Assembly (NCBI GenBank): GCA_965112735.1
Contig: OZ218959.1
Coordinates: forward strand, 434,001-498,000
Reading direction: 5' to 3'
Source of the DNA: Phaeosaccion multiseriatum
Taxonomy: Eukaryota; Protista; Ochrophyta, other classes
DNA length: 64,000 nt
Positions 1-64,000 of this stretch are shown here, in pieces. Both the position numbers and the translations under genes were made by a program. Each line of letters begins with the position of its first letter. Positions within the stretch are counted from its first letter, which is position 1. Under the pieces are notes generated by a model. The model was not told the origin of the DNA. It did not search any database and was given only the letters and a program-made list of their open reading frames with translations.

Positions 1-2199
<2,199 letters not shown>

Positions 2200-2256
2200 T
2201 ACGTAACAGTTAGCTTACGTTTAAAACTTCGTAACAGTTAGTTTGATTCCCGTAAG

Positions 2257-4575
2257 TCAATGTAATCCCCCCCTTGGCGCAGTCCAGTTGTCCCTCACAC
2301 TAACCTCGATGGCTTCCCATGTGTCTCTGTCGATCAGCACTATTTCGTTGTACTCCGCGAAGAACACGTCCGCCCCGAGCCACCTGGTGCCCTCCTCCGT
2401 CCACACGAAGGGCTCTACGTAGTTGTCCCACACGGCCCGAAAGAGCGCCTCGTCGCAGCCCGGACTGCACCACAGTTTGAATTCCTTACGCACCCACCAC
2501 GCAGCAAACACATCGTTACCGTCGTCACCACACGCAGAGAACGGAGCCTTCGCGTCCACTTCTTGCCGCTCGTTGACAAGCTCATTGAAGAGGCTCAACT
2601 GCACTTCCGCAACGCCTCCTTCCTTCATGCTGAAGGCGTGTGCTCTGCGCGTGACGGGGTCAGCACCGCTCAACGCGGGCTCTCGAAAAAACCTTGCCTC
2701 TTGCTCGGCTGCGTCTCTCGCTGCCTCTCTTTTCTCGGCTGCCCCTGCCCCCCTCTCAGCGGCTGCTCGGTTGTCAGCTGCCTCCATTGGGACCGGGTCG
2801 TGAAACGGATGGCATTCCTTGTCGCCAGTGCCAGAGATCCACCGCCAAAACGCAACCACTCGCCTCGGCGGACCGCCCCTGCCCGTACCCCTCCAGCTGC
2901 CCGCCTCAGGCTTCTCAGTCAGCACCCGCCAAGGGCGTATAAGCCAATGAACATAGCTCCGAATCAAACTCCAAATGACTCGAACCCCCCACCCGGCGCC
3001 AGCCAAGCAACGTCCCAGGGGCCACTCGATGATAGACCAGCACCATAGCACGGGATGGTGCAACGCGCCCTCCCAGCATAGCCTCCAGCCCCACACCACC
3101 AAGCCCACCAGAGGTGACAGGCAATATGTCCAGAGAGGGGTTCCGACCCAGGCCACCGTCCAGCGCCATACGAAACAACAGGGCATGGAGATGAAGTAGT
3201 GCAGCCTAAGGCGAGAGAGGAGCCACCACAGCATCTCACCAAGCCAACCGAGGAGAAGGGTGAGCCAACCGCCAAGGTCTTGGTGGGGTTGGAGAAACCA
3301 AAGGGGGAAGAGCACAACTGGGCCAGCTGAGACCACCAACACAAACCGGCAGCCCGGGACTGAGAGCTCCACCACCTTGCTCCAGAAGAGAATATCCCTG
3401 GAGGGGAAGGGGGAGTGGGAGGTGGGAGGGGGAGGTCACACAAGCAGTTAGGGAGGAGGGACGGGAGAGGCGTAGGGTTCGAAGAAGCGTTGGATCCGTT
3501 TCGTCGATCGGTCGGTCGGTCGGTCAGTCATGCCGGTGGGGGGGAGGGAGGGGCAGAGAGAAGCCCAGCAGCGCAATGCAGTGCAAGAAAGGCAACCTCC
3601 CATCCACTGCCATCCGTCGAGAGAAGGCAAGAAGACAGCACAGCAACACACACTCACACAGTAGACCGTTCCGTCACAGCACGTGTTTGCGCGTGTGCCC
3701 AACAGACTGACTGACCAGAGCAGGCTTGAAGCACCCTTTCGGATAGATTCGGCCTCATGCCAGAAAAACGAGAGACAGCGAGGGATGAGCACTTCGAGAA
3801 TAACGCTGCAATAGTTGAGCACCTCGGTGGGCCTGTGAGTACACGGTAACGGTAACAGTGCAATGCAGCAGGTGGGCGAGGCGAGGAGGCGAGGCGAAGG
3901 GATGGATGGCGCCAAGGGAGGGGGAAGCAAGGAAAGGTTAAGGCTACTCCCCAATCGACGCCTTTCGCGGCTCCACAGAATACATGAGTGCATGGTGTCG
4001 TCAAGGAAGGGTCAGGGGCACAGATCGAGGCTCTACAAGGGCTGGGATCGAGGCTGAGTGTATCTGTCTATGGACCCTCCCAAGAAAACCAACACGAGCA
4101 GTCAGACAGACAAGCTGAGGCGACTAAGAAGAGAGAAAGAAGCCAAAAAACCGCCTCGCTGGGTCCTTATACCGTGACGCTAAGAGTGACCCGCTCAAGT
4201 CGACTAACCAAACGATCCGTAGACCGGAGAGTTCTGTTCGTGAGAAGACGTCGCTCGCCGCCACGAGCCCGCCCAACAGCCACACGAGGAGCTGGAGCTT
4301 GCCCGCGATGCGGTAGTCCGCGGCGAGATAGTCGGGAGAGAAATAGTAGAGGAAGTTAAGCCCCCAGGCCAAACATAATGCGAGCTGACGAGGAGGGTGC
4401 AGAAGCGGAGAGAGAGAGAGGCGAGAGAGACAGGGAGAGAGAGAAGGGGAGAGAGAGAGAGAGAGAGAGCAGAAGGGCAGGTGAGAGCAATGCCTGCTTC
4501 GCCCCGTAATCCGACTTGCACGGTGTCTATCTGTCTGCCCCCCTCCCTCCCCCTCGCAGCTATGTACCCACCCCT

Positions 4576-4617
<42 letters not shown>

Positions 4618-6098
4618 CTCCTCTACTGAGGCGGAGAGGCCTACTCACAGTGTGGAGAAAGACGACTTGTGTGTTCCAGTACACAGTGTAGCGCAACGTC
4701 CACACCACCGTGCCGTACACCTTGCCGAGCGAGGTGAGCTCCGACCCTCTGTCCTCCGTTTGGGTATCCCCATACACCTCCCATATACTTCTTAGCGGCG
4801 TTTGAAGCCTTGTCTTAAGCGGGTGTACGGCAGAGAGTCTCACCTGAGGAAGGGGGGGGGGGGAACAAGAGTGGAAGGGGGTTTAAGAGGGAGAGGGAAA
4901 AGAAGAAGGTATACCCCCCCCCCTCTCAACTAAGCCTGTAGTGTCAGCTGGCAGGGTCAGCCCATCCTCTCCTGCCTTGCCCTGGCCTCTCCTGTCTTCC
5001 CCCTGCGCTTACCCAGTTTGTAGACAAGAGATGGTGATCTTCGATAGGGAATGGGACAACAAGTCTGTGAGAAACGATTCCATTCCGTAGCCACGCGACG
5101 GTGTACACAGGACCTTCCCCTTCGAGCCGCGGGGGTCCGTCAGGGTCGATCTGCGTGGGAGGTGTGGGGGTTCAAGTCTTAGAGCATTAGAGGACCGGAG
5201 GATCACAGCCTGTCGGGAGGCGATGGGAAGAAGGGGCATCGACCTATCGCTCGGTGCAGAGCGCCTCGGGTCGCCTGTGTCACAGAGTACAGAGTGGTCG
5301 AGATAATAGGCCTACCACTACCATAGTCCGGCATAGTCCGGCATGCTGGAGACGCACCGCACCGCCGTCATGCGTACCCATCCATCCCAAGAGCGAAATT
5401 TCAGTTCAGCAAGTCGGCCCTTCACTCAGGCACGCGCGCACTCACCCTCTCAACCTCGAGTAGTAGCGTGTACAGGTCGTCGGGGAAGAAGCGGTGGTAA
5501 CAGACCACGTAGTCCAGCACTGGGGTGGAAGCAGAGGGTGGGAATGGTGAACACAACAATGCTTCTCATGTCAACACCTCTCGTTAAACCCGCAGTGCAT
5601 GCTCGTATTTGAATAGGAACAGTGCTCTCCTTACCAAGCCTTTCGTCGCCACTGCTGCTGGTGACATCGCTCCGGAAGAGGCAGATTTCACAGAAGCACT
5701 GTTTCGCCTTCTCCTCTTCCAAAGTCCCTGTGGCAGTGCCTCGGTGGTAGCGCCTGCTCCCGAACCCTACCAGAGACCTGCGCTCTCGTAAAACTTGAGT
5801 CCGCTTTCTGGAGCGGTCGAGATACGGACACACTGGGGGAAGAGAGGGAGGGGGAAGAAGGTGGTATTAGTTTGAGGTTCCCGCCCCTCATGCTCACAAA
5901 AACCTCACCTGTATAGAGGGCCAGCAGCCCAGCTGGCACGAGGAAGACACTATCAACGCTGATTAGAATGGTATCATAGTAAAAAAGGAAAATAAAGTAA
6001 GCTATGAGCAAGAAAACAAAATATTCGAGAAGAGAATGTTCCCGCAGACTATACACTCCTTCCAGCAAGCCCCACTTAAGGATGCTCCACACTCTCAT
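2257..6098 (-). CDS. Multi-exon, multi-pass membrane protein of unknown function
   Basis: Exons join at GT-AG sites: MRVWSILKWGLLEGVYSLREHSLLEYFVFLLIAYFIFLFYY... (6098-~5909); CPYLDRSRK...; VLDYVVCYHRFFPDDLYTLLLEVER; IDPDGPPRLEG...STNW; VRLSAVHPL...VVFLHT; LALCLAWGLNFLYYF...; PTEVLNYCS...SSLL; final long exon DILFWSKVVELSVPG... to the stop at 2257. Many Trp/Leu-rich hydrophobic segments. Confidence 0.7.
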
Positions 6099-6250
6099 AT
6101 CCTCCTTCCGTCTCCCCCGCGTAGTGTTTATTTCAGCACAGCCGTTGTAATCCGATTCACAGATGGTGAAACCGAACTTGTTTCTTCGTGAAACACACAA
6201 AAAGGAGAGAAAGCACACACAGCAGAGAGCCTTCGAGGGGGAGGAGAGAG

Positions 6251-9200
6251 ATGTTTCATCTGAGGCAGTGTGCCAGTAAAAGTAATGGCAGAGCCTTCGA
6301 GGGAGTGGCAAGAGCGGCAATGGGGCGACGGTCTTCCGAACCACAACGCCGCGGCAAGTCTTCGAGCACCCAGGGGTCTTGTACGAGCCGCTTGCGAAGT
6401 ACAATGACCAAAATGGTCTGCACTCTTGGTAGGTGCACTTCTGCTCCTCTGCTCCTCCTTAAGATATTGTCGCTCATCCCCCTCCCTCCTCCCCCGTTTC
6501 ACCCCCCCCTCCCCCCCGTCTTTCGTCCTCCGTTTGCACTCGCAGGCCCGGCGTCGCTCCCTCCCGACAACCCAGACGGTCTCCAGAAGCTTGTGGAGGA
6601 AGGCATGGGGGTGGCAAGGTTTAACTTCAGCCACGTGGCAGGCAACTACCCGCCCATCACGGAGGTAGGTCTATCCATCCAAGGACGGGGAGGAGGTGAC
6701 CGAAGACCTCCTCCCCATAGCTTCTTCATGTTCCCTACGGTAGTGCGATAGGGGAGACGACTCTCCTCCCCATTTGTGTGCCAGCTGGAGCGGCTGCCAT
6801 AGCTGTACCAGACAAGGCCCATGTTAATTTTGACTAAGTTATTTTGACTGTCACCCGTGTTGTCCAGCACCCTGTGTGGAGTAGTAAGTAGTAACTATTT
6901 AGCTGTACAGCCTCAAAGCCCAATCGGACAGCAGCCTCCACTCCTGTAGAGGCAGAGGAGACAGCTACCCTAACCTGGCTGCCTCACTGCTGCTCTGTAC
7001 CACCACCCTCTCCATCCCGTCCGCTGCCATCCCCCAGGCGCTCAAGGCTCTGCGCAGTGCCAAAGGCCTGCACCACGACCTCTGCAGCCTCCCTGCCTCT
7101 GGCGAGATCAAGCCCGCCAACGTCCGAGCAGCCCTGCTTGACACCAAGGGCCCAGAGGTAAGGCACTCTCACAAGCATGGGGGAGGGAAAGGACGGGATG
7201 GCAGTGGATGTAGCGGGGGGCGGGGGGGAGGGAAAACCGAGGCGGAGATAGAGGCGAGATGGAGGTGATGCAAGGAGGGGAAGCAGCTGGGCGGTGGGCG
7301 TGAGTCGACTCCAGCCGCACATGTGCTGGCGACTGCATGGGGCGGCAGGAGGAGGAGGAGGTGGTCGGGGGGAGTTGGACGATCCTCACCCTTCGCCACA
7401 CCCCGCCCCCGCCCCCTATCCCCTTTCCCCTGCCCCTGCCCTTGCTCCTGTCCTCTACCTCGGCGCCACCTAATCAGATCCGTACGGGCATCCTCGCCGA
7501 CGGACTGAAGAAGATCACGTTGGAGAAGGGCACCGAGGTGGTGCTCAGCACGGACCTTGCCCATGAGGAGCTCACAACCCCACAGGTGGGTGCGTGCGTA
7601 CGTGCGTGCGTGCGTGGGGGCCGGGCAGAGCACATGGGGGGGCGGGGTGGTCCTTACCTGTTTCCTCGCTCCTCCTCCCTCCACCTCTTCGCTCCTTGCT
7701 CCTCCCCTCCCCCTCCTCCTCCTCACCCCCCCGGCTCTCCTCCCCACCCCCCCCCTCTCCTCCACCCCCCTTCCCAAATCTCCCCTTCTCCTTCCTCCCC
7801 CCCCATCCACTGCCATCCCCCGCCCCCTCCACAGCTCATCTTCGTAGACTACGCCGCCCTGGGCAGCACCGTCTCCCCCGGGGGCATGGTGCTCCTCGAT
7901 GACGGTCTAGTGGAGCTTGAAGTGCTCGAAGTGAGTAACGCCACCTCGGTGCGGTGTTTGGTGCGCAACACTGGCAGCCTGCAGAGTCGAAAGGGTGTGA
8001 ATCTGCCGGGCTGCTCGCTGCAGCTGCCTGCCATGACCGAGCAAGACAAGCTCGATCTCAAGTTTGGGGTAGAGGCTGGGTTCGACTTTGTCGCGGCGTC
8101 GTTTGTGCGAAAGGCCTCCGACGTACGCGCGGTGCAAGCCTATCTCGAGCGCTGCTGCGAGGCGATGGCCCGGGAGAATGGAGACTATGAGGGGCCTCAC
8201 AATGTTAAGAAGAGGCCCCTTGTCATAAGCAAGATTGAGAACTCGGAGGGCGTGGATAACTTTGATGAGATTCTGGAGGCCTCCGAAGGCATCATGGTTG
8301 CGAGGGGAGACTTGGGAGTGGAGATTCCCTTCCAGCAGGTCCTCATGCTGCAGAAAGAGCTGGTGCGGAAGTGCAACTTGGCGGGAAAGGTACGGGTGTC
8401 GGCATACGGTATGGCACCGCATGCGGTTACGAACACGCGCGGTCAGAGCCGAAGCGCAGGGCAAAAGTGCAAGGTGGAGGCGAAGTAGGCGTGATAACCA
8501 GAGCAAGAGAGAGAGGCGTGATGACCAGAGCAAGAGAGAGGGACGCAGTCAGATATAGAGGCAAAGGCAAGGCAAGGCAAGGCGCTCCCTTTGGATCGAC
8601 GTACGCACTCGGTAATCCTCCCTCCCTCCCTTCCCCCGCTCAGCCTGTCATTGTGGCGACTCAGATGCTGGACAGCATGATGACGCGTCCGCGTCCCACC
8701 CGCGCCGAGGTCACAGATGTCGGTAACGCCGTACTCGACGGAGCCGACGCGGTCATGCTCTCTGGTGAAACGGCCAATGGACTGTACAGCACACACGCGG
8801 CCAACACCATGATCACCATCTGTCACGAGGCCGACAGAGAACTCGATCGCAGTGCCGAGAGGGGAGGGACGCTTAAACGGACAGTGGAGGAGTTGGCGAG
8901 TTCAGATGTCGAGGTCATGGCCTCTTCGGCTGTCAAGGTGGGTGGGAGTAGGACAGTGGGTGGGTGGAAGGGGTAGGTGGGTGGAAGGGGTAGGTGGAAG
9001 GGGTAGGTGGAAGGGGTAGGTGGATGGGTTGGGTGGGTGGACGCGCAGACCGAGAGCCTAAACTTAAACTAGGCAGTCACTCAGCCACTCTCTCTCTGTG
9101 TGTGTCTCTCTCACCCCCCCCCTTGCTCTATCTCTCTACACACTATGCGGCCTCTCTGCCTGCCCCATGTGCCTGCCCATATGCCTGCCCGATGTGCCTG

Positions 9201-10844
9201 CCCATGTGCCTGTCCATATGCCTCTGCCCCCATATGCCTCTTCCTGGCGGACAGACGGCCCAGAAGATCAGCGCCGATCTCATCATCGTGCTCACAAGAA
9301 CAGGGGCAAGCGCTAGACTTATCACCAAATTCCGCCCCGCAGTGCCCGTCATGGTGAGGAGAGCGAAGGAGAAGAGAATGGGGATGAGAGCGAAGGAGAA
9401 GAAGAAGAACAAGAAGAAGAAGGATGATGATGAGGAGTGAGGGGGAGGAGAAGGAGAAGAGAATGTGGAGAGCGAGGGAAGGGAGAAGAAGAAGAAAGAC
9501 GAAGAGTGAGAGGAAGGAGAAGTAGAAGAAGGTAGAGAGCGAAGGAAAGGAGAAGAGCGAGAAGGAGAAGAGGACGAAGAGTGAGGGAAAAGAGAAGGGG
9601 GGGAGATGCTGAAGCTGACCCGTGCTGCTGGGGCTTTCTTGGGTGGTAGACTGGGGAGGAGGAAGAGAGGGAGAAGGTAGCTGAGGCAGGAGGAGAGAGA
9701 GAAGGCAGATGAGTCAGATTGGTGAGATGAGAAGGAGACGGCAGAGAAGGAGCAGAGAAAGGGGAGGACACAGAGGAGCGTGCATCTGGGCTTCCTACTC
9801 TCACCACACCGACGCTTCGCCGCGGCTTGAAGTTGAAGTTGTCTTTAGCTTCGACAGCGTCACCCTCGTTGAAGTCGTCTCTAGCTCCGACCGACGTCAC
9901 CTTCCTCCTGTGGACCCCCCCCCCCCTCACTCCTGTGTCCGTCCCTGCAGGCGTTCTGCTCCGACGTGTCTGCGGCTCGCGCCCTCATGTTGCACCGCGC
10001 GCTATACCCCGTGGTCATGCCTTCCGTGGCCGGCAACGCCGAGACAGATCGCATTGTGGAGAGTGTGAGGACCGCCAAGGAGCTGGGGTGGGTCAAGGCG
10101 GGCGACAAGGTGGTGCTGTTCGACACAGAGCTCATTGAGGTCAGTGATGAGAGGGTGTGGTGTGAGCGGCGGAGTGTGCCCTTCTTCTCCTTCGTTGCTT
10201 GCTTGCTTGGCGTGCTTCCTTCCTTCCTTCCTTCCTTCCTTCCTTGCTTCGTTGCCTCTTCTCCTTTCTATCGTTGCTTCTTTTCTTTCTTTCCCTTCCT
10301 TCCATGCTTGCTGCTTTCCTTCCTTGCTTGCTCCTTGGGTCATGCTTCTCGCTTCTGCTTGTTGGCTTCTTGCTTGCATGCTGCGCCTTGTCAGTCGGTC
10401 GGTCAGTCGGTCGGTCCAGTGTCGCGCTGTTCGCTCGCTGGGTAGGGAATGAGCCTCGATTCTGTCCCTCGCAATCAAACTTCAAGTCGCTCCCCTCCCT
10501 CCCCTTCGTCGCCATTGTTTGCTGTTTGGCCTCTCTGTGCCACGCCCGTACCCCTCTCATAGGCCTCTTCCTTACAGACCAAGACCCGCTGCGTCAAGGT
10601 GTTCGAGGTAAGAAGGTGGAGGGGGCTGAGTGGGAGTAACAAGGCGGAGGGGGGTTGGGTGGGTGGGGGTTTCGTCTTGGTGGCGTGTACGATGATGTAC
10701 GGGTTTTGGTTTCCTTCGCCGTCCGTTGCCGTCGCCTTCGCCGCCCAGCGGCAAGTCAAGCTCCGTGCGGTGCCCTTCCTCCTGCCTTCTCCTGTCTCCT
10801 CATTGTCTCCTGTCTCGCCCTTGGATATGCAGGTGCCCGGCTGA
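6251..10844 (+). CDS. PK: Pyruvate kinase, ~10 exons, with putative mitochondrial presequence
   Basis: Spliced motifs [133 protein letters not shown]. The last micro-exons [10 protein letters not shown] / VPG* are less certain. Confidence 0.95.
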
Positions 10845-11237
10845 GAGAGTCTCAGAGGGGGTGATATCCGAGGCGATATAGAGGCGCTTGGAGCGAGTGT
10901 CATTAGCACGTCATGGCAGCCGACAGGAGGAGGAGGGTGGATGAGAGGAGGGATGAAGGAGTGAAGGCAGGGGGGTGGGTGGAGGAGGCGCGGAAGAACA
11001 AAGGTGTGGTACTGAAAATATTCCCCGGAGCCGCGCAATGTGCAGCAATTGGTCGTCTGTCGTCTGCCGTCTGTCGCCTGCCGTCTGCGTGGTCGGGTCG
11101 GGATGGGTTATTTGGGTTGGGGTTGGGTTTCCTCCCTTCTTTCCCTCCCTCTGGTCCTGCCCTGCTCTGAATCAGAGCCCCAGACGAAAGGCATGCCCCC
11201 CCCCTGAAATTGGAATCGAAATTGTGTACATACATCG

Positions 11238-11255
11238 TTACGTAAGGTTACGTCA
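11238..11255. promoter_or_regulatory. Candidate bZIP-type promoter element (TTACGTAA + TTACGTCA)
   Basis: Palindromic ACGT-core sites ~50-60 bp upstream of the PPR-SMR ATG; the same 8-mer occurs at 2199-2206 and 31427-31434. Confidence 0.3.
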
Positions 11256-11301
11256 TGCTCCATATGAATCTGGTGCACCCCGTTTTTATTTATAAAAAAA
11301 A

Positions 11302-13338
11302 ATGATGGTGATGAGAGCAACATCGTTGAGGCGGGTGGCCAGAGCGTGCTACTCCTCTTTCATCGGCAGGAACAGAAGAGGACCCGCAGCAGTCGGAGGC
11401 ACCGCCGCTGAACGGCGTGCCGACTCTACTCTCTATCAGCAGAAGCAGCTGCTGCAGCAATGGTCCTGCTACTCTACTAGGGGAGATGAGAAGTCGAGGC
11501 AGATACGGCTCATGAGGGAGATTCAAGATCTGGGGAGGAGCAGGGATTGGAAAAGGGTGGCACCTACTCTGGAGCGCGCACGGCAAGAGGGCCTCAAGCC
11601 CGATGTGTACTGTATGAGTGCTGCTATTACAGCGATTGGGAAGTGCGGGCGGTGGAAGGGCGCCTTGGCTCTCTTGGCAGAAATGAAAGCAGAAGGACTC
11701 GCTCCGAATGAAATCAGCTATAGCGCCGCCATTAATGCATGCGCCAGGGCCAGCCAACATGTGCAGGCAATGGGTTTACTGAGGGAGATGAAGGCACAAG
11801 GACTCGCTCCCGATATAATCAGCTACAGCGCCGCCATTAATGCATGCGCCAGAGCCAGCCAACATGTGGAGGCAATGGGTTTACTGAGGGAGATGAAGGC
11901 ACAAGGGCTTACTCCCAATGAATTCAGCTACAGTGCCACGATTAATGCATGCGCCAGGGCCAGCCAACATGTAGAGGCAAAGGGTTTACTGAGGGAGATG
12001 AAGGCTGAAGGACTCCCTCCGGATGAGATCAGCTACAGTGCCACCATCAATGCATGCGCCAGGGCCAGCCAATATGCAGAGGCAATGGGTTTACTGAGGG
12101 AGATGAAGGCACAAGGACTCGCTCCGGATGTAATCAGCTACAGTGCCACCATTAATGCATGCGCCAGGGCCGGCCAAGATGCGGAGGCAATGAATTTACT
12201 GAGGGAGATGAAGGCACAAGGACTCGCTCCAGATGAAATCAGCTACAACGCCACCATCAATGCATGCGCCAGGGCCAGCCAACATGTGGAGGCAATGGGT
12301 TTACTGAGGGAGATGAAGGCACAAGGACTCGCTCCGGATGAAATCAGCTACAGTGCCACCATTAATGCATGCGCCAGGGCCGGCCAAGATGCGGAGGCAA
12401 TGAATTTACTGAGGGAGATGAAGGCAAAAGGACTCGCTCCCCATGAAATCAGCTACAGTGCCACCATCAATGCATGCGCCAGGGCCGGCCAACATGTGGA
12501 GGCAATGAGTTTACTGAGGGAGATGAAGGCAGAAGGACTCGCTCCCGATGAAATCAGCTACAGTGCCACCATTAATGCATGCGCCAGTGCCAGCCAACAT
12601 GTGGAGGCAATGGGTTTACTGAGGGAGATGAAGGCAGAAGGACTCGCTCCCAATGAAATCAGCTACAATACCACCATTAATGCATGCGCCAGGGCCGCCC
12701 AACATGTGGAGGCAATGGGTTTACTGAGGGAGATGAAGGCACAACGACTTGCTCCCAATGAAATCAGCTACAATGCCACCATTAATGCATGCGCCAGGGC
12801 TGGGCAACATGTGGAGGCAATGGGTTTACTGAGGGAGATGAAAGCAGAACGACTCGCTCCGGATGTAATCAGCTACAATGCCACCATTAATGCATGCGCC
12901 AGGACCAGCCAACATGTGGAGGCAATGGGTTTACTGAGGGAGATGAAGGCACAAGGACTCGCTCCGGATGAAATCAGCTACAATGCCACCATTGATGCTC
13001 TGCAGGAGGATGGTGACGAGGAGGCTGCTGACGAGCTGTACGCAGAGGCCGTATCGCAAGGGGTCTTGAATCACTGGAAGGAAGGGGGGCAGGAGGTGGA
13101 CTTGCACGACTTCACCAGGGCAATGAGCAAGGCAGCCCTTCGTCACGTGCTCTCAGTGGAGAAGGTGGAGGGAGAGATCAAAGTCATCACAGGCCGAGGC
13201 CGAGGCAGTGAGGACGGCGTCAGCGTTCTCAAGCCCGCGGTGCTGGCCTACTTGCAGGAGAGGCCGGGTATCGAAGTATGGGAAGACGAGCACAACCCGG
13301 GGAGGGTGGTGATGCGGGTCGGTGGAGGAGGGCAGTAA
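11302..13338 (+). CDS. PPR-SMR protein, copy 1 (678 aa, intronless, probable organellar presequence)
   Basis: Arg/Ser-rich N-terminus lacking acidic residues over the first ~35 aa. 12 near-identical 35-aa P-type PPR motifs (EISYSATINACARASQHVEAMGLLREMKAQGLAPD) plus degenerate flanking motifs. C-terminal SMR domain with VDLHD, VITGRG and NPG motifs. Confidence 0.95.
   Translation: MMVMRATSLRRVARACYSSFIGRNRRGPAAVGGTAAERRADSTLYQQKQLLQQWSCYSTRGDEKSRQIRLMREIQDLGRSRDWKRVAPTLERARQEGLKPDVYCMSAAITAIGKCGRWKGALALLAEMKAEGLAPNEISYSAAINACARASQHVQAMGLLREMKAQGLAPDIISYSAAINACARASQHVEAMGLLREMKAQGLTPNEFSYSATINACARASQHVEAKGLLREMKAEGLPPDEISYSATINACARASQYAEAMGLLREMKAQGLAPDVISYSATINACARAGQDAEAMNLLREMKAQGLAPDEISYNATINACARASQHVEAMGLLREMKAQGLAPDEISYSATINACARAGQDAEAMNLLREMKAKGLAPHEISYSATINACARAGQHVEAMSLLREMKAEGLAPDEISYSATINACASASQHVEAMGLLREMKAEGLAPNEISYNTTINACARAAQHVEAMGLLREMKAQRLAPNEISYNATINACARAGQHVEAMGLLREMKAERLAPDVISYNATINACARTSQHVEAMGLLREMKAQGLAPDEISYNATIDALQEDGDEEAADELYAEAVSQGVLNHWKEGGQEVDLHDFTRAMSKAALRHVLSVEKVEGEIKVITGRGRGSEDGVSVLKPAVLAYLQERPGIEVWEDEHNPGRVVMRVGGGGQ
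11710..12995 (+). repeat. 105-bp coding tandem repeat array (PPR), 12 full units
   Basis: Recurrent atcagctaca-tgccaccattaatgcatgcgccagggcc...gtttactgagggagatgaaggc with an exact 105-nt period. Confidence 0.95.
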
Positions 13339-13908
13339 GGGATGGAATCCTGGCTTGCTTTGGCTCGCCTTTCTTTCAATCCACCTCTTTCTTGTAATTA
13401 AGTAAATTGATTTGGTGTCCCATCAATCACGACTTACTCACGCACTCCGTTCCTCACGCACTCGTCCTCCTCCCCCCACATACGTAGTTCTTAGGTGATT
13501 TCTTTATGTCAATGAATGTCCCGCACGCACTCAGCAGAAGGAGGGGCTTCACTCCTCGCAGGTGTGTTGTGCGCTTCCAGCACAAGGCGCTTGGCGGTGG
13601 CCTGGCCCTCACAAATGGCAGTGGCCTGGCCCTCACAGATCACTCACTCTAATCGAGCGAGGTCCTTGTGCACAAGACTATGGGATTATGGCGGGTGGAG
13701 TTGTAGAGCGAGAGAGCATGCATCACGCGTTGGTACTCCACCCAAATCCACCAGCCAGTGGTCTCGTCCGTTTTATACAAGAATTGCATTTGATGCGGGG
13801 TCTGAGAGAGGCAGATCGTTTATCATGTGTTGGTCCTCCGCACAAGCTCACAGCTGGATGCAACAACGAGCAGAGGGACTCGAGAGCATTAAGAGCACCG
13901 GAGAGACA

Positions 13909-15816
13909 ATGCTGGTGATGAGAGGAACATCGTTGAGGCGGGTGGCCAGAGCGTGCTACTCCTCTTTCATTGGCAGGAACAGAAGAGGACCCGCAGCAGT
14001 GAAATCCCTCTCTCTCTCCCAGCAGAAGCAGCTGCTGCAGCAATGGTCCTGCTACTCTACTAGGGGAGATGAGAAGTCGAGGCAGATACGGCTCATGAGG
14101 GAGATTCAAGATCTGGGGAGGAACAGGGATTGGAAAAGGGTGGCACGTACTCTGGAGCGCGCACGGCAAGAGGGCCTCAAGCCCAATGTGTACTGTATGA
14201 GCGCTGCTATTACAGCGATTGGGAAGTGCGGGCGGTGGAAGGGCGCCTTGGCTCTCTTGGCAGAGATGAGGGAGGAAGGCGTCAGGCCAAACGTGGTCAG
14301 CTACAGCGCCACCATCAATGCATGCGCCAGGGCCAGCCAACATGTGGAGGCAATGTGTTTACTGAGGGAGATGAAGGCAGAAGGACTCGCTCCGAATGAA
14401 ATCAGCTACAGCGCCACCATTAATGCATGCGCCAGGGCCAGCCAACATGTAGAGGCAATGGGTTTACTGAGGGAGATGAAGGCACAAGGACTCCCTCCGG
14501 ATGTAATCAGCTACAGTGCCACGATTAATGCATGCGCCAGGGCCAGCCAATATGCAGAGGCAATATGTTTACTGAGGGAGATGAAGGCAGAAGGGCTCGC
14601 TCCCAATGAAATCAGCTACAGCGCCACCATCAATGCATGCGCCAGGGCCAGCCAACATGTGGAGGCAATGTGTTTACTGAGGGAGATGAAGGCAGAAGGA
14701 CTCGCTCCGAATGAAATCAGCTACAGCGCCACCATTAATGCATGCGCCAGGGCCAGCCAACATGTAGAGGCAATGGGTTTACTGAGGGAGATGAAGGCAC
14801 AAGGACTCGCTCCGGATGAAATCAGCTACAATGCCACCATTAATGCATGCGCCAGGGCCAGGCAACATGTGAAGGCAATGGGTTTACTGAGGGAGATGAA
14901 AGCAGAAGGACTCGCTCCGGATGTAATCAGCTACAGTGCCACCATTAATGCATGCGCCAAAGCCAACCAACACGCGGAGGCAATGAATTTACTGAGGGAG
15001 ATGAAGGCGGAAGGGCTCGCTCCCGATGAAATCAGCTACAGCTCCACCATTAATGCATGCGCCAGGGCCGGCCAAGATGCGGAGGCAATGAATTTACTGA
15101 GGGAGATGAAGGCACAAGGACTCGCTCCGGATGAAATCAGCTACAACGCCACCATCAATGCATGCGCCAGGGCCAGCCAACATGTAGAGGCAATGGGTTT
15201 ACTGAGGGAGATGAAGGCACAACGACTTGCTCCCGATGAAATCAGCTACAATGCCACCATTAATGCATGCGCCAGGGCTGGGCAACATGTGGAGGCAATG
15301 GGTTTACTGAGGGAGATGAAGGCTGAAGGACTTGTTCTGGATGAAATCAGCTACAGTGCCACTATTAATGCATGCACCAGGGCTGGCCAACACATGGAGG
15401 CAAAGGTTTTACTGAGGGAGATGAAGGCACAAGGACTCCCTCCGGATGAAATCAGCTACAGTGCCACGATTGATGCTCTGCAGGAGGGTGGTGACGAGGA
15501 GGCTGCTGACGAGCTGTACGCAGAGGCCGTATCGCAAGGGGTCTTCAATCACTGGAAGGAAGGGGGGCAGGAGGTGGACTTGCACGACTTCACCAGGGGA
15601 ACGAGCAAGGCAGCGCTTCGTCACGTGCTCTCAGTGGAGAAGGTGGAGGGAGAGATCAAAGTCATCACAGGCCGAGGCCGAGGCAGTGAGGACGGCGTCA
15701 GCGTTCTCAAGCCCGCGGTGCTGGCCTACTTGCAGGAGAGGCCGGGCATCGAAGTATGGGAAGACGAACACAACCCGGGGAGGGTGGTGATGCGGGTCGG
15801 TGGAGGAGGGCAGTAA
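13909..15816 (+). CDS. PPR-SMR protein, copy 2 (635 aa from ATG 13909, intronless)
   Basis: Paralog of 11302-13338 with near-identical N-terminus, SMR domain and proximal 3' flank, and 11 homogeneous PPR units. Start chosen by homology (MLVMRGTSLRR vs MMVMRATSLRR); the ORF is open upstream to 13516. Confidence 0.93.
   Translation: MLVMRGTSLRRVARACYSSFIGRNRRGPAAVKSLSLSQQKQLLQQWSCYSTRGDEKSRQIRLMREIQDLGRNRDWKRVARTLERARQEGLKPNVYCMSAAITAIGKCGRWKGALALLAEMREEGVRPNVVSYSATINACARASQHVEAMCLLREMKAEGLAPNEISYSATINACARASQHVEAMGLLREMKAQGLPPDVISYSATINACARASQYAEAICLLREMKAEGLAPNEISYSATINACARASQHVEAMCLLREMKAEGLAPNEISYSATINACARASQHVEAMGLLREMKAQGLAPDEISYNATINACARARQHVKAMGLLREMKAEGLAPDVISYSATINACAKANQHAEAMNLLREMKAEGLAPDEISYSSTINACARAGQDAEAMNLLREMKAQGLAPDEISYNATINACARASQHVEAMGLLREMKAQRLAPDEISYNATINACARAGQHVEAMGLLREMKAEGLVLDEISYSATINACTRAGQHMEAKVLLREMKAQGLPPDEISYSATIDALQEGGDEEAADELYAEAVSQGVFNHWKEGGQEVDLHDFTRGTSKAALRHVLSVEKVEGEIKVITGRGRGSEDGVSVLKPAVLAYLQERPGIEVWEDEHNPGRVVMRVGGGGQ
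14293..15473 (+). repeat. 105-bp coding tandem repeat array (PPR), 11 full units
   Basis: Same unit as copy 1, one unit fewer, variants in a different order. Confidence 0.95.
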
Positions 15817-16174
15817 GGGATGGAATCCTGGCTTGCTTTGGCTCGCCTTTCTTTCAATTAATTTCGTTCTTGCCTCACGCACTCGTCCCCCCCCTGTTGG
15901 GTCCCTTGACTTATGGTTTTTTTTTTTTTCGACGGTTGATCATTTCCAGCATTTTGGCTCCTGACGGAAAGCCAAGCAGGGAGTAGAATAAAGAGAGGTT
16001 GGGAAATAGAAAGGACTAGATCCTCTACTCTTTCAGCAGGAAGTGTCGTCCTTGAAACAAGGTGCCGAACTCTTTTAATCTACAGCGGCAGAAAGCAAGT
16101 GGAGAGAGGGAAGCCCCTTTAAAATTGCTTGCCTGCTACTGCCTGCTGTTGTTGCTGCTGCTGCTGCTATCGAC

Positions 16175-19100
16175 ATGGAGAACATCACTCCCCACGCTGG
16201 GAATGAAGCTCCTGCAGGCTCATCAATGATGGCAACAGGTAAACTGACGCTGGTTTCTGATCAAGTGTCGGCACGAGCATCAGCCTCGTCTTTCGGGGTT
16301 GGGTATGGCAAGACGTGCGGCGGCGTGGAGGAGACAGCGTCGTTCGCCAATAGGGGGCCCTTCCAGCGCCGACTGCCAGAGCATCAGCTGCCACGCACGT
16401 CTCCTGAAGTTGCCGTCACGAAAGTGGCCGTGTATGTCGACGAGGAGGAGGAGGAAGCTGACTCTGGAAATGGGGAGATGGTGAGCAGCATCCCAGCCCA
16501 GGAGACCTCTGCAGCCGAGGGAGGGGCTCCGGTAGAAGAAACAGCAGAAGAAGAGCCCATGCCCTCTGCCTTAGACCTTTCGTCGCCACCTGCGGCAGTG
16601 GGAGGCCTGTCAACACCGGAGGGAGGAGAGACCTCACCCGCCCCAGTGGAGACGTTGTCACTAGCCACAGCTTCAGCAGCAGAGAAAGCCGCAACCGCTT
16701 TGACACTAGAGGAGGCAGTATCAGTACCAGCACCAGAGATAGCAGCACCAGCGGCTGTAGTGGAAGAAGCAGCAGCAGCACCAGCAGCAGCGCAAGAGGA
16801 AGAAACACAAGCACACGTCTCTTCACCGGTGGCGGTAGCACCGGCGCCTCAAGAAGGCACACGAGCGACGCCGACTCGCCCGAGCCTCTCTGATCCCAGC
16901 GGCAGCGCTGCACACAAGCCGCAGAGAGCGCTTGACGTCCCTGTGGTGATGAGGGGCAGGAGGGCGAGCTCGGCGGGGGACGCCAGGAGGCGGCGAGAGA
17001 GGAGCGGCAGCGGCAGGCTGCTCGTACCAACCGCCTCCACAGCGGCCAAGGCTCGCTCAGTGTCCAGGGACCGAGGACCGAGGCAGGGGAGCGACGGGGA
17101 GGGGCAGGGGGCGCGTTGGCGAGGAGGAGGGCGAGACGAGCGAGCTCCGTCTAGGAGCAGGTCGAGGGAGAGGGGGGCGTCGGTGGAGAGGAGAGGAGGT
17201 GGGCATCTAAGGCTGACGGTGCCCAAGAGCCCGAAGCTCGCTACCGGGTACGTGTGGCTAGGATTGATGAGAAGGGAGGGGAGCGGAGGAGGACGGGCAG
17301 GGAGGGGTTGAGACGGGAGGGAATGGATGGCAGTGGATGGCTGCCACGCGAAACGCGATTAGCGATAATAACACTCCACACTGAGAAGGATGCGCAGGGT
17401 ACAGCGTTTCAACTTCAGCCGCCTGGAGAGGGTCTCTCGTGTGTTGTGTGTGCACACAAGTGCGCGTCTTGCTTGCTCTTATTCAAGGCCTAGAGGCTGA
17501 CTGGTTGGTATTGCGTGTGTGTGTGTGTGCGTGCAGAGGTCGGTCGTTCCCCCCGGGGCAATCGTCACAGTTGTCGACGGAGGAGCAAGAGCTGCAGCGT
17601 ATGGCGGGCATGCAGGAGCATTTCAAGAGGATGAGAGAGAGGAACGTCGTGGCAGCCAACAGAAACGCTGTTAGGTGAGTGAGTGAGCGAGTGAGTGGAC
17701 GAGGGGGGGGTGGCAGGGGGACAGAGTGGGTGAGGGAGAGAGGGACGGAGGGCTACGCTTCGACCCTGGGAAAGGGACGAAAGAGATCATGCCCGGTGCT
17801 GAGAGGCGGCGCTCCCACGCACCACTGAAACTGGCACGTCCCCCTCCTAACCTCTGACCGAGGGTTCTCACCAACCTGCTCACCTCGTCTCTCCTTCTTA
17901 CTGTCTGATCCCTCGCTCACTCGCCCCTCATCCCTCTCTCCCCTGCTCTCCCTCTCCCCCTCCCCCCAGGTCAAAGCTGGTGAGTGTGCGGAGCATCAAG
18001 CCCCTCACCATGCCCTACAGTCCCAAACTCAGCACAGGGGGCCGTTTCGGAGAGAAACACTACGCCGCTGTGGGCAGCCACGCGGAGACAGCGCCATCCG
18101 CTGCCTTCCTTGCCGACACGCACCCCCTCGTGGATCACGAGCCCCCTTCCAACTGTTCATCAAGTAACACGTCTGTCGGTCCGGTGCGTACGCCCACCTC
18201 TCTCTTTCTGTTCCATCCGTTCCATCTGTCCGTCTTTTGATATGTGTGTGTTGCCGTGGAGTGGAGTCATTTGGATGTTTTGTGTGCTGTGGGTGTGGGA
18301 CAGCGATTTATGTATTCCACAACTGACTGCCGCCTTCAAGGATTTTTCAAAGCCGGCACCTCCTCTGATGCATGCCCTCCGTTTCGCTCCCTACCTCCCT
18401 CCCTCGCTCCCTCCACCTGCATCGCATTCCGTTGCGTTACCTGCCTCTCCGGTGTGTGCTGTTGGGTATCCATCGCACAGCCCAAGCCCACTATCCCCGC
18501 TCCCTTCAAGCTGAGCTCGAGTGGGAAGGAAAGGCACACGGAGCACAGCGATGGCGTTCACGCGGACACACTCTTCGCAGAGGCCATGAAGGAGCAGGTG
18601 GGTGGGTGACGGGGTTGAGCTTTGGCCAAGCCAGTGCGGTCGATGAGACGGGGTAGGGTGGGTGCGTGCGTGCGTGGGCCGCAGTTGGCGACAACGACGA
18701 CGACGACGATGAAGATGCAGTGCATGTGTGTATGTGTGTGTGCGTGCGTGCGTGCGTGCCTGTGGATATATTTGTTTCCAAGTGGAAACCCCGATCTGAA
18801 CGACGTCATGTCGACATGATCGACTTTGCCCTCCCACCCTCGACGTTGAACGATGGACACTCGACATTGCCCCTGTGCAGGAGAAAACGCCCCCTCGCTT
18901 CCACAGTGTGGCCTCGGGCACCAAGAGGAAGGCCTCTGAGGATCACCAGCAAGCACATACGGGGACGCGGAAACTCACCGTACCCGTCCAGCCCAAGTGA
19001 GTCACAGATGGCACGGAGATAGGGGGGTGCTGTCATAGACCCAACATGCCAACATGACAACCAACACGCCAAGCAGGGGGAGGAAGAAGCGCGGGTATCG

Positions 19101-22021
19101 CCATCCTGCTTCAAGCACCCTCGATTTCGTTGCACCGCTTGCCATCCGCCCCTCCCTCCCCCCGTCTACACTCCCTCGTCCCTAACACGCCGTTTTCGCT
19201 TCCACGCGCCCACCCGCCCGCCGTATCACCAACTCCTACACTACCCTACAACAAACACAAGGCTCCGCACCGACAGCCGCGTGGGCACCAAGGAGAAGCC
19301 CCTCTCCTCTGAGGAGCGTGAGCTTCTTGCCATTCAGGAGGTGCAGATCCAGGCTTCAAAGGCCAAGGCGGCCGGTCCATGCCCTTCGAGGAGGCAGGAG
19401 GAGGGCGTGGACCGGGCGGGAGCGTGGGGAGTGAGTCGGCCGTCACACCCCGTCAAGGCGCTCACTCGGCCCGTGGGCCCCAAGCTCCATGACTCGCACC
19501 GGCCCAGGTGAGGGGGGATGGCAGTGGACGGGGACGAGGCCGCCAGCTAGCCAGCCAGCCAGCCAGCCAGCCAGCCAACTAGAGGAGGAGGGGAAAGTGA
19601 GCTCGGCCCGAGGCATGGAAGGAAGGTACAGAAGGAAGCTCTCTTGTCTCTTGGCTCATTTGGTGTGTGTATATATATGTGTGTGTGTGTGTGTGTACTG
19701 TGTACGCGTGCTTCCGACAGAGCGGAGACGTCAGCAGCAGCAGCCGAAGCGGAGCAGCAGCAGCAGCAGCAGCGACAGCAGCAGCAGTTCAAGGCCCGTC
19801 CGGTGCCGAGTCACCTCTTTGACGCTCGGAAACCCTCGACAGCGCCATCGCAGCCGCGAGAGCTCACACAGCCCCGCTCTCCTCAGCTCACTACCTCCGC
19901 CACAGCCTCAGCCTTAGCGACAGGGGCTCGTCTGACCTCGGAGGATAGGGAGCTGCTGGAGATGAAGCAGTGTCAGTTCAAGGCTCTGCCCATGCCGACC
20001 ATGGAATCCTCCTCGGGCCCGCCATCGGGTGCCGCTCGAAGGGGCAGCAGCGGCAACAAGTGGTACAGCCAGCGTGAGCTCACTCTGCCCAAGTCCCCGG
20101 CCTTTGCATCGAAAGGGAGGGATGGAGGCGTCGCCAAGCCTGTGCCGCCGTCGTCGGAGGAGCTGGAGTTGAGGGAGATGGCAGCCTACAGGTTTACAGC
20201 GGCACCTCTGCCGGACTACGAGGACATGGCTAGGAGGTGAGGGAGAGAGGGCAAGAGAGAGGGATGGAGAGAGAGGGGGAGTGGAGGGGTGCGAGAGGAG
20301 GTGGGACGGGAGTATCCTTCGTGTAACCGGCCCGACGAGTGGGCGCTGAGTGAGGACGTACCCACCCTCATGCCTTACACGCGACCGCCGCTCCCCCTCC
20401 CCTCTCTCTTGGCTCCATCCCTCTCCTCTCTTTTGGCTCCATCCCTCCCCTCTCGTCCTATGCCCGCTTCGCCCCGTCCTTGCAGCGGCCGAAGAGCGCC
20501 CGTCAGCACCTCCCTCACGCAAGCACGGCCCTTCTCACTGTGCACGGAGGAGCGGGGTAGACACAAGGCGGCAGAGCTGCTCACCAGGGTAGAGCAGGAG
20601 CGACAGGTACGAGGAGAGGCAGCCACAGCCAAGGGACAGGGAGAGGGGGGAACAGGTGTTGATGCGCACCCCTCCCTCTGGAGGAGACAGTGCGTATAAC
20701 ACACTCCCTCCCTCCCTCCCTTTCTCGTCCGCCCTCGCGCTTGCCCGTCTCAGCGGATCGCAGACCTTCTCCTTCACCTCATCCTCCATCCTCCTTGCCG
20801 CTTCTAATTCCGCCTTCTCTTGTTTGCCCCCCGCCCATGTGCCCGCCTAACTACCCTCCCATGTACCCTCCCACCCGTATGCCTCTAATTTGAGCAGGAG
20901 GAGGCCGCTGCGCACACGATAAAGGTACGACCCGTGCCCCACAGCCTTCGAGAAAAGACGCTCCTGCCCGTGCCGGCGCGGAGACCGCCCACCGTCTTTG
21001 AGCCGCTCAATCTCAACGGCCCGGCCAGGCACGAGGAGGCACAGAGGAGGATGCTCGATCGGCAGGAGGAGGAAAGACAGGGGGAGAGAGAGGCCGGGGA
21101 GGTGAGGAGTAAGGACGAGGCGTGTGGGGATGGCAGCTTGGGGGGTAGTGGGCGGCAGCTTGCTCTGCTTTGTACGCGGGGTACGGGGGGGGGGGGGGGG
21201 AGGGAGGGAGGAAGGGAGGGAGATTTGCGGAGCAGTGCTCAAGAGGAGGAGAAAGTAGCCTCGGGGGATGACCCCTCCACCTCGCCGCTATCCACCGCCA
21301 TCCACCGCCATCCACCGCCATCCTCCCCGCACTCCTAGAGACGAGCCCTAACCAAACGACCCTGCCATGTCCCTCTCTGTGCCGGTGATGATTGCCATGT
21401 TTGTCATGTTGGGCAGTTCCGAGCGCGACAGCTGCCCAAGTCTGCCAAGCAGGCGGGCTTCGCGGTGCATAAGTCACGCAAGCCGCTGACGGACCCCCTG
21501 GGGGCAGAGCTGCCGTCGGCCATCCGGATGAAGGAGAGGCAGGCGTGGGAAGAGGAGAAGCAGCGAAGGGATGAGGAGGAGCAGCGAAGGAGGTGAGGGA
21601 GGACGGGATGGACCATGGGTGCCGTGTCAGGCGGAGGGAGAGGTGGAGAGGCTCACGTTGTTCCTTTGACCCCTGCTCCACCTTTCACCCTCCTCGACCC
21701 CATTTCCTGACGTTCCCCTGGCCTACATCCCCTCCCCTCCCCTCCCCCCCCTCCCCCAGCGAGGCTCGCGAGGAGGCACGGAGAGTGGCGGAGGAGGAAG
21801 ACACGGCCCGGCTGCGGCGCCTTCCCGTCTCAGAGGGGGGCTTCGCCTTCAAAGCAAGGGAAGTGGAGTGGGACAAGGAGGGGAATAGAGAACTTGGACT
21901 CGGACACGTGGATGTAGCGCCGCTGACAGAGCCGGTGTCTCCTATGCTGAGCTGCAAAGCCCGGGCAGAGGCCAGGGGGGAGGCCAGTGCCAGGGGAAGT
22001 AAGGGAGGGGCGCACGGCTAA
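16175..22021 (+). CDS. TPX2: TPX2-like microtubule-associated protein, multi-exon
   Basis: Repeated TPX2-type motifs across exons: LTVPKSPKLAT, LTMPYSPKLST, TIPAPFKLSS, FKARPVP, LTQPRSPQLTT, FKALPMP, LTLPKSPAFAS, LTQARPFSLCTEERG, FRARQLP...KSRKPLTDP, FKAR...LTEPVSPML. Acidic, disordered N-terminus. Confidence 0.78.
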
Positions 22022-22072
22022 AGGAAGGAATGAGCGTTTCGAGCGTTTCGAGGGTGGAGGAGTAGTTGGGTT

Positions 22073-22204
22073 GGGGGCTGTGTGATATACCCTATACACG
22101 ACGGGGGGGCTGTGTGATATACCCTATACACGACGGGGGGGCTGTGTGATATACCCTATACACGACGGGGGGGCTGTGTGATATACCCTATACACGACGG
22201 GGGG
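22073..22204. repeat. 32-bp minisatellite x4 (gctgtgtgatataccctatacacgacgggggg)
   Basis: Units start at 22077, 22109, 22141 and 22173; no spacers. Confidence 0.95.
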
Positions 22205-23335
22205 ACTCCTTCCCCTTACACGAGCCCACCCCCTCCAGAAAGAGAGAGAGAGAGAGGGATGAGGAAGGAGGGTTTGGGTTGGACAGAGCAGGTCGGGGCT
22301 CTACATGTTGCTCGTGCCCTATCGGGGGGGGGGGGGGAGGGGCTTGGACGGCCTCCGACTCCGGGGGCTCCTCTCGCGGGGCAGAGGAGCGGAGCTGCTG
22401 TAGTTTGAGGTTAGAGGAGCGGAGCAGCTGTAGTTTGAGGTTCAGTTTGCACGTGGTGCATGTAGTGGGTGGTGATGGGAGAAAGAAACACAATGTGTGA
22501 TAATTGTGTGGTATTGTAATGTTAAAAGCTCTACTTCGTTAGCATAGACAGAGCTGTAGTCCTACTGTCGTTGTGCTGCCTACAGACAGACGGACGGATG
22601 CGTGGCTCTTCCTTCTCGCCTCCGTGGATGGCTCTTGTCGCTTCCTTCCCGCCTTCAGGCGATGGAGTGAGTGGGTACGGCCAATCGGGCAGGTGCCAGG
22701 TGTCAGGTGACAGGTGTGAGTGCCTGATGCCTGATGCCGTGCGCTGCGTGTCGAATGCCGAGGTCTCCTGGATGGCACTGCGTGGCCTTGGATGGTCCTG
22801 GACGGCGCAGGATGGTCCTAGATGGATGGTCCTGGATGGTCCTGACGCAAGAGTCGTCGACTTGACTTGATGGATGGCAGCTGATGGCAGTTGACGACGA
22901 CGGGCGACGGTCACAGCTGCCGACTCCTCATGGCGCAGTCGCCTCACGCCTTCGCACCTTTACTTGTGACGGAACACACTTTTGACGTCACCAGTCCGAG
23001 ATAAGTCAGTGTCAGAACCTTCGCGAGGCTCTGTGCTTGGTGGCAGTGGTGGTGAGAGTGATCCCTTCTCTTCATCCCCAGCGCTCAGTGCTGAAGCCGG
23101 ACGGAATCCCATCTCAACACATGAAGCAGCGCCGGGGCAGTCCTTCAGTCCTTCAGTCCTTCAGTCCTTCAGGCGCCGCTCAAGGGGAGGAGGAGAGAGA
23201 GATTTGTCTGTCGTCTCTCTGGAGTCATGTATGCGTGACTGATGTATGCGTGACGTGACTGACCTCCGTCCTGAGACATTACCGCACATTGGCAGCGGGC
23301 GGAGTAGGCCTGCTCCGATTCTGTGTTGTGATGCT

Positions 23336-23447
23336 CCCTTCGACGCAGAATATCGACCTACTCGATACCGGACCCTTCGACGCAGAATATCGACCTACTC
23401 GATACCGGACCCTTCGACGCAGAATATCGACCTACTCGATACCGGAC
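23336..23447. repeat. 37-bp minisatellite x3 with internal palindrome TATCGA-N5-TCGATA
   Basis: cccttcgacgcagaatatcgacctactcgataccgga repeated exactly three times, directly abutting. Confidence 0.95.
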
Positions 23448-23512
23448 ACACCGCACACTATACACCTCCAATACGTGCGTCAGTGCGTGAGTGAGTGCGT
23501 GAGCTTGATGCG

Positions 23513-26500
23513 TCAGTCGGTGAGCTTCTCGTGCACAAATACGGTGGTGGTTGCCGAGTCGCCACCCCAGGAGGTGCGCATTTCCTCCTTGGCCAGTAGG
23601 CCCCACTTGTCCTCCGTTACGGCCTTGGCGCTCACAGATAGACACAGACTGCCAACCTGTATAGGAGGAGGTCGTCCAAACAACAACAACAACAACAACA
23701 ACAACAGCAGTAAGCCATCAATCCTGAAAGGCACTAGTGATTTGTTTTCATCGAACAACTGACGAGACGCGACAGAGAGATACAACAGAGACAAATCGAC
23801 ACCGACATCCCACATTGACATCCATCACATGCTCCTAACTGAGATCAACTTATTCCTCTTCTTATGTACCCTTATGTACCCTTATGTACCCTTATGTACC
23901 TTCATGGTGTCGGCGAGGGTGAGGAGCTCTCGGCGCTGAGCGGGGTCGAAGTTGGCGTGCACGAAGATGCAGGACGCATCGTCCGGCCACGACTGCTGCA
24001 GGGCGTCTGTGTTGGAGGCACATGGGGACATTTGGAGGTACATGGGGGAGAGTATTGGTTGGTTGGAGGTGTATGGGGGGGGGGGGGAAGTTGGAGGGAG
24101 GCACCTGTGAATGGAGGCGACAGTTTGGAGAGAGGTGTATGAGGCAGAGGGTTGTTGGGGGAAAGGCATATGGGAAGGGGGATGGTGTGGGGGGGAGGGC
24201 AGATGGAGGCATATGGGAAGAGGGTCGCCTGACCTCCTAGGATGAAGTCCGTCCGCTTGGCCACAGGCGTCTGCACTGTCGCCATCAGCTCACGGGTGCA
24301 TCTGAAGAGAAAGGGAGAGAGGGCGTGTGGGTGCGTGAGTGGGTGCGTGAGTGGGTGCGTGAGTGGGTACGTGAGTGGAGAGGGCATGGTGGGCTGATGT
24401 GAGGGCTGAGCTTAGCCACGAGGCGGATCGAGATCCGATAGCCCCTGCGTCAAGTGTGTTCGGAGGATGCGAGCACGAGAGGGCGAGAGGCGCCTCCCCT
24501 CCTCCTCCCTCCGCTCCCCTTCCCTTCCCTTCCCTCCCCTCCCCTCCCCTCCCCTCCGCTCCCCTTCCCTCCCCTCCCCTCCCCTCCCCTCCCCTCCTCT
24601 TCCCTCCCCTCCGCTCCCCTTCCTTCCCCTCCGATCCCCTCCCCTCCACTCCACTCCGCTCCCCTCCCCTCCCCTCCCCTCCCCTCCCTTCCCCTCCCTT
24701 CCCCTCCCCTCCCCTCCCCTCCCCTCCCCTCCCCCTCCCCCACCCCTCTCTCACCTGTCCAACACGGGCCTGCTAACATCCCTGAGGTCCCTGAGTGCCT
24801 CCACCCCATAGGCTGCTTCAAAGTCGTGAAGCAGCGCCGCACATATCACCAACTTGCCTACCCCGGAGCCAAGGTCCCAGAAGTTCCCCCCGTTTTGAGA
24901 GAAATGGCCGTGCACCTTGCGAATCTGGCCATGAGTGGGCATGAGTGGGCATGAGTGGGTATGGGTGGGTATGAGTGGGCATGAGTGGGCATGAGTGGGT
25001 ATGAGTGGGCATGGGTGGGCATGAGTGGGTATGAGTGGGTATGGGTGGGTATGAGTGGGCATGAGTGGGTATGAGTGGGTATGAGTGGGCATGGGTGGGC
25101 ATGAGTGGGTATGGGTGGGTATGAGTGGGCATGAGTGGGCATGAGTGGGCATGAGTGGGCATGAGTGGGTATGAGTGGGCATGGGTGGGCATGAGTGGGT
25201 ATGAGTGGGTATGGGTGGGTATGAGTGGGCATGAGTGGGTATGAGTGGGTATGAGTGGGCATGGGTGGGCATGGGTGGGTATGAGTGGGCATGGGTGGGT
25301 ATGAGTGGGTATGAGTGGGTATGAGTGGGTATGAGTGGGCATGAGTGGGCATGAGTGGAGAGGGGAGGGGAGGAGGGGGGAAGGGGGCAGTGAGGGAGCG
25401 GCCGACTACAACATCTCGTAGTCCAGATAGGAAGGACAGAACACGAGGTGCTCCGTCCTGACACCTCACACATCAACTGGCGCTAATCCGACTGGCTCTA
25501 ATTCTGACACTCCGACTGAGAACCACCTCCAGCCCACATGAAGATGATTGTTTCTGCCCATACGACTGTTCCTGCCGGTTATGACTTGATCGCTTCTGCC
25601 CATATGAATGCCTCAGTGCCGCCTACCTTCAAGAAGAGCCACGCAAAGTCTTCCACCTCAAGCTCCCCATAAGCCAATGAGTCCTGCAGGAGCCCTTTCT
25701 GGCGTCTGTTCTCCTGACTCACAGCCTTGGCGTGCTCGGCGGGTAGGTCCTTGTACAGTTCCTTCACTCTCTCCACCACTTCATGAACCTGGAGGGGCAC
25801 GTCTTCGCCCTCCCTCAGGAGCGTGCCCACGAGCACGTGCAGGCGACGCATGTAAGAGAAGACCTCGTACTTGCTCAGCGCCTCGTAGGTGTACTGAGGG
25901 GGAGGGAGGGAGGGAGGGAGGGAGGGAGGGAGGGAGGGAGGGAGGGAGGGGGAGGGGATGGGATGGCAGCGGACGGAGGGACGGATGGAGGAACGCCAAG
26001 GGGGGGGGGTCAAAAGCGGCCCGTCTGCGTGTTTCTTTCCTTCCTATGTATGAGGGAACACCAAAGCATTCCAACAAGCGCAGCGCCGTGTATGTGTGTG
26101 TGGTGAAGCTGCTCGATCGATCGCCCCTTGTTCGTCCCGCACCTCAGGCTCGGCCGGCCCCTTGTTGCTCTTGAGCTGCGCGAGGAGCGCCAGCCTCTCC
26201 TCCTCCGCCAGTCGGGCATCCTCCTCTCTGTCGGCGATGTCCTCCTCGTCTTCCTCTTCTCCGTCGGTCGAGCCTTCCAGGTCATCGCTGCTCCCGACCA
26301 CGGGCGCCTTGTGGCCTTTACCCGTGCGACCCAGGGTGAAGGTCCCCATGAACTTTCGCCGCTTCCTTTCTCTCTCTTCTTCTTCTATCCTCAACCGCTC
26401 GGCTTCCGCCGCAACCTCCCTCTGTCTTTTCCGCTCCAAGCGCTCCAATCGCTTCTGTTCCGTCAGTTTGATCTCCTCCCGCCAAGCCTCGGGGATGCAT

Positions 26501-26892
26501 GCATCAACACCCCCGTTGCGCTCAATCGAGGTTTTGATGGGGAGGGCTGCGATTTTGTTTTTGCGCAGCGCCAGGTTGACTTTTCTAGTGATTCTCTCCC
26601 AGCGCCGCTCGGACCCCGCATAATGCGTCTGAATGACTCTACACATGAGCTCCTCCACGCCCCTCAGTGCGTTGAGCTCGTCCTGCTCGGGAGAGGGTGG
26701 CTCTGCCTGCTCCCGAGAGATAAGGATACAACAAATGGAGAGCGTGAGAGTGAAAGAGGAGGGAGAGGAGGGAGAGGAGAGAGGGGAAGGAGGGAGGAGG
26801 AGGCGAGGGAGAGAGAGGGAGGGAGGGAGGGAGGGAGGGAGAAAGGGTGGGAGGGAGTGAGTGGGAAGAAGTGTATATACGTGAGAGAGTGC

Positions 26893-26942
<50 letters not shown>

Positions 26943-27055
26943 CAAAGGGATGAAAGGCTTGGTTTACTCCAACCGAGTTCAGCACTGCATCTCACCTCCT
27001 GATTTTCCTCTTCCGCCTTCTTCTTCCGCCGAAAGATGGACGCAGCTCCACCCAT
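23513..27055 (-). CDS. DOT1-like class I SAM-dependent methyltransferase with N-myristoylation motif and coiled-coil N-terminal half
   Basis: Exons: MGGAASIFRRKKKAEEENQE (27055); coiled-coil exon ~26710-26143; YTYEALSK...LAYGELEVEDFAWLFLK; IRKVHG...FWDLGSGVGKLVICAALLHDFEAAYGVE; CTREL...DFILG; DALQQSWPDDASCIFV; VGSLCLSVS...MRTSWGG...VFVHEKLTD*. YGE, DLGSGxGK and GVE are DOT1/class I MTase motifs. Confidence 0.8.
24931..25357. repeat. 10-bp tandem repeat (ATGRGTGGGY)n, ~42 units, intronic
   Basis: Direct inspection; lies in an intron of the methyltransferase gene. Confidence 0.95.
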
Positions 27056-27238
27056 TGTGTGCTTTTTGCTTTTGTTGTGGGTGGTTTAGGGATATATTAC
27101 ACCCTTCAGTTGTGGGTGGGGTAATCAACCGCTACGTCGCTACACCAGTTGGTGATTCTCTATGCGTCGCCCACTCACAGATGTAACGGGCGGAGGACAG
27201 ATTGGATTTAGCAAAAATAGGAAAAAGGGCAGCTCAAA

Positions 27239-28114
27239 ATGATGTGGTCGCGCACCAGTATCATCGGTGTCTTCCTGCTGGGGTGGGGCGATGGCAGCAG
27301 CAGCAGCAGCAACAGCAGCACCTCCGCTACCACTGGGGTGGGCCTGCGGCCGGAGTCAGAACTCGTGGACAACTGCTTCGACTTCCCCGCACAGAACTTT
27401 AACAAGCAAAACAATGTCAAGCTCACGTACGGTAGCAGCCCGTACCTGGCCCTGCGGGAGGGAGACCGAGCCATCGACTTTACGCTGGACGCACTGGACG
27501 GGACGCCTTTCTCTCTCTCGCAGGCCCTCGCAGAGGGCAAAGACACGGGCGACAGCAAGCCGGTGGTGCTGATCTGGGGCATGTACACGTGCCCAGCCTT
27601 CCAAGGGATGGGGTCGGGGGGCGACCCGCCCTTCGACGAATGCGCGTACTGGGACGAGAGCACCTTGGTGGAGCAACGGCGCTCACAAGTCAACTTCGTG
27701 CACCTGGTTGGGCCTGAACCGCACCCCACTGTCCCGGACACCAACTTTGACAGCGGCGAATTCAAGGAGAACTACTGGTCCACCGTGCGCCAGCCCATGG
27801 ACTACACGCAGCGCCGCGCCATGGTGAAGGCTGTACGCCAGTTCATCCACCCCAAGGCTGTCCTGCTGGCCGACGATCTCGTTCGCTCGCCCACCGAGGG
27901 GAGCAGCGAGGGGGCTGGTGAGGAGGAGCCAACGACCCGCAACAACCCGGTGTGGTGCTCCTACGGGCCGGGGGCGAGGACGGCTATGCTCATCGGGACG
28001 GACGGCATCGTGAGGTACACATCCACCTGGTTCCGCGCCTCGGACATGCTGGCAGCCATCGACGACTATCTGGGACTGGAGTCTGTCGCAGCTACAGAGA
28101 ACGAGGAGGCGTGA
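27239..28114 (+). CDS. Iodothyronine deiodinase-like thioredoxin-fold protein (Cys type), signal peptide, intronless
   Basis: AIDFTLDALDG...KPVVLIWGMYTCPAF matches deiodinase RPLVLNFGSxTUPPF; FVHLVGPEPHP matches FLxVYIxEAHP; VRQPMDYTQRRAM matches IxQHxSLEER; YGPGARTAMLIGTDGIVRY matches YGAxPERLYII. Hydrophobic N-terminus. Confidence 0.75.
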   Translation: MMWSRTSIIGVFLLGWGDGSSSSSNSSTSATTGVGLRPESELVDNCFDFPAQNFNKQNNVKLTYGSSPYLALREGDRAIDFTLDALDGTPFSLSQALAEGKDTGDSKPVVLIWGMYTCPAFQGMGSGGDPPFDECAYWDESTLVEQRRSQVNFVHLVGPEPHPTVPDTNFDSGEFKENYWSTVRQPMDYTQRRAMVKAVRQFIHPKAVLLADDLVRSPTEGSSEGAGEEEPTTRNNPVWCSYGPGARTAMLIGTDGIVRYTSTWFRASDMLAAIDDYLGLESVAATENEEA

Positions 28115-28260
28115 GGCAGAGCAGCAGCAGCAGCAGCAGCCGGTCCCATGACCATAGAGAGTAATTTTTAATTTTCATATAATGTCATCATTTTAAGGGA
28201 CCCAAAGCGATGTGCGCGCGGTACACAGACCCTCACAAAAGAGAGAGTGCACACAGAGCC

Positions 28261-28965
28261 TTACAAGAGCTCGGTTACATTCATTGGCATCTCGTCGATC
28301 TGTGTGGAGTAAAACTGTTCGATGTCTCGAAGGATGCTCACGTCCTCCTGCTTTACAAAGTTGATGGCCACTCCCTTGCGACCGAAACGGCCCGAGCGGC
28401 CGATGCGGTGGATATACAGCTCACGCGACGTGGGCAGGTCGTAGCAGATCACCAACGAAACTTGCTGCACGTCCAGGCCACGACCCCACACGTCTGTTGC
28501 TATGAGCACGCGGGACCTGCAGCAAGGGGGGGTGGAGGAATGGGAGGGGGGGGATAGACATGAGGTCACGGGACCCGCACCATCCAAGCGGGCAACCTCT
28601 TTGCACTTGTTTAATCACTCCCTCGCTCCAATCCTCCCACTCCTTCTCCCTCACTCACCCCCCTGATCGGAACTCCTCCATGATGGCGTCTCTCTCCTTC
28701 TGGGGCATGTCTCCATGCATGGCCGCTACCGTGAAGTTTGCCTCTCGCATCTTGGTGGTGAGCCAGTCCACCTTCTTCTTGGTGTTGCAGAAGATGACAG
28801 CCTGTAACGCATGCATTCATTGCATTGCATACGTCAAGGGCAAGATAGTTGTATGTGGATGGGAGGGGGCGGATGATATCGATCATCCTCGCTGCGCAAC
28901 CACGTACACACACACGCGCGCGCGCGCGCACGCACACGTGCACACCGACGCACCACACACACACA

Positions 28966-29010
<45 letters not shown>

Positions 29011-31338
29011 CACCCCTACCTGCGTGACGGTGAGCGTTTCGTACAAGTCACACAGGGTATCGAACTTCCACTCCTCCTTCTCCACCGCCACGAAGAACTG
29101 CTTGATGCCCTCCAAGGTCAGCTCATCTCGCTTGACGAGAATGCGCACAGGCTGATTCATGAACTTTCCCGTCATTTCCAGCACCTCCTCCGGCAACGTG
29201 GCAGAGATTAGCACCACTTGTGTTGACGGTGGCAGGTATCTGATTGGTGGAGAGAGGGGGGAGGACGGGTGTGGTGTGGGTGCGTGCGTGCGTGTGGGAG
29301 GGGCGGGGTGTTCATTGAGCGTCTAGTCAGCGGATGGCAGCAGAAAAGCAGCGGATGAGCTCATGTTTGGAATGTAACTGTGAGCCCTTGGATCCAACGG
29401 CTGTGCGTCCACTGAGCTTGAGCCTGAGCCTGAGCCTATCTCCCTCATGGAAAACTCCAGTTCCAGTTACAGTTCCGATTCCACTTCCGTTTCCAGACCT
29501 CACTCACTCTCCCCCTTAACCCCACGACATATACTCTCGAACGCTCTTGTCCCACCCACCCACCCATGTACCTGTAAATGTCGTAGATCTGCTCCTTGAA
29601 TCCCTTGTTGAGCATCTCATCCGCCTCGTCAATCACGAGCATCTTGAGCTTCTTGGTGCGCAGGTTCTTGCGGTTGATCATGTCAAACACCCTTCCTGGC
29701 GTGCCGGACACAACCTGGCAGCCGTAGTCCAGGCGGCGGATGTCCTCGCCGATGCTCTTGCCACCGATGCAGGCGTGGCATTGTACGTTCATGTAGTCAC
29801 CCAGAGCGAGGATCACCTGCACAACAAGGGCCCAGGGGAGGGTCGAGAAGGGCGAGAGGGGCAAGGTGGAGACAGCGAGAGGGGCGACATGGGCAAGGCA
29901 AAGAGAGAGCGACAGGAGCAAGGCAAGGCAAAACAAAGCAAGACACACACACACACACACGCAGAGAGAGAGAGAGAGAGCGGTAAGAATTACGACAGAA
30001 TTCCGTACGGGCGGAAGGGACTAGGGGGATGGCTCGAATCAGGACAGAGCAACGCAGTGTCATCGAAGTTAAGTAGCGTGGCTTGAGCCTGTGCTTGGTA
30101 GGGCAGGTCTATATAAGATGCCATCCGCCCTCGTAACTTCGGCACTGTCTGGTCGCCGCGCAAGTCCCATCCCGCGAGTACAAAAAAGCTTCCCGTTCTC
30201 CCTCACACCTCACGCCGCACCCACCCACCTTTTGCGTTTGCTCCGCGAGTTCCCTTGTGGGGGACAACACGAGGGCCTGTGTCTCGTTGGAGGTAGAGTC
30301 CAGTGCCTGCACCAGAGGAGGGGGAGCAAGTGATGACGTCAAGAGAAGATCCGGACAACACCGTAAGAGGAGCGCAGCTGACTACCAAAAGGCGAGGTTC
30401 GGAGTCGCGTTTGCTTCCCTGTCCCATGTTTAAGTCCAATCTAATACTTTCTGCGCTACCGTCCGTCAGCCTTCTCGAGACGCACTGGTGGGATTGCCGT
30501 GACTGCCGTGAGATAGGAAGCCAACTCATCAGACCTCTCTTTCTCTCTCTTCTTACAAATCTCCTCCCCCTTCCCTTCCGGCAACCCAACTCCCTCCCCC
30601 CAGTACCTGCAAGACCCCAATACTGAAGACGGCAGTCTTTCCTGTGCCCGACTGGCTCTGAGCAATGACGTCTCTGCCCGTCATGATGGGCTTGATGGCT
30701 CGCTGCTGCACCGCCGACGGCCGCTCAAAGCCGTAGGCGTACACGCCCCTCAGCAGGTCCTCCTTCAGCCCCATCTTATCGAACGACTCACACACCTCCA
30801 CCTCCCCCTGTGCATGGAAGCGGCAGAGCAGCAGCAGAGGTAGGAGGGGGGGGGGAGGCAACAGCGTCACCATCGCGTGGAGCAGCAAAGCAAGCAGTGT
30901 GTGATTTTTACTCTTTTCCCTCCCCTGACACCAGGATAAGGTTCCTTGACGACCGACGATGTCACACACACAAGAGGGAAGAGCCGCTCCTCAACTGTCC
31001 AGCGTGTCACACCAAGGGCCTGGCGAGGCCCATTTTCATCTCCCTTGACAGCCCGTCTCTTGGCTGGATCCTCCCTCGCCCTCAGTCCTTCCCAGCTCTG
31101 AGCAGCCGAGCGAGAACCCCACCTTCTCCCCACGTACCGCCAAAGTGAACTCGATCCCTTCCTCCTCATCGTAATCCACCCTCTCGCCCGCCTTTGCACG
31201 GCTTCGCCCAGCCTTGCTGGAGTAGCCGCCCCCTCCCGATGACCGCCCTCCTCCCCCATGCCTGCCCCCTCCTCCTCCGCCTCCTCCTTTGCTCACTACG
31301 CGACTACTGGCACCGCCTTCTCCCCGTCGAGACGCCAT
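28261..31338 (-). CDS. EIF4A3: DEAD-box RNA helicase eIF4A-III (exon junction complex core), 7 exons
   Basis: [153 protein letters not shown] and RSGRFG favour eIF4A-III over eIF4A-I. Confidence 0.96.
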
Positions 31339-32000
31339 GCTCGTCTTATGACAATCGATTGCACTGCGGGGAATGGCCCACCAAAATCCGTACCAACCCT
31401 CTCTCTCTCTCTCTGTACACGTAACTTTACGTAAACATCACGGAACCCAAGGGGTCGTGTGATGCAATCCTATCCTCAGTCCCCTGTCGATTTTGTGTCC
31501 TTAGACTTGTGTGAAGAGGTACGATACACCAAGGGAGAGAGGTTTTGTGGAGAAGATGGCCGGGAGATTGCTGTTATTCCGGTGTTTGCTGGAGGCGGGG
31601 CCGTCTAGGATTAGAGAGGCAGCTGCAGAACTTTTGGAGACGTGGGTGACGCCTCACCATAGGCACCCCTTGAGGAGGCAGGCCAGCAGCAGCAGACACC
31701 GCAGCGGCGCAGCCGAGTGGGGGTATTCGGAAGACTGAATGTGCTACTGACTGCAGTGCATGCTTGTGCTGCTGTGTAGTGTTATCAAAGGCCCCGAAAG
31801 AGATCATGACAAACCTGTGAAGTGTAGTACGTGTCCACGAAGGCGCGGGAGGAAATCATGATTACTGCAAGAGAGAATGAACCAGGCCACTAACCACGTA
31901 CATGCACCCTCCTGCTCCCGCCCTCCATGCATCCTTGCTGGCTACGGATTCCCGATCCCTCAGGACGTGTGCTGGACCAGAGAGAGTGAAGGACAGCACA

Positions 32001-33714
32001 ATGAAGGCCTCAGCAGTAGCAGTGGCGTTGGTGGCAGGACTGGCCTCCACCAATGCCTTCATCACCCCCACAGCCTTCAGCGGTGCCAGCGTGGCGGCCA
32101 GAAGCCCTGCTCGCTCTGCTGCCTCATCCAAAGCCACCTCCTCCACCACCCTCAAAATGGGCTTGCTCGACCCAGACCCCACTCTGCTGTCAGAGTTCTT
32201 CTTCTGGGGAGAGGCAGAGTACAAGGGGTTTGTGGGGAACGTCAAGGGTGAGGAGGCATTGATCTTGGTGAGTACGGGTGTAGGGAAGGGGCGAACAAGA
32301 GGCTGAAGAAGGACATGTGGACGAGGCTCAGGCGGCCTCCGGACGGGGGTGGAGGCGTGCGTGGATACTCTCCGAGGGCTCGCCATCTTTTCTCTACCCC
32401 CCCTCCCTGTTTCACATCGGAAACCCCGTGCTCATGTACCTACGTGCCCCGCCTCGTGCCTGCTCGAATACCCTCTCCCCTCCCTCCCTCCCTCCTCCTC
32501 CCTGTCCCCCCTTTTTGCCGAGCAGCAAGGAAAGCCATACGACTTGCTGGGTCGGCTCCGCGAGAAGAAGCTGCTGACCTTCACGGCGGAGACCGGTCTC
32601 TTGTCGGCCTTGGAGGACGCGGGGGTGACGCTGAGTGGGGTGGAGAAGACGCTGCCAGCCATCGAGGAGGCAGGTCTGCTCTCCTTTGTCGCCAACAACT
32701 TGAGCGCGCTCAACAGGCTTGTCGCACCCGTCGCAGTAGAGCCCGCTGAGGTAAGGTACAGCACCGCTCCGAGCCCCTCTGAGGACTCGAGAGAGGAAAC
32801 GGGCTGAGCCGAGCTGAGCTACCAGGCGGTGGAGGAGAGGGAGTGGGGTGGGGCCGCAGCGGAGGGGAAGTGGAGCAGGAGATGTGCTAATGTGTTGTCG
32901 GGGCTTGCTTGCGAGCCGAAGCGCGGAGTGCGAATTGTGAAGTGGGAATGGTGATTTCATTCTGGACGGGTCCTACCACACACCCGCTTCTCTGTCCTCT
33001 CTCGTGGCGCTTGACCCTCGAACACACCCCACCCCCCTCTTGCTGCCCCCATGTGCGTCGTGTCGCCTTCCCTCCCCCCCCCCCACAAATCCCCCCCCCA
33101 TCTGTTGTCATCCACCGACTGCCGTCCTTCCCTCCTCAGCTGGCCCTCCCTGCCGTGACCGGCCTGGTGAAGAGTGGAGCGCTCAATGGACTCATTGCCC
33201 AGTTGCTCAGCGTCTCTCCCTCTGCCCCTCGCGCCTCGGCCCCTGCTCCCGCCCCCAAGGCCAAGGCGGCTAGGGCAACAGCAGCCCCTAAGGCAAAGGC
33301 CGCACCAGCAGCCAAGGCCGCACCAGCCCCCAAGGCCGCGGCACCTGCCCCTGCTCCCAAGGCCGCACCAGCCCCTGCCCCCAAGGTACGAACTGAGGCA
33401 GTTAAGGCACTAGCTATGGCACTAGGCATGGCACTAGCAAGGCACTAGCAAGGGCAAGGCACGGACTATTGGATGGATGGCTCAGACCCATGCAAGGCCC
33501 AAATGAAGATGAGATGGAGCGGTTCATGCTTGTTCATGTCTCCCTCTGCCTGAACAGCCCCTCTCTGTCCCTTTCTCTGCCCCTCCATGGCTCTGACCGC
33601 CCACCGCCCCTCATCCCAACACACCCCCTCTATTGCCGCCCCCCCTCTGCTGCTCTGTAGCCGGCGAGCAGGCCCAAGGTTGGCTCACGCCCCCGAATCG
33701 CCGCCAGGGCATAG
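32001..33714 (+). CDS. Plastid-targeted DUF1118-like protein with Ala/Pro/Lys-rich tail, 4 exons
   Basis: Signal peptide ending TNA-FIT (ASAFAP-type cleavage) plus Ser/Ala-rich transit peptide. Exon 2 LLTFTAETGLLSALEDAGVTLSGVEKTLPAIEEAGLLS resembles DUF1118 GLLS repeats. Donors GTGAGT, GTAAGG and GTACGA are in frame. Confidence 0.72.
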
Positions 33715-34669
33715 GCGGGAGGAGAGATGACATTCATTCACAGCCGGCAATAACACCCGAACTAGGGGTCGGGTGGACCATTGGGGGCAGCTGGCTGACC
33801 TCATTTAGATAGATAGACGGGGAGGGGGGAGGGGGCGCTGAAGTGAGTGAGTGCCCCGTGGACGACCCTGCGACGCATGGTCTGTGCTGTGGAGCGCTCT
33901 GCGCTGCTCTGCTGTTGGTGAGGCCGGACTCAGTCGAGGCAGTCGAGTCAGTCGAGTCAGTTGATTCAGTCCTGCCTCTCTCACTGTGTGGGGTGTGTGG
34001 CTGACGAGTGCCGCCGCTTTTGCTTTGCTTTGCTTTGTTGGTTGCTTCCACCTTTTACTTATGATTCGGACCCATTTTATTACTCTTTGGGGGCGCGGCG
34101 CTTTGTTCTTAAAGGGCCCACTCTCCTTCGCTTAACATCACTCACAATCACCTCTTCCTTATATACAGGAACACGATACGAGAGAGGCGGACATTTTTAC
34201 TCATTTAATTTTAAAACTAAATAGAGAGACTTCTCAAGTACCTATGCAAGCACGCGTAGTGTCAAAACACATTCCGCCTTCCGTGTGTGCCCATCATGGC
34301 TGGCGATCGGCTGGCAGTGCTGTGCCGCTCCTCTCACCACAGCACCCGCTTGCCTCCCTCCCTCCGTCCGTCCCTCCGAGAGGGTCGTGCTGACACTTGA
34401 CCACTTGTTTCAGCTCCACTTTATTGACCTCGACCAATCGAACCAAAGAATCGATGTCGACGCGCTCGCAGAGCTTATACTTCTCTAAGGAGGAGAGGCC
34501 CCTCTTGATGATTCCCCAGTCCCCTCCCAAGTCAAGTTCTTTTCAATCAGCTCTATTGACTCGCTCTTTGAGTTCTCTCTTGTGGTCCTTCCCCTCCCCT
34601 CCCCCTGTTGGGTCCTCTCTTTACTCTAATGGAGCCTCCTCCAGCCTCCAACCAACTGCTGAGTCCCCT

Positions 34670-35674
34670 CTAGCTCTTGTGTGTGTGGCACACATCCTTG
34701 ACGTCAAGCTGCAGAATGTCCGCCCTGCCCCCAAGCATCGACCCCACATTCGGCAATGTCCGACCAAAGTCTCCGTGCACAAACTCCTTCACGTACGTAC
34801 CCCCGGAGGTGGCCACCTTCGGAGAGGGAGGAGGGGCAGGCAGGCATATGGGACAAACAGATCGGTGAGTGAGCACTGACTGACACTTCAATTCAAGCTG
34901 GGCCGGGCACCCGGACGGGTATGGTAGCAAGTCTCAAAAGAGGAGGTGTTTGTGCTCTCTCTCAGGGTGGGGAGGTGGAGCGGGGTGGGAAAGGTGTGCG
35001 ACGCTACACATGCAAAGGGCCGCAGACGCAAGGGGGGGGGGGGGGGCGAAACTGAAACCGTTGGGGCGATGCGTCTCGCTTCACTTGTTCTGCCCACACA
35101 CACTTTCAGATTCCCCTAGGTGATTCCTATTAAGTCAATAAATCATCCCACTCCCCACCGAGCCGAGCCCTCAGTCACCCTGACATCTTTCGCCCTGAGG
35201 CAGAGGCCTGGCGTGGTGTGTTTATTGACTTACTCACCGTGAGGATGAAGTAGTGGTCGTTGAGCCACTGTACCTCCATGGAGTGGACGGTCTTGACACG
35301 AGTCAAGAGCGTCCGCCGATGCAGCACGCGGACCTGTCCTCCCAAGCACAAGAGTAGCGGTGCCGCACACGCAAACGGAGAGCGAGTGGGGTAGTGGGGT
35401 GAGTGGAGGGGCAGGGCAACATACAGGGTGGGATACACACTAGTGGAGCATTGGGACACACGGGAAGGAGTGAGCCCTTGTCGCACACGGAGGGACGGAA
35501 GTGGGGGAGAGAGGGAGAGAGGTAATGAGGAGAAGTAGCGGAAGGGGGAGAGAGGGAAGGAGGCAGTGAGGAGAAGCAGCTACGATGTTCGCTTGGAAGG
35601 GAAAGGCCACACAAAGACGAAAAGACGGAGCAGAGAGAAGAGAAGAGAGAGCGAGAGAGAGAGAGAAGAGATGT

Positions 35675-35733
<59 letters not shown>

Positions 35734-38700
35734 AGAGCGAGAGAGAGAGAAGAGATGTAGAGAGAGAGAGAGAGAGGAGAGAGAGCGAGAGAGAGAGAAG
35801 AGATGTAGAGAGAGAGAGAGGAGAGCGACACAGAGGGAAACTGAAACTGTGCGAGCTCAGCCCAGGCCTCACCGGAGTCTGCTGAAGCACCTCCATATCC
35901 TCTCCCTCCTTGCGCGAGAGAAGCGCCACCAGCTGAGCGGATGGAGGAAGGACGGACGGACGGACGGGAGAGTGAGACGCAGAGAAGGGCGAGTGAGAGG
36001 AACAGTGATGGAGCGTGTGCACGGGGAGGGCGACAAAGGGGGCGGGCGATACGCTCATTCACGAGCAAGTCAGCGGCCCCTGCCCGGGAAGTGAATCGCT
36101 CATTCACGTGCAACGTCTTTCTCCTCCACAGAAGGCCATCAGTTCGGCCGGTCTGTCTGTTGGTCCGTCGGTCGGTCCGTCCGTCGAGCCCCCTCCCCTC
36201 TTTCCCGCGCCGCCCGCCGCCTCCGCCTGCCGCTGCGGCTCACCTCCTTCTCTCCGTGTGCCTTCTCGCTCCAGCACAGGCACGTGTAGACCTTTCTCGT
36301 GTCCTCAGAGGCCCCCTGCACGGTCGCCACAGCCTCCCTGTTCGTCATCGCCATTTGTGACACTTGGACACACAAGCCTGCATTCCGCCCCGTGCCGGCA
36401 TTCACGGCATCCTGATGTGTGTGATGTGTGTGTGTGTGTGGGGGGGGGGGAGAAGGAACGACAGTGAGAAGGCATTGCTTTCTCCCTTCTTTCTCTATTC
36501 TTCAACGACAGTCTCCCGGGCATCCACCGCGCAGTTTCAGTGTCAGTTACTCCCGGGCCTACCCAAACCTCTGTGCCCTCTGCTGCCTTCTACTGCCTTC
36601 TGAGAGACGACCGACCGACCGACCAACCTGCAGGCTTGCCAGGGCGCTCTCCACCTTCTGCGCGGACCGCTTGCTGTCCACGAGCTTGAGCACGAAGGGC
36701 CGCCCGCCGCCCAGCATGCGGACGTCAATGTCTTCCCTGTGTTTATGTGTGTGTGTGTGTGTGTGTGTGCGTATGTGGATGAAGTGGGGAGATGGACGAG
36801 AACGTAAAAGGGCCGCCTCTCGGAAAGCGACGCTCAAGACGAAGCACAGCATGCAGACCCCTGGTCCACACGAAAAGGAGCGGCGAGAACGGGGTGCGAC
36901 GCAACATACAAGTACCCACCCACGCACCCACGCACCCACGCACCCACGCACCCACGCACACACGCACACACGCACCTCCCCGACCCGTGCATAGCGGCCT
37001 CCGCGCACCCCGAGAAGGCCTCGAAGGGCTCTGCGATCATCTCCTCCACTGACCACAAGCCCTTACGCGTCATACCCATCAACCACGGCGTCTGAGGCAC
37101 CTGCACAAGAGGGAGGAGGGGGGTGGAGGGGCTTTGGCTCCAGAGGGTAGGGGGGGGCGTCCACCTGGGATACGCGCCCACCTGTGATACGCGCCCACCT
37201 GGGATAAGCGCCTCGGCAGATCAAGGACAAAACCAAGGCGGCTCGGGAGGAGGTCGGGGCTCTACAACGCCCCCCTCCCCCACCTTCCATTCCATTCACA
37301 CCCACGAGACGGACAGACGCAACCCGCACCCCACGCACCTCCCGCGAGAGTTTGTTGTAGAAACCCTTCACCACCACGTGCTCTCTCTTCCAGCGCAGCT
37401 GCACCTGGCAGGCTGGTTCCTCCGTCTCGCCACCCTCGGCCTTCCAGCGCCGCACCATCCCGTGGAGGCGCTCCTCCTGCGCCGGGGTGAGCTCCGACAG
37501 GGCCTTGTTCACGACGGAGGTGTTCAAGTACCCGTCGTTGTCGCTGTCGTTCTTGCGCCTCTTGCGTTTCTGCGTGTTTGTGCGTGCGTGGTTTAGTTTG
37601 GTAGTCAATAAATCTCAGTAAGGGCGAAGGAAAGAGTTGCCCATTGGTGGCTCTGCACTCCTTGGTGGTTGGCTGCACACTATGGCTGCACTCTTTGGCT
37701 CCTCGCGTACCTGGAAGTAGTTCTCCTTCTCTCCTCTCTCCACTACCGAGCGAGGCGCGGGTCTGTTCCCCAGAAGGGGGGGGGGGGAGAGAGGGCGAGG
37801 AGGGCACGGACTCAGTGGAGCAAAAGCGTGGGTGATCCTCCCCGCCAATGAGAGAGAGGCATATGCTGCCATACCCTTACCTTGGCTTAATATCCAGCAT
37901 GACCGCCGCTCGGTTGTCTGCCTCGAAGTTCAGCATCTCTGCCTCTAGTAGGAGCTCCTCATCCCTTCGAAACTGGCGTGGGTCAAGTCAAGTCAGGCAG
38001 GTCAATCAGCAGAGCATTGCATGGGTCAAGGGCGGCAGATGGGGTGCGAGCAAAGGACTTCCCCCCTCCCCTCCCCCCTCCCCTCCTGCCTGTCACTCTT
38101 TTCCGCCTCGACACCTCTGCGCACCTGCACCCCCAGCCTTCGCGCCACCCCCCCCGTCATCCTCATCTTCACAGCCGACTTGAGGTCCACGATCTGCCCA
38201 GCGGGGACGAGTGGGGTGCGCGGCTCCTCCTCGCCCCCCGCGAAGCGCACAAAGGCCTCCTGCCGCACCGCCGCGCATAGCAACAACTTGACGCTGAAGC
38301 TGAAGTCGCCGAGGTCGTAGCCCCTGTCCACCACCTCCTGTGCGCCGTGCGCTTCCAAGGAGATGCAGCACTCTGCGGGAGACGCCTGTGGCTGCGGCTG
38401 TGGAGCGTCCACCTTGTCTTTCACGCCGCCGTCGCCCCCCCCTCTAGGTACTTCTATTGGCGCACTACTACTGCTACCACCTGCTACCACTGCTGCTGCT
38501 GCTCCTCCTCCTCCTCCTCCTCCTCCTCCTCCTCCTCCTGCCGCTCCTCCAGCTCCTCCAGCTCCTTCTCGGGATTGTTCGTGCTCTACTTTCGGCCCTA
38601 CTGTCGACTCTACCCCTCTCAGAACCACAGGCGTCGTGGTTTGCAGCAAGCCGAGGCACAAGGGACACACCCTCCTCCTCTTCCCGGCCTTCGTCTCTCG

Positions 38701-38970
38701 CCCCGAATCTCCCTTCGCAGGGGCATCCCCGGCCTCAAAAACGTCGACTCCATCGCTACTACTACTGGACCTGCTCGCTTGCGCGCCCCGTCCGCCGCTG
38801 GCAGCAGAAGCGATCTTTTGCTCTTCCTCGTCGTCCTGATACTGTGTGGCGTCTACGCATCCCGCCAATCGCAGGGCGCAGCGACGGCAAGCCCCCACCG
38901 CTTTTACGGCTTGAGAGAGGGCATCCCCCCCCTCAGCAGCATCCATACTCTGTTCTGTGCCGTCTTCCAT
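34670..38970 (-). CDS. PUS10: tRNA pseudouridine synthase Pus10, multi-exon
   Basis: N-terminal CRRC...CPLC Zn motif; KGFYNKLSRE/VPQTPW; HGSGREDIDVRMLGGGRPF (catalytic Asp); QQTPVRVLHRR; GGTYVKEFVHGDFGRT; ADILQLDV. The 3' end may splice further to ~34294-34485. Confidence 0.93.
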
Positions 38971-39112
38971 ATCGTCGGCCTCAGAGAGAGAGGTCAAAGG
39001 AGAGTGAAAGAGGAAAGTTGAAAGCTCATGTGGTCGTGGTGGTGATTCAAGATTCACAGATGAGTCAGAGAGGAGCGATACAAAAAGTCAAAAAGTCACA
39101 AGTCCCAACGCG

Positions 39113-40509
39113 ATGCTGTCTGCTCGACAAGTGGCGGCAAGGCCTTGCTGCTGCCTTATCAACCAACAGCTGGAGCTGCTACGACGGAAATGCTGGCAGG
39201 CTGGGACAGCAGAGGCTCAAAAGCGCTCCCACTCCCGCCTTCGCCCGCGGGGTGGGCCTGCGAAAAGGCCACCGCCTCCTCCTGCAAAGCAGCAGCAGAG
39301 GTGGCTCGCTTCGTGGGATCGAAAAGGGTGGCTGAGAAAGCTTGAGAAGGACCGGCGGGAGGGGGGAGAGGGGGGCGGCGAAGATGCGGACGACGAAGAG
39401 AAGAACCTTCACCCGGACTGGGCTGCGCTGGAGAGGAGACTCAAAACTCGACGGCCGAAGAAGAAAGGCGAGGGGCCGTCGGGTCGCTCTAATATCAAGA
39501 AGAGTGAAGAGGACTACTGGTGCGTGCGCATGAGATGATGCATTAATTGGATGGGGCGATGGAGTCCCCTCCCTCTCACACCGGAGGGAGCATGTTGGTG
39601 CCATCACACCCACCTGGCCCCTCTGCACCTTTGCCCCATGCCACGCACCGCAGGTTGGAGGGCGGGGTGTACGATGTGGAGGGCCCCGCTTCAAGCCCCG
39701 AAGAGCCCGCGAGGCCTACTTTCGGTGAGGCGAAGAGCAGCGCTAATGTGCGCCCTGCAAACCCCTCTCTTTGTCCTCGTGCTCGTCCTCAGTATTGACC
39801 ATACCTGCCTTCCTCCCTCTCCCTCCTCTCCTACCATTGCTGCTGCTGCTGCTGCTACTCCTGCTACGGCTCCTACTGCTTCCTCTTCTCTTGACCCATG
39901 CAATGCTGCTGTATCCCCCTCGTTTCGTCTCCCCTCGCAGGACGGATGTCGACGATTCGGGTTCCAGCTTCGGACGGTGCGAGGATAGATTGCACAGTCG
40001 TTTTCTGTTCAGTCGATTGATCGCAGACCTTGGCTCACCTCCACGCTCTTCCCCTCCTTGTCTCTCTGTCCCCCCCTCCTCCCCGTCCTCCTCCCTCTCA
40101 AGTGGCTGCTGTGGTGGAGCTGTACCAAACCCACGTTGCTCCTACAATGTGGACTCACCCGGGCTTCTGCTCCGTTGAGCTCTTCCAGGTCGGAGGGCAA
40201 ACAGGAGCAGCCTCAGAGGAGGGTCAATTAGAGGCACACGGGGAGGAGGAGGAGGTGGAGCTGAGGTCTCTGAGTGTATGGGCAGACGAGCAGAGCCTCG
40301 ACGCCGCCTCCGCAGATCCAAAGTACACACTCGCCATGCGTAGGCTGCAGCGGATACTCGAAGGCGGCGGGGGCGCAGTAGGAGGACGGGTACCAGAGAC
40401 GAGTCTGCTGCAGGTCAAGCTCAGTGTCCGTGCGCCCACGATGGAAGTAGATGGGGGCGCTGGTGGCGGGAGGGGGAAGGGGGGCTTTAAGTCAATGGCG
40501 GGGTACTGA
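39113..40509 (+). CDS. Probable mitochondrial protein with C-terminal ABM/dimeric alpha-beta barrel-like domain
   Basis: Arg-rich presequence; HPDWAALERRLKTRRP...GRSNIKKSEEDYW / LEGGVYD; final exon VVELYQTHVAPTMWTHPGFCSVELF...LSVWADEQSLDAA (PGF...VWxDxxS pattern typical of the ABM fold). Confidence 0.6.
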
Positions 40510-40620
40510 GCAGGCGCCTTTATTATCGAAACATGCACGGCGAAGATGCTGGTTGTGACATCTTACCTGTATAGTTCTTTCCAAAGGGACTTGTTTCTGT
40601 TTCTCTGCCTGGTTCTGGGG

Positions 40621-41073
40621 GGAGAGGAGGGCAGAGCGCTGGTCGCGCTGATAGCGTGGAGGAGCGAAGCGTGATTGCTGACAAGGGGGAGGCCATGCAG
40701 CTGAGCGGTGAGGAGGAGGGTAGTCGCGGAGGAGAGAAGAGGAGGGACGGAGGGGGCGGAGCAAGTGAGCAGCCTGCCAAGAGGGCCCGAGGGGAGACGT
40801 TTGTGGCACCACTGCCTCTAAGTACGCCTGGCGCTGCGTCTGAGGCAGGTACGATGGCAAGTGCCGGGGGGCTGGTGACTGTTGCCGAGCTGAGCGCTGC
40901 GTTGGCAGCGCAGGGGCGAGCCCTGCAGAGGGAGGATGAGGAGGAGGCGAGGGCGAAGTGGAACGACGAGGTGAAGGGTCAGATCCTCGACTTGTGGCAG
41001 CAGCACCTGGCCAAGGTCAGCCCCATGCCCCACCCCCAGGTGAGGCGGGTGCAGGACAAGCTCAACGGCGAGA
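40621..41073 (+). pseudogene. Truncated, diverged fragment of the last exon of the downstream duplicated gene
   Basis: Matches ~42881-43310 (SVEERSVIADKGEA...KWNDEV...LAKVSPM...QVRRVQ...LNGE), then homology ends; no upstream exons. Confidence 0.7.
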
Positions 41074-41333
41074 GCCTTGATCCTTGTGCTGCATTACCTT
41101 GGCCAGGTGAGGTGGGTGCAGGACTAGCTCAGTGGCGAGATCTTAATGGAGGGAGGGGAGGAGGAAAAAATAAAAAAGGAGAGAGAAAAACAAAAAAATA
41201 AAAATCATAGATGGCACTTAAAGGCAGAAAAGTACAAATACTCCCCGCCTCCTCCGACTTCCTCCGGGCAACCACAACTCGTCTTCCTCCACCACCCCCT
41301 TGCCTCCCCTCCTTCTCTTCTTTTCTGCTGCGA

Positions 41334-41879
41334 ATGCCTCGCGATATTGATATTCCTCGCTATGATGAGGCCAAGTCTGATCTGCAGAGGCGCCACATTA
41401 TAGATACCGTAATTCATGAAGCTGGAGGATTGGGAGACACCGCTACGCTGGATTTACTCATAGACGGCGGGTGGTAAGTCTCCCCCTTAACTAGCACCTC
41501 TTCTTGTCGTTCACTTATTGTCGCGCGCTTGCCTAGGCCGATGGAGAGAGCCCTTCAGTCAGCTTTAATGAAGAAATGCGTCAAAGGCGTCCGCCACCTA
41601 GTGGAGACTCGAGGACTATCCATGGAGAACTCTCCCGGCGCTCTTGATGCTTTCCTGAGTTCGGCCAACCACCACCGGCTCGAGGGATATTCGGCCCGGA
41701 ACAGAGACACAATTTGGCCAATAGTTTGCAGGAGGGGCAAGCTTCTCAGAGGTGTTCCCGACGCTGAGCTGAAGGCGTTGGAGGCTTCCCCTGTAGCATG
41801 CACGAGGGAGGAGGCGAGGAGGGAGAGAGGGCAGAGGATGAGGTTTCTGCTTGTGACAATGCGGCATGCGGCGCGGCGG

Positions 41880-41911
<32 letters not shown>

Positions 41912-41960
41912 AGAAGAACAGCCGCGGCAACAACAGCAACAGCACCACCAACACCACCAC

Positions 41961-41996
<36 letters not shown>

Positions 41997-43623
41997 CAAC
42001 AGCAGCAGCAGCAGCAAGAAGAACAACAACAACAGCAGCAGCAACGACAGCCACAACACCAGCAGCAGCATCACCACCACCACCAGCACCACCCCTCCCC
42101 GGAGGCTGGATCTGGAGCGACTCTCTCTGCTCGCTTGGACGCTGTGTGCGCACGATGCCCCGGACTGAAGGGCCCGCTCGACTCTGTCTCGCACGACTCG
42201 AGCTTGCTGGAGCTGAACCTGCGACTCGCGGAGGACAAGATTGAGAAGGTATGGCGGGGGTTGGGCAGGGGGGCAAAGAAGGGAAGGCAGCCCTCGGGCG
42301 AGCACCAGGCTCTTCAGTAACAGCAGGACAAGGTTTCCCGCCTTGCTACCCCAGTGGGCTGAGACTGACTGAAATCCTGCGTCTCGCTTTGCTGCATTGC
42401 CCCTTTCTCTGAGGCAGATGCAATCATTCACGGATGCGCAGTTTCGGGAGCATCTCCAGAAGTTGGGGGAGGCGGCGCCCAACACGGAGGAGAATGTCCG
42501 GGGCGCCATGGACATGCCTTTGCCCGGCAAGCTCAACTACGTGGTGTCCTACGAGATTCACCTTAGCATACTCTTGGCCGAAGACCAGAGGGAGTGTGCG
42601 GCATTGCAGCCCGGAGTGGCAGCCGTAGCTGGATCAGCCCCACCAGCAGCAGTCCGTATGGCACTCAATGGCAACGACAACGCCCCTCCCCTCACGAGGT
42701 CAGTAGACACCACCGTCACCGCGCCTCCTCCTACTACGGCTGCTGCTACTGGTACTGGTGGTGGTGCTGCTGCTGGTGGTACTACTGGTGCTGCTGCTGC
42801 CGGTGGTGTGTGTGAGGGTGGCCTTGGGGAGCAGGGAGGACAAAGGATGGGTGAGGAAGATGCGCAGGCGAGGGGCGGGGGGAGAGGAAGGCAGAGCGCT
42901 GGTCGCGCTGATAGCGTGGAGGAGCGAAGCGTGATTGCTGACAAGGGGGAGGCCATACAGCTGAGCGGTGAGGAGGAGGGTAGTCGCGGAGGAGAGAAGA
43001 GGAGGGACGGAGGGGGCGGAGTAAGTGGGCAGCCTGCCAAGAGGGCCCGAGGGGGGACCCTTGACTCTCCGCCACTGCCTCCGAGCACCCGTTCAGGTGC
43101 GATGGCATGTGCCGGTGGGGTGGTGACGGCTGCCGAGCTGAGCTCTGCGTTGGCAGTACAGAGACACGCCCTGGACACAGAGGAGAGGAGAGAGAAGTGG
43201 AACGACGAGGTGAACACCCAGATCTGCGACGTGCTTCAGTACCTGGCCAAGGTCAGCCCCATGCGCTACACCCAGGTGAGGCGGGTGCAGCACTGGCTCA
43301 ACGGCGAGATGGAGCGGCTGGGGCGCTTCATCGACAGCCCAAAGGGGTTTGTCGAGGCGACCTGCGGTAATGGCGGCGAGGCGGCATCAGGAGCAGCACC
43401 GGTGACAGCAAGAGCGGCGGCGGAGGAGATGCTGCAGGACCGTTTCAGCTTCGACGCCGCGGTGGAGCTCCTGCAGGCCTCGGGGAGAGTGAAGAGGAGT
43501 GTGTATGGGCAGCTGACGCGCGTGTGCCAGCACTTACACGCGACCCACCCCACGACGGGCGACTTGGCAGACAGCCCTTTCGTGGGGCAGATCGACGCCA
43601 TTCTGAAACGCCAGCAGGCTTAG
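41334..43623 (+). CDS. Ankyrin-like/polyQ protein of unknown function, copy A (3 exons)
   Basis: Exon 1 MPRDID...TVIHEAGGLGDTATLDLLIDGG, 63-nt GTAAGT..CTAG intron, exon 2 WPMERALQSALMKKCVKGVRHLVE...polyQ/H...DKIEK, GTATGG..CAG intron, exon 3 MQSFTD...LKRQQA*. The ankyrin assignment rests on pattern only. Confidence 0.75.
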
Positions 43624-43938
43624 CGAGGGGCGGAGCTGTGCAAGTGACTTAAAAGGGACTTGGGCGCACGAATCTTGGGTTTGCAAGTCTTGCTTCGACG
43701 CGATGAAGGGTTCCTCCTGCCGCCCATTCATGCGTATACTACCAACTTTTTTTTTTTTTTTTTTTTAAAAACAACGTTTAACAATCATAGATGGCACTTA
43801 AAGGCAGATAATTTCCTCCCCCACTTTCCTTTATAAGGCCCTTTTGGCCTCCTCCGACTTCCTCCAGGCAACCACAACTCGGTTTATCTTCCTCCACCCC
43901 CCCCTTGCCTCCCCTCCTTCTCTTCTTTTCTGCTGCGA

Positions 43939-44575
43939 ATGCCTCGCGATATTGATATTCCTCGCTATGATGAGGCCAAGTCTGATCTGCAGAGGCACCA
44001 CATTATAGATACCGTAATTCATGAAGCTGGAGCAACGGGAGACACCGCTACGTTGGATTTGCTCATAGACGGCGGGTGGTAAGTCTCCCCCTTAACTAGC
44101 ACCTCTTATTGTCTTTCACTAATTGTTGCGCGCTTGCCTAGGCCGATGGAGGGAGCACTTAGGGCAGCTTTAATGAAGAGATGCGCCAAAGGCGTCCACC
44201 ATCTAGTGGAGACTCGAGGACTATCCATGGAGGATTGTTGCTACGCTCTTCATTTTTTTCGGAGCTTGGGCAACAACACCCACATCGAGGGACATTCGGC
44301 CCGGTTCAGAGACACAGTTTGGCCAATAGTTTGCAGGAGGGGCAAGCTTCTCAGAGGTGTTCCCGACGCTGAGCTGAAGGCGTTGGAGGCTTCCCCTGTA
44401 GCATGCACGAGGGAGGAGGCGAGGAGGGAGAGAGGGCAGAGGATGAGGTTTCTGCTTGTGACAATGCGGCATGCGGCGCAGCGGCAGCACCAGCAGCAGC
44501 AGCAGCAGCGGCAGCAGCAGCAAGAAGAACAGCCGCGGCAACAACAGCAACAGCACCAGCAGCAGCAGCAGCAGC

Positions 44576-44648
<73 letters not shown>

Positions 44649-46243
44649 GCAGCAGCAGCAGCAGCAGCAACAACAACAACAGCAGCAGCATCACCACCAC
44701 CACCAGCACCACCCCTCCCCGGAGGCTGGATCTGGAGCGACTCTCTCTGCTCGCTTGGACGCTGTGTGCGCACGATGCCCCGGACTGAAGGGCCCGCTCG
44801 ACTCTGTCTCGCAGGACTCGAGCTTGCTGGAGCTGAACCTGCGACTCGCGGAGGACAAGATTGAGAAGGTATGGCGGGGGTTGGGCGGGGGGGCAAAGAA
44901 GGGAAGGCAGCCCTCGGGCGAGCACCAGGCTCTTCAGTAACAGCAGGACAAGGTTTCCCGCCTTGCTACCCCAGTGGGCTGAGACTGACTGAAATCTTGC
45001 GTGTCGCTTTGCTGCATTGCCCCTTTCTCTGAGGCAGATGCAATCATTCACGGATGCGCAGTTTCGGGAGCATCTCCAGAAGTTGGGGGAGGCGGCGCCC
45101 AACACGGAGGAGATCGTCCGGGGCGCCATGGACATGCCTTTGCCCGGCAAGCTCAACTACGTGGTGTCCTACGAGATCCACCTTAGCATACTCTTGGCCG
45201 AAGACCAGAGGGAGTGTGCGGCATTGCAGCCAGGAGTGGCAGCCGTAGCTGGATCAGCCCCACCAGCAGCAGTCCGTATGGCACTCAATGGCAACGACAA
45301 CGCCCCTCCCCGCACGAGGTCAGTAGACACCACCGTCACCGCGCCTCCTCCTGCTACGGCTGCTGCTACTGGTAATGGTGGTGGTGCTGCTGCTGGTGGT
45401 ACTACTGGTGCTGCTGCTGCCGGTGGTGTGTGTGAGGGTGGCCTTGGGGAGCAGGGAGGACAAAGGATGGGTGAGCAAGATGCGCAGGCGAGGGGCGGGG
45501 GGAGAGGAAGGCAGAGTGCTGGTCGCGTTGATAGCGTGGAGGAGCGAAGCGTGATTGCTGACAAGGGGGAGGCCATGCAGCTGAGCGGTGAGGAGGAGGG
45601 TAGTCGCGGAGGAGAGAAGAGGAGGGACGGAGGGGGCGGAGTAAGTGGGCAGCCTGCCAAGAGGGCCCGAGGGGGGACCCTTGACTCTCCGCCACTGCCT
45701 CCGAGCACCCGTTCAGGTGCGATGGCATGTGCCGGTGGGGTGGTGACGGCTGCCGAGCTGAGCTCTGCGTTGGCAGCACAGAGACACGCCCTGGACACAG
45801 AGGAGAGGAGAGAGAAGTGGAACGACGAGGTGAACACCCAGATCTGCGACGTGCTTCAGTACCTGGCCAAGGTCAGGCCCATGCGCTACCCCCAGGTGAG
45901 GCGGGTGCAGCACTGGCTCAACGGCGAGATGGAGCGGCTGGGGCGCTTCATCGACAGCCCAAAGGGGTTTGTCGAGGCGACCTGCGGTAATGGCAGCGAG
46001 GCGGCATCAGGAGCAGCACCGGTGACAGCAAGAGCGGCGGCGGAGGAGATGCTGCAGGACCGTTTCAGCTTCGACGCCGCGGTGGAGCTCCTGCAGGCCT
46101 CGGGGAGAGTGAAGAGGAGTGTGTATGGGCAGCTGACGCGCGTGTGCCAGCACTTACACGCGACCCACCCCACGACGGGCGACTTGGCAGACAGCCCTTT
46201 CGTGGGGCAGATCGACGCCATTCTGAAACGCCAGCAGGCTTAG
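43939..46243 (+). CDS. Ankyrin-like/polyQ protein of unknown function, copy B (3 exons)
   Basis: Tandem duplicate of 41334-43623 (offset 2605-2620 bp) with the same splice sites and a longer, purer polyQ. Confidence 0.75.
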
Positions 46244-46497
46244 CGAGGGGCGGAGCTGTGCAAGTGACTTAAAAGTGACTTGGGCGCACGAATCTTGGGT
46301 TTGCAAGTCTTGCTCGACGCGAAGAAGGGAAGACTCATGCGTACTACCAACTTCTTATTTAATTAGCATTAGTAAATCTTGAACAGGTTATTGTTTATTG
46401 TTTGTGCACAGGGAGAGATGGCTTCAACCTTCGATTTTACCCCCCCCCCTCCCCCCTCCGCCGTAGTGGTCTTTGGCAACCTCTCCCCCCTCCTGCC

Positions 46498-47482
46498 TCA
46501 TGACAGCATGGCCTTGAACTCCTCGTACTCGATCTCGCCGGACCCGTCTGTGTCTATTCGGTTAATGAGCTCCTCGATGTCGATGGTGAGGCCGAAGTCC
46601 TGCTTAATAATCTTGACAAGGGTGTCTCTCTTCACGTTGCCGCTTTTGTCAGGCAGCCCTCCGCAGGCCACGAATGCGTCGATCATGTCCGTCTCGTCAT
46701 CGAAGTTCTCGGCACGCGTTTTTTGGTTCTCAATCACCTGTACACGCCCAGGTAGACAGACGGTCGAGCGGGAGCCAGCATAGGGAGGAGGAGGACGAGG
46801 AGGAGGAAGAGGAGGAGGAGGAGGAGGAGGAGGAGGAGGAGGAGGAGGAGGAGGAGGAGGAGGAGAAGGAGGAGGAGGAGGAGGAGGAGAAGGTGACAAT
46901 GAAGTATGGGCATGCAGTGTTTCGAAATGCGCCCCTCCTGAGTGGAGACTCTACGAGAGTACTCGTACACGCATACCAGAGCCTTCTCCTCCTCCTCCTC
47001 CTCCTCCTCCTCCTCCTCCTCCTCCGAATCATGAGAGAGAATATCCGCCATACCCTTTTCCATCTTCCCACGCCATCATCAAGGCTGACTGGTGCCTCTC
47101 ATAAGGCAACCTCATACCCCCTTTCCTCGAAACACAGAGCTCCCCTCCTTCTCTCTAAAGTACGAGAGCAACCTCTCCAGGAGAGACATCTCTGTACCCC
47201 CCCCCCCCTGCCCTCTCCCCAACCCTTTCCCCGCTACCAGCCCCCCCTCATTCCCTGAGTGCTCGGCCTTCTCACCTTTAAGAACTCTGCAAAGTCAATG
47301 GATCCGCTCATATTGTCATCAACCTCGGAAATCATCTGAAATAGCTCCTCCTCTGTTGGTTTCTGCCCCATCGCCTCCAGCACCTGCCGTAGCTCCCACA
47401 CATCGATGGTCCCGCTGCGGTCCTTGTCGAACGCCAGGAAGGCATCCCGACACCCGTCGATCTCCTCCTGGGTCAGAACCAT
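46498..47482 (-). CDS. LC4: EF-hand Ca-binding flagellar outer-arm dynein 18-kDa light chain (LC4-like), 2 exons
   Basis: MVLTQEEIDGCRDAFLAFDKDRSGTIDVWEL...VDDNMSGSIDFAEFLK spliced to VIENQK...DMIDAFVACGGLPDKSG...FGLTIDIEELI..IDTDGSGEIEYEEF. The DAFVAxGG motif is LC4-type, not calmodulin. Confidence 0.85.
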
Positions 47483-47881
47483 CCTGCCACCGCCTTCTAG
47501 GGGGGCTCTCTTCTTCTGTCCGCCTTATGCCACGAGAAGCCGCTTCTCCTGCCTCGCTGATCAAGTCTCTGTGGCCAACACCAAATGGGGACCCCCAAAG
47601 TGAAGTCCCTCCGGTGCTTGTCCGGCCTCACCACGCCCGACAGCTGCGTCCTGTAAGAAGAGCACCACCCTAACAATATCAATGTGGTAGTAGCAGCAGA
47701 AGAGGAAGGGATACGGGCTCTCCGATAGCGTTGAGTAGGGTAGAGGGAAGAGGGAGAGGGTTTCGCAGTTACGTTTTGAGTAGAAATTAGATGGCCCACC
47801 TAGAGATCACAGATGGACCACGAGCACCAACTGGATGGCTGGGCTATTGGATCGCGGCTCGCGGCTCTATCACAGGGCAAG

Positions 47882-48898
47882 ATGTCTCGACTGAAAGTAG
47901 TGTTCGATGCAGCTCAGGGCTGTGTGCCGGACGATAATGCTGGCCTGACGAAGCGCTGGGTTCTGGTACCGCCACACCTGGAGAAGGTAGGCGATCTAGT
48001 GCACCACCTCTCCACCTTGCTGAGCAGCAAGGCGCGAAAGCGGGTGAAGAGCCTGCGATGCCTTGTTGAGGGGTTTGAGCTACCTCCGAGGGAGAGTCTG
48101 AGCTTGCTCAGGGAGCACGATGTCGTGGTCTTTACGGGAGGGGATGGTGCAGGGGATGTGAGCTGGGCGCCTTCGCCTGCCTCAGCTACTGCTACCGCTG
48201 CTGTTCAGGCCTTACCCTTCTCTCCTAGTGGCACTGCGAAGGGGGGGGGGGGTATAGCTTCGCCTGCACTGGCTTGCCCGGTCTCCACTCTTCCCGCGGC
48301 TTCTCCGAGCGGCACTGGTAAGAAACGGAGAAAGCGGAAGAGAGAAGGCGACGAGGGTACCACCGACAAGGCGACGCACACTCCGCAGAACGGGGCTGTG
48401 CCCAGTCAAGTCAAGGAAATCGTCAAAGGCACTTCCGCAAAGCAACCACGGGGAGGAGGAAAGAGCAAAGTGGCGACAGGAAAGAGCAAGGTGGCGACGG
48501 ATGTTCCCTCGCCTAAAGCCCCGAACGGAGCACAAACGGCAGGGAAGCAGAAGCAGCCACAGCAGCAAGAGCAGAAGCAGCAGAAACAGCCACAGCAGCC
48601 ACAGCAGCCACAGCCGCAAGGGAGTCAAGATGCAGCAGAAGCTAGCACGAAAAAGAAGAGAAAGAAGAAGAGGAGGAAGAAGAAGAAGCCTGGACTGAAG
48701 AGCCAGCAGCAGCCAAATGCCCAGAGCGCCGAAGTCGTAGTCGGGCCTTCAGTTCCCCCACCTACTACCTCTTCTACGAACTCGGCTCCGAGCTCGGCTC
48801 CTCCCAAGACAGGGGCTGTGCCGTCCACCAAAGTCGCGAACGGGGTAAAGAACACCGCAGCAGGCAAAGGCGCAAGCAGCAGTAGTAGTAGTAGTAGT

Positions 48899-48930
<32 letters not shown>

Positions 48931-49894
48931 TAGTAGCAGCAGCAGCAGCAGTAGCGACGATGACGATAGCGAGGGGGGTGAAGGTAGCGACAACGGCAGT
49001 GGGAGTAAAAGCAGAAGTGAAGGGAATAGCATGGGAGGGGCAGAGGGCAGCAGCCAACATCCCGGGGGGCAGGGCTTGAGGCCATCGGGTAGAGGCAGAG
49101 GAGGGGGAGGGGGGGGGGGGCATGCTCCTGGGAAAGGCCTGGCGTCGGGGCGAGGGAGGGAGGGACAGGGCATCCCCAGCCCGAGCCAGCAGCCACACAC
49201 GGTGTGGGCCCCTCCCTCCCGAGGGGGCTCGGTGGGCGGGCTGCAGAGCGGGGCAAGTGGGAGGGGTGATGGCCGTGGGACGGAGGGTGGCGAGCGGAAG
49301 AGGAGAAAGACCACTGGAGAAAGGCAGGCCCAGAGCGCAGGGGGTGCCACTCGTGCCCAAGAAGGGGAGCAGGAGGAGCAGGAGGAGCAGGAGGAGCAGG
49401 AGGAGCAGGAGGAGCAGGAGGAGCAGGAGGAGAGACCATGGCCACGGCACGTCAACGGTAGTGGCGACGGTTGGAAGAGGCCCTACAGTGTGATATCAAG
49501 TGTGCACGGCCAGGCTGCAGGTCAGGCAGGTACATCAGCAGCAGCAGCAGCAGCGGCCCGGAGGGGGGTCTCAGCGTTAGAGGCAGCAGCGGCGACGGCT
49601 CCTCTGTGGCCGTCTGACCTGGAGCCCTCTGTGGGCGACCACATCGCCTACCAAGTGCTGTCCTTATCGGAGACCACCTTCAGCCCCGAGCTGAGCGGAG
49701 TGCTCGAGGCGGTGGTGGCGACGGTGAAGGAGGGAGGACAGGTCGTGTTGCGGGAGGGTGGATCGGCGGAGGAGGGTGAGGAGTACATCGAGCAGTGGGA
49801 TGTCATGTCGAGCATCAAGGTGCTGGGAGGGCCCGCCAAGGAGGAGGTGGAGAGGAGGGAGCAAGTGCTGGAGAGGTGGAAGGCTCTATCCTGA
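47882..49894 (+). CDS. COIL: Coilin (Cajal body scaffold), intronless
   Basis: N-domain RLKVVF...RWVLVP...VGDL...VEGFELPPRESLSLLREHDVV; KKKRKKKRRKKK localisation signal; poly-Ser/acidic tract; RG-rich segment; C-terminal Tudor-like PSVGDHIAYQVLSLSETTFSPELS. Alternative ATG at 47813. Confidence 0.82.
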
Positions 49895-50733
49895 GGAGTC
49901 GAGCAGCGTCGAGGGGGGGCGGGTACAATACCTGCTTGGGGAATGACGGCCCTGGCCAGGAGAGGCGGAAGAAGGCCCTTTGCCCTTTCTGAAGCTCCAA
50001 GGCGGCAAGTCGAGAGAAAAACCTTTTCATAATACATCCTATGCGACGACGTGTCGAGCGATAAATTTCAATTTGATGAGTCCTACTTACGAGCTCAACA
50101 ACGGACTGCGGGAGCAATGGTGGAGCTGCGTTAGATGCTACGAGCCCCAGACCGCACGTCCAATGCCATAGCTCCACAGCTTCGAGCAGAGGCATCCGCA
50201 GGCTTTCATTTATTGACTTCATGGGAATAACCTACACTGTAAGAAAGCTCGGGCAATAAGCGACTCACAACACAAAATGACAGTCGGGGGAGAGGTGTTT
50301 TTGAGCGTTTTGTGGTTTGTCTTTCGTCTTGGCCTCTACGCGGCACAAGACGCCACTTGCCGACGAAAGCATCTAGTGCGCTTGGTGGAGAGGGCATGGA
50401 GGGAGCGGGGGCAGCCGTTCGACACCCTTGGGAAACGGTTTTACAATCGAAACGCAACAGAAATTACTCTCGCCTACCAGCCACCGGTAAGGAGCTCTCT
50501 CACAGGAGAGAGGATGCATTCGCTGCACAACGCTGGGCCGCGCACCGCGACGACGGACGGACGAGCTGACTCAGAGAGAAGAGTTTGTAGAAGAGAAATG
50601 ACCCTGTGCTGATTGAGAGAACTTGACTAAGCAGCGTCCCTCTCCTCACAACTCACAACCTTGGAGCCCCTGGACCCTTACCAGTGGCAGCAAACTCTTC
50701 AGCCTTCAGTCGCTCTTCATAAAGTTCATCATC

Positions 50734-52302
50734 ATGAGCCGTGTGGCCTGCTCCTGCCTCGCCCTGTTGGGCCTCGTCCTCTTCAGCCCTCCCACCCTGG
50801 CGTTAGCTTCGGAGAGGAGGCCGAATCCCGTCAATCAAGGAAAGCACATGGCGAGGAGACTCAAGACCGGTAAAGAGGTCCCTGCTGCTGCCACCGCTAC
50901 TGCCTCTGCTGGCGGTGTCTCAGTCTCTGCTGGCGGTGCCGCAGCCACTGCTGGTACTGGTGGTGTCTTTGCCTCCGCTGGTGGTGCCACTGCTGCTGCT
51001 TCCGGTGGAAACCAAGAACAACAACAGCAACCACTTCAGCAGCAGCAACAAGACCAAACATGGCAGACAACGTGGCAGACCGGAGCGGGAGATGACGGAC
51101 AACAAGGACAACAAGGAGGGAGGCCGGCTCCCGCCCCCGCCCGGCCTGCGCCTGCTGCACCCGTCCAGCCTGCGCCCGCCCCCGTTCAGGGGGGAGGAAA
51201 GCCTGTGAAGCCTGCTCCCACCACCCCCGCTCAGGGAGGAGGGAAGCCCGTGAGGCCTGCCCCCGCCCCCGCCAACGACCCCGCCCCCACTCCCGCCTCT
51301 CCAGCAGCCCCTGCCACTGGGGGGGGCTGGCAGAGCGTGATCCTGGACAAGCACAACAGCTACAGAGGTCTGCAATGCAAGACCCCTGCCCTGCAATGGT
51401 GAGCAACGCACACTCGATTCAGGCAGGCTCATTCTTTCCGTTGATGTTTCGTTTAGTGGTCTTTTGCTGGCTCTCTTTCTGATCTGTCCGTCTGGCGATG
51501 CCAACGTTCCGCTGCCTCCCCTCTCCCTCCTCTCCCTTCCTCTCCTCTCCTCTCCTCTCCTCTCCTCTCCTCTCCTCTCCTCTCCTCCCCTCTTCTCTTC
51601 TCTCCTCCCCTCTCCTCTCCTCTCCTCCCCTCCCCTCTCCTCTCCTCTCCTCTCCCCTCCTTTCCTCCCCTCTTCTCTTCTTTCCTCCTCCATCGTGCAG
51701 GGACGATGCCCTCGCGAGTCAGGCGCAGGCGTGGGCCGATCAGATGGCCGCCTCACAGAGCCTCACGCACAGCGGCGCCGGCGGAGTCGGAGAGAATATC
51801 GCCTTCAACTCCGGCTCGGACTTTGTCGAGATCGCCACGTGGTCTATAGATCAGTGGTACGTGCGTTAAGGATATGCGTACGAGGCTCAGGGTGATGGCA
51901 CTGGATGGTCACAGTCCGGGCGGTGGTGGTGGTGGGGGAGGCCACGACAACATGGCCAATGATGCCATTCGCTCAAAGGGCTGACGGCAATGCAATTGCG
52001 TAGAGAGTGATGAATAAATGACGCGCCGCCCTCTCTGACTGATGCGCCCACCCACCCATCCCGCCTCCGTCTGTTGCCATCCGCCGCGCCGCAGGTACGC
52101 TGAGATTTCACTGTGCGCCACGACGGCGTGCGACGGAAACCTCGGAGCCACGGGCCACTTCACGCAAGTGGTGTGGGTAAGCAGCACCAGCCTGGGCTGC
52201 GGCGCGAGCGAGAGCGGCGGGTCGGTGTACGTGGCGTGCAACTACTCCGAGCAGGGCAACATCACCGGGCAGTTCCAGGAGAACGTGCTGGGCCTGTGCT
52301 GA
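50734..52302 (+). CDS. Secreted CAP/SCP/PR-1 family protein with Pro/Ala-rich linker, 3 exons
   Basis: Signal peptide; ILDKHNSYR...LQW/DDALASQAQAWA...HS...GENIA...SIDQW/YAE...TGHFTQVVW...LGCG...YVACNY...GN. Confidence 0.93.
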
Positions 52303-52480
52303 GTGCGGATCTGAGCAAGCAGTCACCGGTGTATCCTTTGGGGCAAGCTGAGGCTCTAGCGTCAATCTGATTGGCGCATGACCGCATGTGCATAGAGGAC
52401 TAGAGGGACAGTGTCAGCAGTGTGCATAGAGAAAGTGGTGGGGAGTGGCTGTGAGCTATTCGCACACACGAACCCCCCAC

Positions 52481-52607
52481 TCGACCCCCGAAGCACTATC
52501 CGCTATCCGCTATCGCCGGCGCCAGCCGGTCCGCTATCCGCTATCGGGCCCCCCGGGGCCTGATAGCGCGCTATCGAGAATGTGGGCGATAGTGCGTCAG
52601 GGGTCGA
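52481..52607. mobile_element. MITE-like palindromic element with imperfect 20-bp inverted ends and inner CACTA..TAGTG
   Basis: tcgacccccgaagcactatc vs reverse complement of gatagtgcgtcaggggtcga (18/20 match); six internal CGCTATC/GATAGCG motifs. No convincing TSD. Confidence 0.4.
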
Positions 52608-53083
52608 ACCCCAAATAAAGAGAGAGCATAAGAGTCTTCTGCTTTCTCCCGGATTGACTCCCACCCCTGTACTTATTACATGAATTGAAAATAGAGAGGC
52701 CCTATAAAGGAATAAGAAACTGAAAGTGTGAATGTGAAGTGTGTGTGTATGTGTGTGTGAGCGGGCGACTTTATTGACTTAATAGGAATCACCTAAGAAA
52801 CTGAAAGTGTGAAAGTGTGTGTGTGAGCCGAGAATTGGAGGCAGGATTCGGTGAATCACATTTGGCGGTGGAGAACAATGCGTGTATATAAAAATTGGTG
52901 GCAAAGGGGTTTTGCATCGACCCCGAATTCAGCCCGGAAGGAAACAATATACAAAAATACAAAAAGCAGGAAGAGAATGCAATGAAGAGAACCGCTGCTC
53001 CAAAATTAGGATAATAAGGGAGGGGGGGAGAGGGAAGAGAAAGGAAAGGAAAAGAGCGAGAGGGAAAGAAAAACTGGGGGAAG

Positions 53084-56000
53084 ATGTTGGCCTTGCCGTA
53101 CACAGAGGACTCTCCTGCATTCCGCCACTCGCTGAACGAGAGGGTGGCCGTGTGCGCCGACGCCAGCGCCTACCTCAAGCGGTGCTGCCACGAGGTCAGT
53201 CTCTTCAGCACGGCGTTGCAGAACCTCTCTCGGCAGAGCCACGCAGTGGCTGCTGTACTCGCGCTCGCTGACTCAAAACTGGGGGCGTTCAATGTAGAGC
53301 CTGACTTATCAGTAGACGAGCGAGTAGAGGCAGGTGCTGTCCATGAGCCAGCCTCAGAGAATAGTAGCGAGTCGGGGCCAGGACCAGCCTCAGAGAATGG
53401 TACCGAGTCGGGGCCAGGACAGCAGGCCGAACCTGCAACAGAGTCTGCCTCAGATGCCGGCAAAGGGGCAGGCAAGGGCAACATCACGTCGGTCCTGGCG
53501 AGCTTCGGCCTCATCTTCCGCGAGGTAGGCAACGCGCAGGGTATGATGGTGGACTGCCTGAGCTCGGCCCTCGCGCAGCCGCTGGCCAGGCTGGCACGGG
53601 AGGACCTCGACGGACTCGTCAAGGCCGACAAGCAGCGCAAGGGCAAGCAGGTCAGGGGGGGAAGCAGGACGGGAGGGGAGAGGAGGGGAGGGAGTATGCA
53701 GAGAGCCAGGGGAGGGGATCGGGCAAGCAAGCAGGTGGTCAGAGGGAGGGGAGAGGAGGGGAGGGGGCTAAGGGCTGAAGCGCTGAGACCTACGGTGGCC
53801 GGCACTTCCCCTGAGGCCTGCGTGTCCGGACCAGGGCCTTGTGTCCGTCAGACAATACGAGAGGAGATCAAAAGTCCCCGCTCTTCTCCCGTGTCCTCTG
53901 TGCCCCTCCTTCTCTTGATGCGCCCCTGTCTCTCCCCCCCCCCACCCCCCCATCCCCCCTCCTCTTCAGGAGCATTTCCAATCCTGCCTACGCAAGTATA
54001 CGACGGGGGCGCTGCGCAAGAAGGGCGTGGCAGACTCCTCTGTCGACCTCAGTGCCGCACGGCTGGCAGCCTCGTACGGCGACTTCGAGAAGGCCCGGCT
54101 AGATGTTGTCGCTAGGTGAGAATGTAGAGAGGGAGGAAGAGGGAGGGACGGGAGGGAGGGACGGAGGGAGAGACTGCAACACCACCCCCCCCCTGTCCCA
54201 TGCAATACCCCTGCCCCTGTCCCATGCAATACCCCTGCCCCTGTCCCATGCAATACCCCTGCCCCTGTCCCATGCAATACCCCTACCCCTGACCCATGCA
54301 ATACCCCTACCCCTGTCCCATGCAATACCCCACCCCGGTGTAGACTGTCGGTGCTAGACAAGCAAGTGAGTCTTGACGCAACGGACAGCGTCCTCGCCAC
54401 CACCACCGTCATGGAAACATACTTCTCCTTCTGCAGGCACCAGCTCAAAGAAAGCAAGCTTGGGTCGGGCGGAGAGGGCGTGGCTCGCCAGAGACAGACT
54501 GTCGCAGTGGCGAAAGAGCTACGGGCCTCTCAGGGGGCCGCGGCAGCCCTCACAGAGAAGGTCAGAGACATTCTGACGCTTCTGCCGGACACGGAGGACG
54601 TGTTGGGAAAGGGAGGAGGCAAGGGCAAGAAGGACAGCAGCGGGGACAGCCCCGGGGGTCCGGGAGGGGGCGGCGCTTCACCGCAAGTATTCAGTGGGAA
54701 GAAGGCGCTGAAAGGGGCGGATGCGGACGGGATTTTGGCGCTGATCCGTGTGTCGGCGGCGGAGGCGGAGGAGAGGCACGGCTACTTTCAGAGTGCACGG
54801 AGGATGAGGGAGGAGGTGTTCGAGCCCATTCGGAGCTCGGCCTCGTCCATGGGGTTGTTAGAGGTGCACCCACCGGCCCGCCCCGCTTCTCCCACGGCAG
54901 CGGCAGTGGCTATGGCGGGGGAGGGGGGAGGGGAGAAGGAGGGGAAGGGGGGAGGGGAGGAGGCAAAGTCCGGTGCGGCGGAGGTGGGGGGGATGGAACG
55001 AGGGAGGAGCGCTGGAAGTGACGGCGGGGGGGGCGGTAGGCTCAGCTCAGGTCCCGCGGTGGTGAAGGAGGGGTATATCGGGAGGAGGCACACGGGTACG
55101 CTAGGGTATAACTGGAAGCGGTACTGGTTCGTGCTTGACGCCTCTAATCTCTACTACCTCAAGGGCAAGGACAGAAGCAGCGCTATTGACTGGACAAGGG
55201 GGGGTGGGGGAGGCGACAAGGACGGCAGTGGAGGAGGAGGAGGAGGAGGAGCAGGAGCAGGAGGAGGAGCAGGAGGAGGAGCAGGAGGAGCAGGAGGAGG
55301 GGGTGGAACTGCTGCCTCTGTCGCTACGAACCTCCGGAGGAAGTCCGCCATTGCTCTTTTGGGCAGGCACGGGAAGAGTAGTGAGACCGTGGAAACCTCC
55401 AAGGAACCGCAGCAGCCGCAGACACAGCAGCAGCCGCAGCAGTCGGGGGTGCAGGAGGAGGAGGACGACGAGGGGACAGCGGGCGAGCGGGTAGTGGTGT
55501 GCGATATCAAGCTCTCCTCCGTGCGAGAGAGCGACGCCGCCACATCGGAGACATTGTGGTGTTTCGAGATTCACAGCGCCAACAGAAAGAGCTTCATGCT
55601 GCAGGCCGAGGGGCCGGACGAGTGAGTGTGGGCGCGTGTTATGTGGGCGTGTGTCGAGGGGTGGTAGAGCCACCTACCCCCCTACCGAGAGAGAAGAGAG
55701 CGATAGAGAGAGAAGAGAGGGAGTGTGTGCCGTCTTCCGCTTCCCTCCCCTCCCTCCCTCCCTCCCTCCCTCCCTCCTCCCTCCCCGGCCGTTGCTCATG
55801 CATATCTCCTCGCCCTTCACAGCCCCTCCTCCACCGCGTCCCTTTTTTACTCCTCTTGTGTATCACCAACTGCCCAGGCTGAAGGACTGGATGGAAGCCA
55901 TCAAGGGTACCATCGCCAGCGAGTTGTCCAGCAACCACGCGGCGCCAACAGCAGCATCCACCTCCTCACCCCGGCCCAGAAACCTACCCCTGCCTAGCGC

Positions 56001-58640
56001 CGGCGGCGGTGGTGGCGACGACAGCGGTGCCTTGTCCGACGGCGAGATGTCCTCTCCCTGCTCCTCACTGTCACCGGGAGGGCCTGCGGGGGAGTACCAT
56101 TACGGGTCTCTCTCCAGGTGAGGAGGGGAGGGAAGGGAAGGGAAGGGAAGGGAAGGCCGAAGGGAGGGGAGGGGAGGGAAGGACGAAGGGAGGGGAGGAA
56201 CGGGGCAGTGACTGGGGCACAAACCACAAACCCACGCCTGTTGATGCTCATCAAATCCAATCGACAATCGCCCACCCCCCCTTGCCGATGGCGTCTTCTG
56301 CCCGTCTCCCTCTCTGCTTCTCTCCTCACAGCCCCAAGCAGCGCGAAGGCGAAGGCGAAGGCGAAGGCGGCGCCGAGAATGACGCTTCCCCTCCACCGCC
56401 CCCCTCCCCCCCTCGGAAGAGCGCCGCCGTGCTGGCTCTGATGGAGGCCAACCCTTCCTGTGCAGAGTGCGGGGCGTCAGGGCCGAGCTGGATCAGCCTC
56501 AATCTAGGGGTGCTCATTTGTATTGAGTGCAGCGGCATACACCGCAGTCTAGGCACTCACGTCAGCAAGGTGAGCGGCACAGCTCTCTCGTTCTCTCTCC
56601 TCTCCTCTATTTCTCTCGCTCTGTGTGTCTCTCTGTCTCTCTCCTCTCTCTCTGTCTGTCTCTCTCTCTCTATTTCTCTCTGTTTCTCTCCTCTCACTCT
56701 CTCTGTCTCTCTCTGTCTCTCTCTCGTCTGTCTCTCTCCTCTCTCTCTGTCTGTCGCTGTCTCTCTCTCTGTCTCTCTCTCTCTCTCTCTCCTCTCTCTC
56801 TGTGTCTCTCTCTCTTTCTATCTGTCTCTCTCCTCTCTCTCTCTGTCTCTGTCCTCTCTCTCTGTCTCGCTCTGCCTCTCTCTCTGTCTCTCTGTCTCTC
56901 TCCGTCTCTCTCTCGCTGTCTCTCTCTCCTCCATGCATGCGGCGTCTTCGTCGTGTCCCCCCTCCCCTCTCCCCCCCCCTCCTTCCCTTCACCCTCCCTT
57001 CCCCTTCCCCTTCCCTTCCCGTTCCCCTTCCCCTTCCCCTTCCCTCCCCTGTTCAGGTGCGCTCTCTGGAGCTGGACGACATCGACCCGCTTGCCCTTTC
57101 TCTCGTGGGGCGTATAGGAAACGAGAGGTCCAACGCGGTATGGGAGGCAGGGATGGAGGAGAGGGAACGCGCACTGAGGCAGCGAGAGGCTGAGGCCATC
57201 AAGGCAGAGAAGGAGGTGAGCACCGCCCTGGCCCCCCTGGGCAGCTCCACGACCCGACGGAGACAACGCAGACCCTCCATCCACCGACCCTCGGAGGACT
57301 CATGCCAAGTGACCAAGGAGAACTGGATCCGAGCCAAGTACGCCCAGTTAGGCATGGGGGATGTAAAGGCCCTGAGTGCTCTCTTGCTTGCCCACAAGCA
57401 GCGCTCAGAGGGGGTGAGCGAGGTGTACGCGGCTTCTCTAGCAGCTGTGCCGCCGGAGGAGGTGCTGGAGCTGTTTGCAGCGGCGGAACGAAACGACTGC
57501 GCAGGAGCCATGGCAGCGCTCTCCAAGGGGGCGGTGCTGGCCTGGAGGCACGGAGGGAGGCAAGCCAAGACAGTGCTACACGTGGCCGCCGCTGCGGGGG
57601 CTCTGGAGGTGGGTGGGGGTCAGGATGCGGAGGGACGGAGGGAGGGACGGAGGGAGGGAGGGAGGGAGGGACGGAGGGAGGGAGAGAGGGAGAGAGGGAG
57701 GGAGGGAGGGAGGGAGGGAGGGATGGATGGAGGGAGCGAGGGAGGGAGAGTGTTGGGAGGGAGGGAGGGATGGAGGGGAAGGGGGAAAGGGGGGAAGGGA
57801 GAGAGAGAGAGAGAGGGAGGGAGGGAGAGAGAGAGGGAGGAAGTTAGGGAAGGGAAAGAATGGAGCGTGTTGGGATGTGTGGGGGTGGGGGCGCTCCCAA
57901 GGTGGGTGGGCTCGCATGAGTGGGGGGGCTGTGACGTGTGTGACGTGTGTGACGTGTGTGACGTGTGGGCTTCGGCAGGAGGAGAGAGGGAGCGAGAAAG
58001 AGAGGGGGGCTCCGTGGGCACCGACTCTGCGGCAGAGGCGATCAGTCAGTCCATCAGTCAGTCGATCAGTCAGTCCATCAGTCAGTCGATCAGTTAGTCG
58101 ATCAGTCAGTCGATCAGTCAGTCGATCAGTCAGTCGATTAGTCAGTCGATCAGTCAGTCGATCAGTCAGTCGATCAGTCAGTCGATCAGTCAGTCGATCA
58201 GTCAGTCGATCAGTCAGTCCATCAGTCAGTCGATCAGTCAGTCGATCAGTCAGTCGATCAGTCAGTCGATTAGTCAGTCGATCAGTCAGTCCATCAGTCA
58301 GTCGATCAGTCAGTTGATCAATCAGTCGATTAGTCAGTCGATTAGTCAGTCGATTATTCAGTCCATTAAATTACCACCCTTCGCCCCAGTCTGCGGCCCG
58401 CTCCGCCCCTCTGCCGCCCTTCTGTACTCATCCTGTTCTGTCCTGTGCATCCACTGCCATCCCCTGTCCTTTGCTGTGCTGTCCTGTCCTGCCATTGTCT
58501 AGTGCTGTGCGCTGCTGGTGCTGAACGGAGCCCCTCTCACTGCAGAGGACGACGACCACTTCACACCTCTGGACTGCGCCGTTCTTGCCAACAAGGTCAA
58601 GGTGGTGGAGCTGCTGTCGCTCAAGATGGAGGGGGTGTGA
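53084..58640 (+). CDS. BAR-PH-ArfGAP-ankyrin protein (ACAP/centaurin-beta-like), multi-exon
   Basis: EDSPAFR (BAR start); KEGYIGRR...WKRYWFVL...CFEIHS..SFMLQAE...DWMEAI (PH); [44 protein letters not shown]...WIRAKY (ArfGAP); [17 protein letters not shown]...TPLDCA (ANK). Confidence 0.95.
54189..54330. repeat. 24-bp minisatellite x6 (cccctgtcccatgcaatacccctg-like), intronic
   Basis: Direct inspection. Confidence 0.9.
56583..56930. repeat. Degenerate (CT)n tract, intronic
   Basis: Direct inspection; a similar tract lies at 35630-35830 (GA on the + strand). Confidence 0.9.
58040..58365. repeat. 12-bp tandem repeat (GATCAGTCAGTC)n, ~27 units, intronic
   Basis: Direct inspection. Confidence 0.95.
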
Positions 58641-58735
58641 TGTAGTGACTGCCACAAGACACGCACGTACATACACACATGCACACATACATATACCACA
58701 CGTACACACACGTACGCACGCACACACACGCATAT

Positions 58736-58775
<40 letters not shown>

Positions 58776-59699
58776 GACCCGTACTACAGGTTGTAGGGGA
58801 GTAGAGCAGAGCTACGAAAGACTGAAGGACTGCTTTTGCAGCAGTGCTTGGCAGTGCTTGGCTTTTTTTTTACTGTGGTCTCTTGAGATCACAGAGGGGG
58901 GGGGGGAGGGGTGGGAGCAACTGTAAACACGCGCTTGCTCCGTCTGGACTAAGTAATTGACAATTTCATTTTTTACGTGGATACAATATACCTCATGTAT
59001 AATTTCTTACAGACACACTCCTACATCCCACTGACTAATCCACTCCCTCATGACTCTTCCACCCACTCCCATCCACTGCCATCCCTTTTTGAAAACACAC
59101 CAACATACAACGTTGGGTTTAAGATCAAAGGCCGCTCTTGGTCAGTCCCCCTCCCCGGACGGGTCGTGTGTGCGTGCGTGCGTGAGGGGAAAGATGAAGT
59201 GCTCGCCCCATCGCCTCACCCACAGCTACACAGACAAACAAAAGCTGGCGCGCATCACTCGCTACCCAAACACTCATGCACTCACTCAATACACACCACT
59301 CACACACACTCACTCACTCACTCACTCACACACACACTCACTCACTCACTCACTCACATCCTCACACTCACTTCTCAGTCACTCACTTCTCAGTCACTCA
59401 CTCACTCACACACTCACTCACATCCTCACCCCCCTCCCTCACTCACTTATAAAAAGAATACATTCACTCGCTCATTCTCTCTCTCCAAGTCCCACCACAA
59501 ATACTCACTCACCCACCAAAACAAACACGCTAGTTGTAGTCCAATCGCTACACATATAACCACAAACACACACACACACACACAGCGCCAAACACTACAG
59601 CACTGCCTCACTGATCAGTCATCAGTCATCACTCCCCCCTCCTCATTCCCTCATCACAAGGGGAAGGGAAGGTCATCACTCCCCCCCTCATTCCCTTCA

Positions 59700-62600
59700 T
59701 CATAAGGGGAAGGGAAGGTCGCCGGCGGACGAGAGACCTTCCCCCCCGTGGTCCATCCCCCCGGGGTCCATCCCCCCGGGGTCCATGCCCAGGAGCCCCT
59801 CGTCCAACACTTCATCGAAGATGAGCGGCTCCGGGTCGAGGTCGTTGCACACAGCGCCCCTGCCCATATGCCTATCCCCATCCACTGCCATCCCCTCCCC
59901 CCCGCGCCCGTCTTGCCGCTCTGCGTAGCTGCCCTCCGTGCTGGCGCTGCTGTCGGCGGCTGCGGACTCCGAGTTGGCGAAGCCTTCAAAGGCGTCAATT
60001 TGCTCCTCTTCAGTGAGCAGGTACTCGTCCTCTGCGCTCACGTAACCCTCCACCTGCTGCTTGGGGCCGCCAACACAGCCGGTAGCCTCTGCGGTTGGTG
60101 ATACAGCAGGCAGAGACAGCCCTGCAGAACCCTCCCCTCGCGCCCCTTCGTGCCGCCCCCCGGGGTGCACCCCCGCCTGCCCCACCCCTAGCCCCGCCCC
60201 GGCTCCCACTCCTCTCGGCGAATGGTCCGAATGGTCCGAATGGTCCGAATGGTCCGAATGGTCCCCGAGGAGGACGATGGACTCCGGGTCGTCCTCCCGC
60301 TGCAGCAGAAAGTCCAAGGCTGGCGGAGAGATGGTCTTATCCTTCCCTCCCCCTCCTCGTGCTTCCCCATGCCGGTCTCCAAACCCGCCTCCCCCGCCCC
60401 CTCCTCCTCCTCCTCCTCCTCCTCCTCCTCCTCCTGACTCTCCTCTCCTCCCCTTTATATCTGTTTGTACTCCTGTTGGTACTCCAAGGGTCGCCAGCCC
60501 CAGCGCGTCCCCTCCCGTGTGCCCCGCATAGCCGTTAGTGCTGTGGCTCTGCCGCTGCTGACACGGTGGCGCGAAGCGCTCCTCCCCCTCCTGCCCCCCT
60601 GCCCCCCCTCTACCCGCCCCGAGCAGCGCCACACCTGCCCGCGCGTACCCTCCATGGGCAGCAGCAACAGCAACAGCACCGGTAGCACCGATAGCAGCAG
60701 CGGCAGCAGCGGCAGCAGGAGCCCGAGCAGCTAAGAGAGCTGCGGGAGGAACGGGGGCAACACCAGCACCAGCACCAGCACCAGTGGAGCCGGTACCGGC
60801 GTGGTGGTCGTCGTTGCCGTCGTCAGTGCAAGCAAAGCCCTCCTCGCTGAAAAGGGCCGAGCACGATGCGTCGTTGCGAGTGTTGAAGGACATGCACGCC
60901 TCCCCGAGTGACATTTCCATTTCCAGCGTCTCCTCTCCACCCTCACCCCCACCCTCACCGCCATCCCCCCCGCGGTCCGCCCTACCCTCCAGCGTGTCAT
61001 GTCCGTCGTCCACTTCCACGTCCACCCCGACCACTCCTCCCATGGTCGGCAGCTCCATGCTGTAGAGAAGGCCCTCCTCCCCGGAGGCAAGTACGTGCTC
61101 CGGCGGCGGCGGGGCGGTGTCGCACCTCAACACTTGAAGGGTGCCCCCCCCCGGGGAAAAGATGGGAGAAGGAGAAAGGCCCCTCAAGAGTGTGTGGTCC
61201 TCGTTCGCATTGTCCCCTTCTCCGGCGACGGGCTTGCTGTCGACGCCCCCCTGGGTGGTCCCTCCTCCCCCTTGATCCAGCGGGTGGGGCGACAGGTTGG
61301 ACAGGTTGGGGTGCGTACCGTAGCCCAATTCCTCTCCGAGTCGCAGCTCCAAGCCCCCCCCCTCTTGTTGTTCTAATTCCTGTTCTGATTCTTGTTCTTG
61401 TTGTTCCGTGGGCCCCGGAGGTCGAGGTCGGCACCTTCGAGCGGAGGATGTTCGGTGTGGAGGAGAGGGTCCCATGAGCGACAAGGACACTCTTGGTTGA
61501 TGAGGCTGGACTTGTTCACTACCACCAACAAGAGCCGCTGGAGCTGGAGACGCCTCTCCGTTTAGCGGCGAGGACGAGGATGAGTCTGCTTCGGAGGGCG
61601 GGAGGGATGGGGGAGGCATTGCTTGCGCCATTTGTGACTTGGAGAGGGAGAAGGAGTTGAGGCGGAGCTCGGAGGCAGGCTCTTCCAAGGATGCGTGCTC
61701 CATTTGTTGGCTCAGCTGCTTCATCAGGCTGGGGCAGGGGAGGAGGGGGAGAGGGCGAGCGACAGGGGAGCAGGGTAGCAGAGGGGGGGGGGGGGGCAGA
61801 GCACTGAGAAGAAGCAGCAGTTGGTGATACAGCAGCAGCAGAAACGACGGAAGGGGAGGGAGCGTGATGACGTGATGATGGCCAAACCCATGCTCACCTC
61901 TTCCTGGCTCCTTCACTGAGGAAGGAGAAGTACGGCAGAATGGATAGCGGATCATTCTTCACCTCCTTCACCACCCCCTCCCCCCCCCCCCCTCCGTCCT
62001 CGCCCTCGTCCATGGAAGGATGAGCCTGAGCTTGCCCTGCTTCCCCCTTCGCCGGAGCCACCGAGGGCGGCGGGTGCCCCTGTCCCTGTCCCTCCTCCTG
62101 CCCCTTCCCCTGTCCTTGTCCTTCTGTCCCCACGAGGTTCAATCCCCTGAGCTGCTCCGGCTCGGAGGCCGCGGTGGAGGCGGCGGCGGCCCTTGCCTTC
62201 TCCTTCAGTGCCTTCTCCTTCAGTGCCAGCTGCAGCCAAGAGAGAGGGGGGGCATGCAGTCATTCAGGCATTCAGTCCCGGGAAGGGGAGGGAAAAGCGG
62301 TCAGTTGGGATGGTAGCTCATAGTTGAGCTTCAGAGCTTCAGCTGTGAGGGGTTGGATGGAGAGATTAGATTGTCTTCTTGCTTTCGGTCAAGTTCACAC
62401 CCTCCCTCCCTCTCTCCTTCCTCCCTTCCCCCACTCCCTCCCTCCCTCCCTCCCTCCCCCTCTCCCCCTCTCCCTCACTCCCTCCCTCTCTCCCTCCCCC
62501 CCGGCTCCCCACTCACCTCCTTCGCAGCCGCCTTGGCCGCCGCCAACACCCCCCCTCCGTCCCCTGGCACGTGTGGCGCGTGGTCCCTGAACCATCGCTT

Positions 62601-63387
62601 GCGGGCGGACGAGTTCCAGCGGTTCTTGACGGAATTCTCGGTGCGCCCCTGCAGCAGCTTGGCGATGTCACACCAGCGGTTTCCGAACACTTGTTGCGCC
62701 TCGAACACGATCTGCAGACAGATACACACACGACAGGCGCAGAGTAAGGGCAGGGTAAGGGGCCGGGGGGGGGGGGTTGGTGGTACAGGAGGGGGGCAAA
62801 GGGTATTTATTACTTGCGCGTAGGAGTCGGTGCGGACACAGTCCACTCACTCCCTCACTACCCCACCCGTTTCCGCGCTGTGTTGTGCACCAAGGAGGAG
62901 CTGTGGTTGGCTTGGTTGGATTATCTATTTGCCCTCTTACTTCTTATCCTCCCCTCCCCTCCCCTCCCCTCCCCTCCCCTCCCCTCTCTTCCCCTCCGCA
63001 CCGACCTTGTCCTCCTCCGGCCCCCACTCGCCCCTCTTGATGGCCGGGTCGAGGTGATTAAACCAGCGCTCCCTACATTGCTTGCCGATCCTTCCGGGCA
63101 GCTTTGAGGCTATCTCGCTCCAGCGCACCCCCGCCACCCCCTTGAGGCGCACCTCCTCCCTCACCACCTCGTCCTCGGCACCGGTCCAGGGGCCCTTGTG
63201 TAAGCCGGGCTTGAGAACCTGTGGGGGAGGGGAGAGAGAGAGGTGGGTGGAGGGGTTTAACAGATGTGTGAAGGTTTCTTTAAAGGTTTATATTATACTT
63301 CGATGTAGTATGATGAAAGGTTTGTCTTGCCCGCTTTCTGTTATGGTATGCGATGTGCCAGGGAAAAGTGGAGAAAAGAGAGAGAGA

Positions 63388-63418
<31 letters not shown>

Positions 63419-64000
63419 CTTCTCTTTTCTCCACACCCATTCATTCCTCATCTCAGCGCAGAGCAGAGCAGAGTAGAGAGAATAGAAAGAGGCAGAGAGA
63501 GGGCAGAGCAGAGGGGGACACATAAAGAAGTGCAGAGAGGGGCAGAGAAAGGGCAAAGCAGAGAGGGGCAGACAGAAGAGAAGAGAGAAGAGAGGGACAG
63601 AGGGGCAGACAGAAGAGCAGAGGGGGGGCTGCTCTGGACCTCCCTCCCCCCCTCCCTCCCCACCAACTGACCTACCTTGTTCCATCTGTGCAGACACTGC
63701 ACATCACTGCGCGTGTGTCCCAGCTGCTCCGCGATGCTCTTCCAATTCTTGGGCCCCATCCTTTCGACAATGTCGCGCAGCTGTTGGTCCTCCTCAGGGC
63801 CCCACTTGCCCCCGGTGGGCTGCTTGCGGGGGTTCCGCGGTTTGATGGCTGCGATCATCAAGGCCGCCGCGTCTGCCACTCCCGTTGGTGCTCCCACCGC
63901 CCCCCCCACCCCCCCGTTCGAGCCATCTGTGGTCCTGACACCCCCTCCCTCGCCCGTTCCGTTGCTGGCTGCTTGAGCTTGGGCCTCTGCTGCTCTTAGC
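59700..64000 (-). CDS. MYB3R: Three-repeat MYB (R1R2R3) transcription factor, 5' end beyond window
   Basis: R1 KWGPEEDQQL..KNWKSIA..RSDVQCLHRWNK; R2 VLKPGLHKGPWTGAED..RWSEIASKLPGRIGKQCRERWFNHLDP; R3 EWGPEED/IVFEAQQVFGNRWCDIAKLLQGRTENSVKNRWNS; long disordered C-terminal exon ending at 59700. Confidence 0.95.

What the first reader, a model, noticed from the sequence alone, without database searches (positions are those of the whole stretch)
11605..15473. PPR code residues toggle by single G/A transitions, and the two paralogs read different targets
Seen: position 5 is only Ser (always AGY codons) or Asn (AAY); position 35 is Asp (GAT) or Asn (AAT), once His (CAT). Each switch is one nucleotide. 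The 5/35 pairs are copy 1 = SN SD SN SD SD SD ND SH SD SN NN ND ND and copy 2 = SN SN SD SN SN SD ND SD SD ND ND SD. Applying the plant-derived code (SN=A, SD~G, ND=U, NN=U/C) predicts roughly 5'-AGAGGGUnGAYUU-3' and 5'-AAGAAGUGGUUG-3'. Inference: a two-bit, mutationally accessible specificity switch per repeat has already given the paralogs different specificities.
Basis: partly seen in the sequence, partly recalled or inferred. Interest (0 to 1): 0.8.

Follow-up and report, generated by a model that had tools for sequence, protein, structure and literature searches.

The report
Tandem algal PPR-SMR genes, differing RNA codes
Two neighbouring genes of a stramenopile alga encode RNA-reading repeat (PPR) proteins with a small nuclease-type (Smr) tail. 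Their near-identical repeats differ at the two base-choosing residues, but just as often at about five other surface residues, and no RNA target, binding or expression is shown.

Summary
Ser is always AGY, Asn AAY, Asp GAT. The one slip is that Asn35 of copy 2 motif 1 is AAC, not AAT.

- **For it:** the four pairs used (SN, SD, ND, NN) are the experimentally validated codes for A, G, U and C/U. Each is one transition from the next. The predicted words are incompatible at 7 of 12 positions in every register.
- **Against it:**
  - Positions 5 and 35 are no more variable than positions 30, 22, 15 and 1.
  - The two arrays are not collinear (p 0.27 against shuffled order).
  - Synonymous divergence in the arrays is about 3.5 times that of the flanks. 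The difference therefore comes largely from reshuffled or converted repeat modules, not from switches flipped in place.
- **Not unusual:** the S/N plus D/N alphabet is common in algal relatives, and diversification at 5/35 with motif shuffling is already described for plant Rf-like PPRs.

The Smr tail has both motifs (VDLH, TGRG) and an Smr fold.

This scan has already met the same multi-copy family many times on other DNA of this genome. I class it as a new variant of a known kind, of moderate interest.

The parts
11302..13338 (+). Copy 1: intact single-exon PPR-SMR gene, 678 aa
   Evidence: ORF. Pfam PPR_2 E 1.5e-123 with 13 stretches; Smr 24.2 bits, just under the 25.7 cut-off.
11302..11394 (+). 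N-terminal 31 residues of copy 1: mitochondrial-type presequence (inferred)
   Evidence: 7 R/K, 0 D/E, and no hydrophobic core longer than 4 residues, so it is not an ER signal peptide of the kind ochrophyte plastid import needs. No predictor was run.
11500..11604 (+). Degenerate PPR-like motif R0 of copy 1 (M5, D35)
   Evidence: In register with the array when read from the translation. Its last codon is GAT here and AAT in copy 2 (N-terminal difference 166).
11605..12969 (+). Copy 1 array: 13 PPR motifs of 105 nt. Motif 1 is divergent; motifs 2-13 are about 91% alike.
   Evidence: (TRF period 105, 91% matches).
12970..13074 (+). Copy 1 degenerate last PPR motif (N5)
   Evidence: This motif is conserved in the tail relatives.
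13075..13338 (+). Copy 1 Smr domain with VDLH and TGRG motifs, plus the stop codon
   Evidence: Motif criteria from PMC6662315. D44, H46, G75 and G77 are conserved in alignment A2. AF2 pLDDT 87.6. Foldseek top hits are N4BP2 Smr, pTAC2/PAP2 and MutS2 Smr.
13339..13908 (.). Intergenic spacer. Only its first ~55 nt (shared 3' flank) resemble the DNA after copy 2.
   Evidence: Contigs with no differences lie at 13438-13597 and 13690-13851.
13909..15816 (+). Copy 2: intact single-exon PPR-SMR gene, 635 aa. The open frame runs upstream to 13516 without homology to copy 1.
14188..15447 (+). Copy 2 array: 12 PPR motifs of 105 nt
15448..15816 (+). Copy 2 degenerate last PPR motif (S5) plus Smr domain (VDLH, TGRG) and stop codon

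Best explanation
**What it is.** These are two adjacent, intact, intronless nuclear genes of an ochrophyte (stramenopile) alga. [quoted passage not shown] Each protein has a basic N-terminal presequence of mitochondrial type (inferred). It has one degenerate motif, then 13 or 12 canonical motifs built from a recently amplified 105-nt module, then one degenerate motif. It ends in an Smr domain with both signature motifs.

**How it most likely works (inferred).** The array binds single-stranded organellar RNA, one base per motif, through residues 5 and 35, as in solved designer PPRs. Here those residues use only the four pairs that specify A, G, U and C/U. The Smr tail may then cut, or otherwise act, next to the bound site, as in plant SOT1.

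**The two paralogs.** Their predicted words are different and purine-rich.

**How the difference arose (partly shown).** It arose mainly by re-assortment, unequal exchange or gene conversion of module variants that already existed in the family. Single G/A transitions at codons 5 and 35 are one source of those variants. It did not arise by flipping switches in a fixed array.

**Where the variation sits.** It is tolerated or kept at about seven surface positions (1, 5, 15, 22, 30, 33, 35). The two code positions are members of that set, not outliers.
For: - **Domains:** Pfam PPR families at E 1e-116 to 1e-123. Gapless in-register alignment to dPPR-U8C2 and to PPR10.
- **Smr tail:** motifs VDLH and TGRG match the LDXH/TGXG criteria. 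The conserved columns D44, H46, G75 and G77 are present. AF2 pLDDT 87.6, with Smr and pTAC2 as top folds.
- **Code validity:** PMC6468296.
- **Predicted words:** incompatible at 7 of 12 positions.
- **Module history:** the repeat distance matrix is star-like. There is no collinearity (p 0.27), and array synonymous divergence is about 3.5 times that of the flanks (Fisher p 0.003).
- **Multi-copy family:** 809 short contigs at 90-99% identity lie on a 1.3-kb stretch in one run, and up to 26 contigs carry an alternative letter at one site.
- **Constraint:** both 1.9-2.0 kb frames are intact, with dN/dS 0.43 in the arrays and about 0.4 in the flanks.
- **Lineage:** the pyruvate-kinase exon best matches diatoms, a pelagophyte and Triparma at 53-61%.
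- **Presequence features:**
Against: - There is no evidence of expression. The runs are of unknown kind and only contigs were available.
- No organelle genome was available, so no target was tested.
- Localisation rests on composition alone.
- The plant-derived code has not been tested on this scaffold, and SH and MD/MN have no assigned base.
- dN/dS across repeats is confounded, because position-matched repeats are not orthologous.
- The Pfam Smr score is just under the curated cut-off (24.2 against 25.7).
Confidence: 0.6

Rival explanations
1. One reading: positive selection acts on a per-repeat two-bit switch. Recurrent single G/A transitions at codons 5 and 35, in place, are the main way the paralogs gained different specificities.
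For: - All code states are one transition apart.
- The code nucleotides take 10 of 111 differences between position-matched repeats (p 6e-5).
- Their diversity is about 3 times the 4-fold mean.
- nt103 has the lowest linkage to any other variable site (max r2 0.14).
- One clean isolated toggle exists: copy 1 motif 11 against copy 2 motif 10, with no other difference within 49 or 86 nt.
- Gly, which is equally reachable by a transition at both codons, is never seen.
Against: - Positions 30, 22, 15 and 1 are as variable or more so.
- The arrays are not collinear, and their synonymous divergence is about 3.5 times that of the flanks. Most 'toggles' therefore compare non-orthologous modules.
- 5 of 9 code differences have another difference 1 nt away.
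- The code strings differ no more and no less than shuffled strings.
Confidence: 0.2
2. Neutral or relaxed evolution. The family is a fast-expanding, partly decaying gene family. The variable positions are simply the unconstrained surface residues of a PPR fold, and the predicted words mean nothing.
For: - Seven surface positions vary about equally.
- Code-site diversity equals that of the top synonymous sites.
- There is no expression or target evidence.
Against: - Both frames are intact over about 2 kb.
- dN/dS is about 0.4.
- Residues at 5 and 35 stay within code-competent states in 24 of 25 motifs.
- The Smr motifs are intact in both copies.
Confidence: 0.15
3. Mutational hot spots. Local sequence context, rather than selection, makes nt14/15 and nt102/103 change often; nt15-16 and nt102-103 are CpG in some variants.
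For: - The two most variable of the 35 third-codon positions are nt15 and nt102, the direct neighbours of the code nucleotides. That is 1 in 595 by chance.
- Window CpG observed/expected is 0.65 against 0.92 for GpC.
- AAT follows C102 in 4 of 6 cases, and GAT follows it in 4 of 16.
Against: - The association is not significant (p 0.14).
- nt14 is not in a CpG.
- The main change at nt102 is G/C, which is not a deamination product.
- A hot spot does not explain why only N (and one H) appear.
Confidence: 0.05

Closest known systems
Plant PPR-SMR proteins (SOT1/PPR53, pTAC2/PAP2, GUN1, SVR7; reviews PMC3858433, PMC6662315)
   Same: - P-class PPR array followed by a C-terminal Smr domain.
- xDxH and TGxG motifs are present.
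- The modelled last PPR motif plus Smr superposes on pTAC2/PAP2 (8ras_G, TMq 0.73).
- PPR-SMRs are already reported in heterokonts.
   Different: - Plants have about 8 members, and dinoflagellates usually 1-5. Here the genes belong to a family with many copies.
- The repeats are 77-82% identical to one another, against a median of 38% in relatives.
- The presequence is mitochondrial-type, not plastid-type.
- The best relatives of the tail are only 45% identical.
Restorer-of-fertility-like (RFL) PPR clusters of flowering plants (PMC5075784 and the work it cites)
   Same: - Clustered or tandem P-class PPR genes.
- High diversity at positions 5 and 35.
- Whole-motif insertion, deletion and transposition by recombination changes the predicted RNA word.
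   Different: - RFLs have no nuclease domain.
- Their repeats are far less uniform.
- They are land-plant specific.
- Here 5 and 35 are not singled out above other surface positions, and no cytoplasmic conflict is known.
Designer/consensus PPRs (dPPR, cPPR; 5i9g, 5i9f, 4ozs, 6een)
   Same: - Near-identical 35-residue motifs that differ mainly at code positions.
- Gapless in-register alignment (E 1e-94).
- The same four-pair logic: SN, SD or TD, ND, and NN or NS.
   Different: - This protein is natural, not engineered.
- Its scaffold consensus (EISYSATINACARASQHVEAMGLLREMKAQGLAPD) differs from the plant consensus.
- Five or more non-code positions also vary.
- It carries an Smr tail.
Semi-uniform 'ISACEKGGQW'-type PPRs of dinoflagellates and other algae (e.g. 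Noctiluca P0002, Polarella P0005)
   Same: - S/N at position 5 and D/N at position 35.
- Repeats are fairly alike (mean identity 0.58-0.59).
- They are the best full-length hits, at 39-43% identity.
   Different: - They are less uniform.
- Most of them have no Smr hit on record.
- They come from a different lineage.

Membership tests
P-class PPR protein | Tandem 35-residue helix-turn-helix motifs that match the PPR profiles | tested here: met
   PF13041 E 1.5e-123 with 13 stretches, and 2e-116 with 12 stretches. All motifs are exactly 35 residues, with no L or S variants.
P-class PPR protein | Motif register that places residues 5 and 35 at the base-contacting positions of solved PPR-RNA complexes | tested here: met
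   Gapless alignment to dPPR-U8C2 (5i9g) puts S/N5 on N5 and D/N35 on D35.
P-class PPR protein | Sequence-specific single-stranded RNA binding that follows the code | not testable with these tools
   This needs EMSA or RIP. Only the published code was applied (PMC6468296).
PPR-SMR subfamily | C-terminal Smr fold | tested here: met
   - Pfam Smr E 3.7e-5, at 24.2 bits against a 25.7 cut-off.
- N4BP2 Smr E 0.002 by sequence.
- AF2 model with alignment A2 has pLDDT 87.6.
- Foldseek top hits are 2d9i, pTAC2 chains, 2vkc, 4och, 3qd7 and 2zqe.
- The nearest Atlas clusters are Smr.
PPR-SMR subfamily | LDXH (XaDXH) and TGXG motifs | tested here: met
   VDLH and TGRG are present in both copies. D44 and G75 are invariant, and H46 and G77 are at least 90% conserved, in 42 tails.
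PPR-SMR subfamily | [quoted passage not shown] | not testable with these tools
   In plants it is shown only for SOT1.
RFL-like diversifying PPR cluster | Excess variability specifically at code positions | tested here: inconclusive
   Positions 5 and 35 are in the top set but tie with 30, 22, 15 and 1. Only 23 repeats were available.
RFL-like diversifying PPR cluster | Motif-level recombination or reshuffling between clustered paralogs | tested here: met
   No collinearity (p 0.27). Synonymous differences are 32.5 per 226 sites in the arrays against 5 per 122 in the flanks (p 0.003). There is a 105-nt in-register indel.
RFL-like diversifying PPR cluster | A conflict partner, such as a mitochondrial CMS-like gene | not tested
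   No organelle genome of this species was available.

The most novel reading that the evidence does not exclude
A stramenopile alga keeps a large, fast-reshuffling family of natural 'designer-like' PPR-Smr proteins. They act as sequence-programmable organellar (probably mitochondrial) RNA endonucleases. New specificities arise by module exchange plus single transitions at codons 5 and 35. The family would be in conflict with, or broadly control, organellar or selfish RNAs. This would be an Rf-like arms race outside land plants, with the nuclease built in.
Probability: 0.15. Interest if true: 0.75.

Novelty: new variant of a known kind. Interest (0 to 1): 0.38.

Why it matters
If these proteins bind as the code predicts, the family would be a natural library of near-uniform PPR scaffolds with a nuclease tail. 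That would be useful as a non-plant scaffold for programmable RNA binders. It would also be a second, independent case of the Rf-like way of evolving new RNA specificities.

The specific claim of this finding, a two-bit transition switch, follows mostly from the genetic code and the known PPR code, combined with this module's use of AGY Ser codons. On the present data it is not the main route by which the two paralogs came to differ.

Tried and rejected
- **Exact-protein look-up of copy 1:** not on record.
- **Word search for full-length relatives:** nothing closer than 43% identity.
- **More family arrays from JGI metagenomes:** a 59-nt module pattern that hits all 23 repeats in the window found nothing. 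A tail-protein scan matched 541 stretches to a pattern, and none was confirmed as a relative.
- **Sequencing runs:** the holders are contigs only and of unknown kind, so expression, transcript ends and allelic variation could not be read. I laid only 12970-14292 and kept off the tandem arrays, because the tool turns away long repeats. Code positions inside the arrays were therefore not checked against reads.
- **Predicted words in the nuclear window:** chance level. One 1-mismatch hit at 31172-31184 against 0.62 expected, and none for the second word.
- **Single-sequence AF2 of the tail:** poor, pLDDT 55-64. It was replaced by the alignment-based model.
- **Position-by-position 'toggle' counting between the paralogs:** rejected as a measure of in-place switching once the arrays proved non-collinear.
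- **CpG hot-spot explanation for D/N:** suggestive, but not significant.
- **Formal site models (PAML or FUBAR):** not run. There are only 23 short recombining repeats and no valid tree.


Full report
**What is there.** The region holds two open frames on the + strand, 11302-13338 (678 aa) and 13516-15816. The second resembles the first only from the ATG at 13909, which gives 635 aa. DNA similarity between the two genes begins at the start codon and ends about 55 nt after the stop codon. The intergenic DNA does not align.

Both proteins match the Pfam PPR families at E 1e-116 to 1e-123, with 13 and 12 stretches. Both also match Smr at 24 bits, just under the curated cut-off.

The window is GC-rich, 55-65%. 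A pyruvate-kinase exon at 7337-8485 best matches diatoms, a pelagophyte and Triparma at 53-61% identity. The host is therefore an ochrophyte stramenopile with no close relative in the protein database. Full-length relatives of the PPR protein are at most 43% identical; they come from Noctiluca, Symbiodiniaceae, Polarella, brown algae and Nannochloropsis.

**Check of the observation.** I cut the arrays into 105-nt units from 11605 and 14188.
- Ser5 is always AGY, Asn5 is AAY, Asp35 is always GAT, and His35 occurs once as CAT.
- The only slip is Asn35 of copy 2 motif 1, which is AAC.
- The register is correct. The tract aligns without gaps to the RNA-bound designer protein dPPR-U8C2 (5i9g, E 1e-94), with residues 5 and 35 on the designer's N5 and D35.
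- Two further differences were missed. A degenerate motif before motif 1 ends in D (copy 1) or N (copy 2). The degenerate last motif has N5 (copy 1) or S5 (copy 2).

The base assignments SN=A, SD=G, ND=U and NN=C/U are supported by EMSA of 62 designer PPRs (PMC6468296). SH has no assigned base, and 'MD' bound nothing in that study.

**Are positions 5 and 35 special?** Among the 23 canonical repeats, residue entropy is:

| Position | 22 | 15 | 30 | 35 | 18 | 33 | 1 | 17 | 5 |
|---|---|---|---|---|---|---|---|---|---|
| Entropy | 1.65 | 1.58 | 1.21 | 1.07 | 1.07 | 1.05 | 1.00 | 0.97 | 0.89 |

- **Nucleotide level:** the two code nucleotides (nt103 and nt14) rank 6th and 7th of 105, with pi 0.47 and 0.44. 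The mean is 0.158 at 4-fold sites and 0.093 at 0-fold sites.
- **Between position-matched repeats of the two genes:** they take 10 of 111 differences (2.1 expected, p 6e-5), and positions 5 and 35 take 10 of 63 residue differences (p 0.003).
- **Unbiased nearest-neighbour test** (distance counted outside the tested codon): positions 30, 35, 5, 22 and 1 score 0.42, 0.41, 0.40, 0.39 and 0.33.

The code positions therefore belong to a set of about seven fast surface positions. They are not outliers within that set. What is particular to them is the restricted outcome: only code-competent residues appear. Gly is never seen, although it is equally reachable by a transition at both codons. nt103 is also the variable site least linked to any other (max r2 0.14).

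**How the paralogs came to differ.** The flanks are far more alike than the arrays.
- The flanks (N-terminal part and Smr) differ at 12 of 522 nt, with 5 synonymous differences per 122 sites.
- The position-matched canonical repeats show 32.5 synonymous differences per 226 sites (Fisher p 0.003).
- The repeat-by-repeat distance matrix is star-like.
- Position-matched pairs differ by 8.1-8.5 of 99 nt, against 8.95 for all pairs between the arrays.
- A repeat-level alignment is no better than with shuffled repeat order (p 0.27).
- The predicted words are incompatible at 7 of 12 positions in every register, the same as shuffled strings (mean 7.3).
- Five of nine code differences have another difference 1 nt away. 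One, copy 1 motif 11 against copy 2 motif 10, is a clean isolated G/A change.

The arrays are therefore two different draws from a pool of module variants, while the flanks were homogenised or duplicated more recently. This is what module exchange and gene conversion in a multi-copy family would give.

Read data support the multi-copy family. In one run, 809 short contigs at 90-99% identity lie on 12970-14292. Up to 26 contigs carry an alternative letter at a single site. Contigs with no differences lie on parts of the spacer (13438-13597 and 13690-13851). A related organism also holds pieces at 90-97% identity.

**The rest of the protein.** The first 31 residues have 7 R/K and no D/E, and no hydrophobic core. 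That fits a mitochondrial presequence and not the signal-peptide-led plastid import of ochrophytes. This is an inference; no predictor was run.

The tail has 170 relatives at E <= 1e-3 among 1.84 billion representatives, the best at 45% identity. An alignment of 42 tails shows a conserved last PPR motif, xDLH, ITGxG and NPGR. D44 and G75 are invariant. Both window proteins have VDLH and TGRG, the two motifs tied to DNA and RNA cleavage in SOT1 (PMC6662315; XaDXH/TGXG in PMC12787238).

The alignment-based AF2 model has pLDDT 87.6. Its best structural matches are N4BP2 Smr, the plant PPR-SMR pTAC2/PAP2 (TMq 0.66-0.73), MutS2 Smr and YdaL.

**Context.**
- In 64 algal relatives position 5 is N 59%, S 25% and T 6%. 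In land plants TD and TN outrank or bracket SD and SN. Ser instead of Thr as the purine-type residue is therefore a general algal habit.
- Within the module every Ser at positions 3, 5 and 15 is AGY (54 of 55), although the rest of the window prefers TCN. AGY at position 5 is thus the module's ancestral usage and not a special device, though it does make S/N a transition.
- Motif uniformity (mean pairwise identity 0.77-0.82) exceeds every relative retrieved (0.59 or less, median 0.38).
- PPR-SMRs are known in heterokonts (PMC3858433).
- High diversity at 5/35 together with motif insertion, deletion and transposition by recombination is described for plant Rf-like PPRs (PMC5075784).

**Verdict.** The genes are ordinary in kind (PPR-SMR). 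They are unusual in repeat uniformity and family size.

Their predicted RNA words differ. The difference is better explained by reshuffled modules than by switches flipped in place, and the code positions do not stand above several other surface positions. Expression, localisation, target and nuclease activity are all unshown.

Earlier notes of this scan describe the same family on many other pieces of this genome. Their claims were used as leads only. I checked the lineage, the multi-copy status, the reshuffling and the uniformity here. For these two genes I did not reproduce the claim that repeats differ 'mostly' at the code residues.

Noticed in passing
window 11605-15447, module nt15 and nt102: The two most variable of the 35 third-codon (mostly synonymous) positions are the direct neighbours of the two code nucleotides. 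Codon 5.3 has pi 0.50 and codon 34.3 has pi 0.55. That is 1 in 595 by chance, yet linkage to the code nucleotides is low (r2 0.02 and 0.14). Whether this is a hot spot or very short-range hitchhiking is open.
   Followed up: partly
window 11302 and 13909; 13339-13393 and 15817-15871: Similarity between the two genes starts at the ATG and ends about 55 nt after the stop codon. Upstream and intergenic DNA do not align, which is odd for a simple tandem duplication. It fits conversion limited to the transcribed or coding part, or separate insertion of the two copies.
   Followed up: partly
window 13516-13908: The open frame of copy 2 runs 131 codons upstream of the homologous ATG, with no similarity to copy 1. 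It is probably a chance extension, but the true start was not tested.
   Followed up: no
window 41282-46243: A second tandem duplication (units about 2.6 kb, 87-94% identical) carries two 408-aa ORFs at 42397-43623 and 45017-46243. Neither has a Pfam match.
   Followed up: no
window 22073-22204 and 23336-23447: Perfect (100%) tandem repeats of 32 nt x 4.1 and 37 nt x 3.0, about 1.1 kb apart.
   Followed up: no
window 7337-8485: An exon-sized ORF encodes the barrel domain of pyruvate kinase (PF00224, E 2e-64). It was used here only to place the organism among ochrophytes.
   Followed up: partly
whole window: CpG observed/expected is 0.65, against 0.92 for GpC. This moderate CpG depletion hints at cytosine methylation in this genome.
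   Followed up: no
window 581-874, 35632-35825, 56583-56928, 24926-25358: Long microsatellites: (CA)147, (AG)98 and (CT)176. There is also a 10-nt repeat with 43 copies.
   Followed up: no
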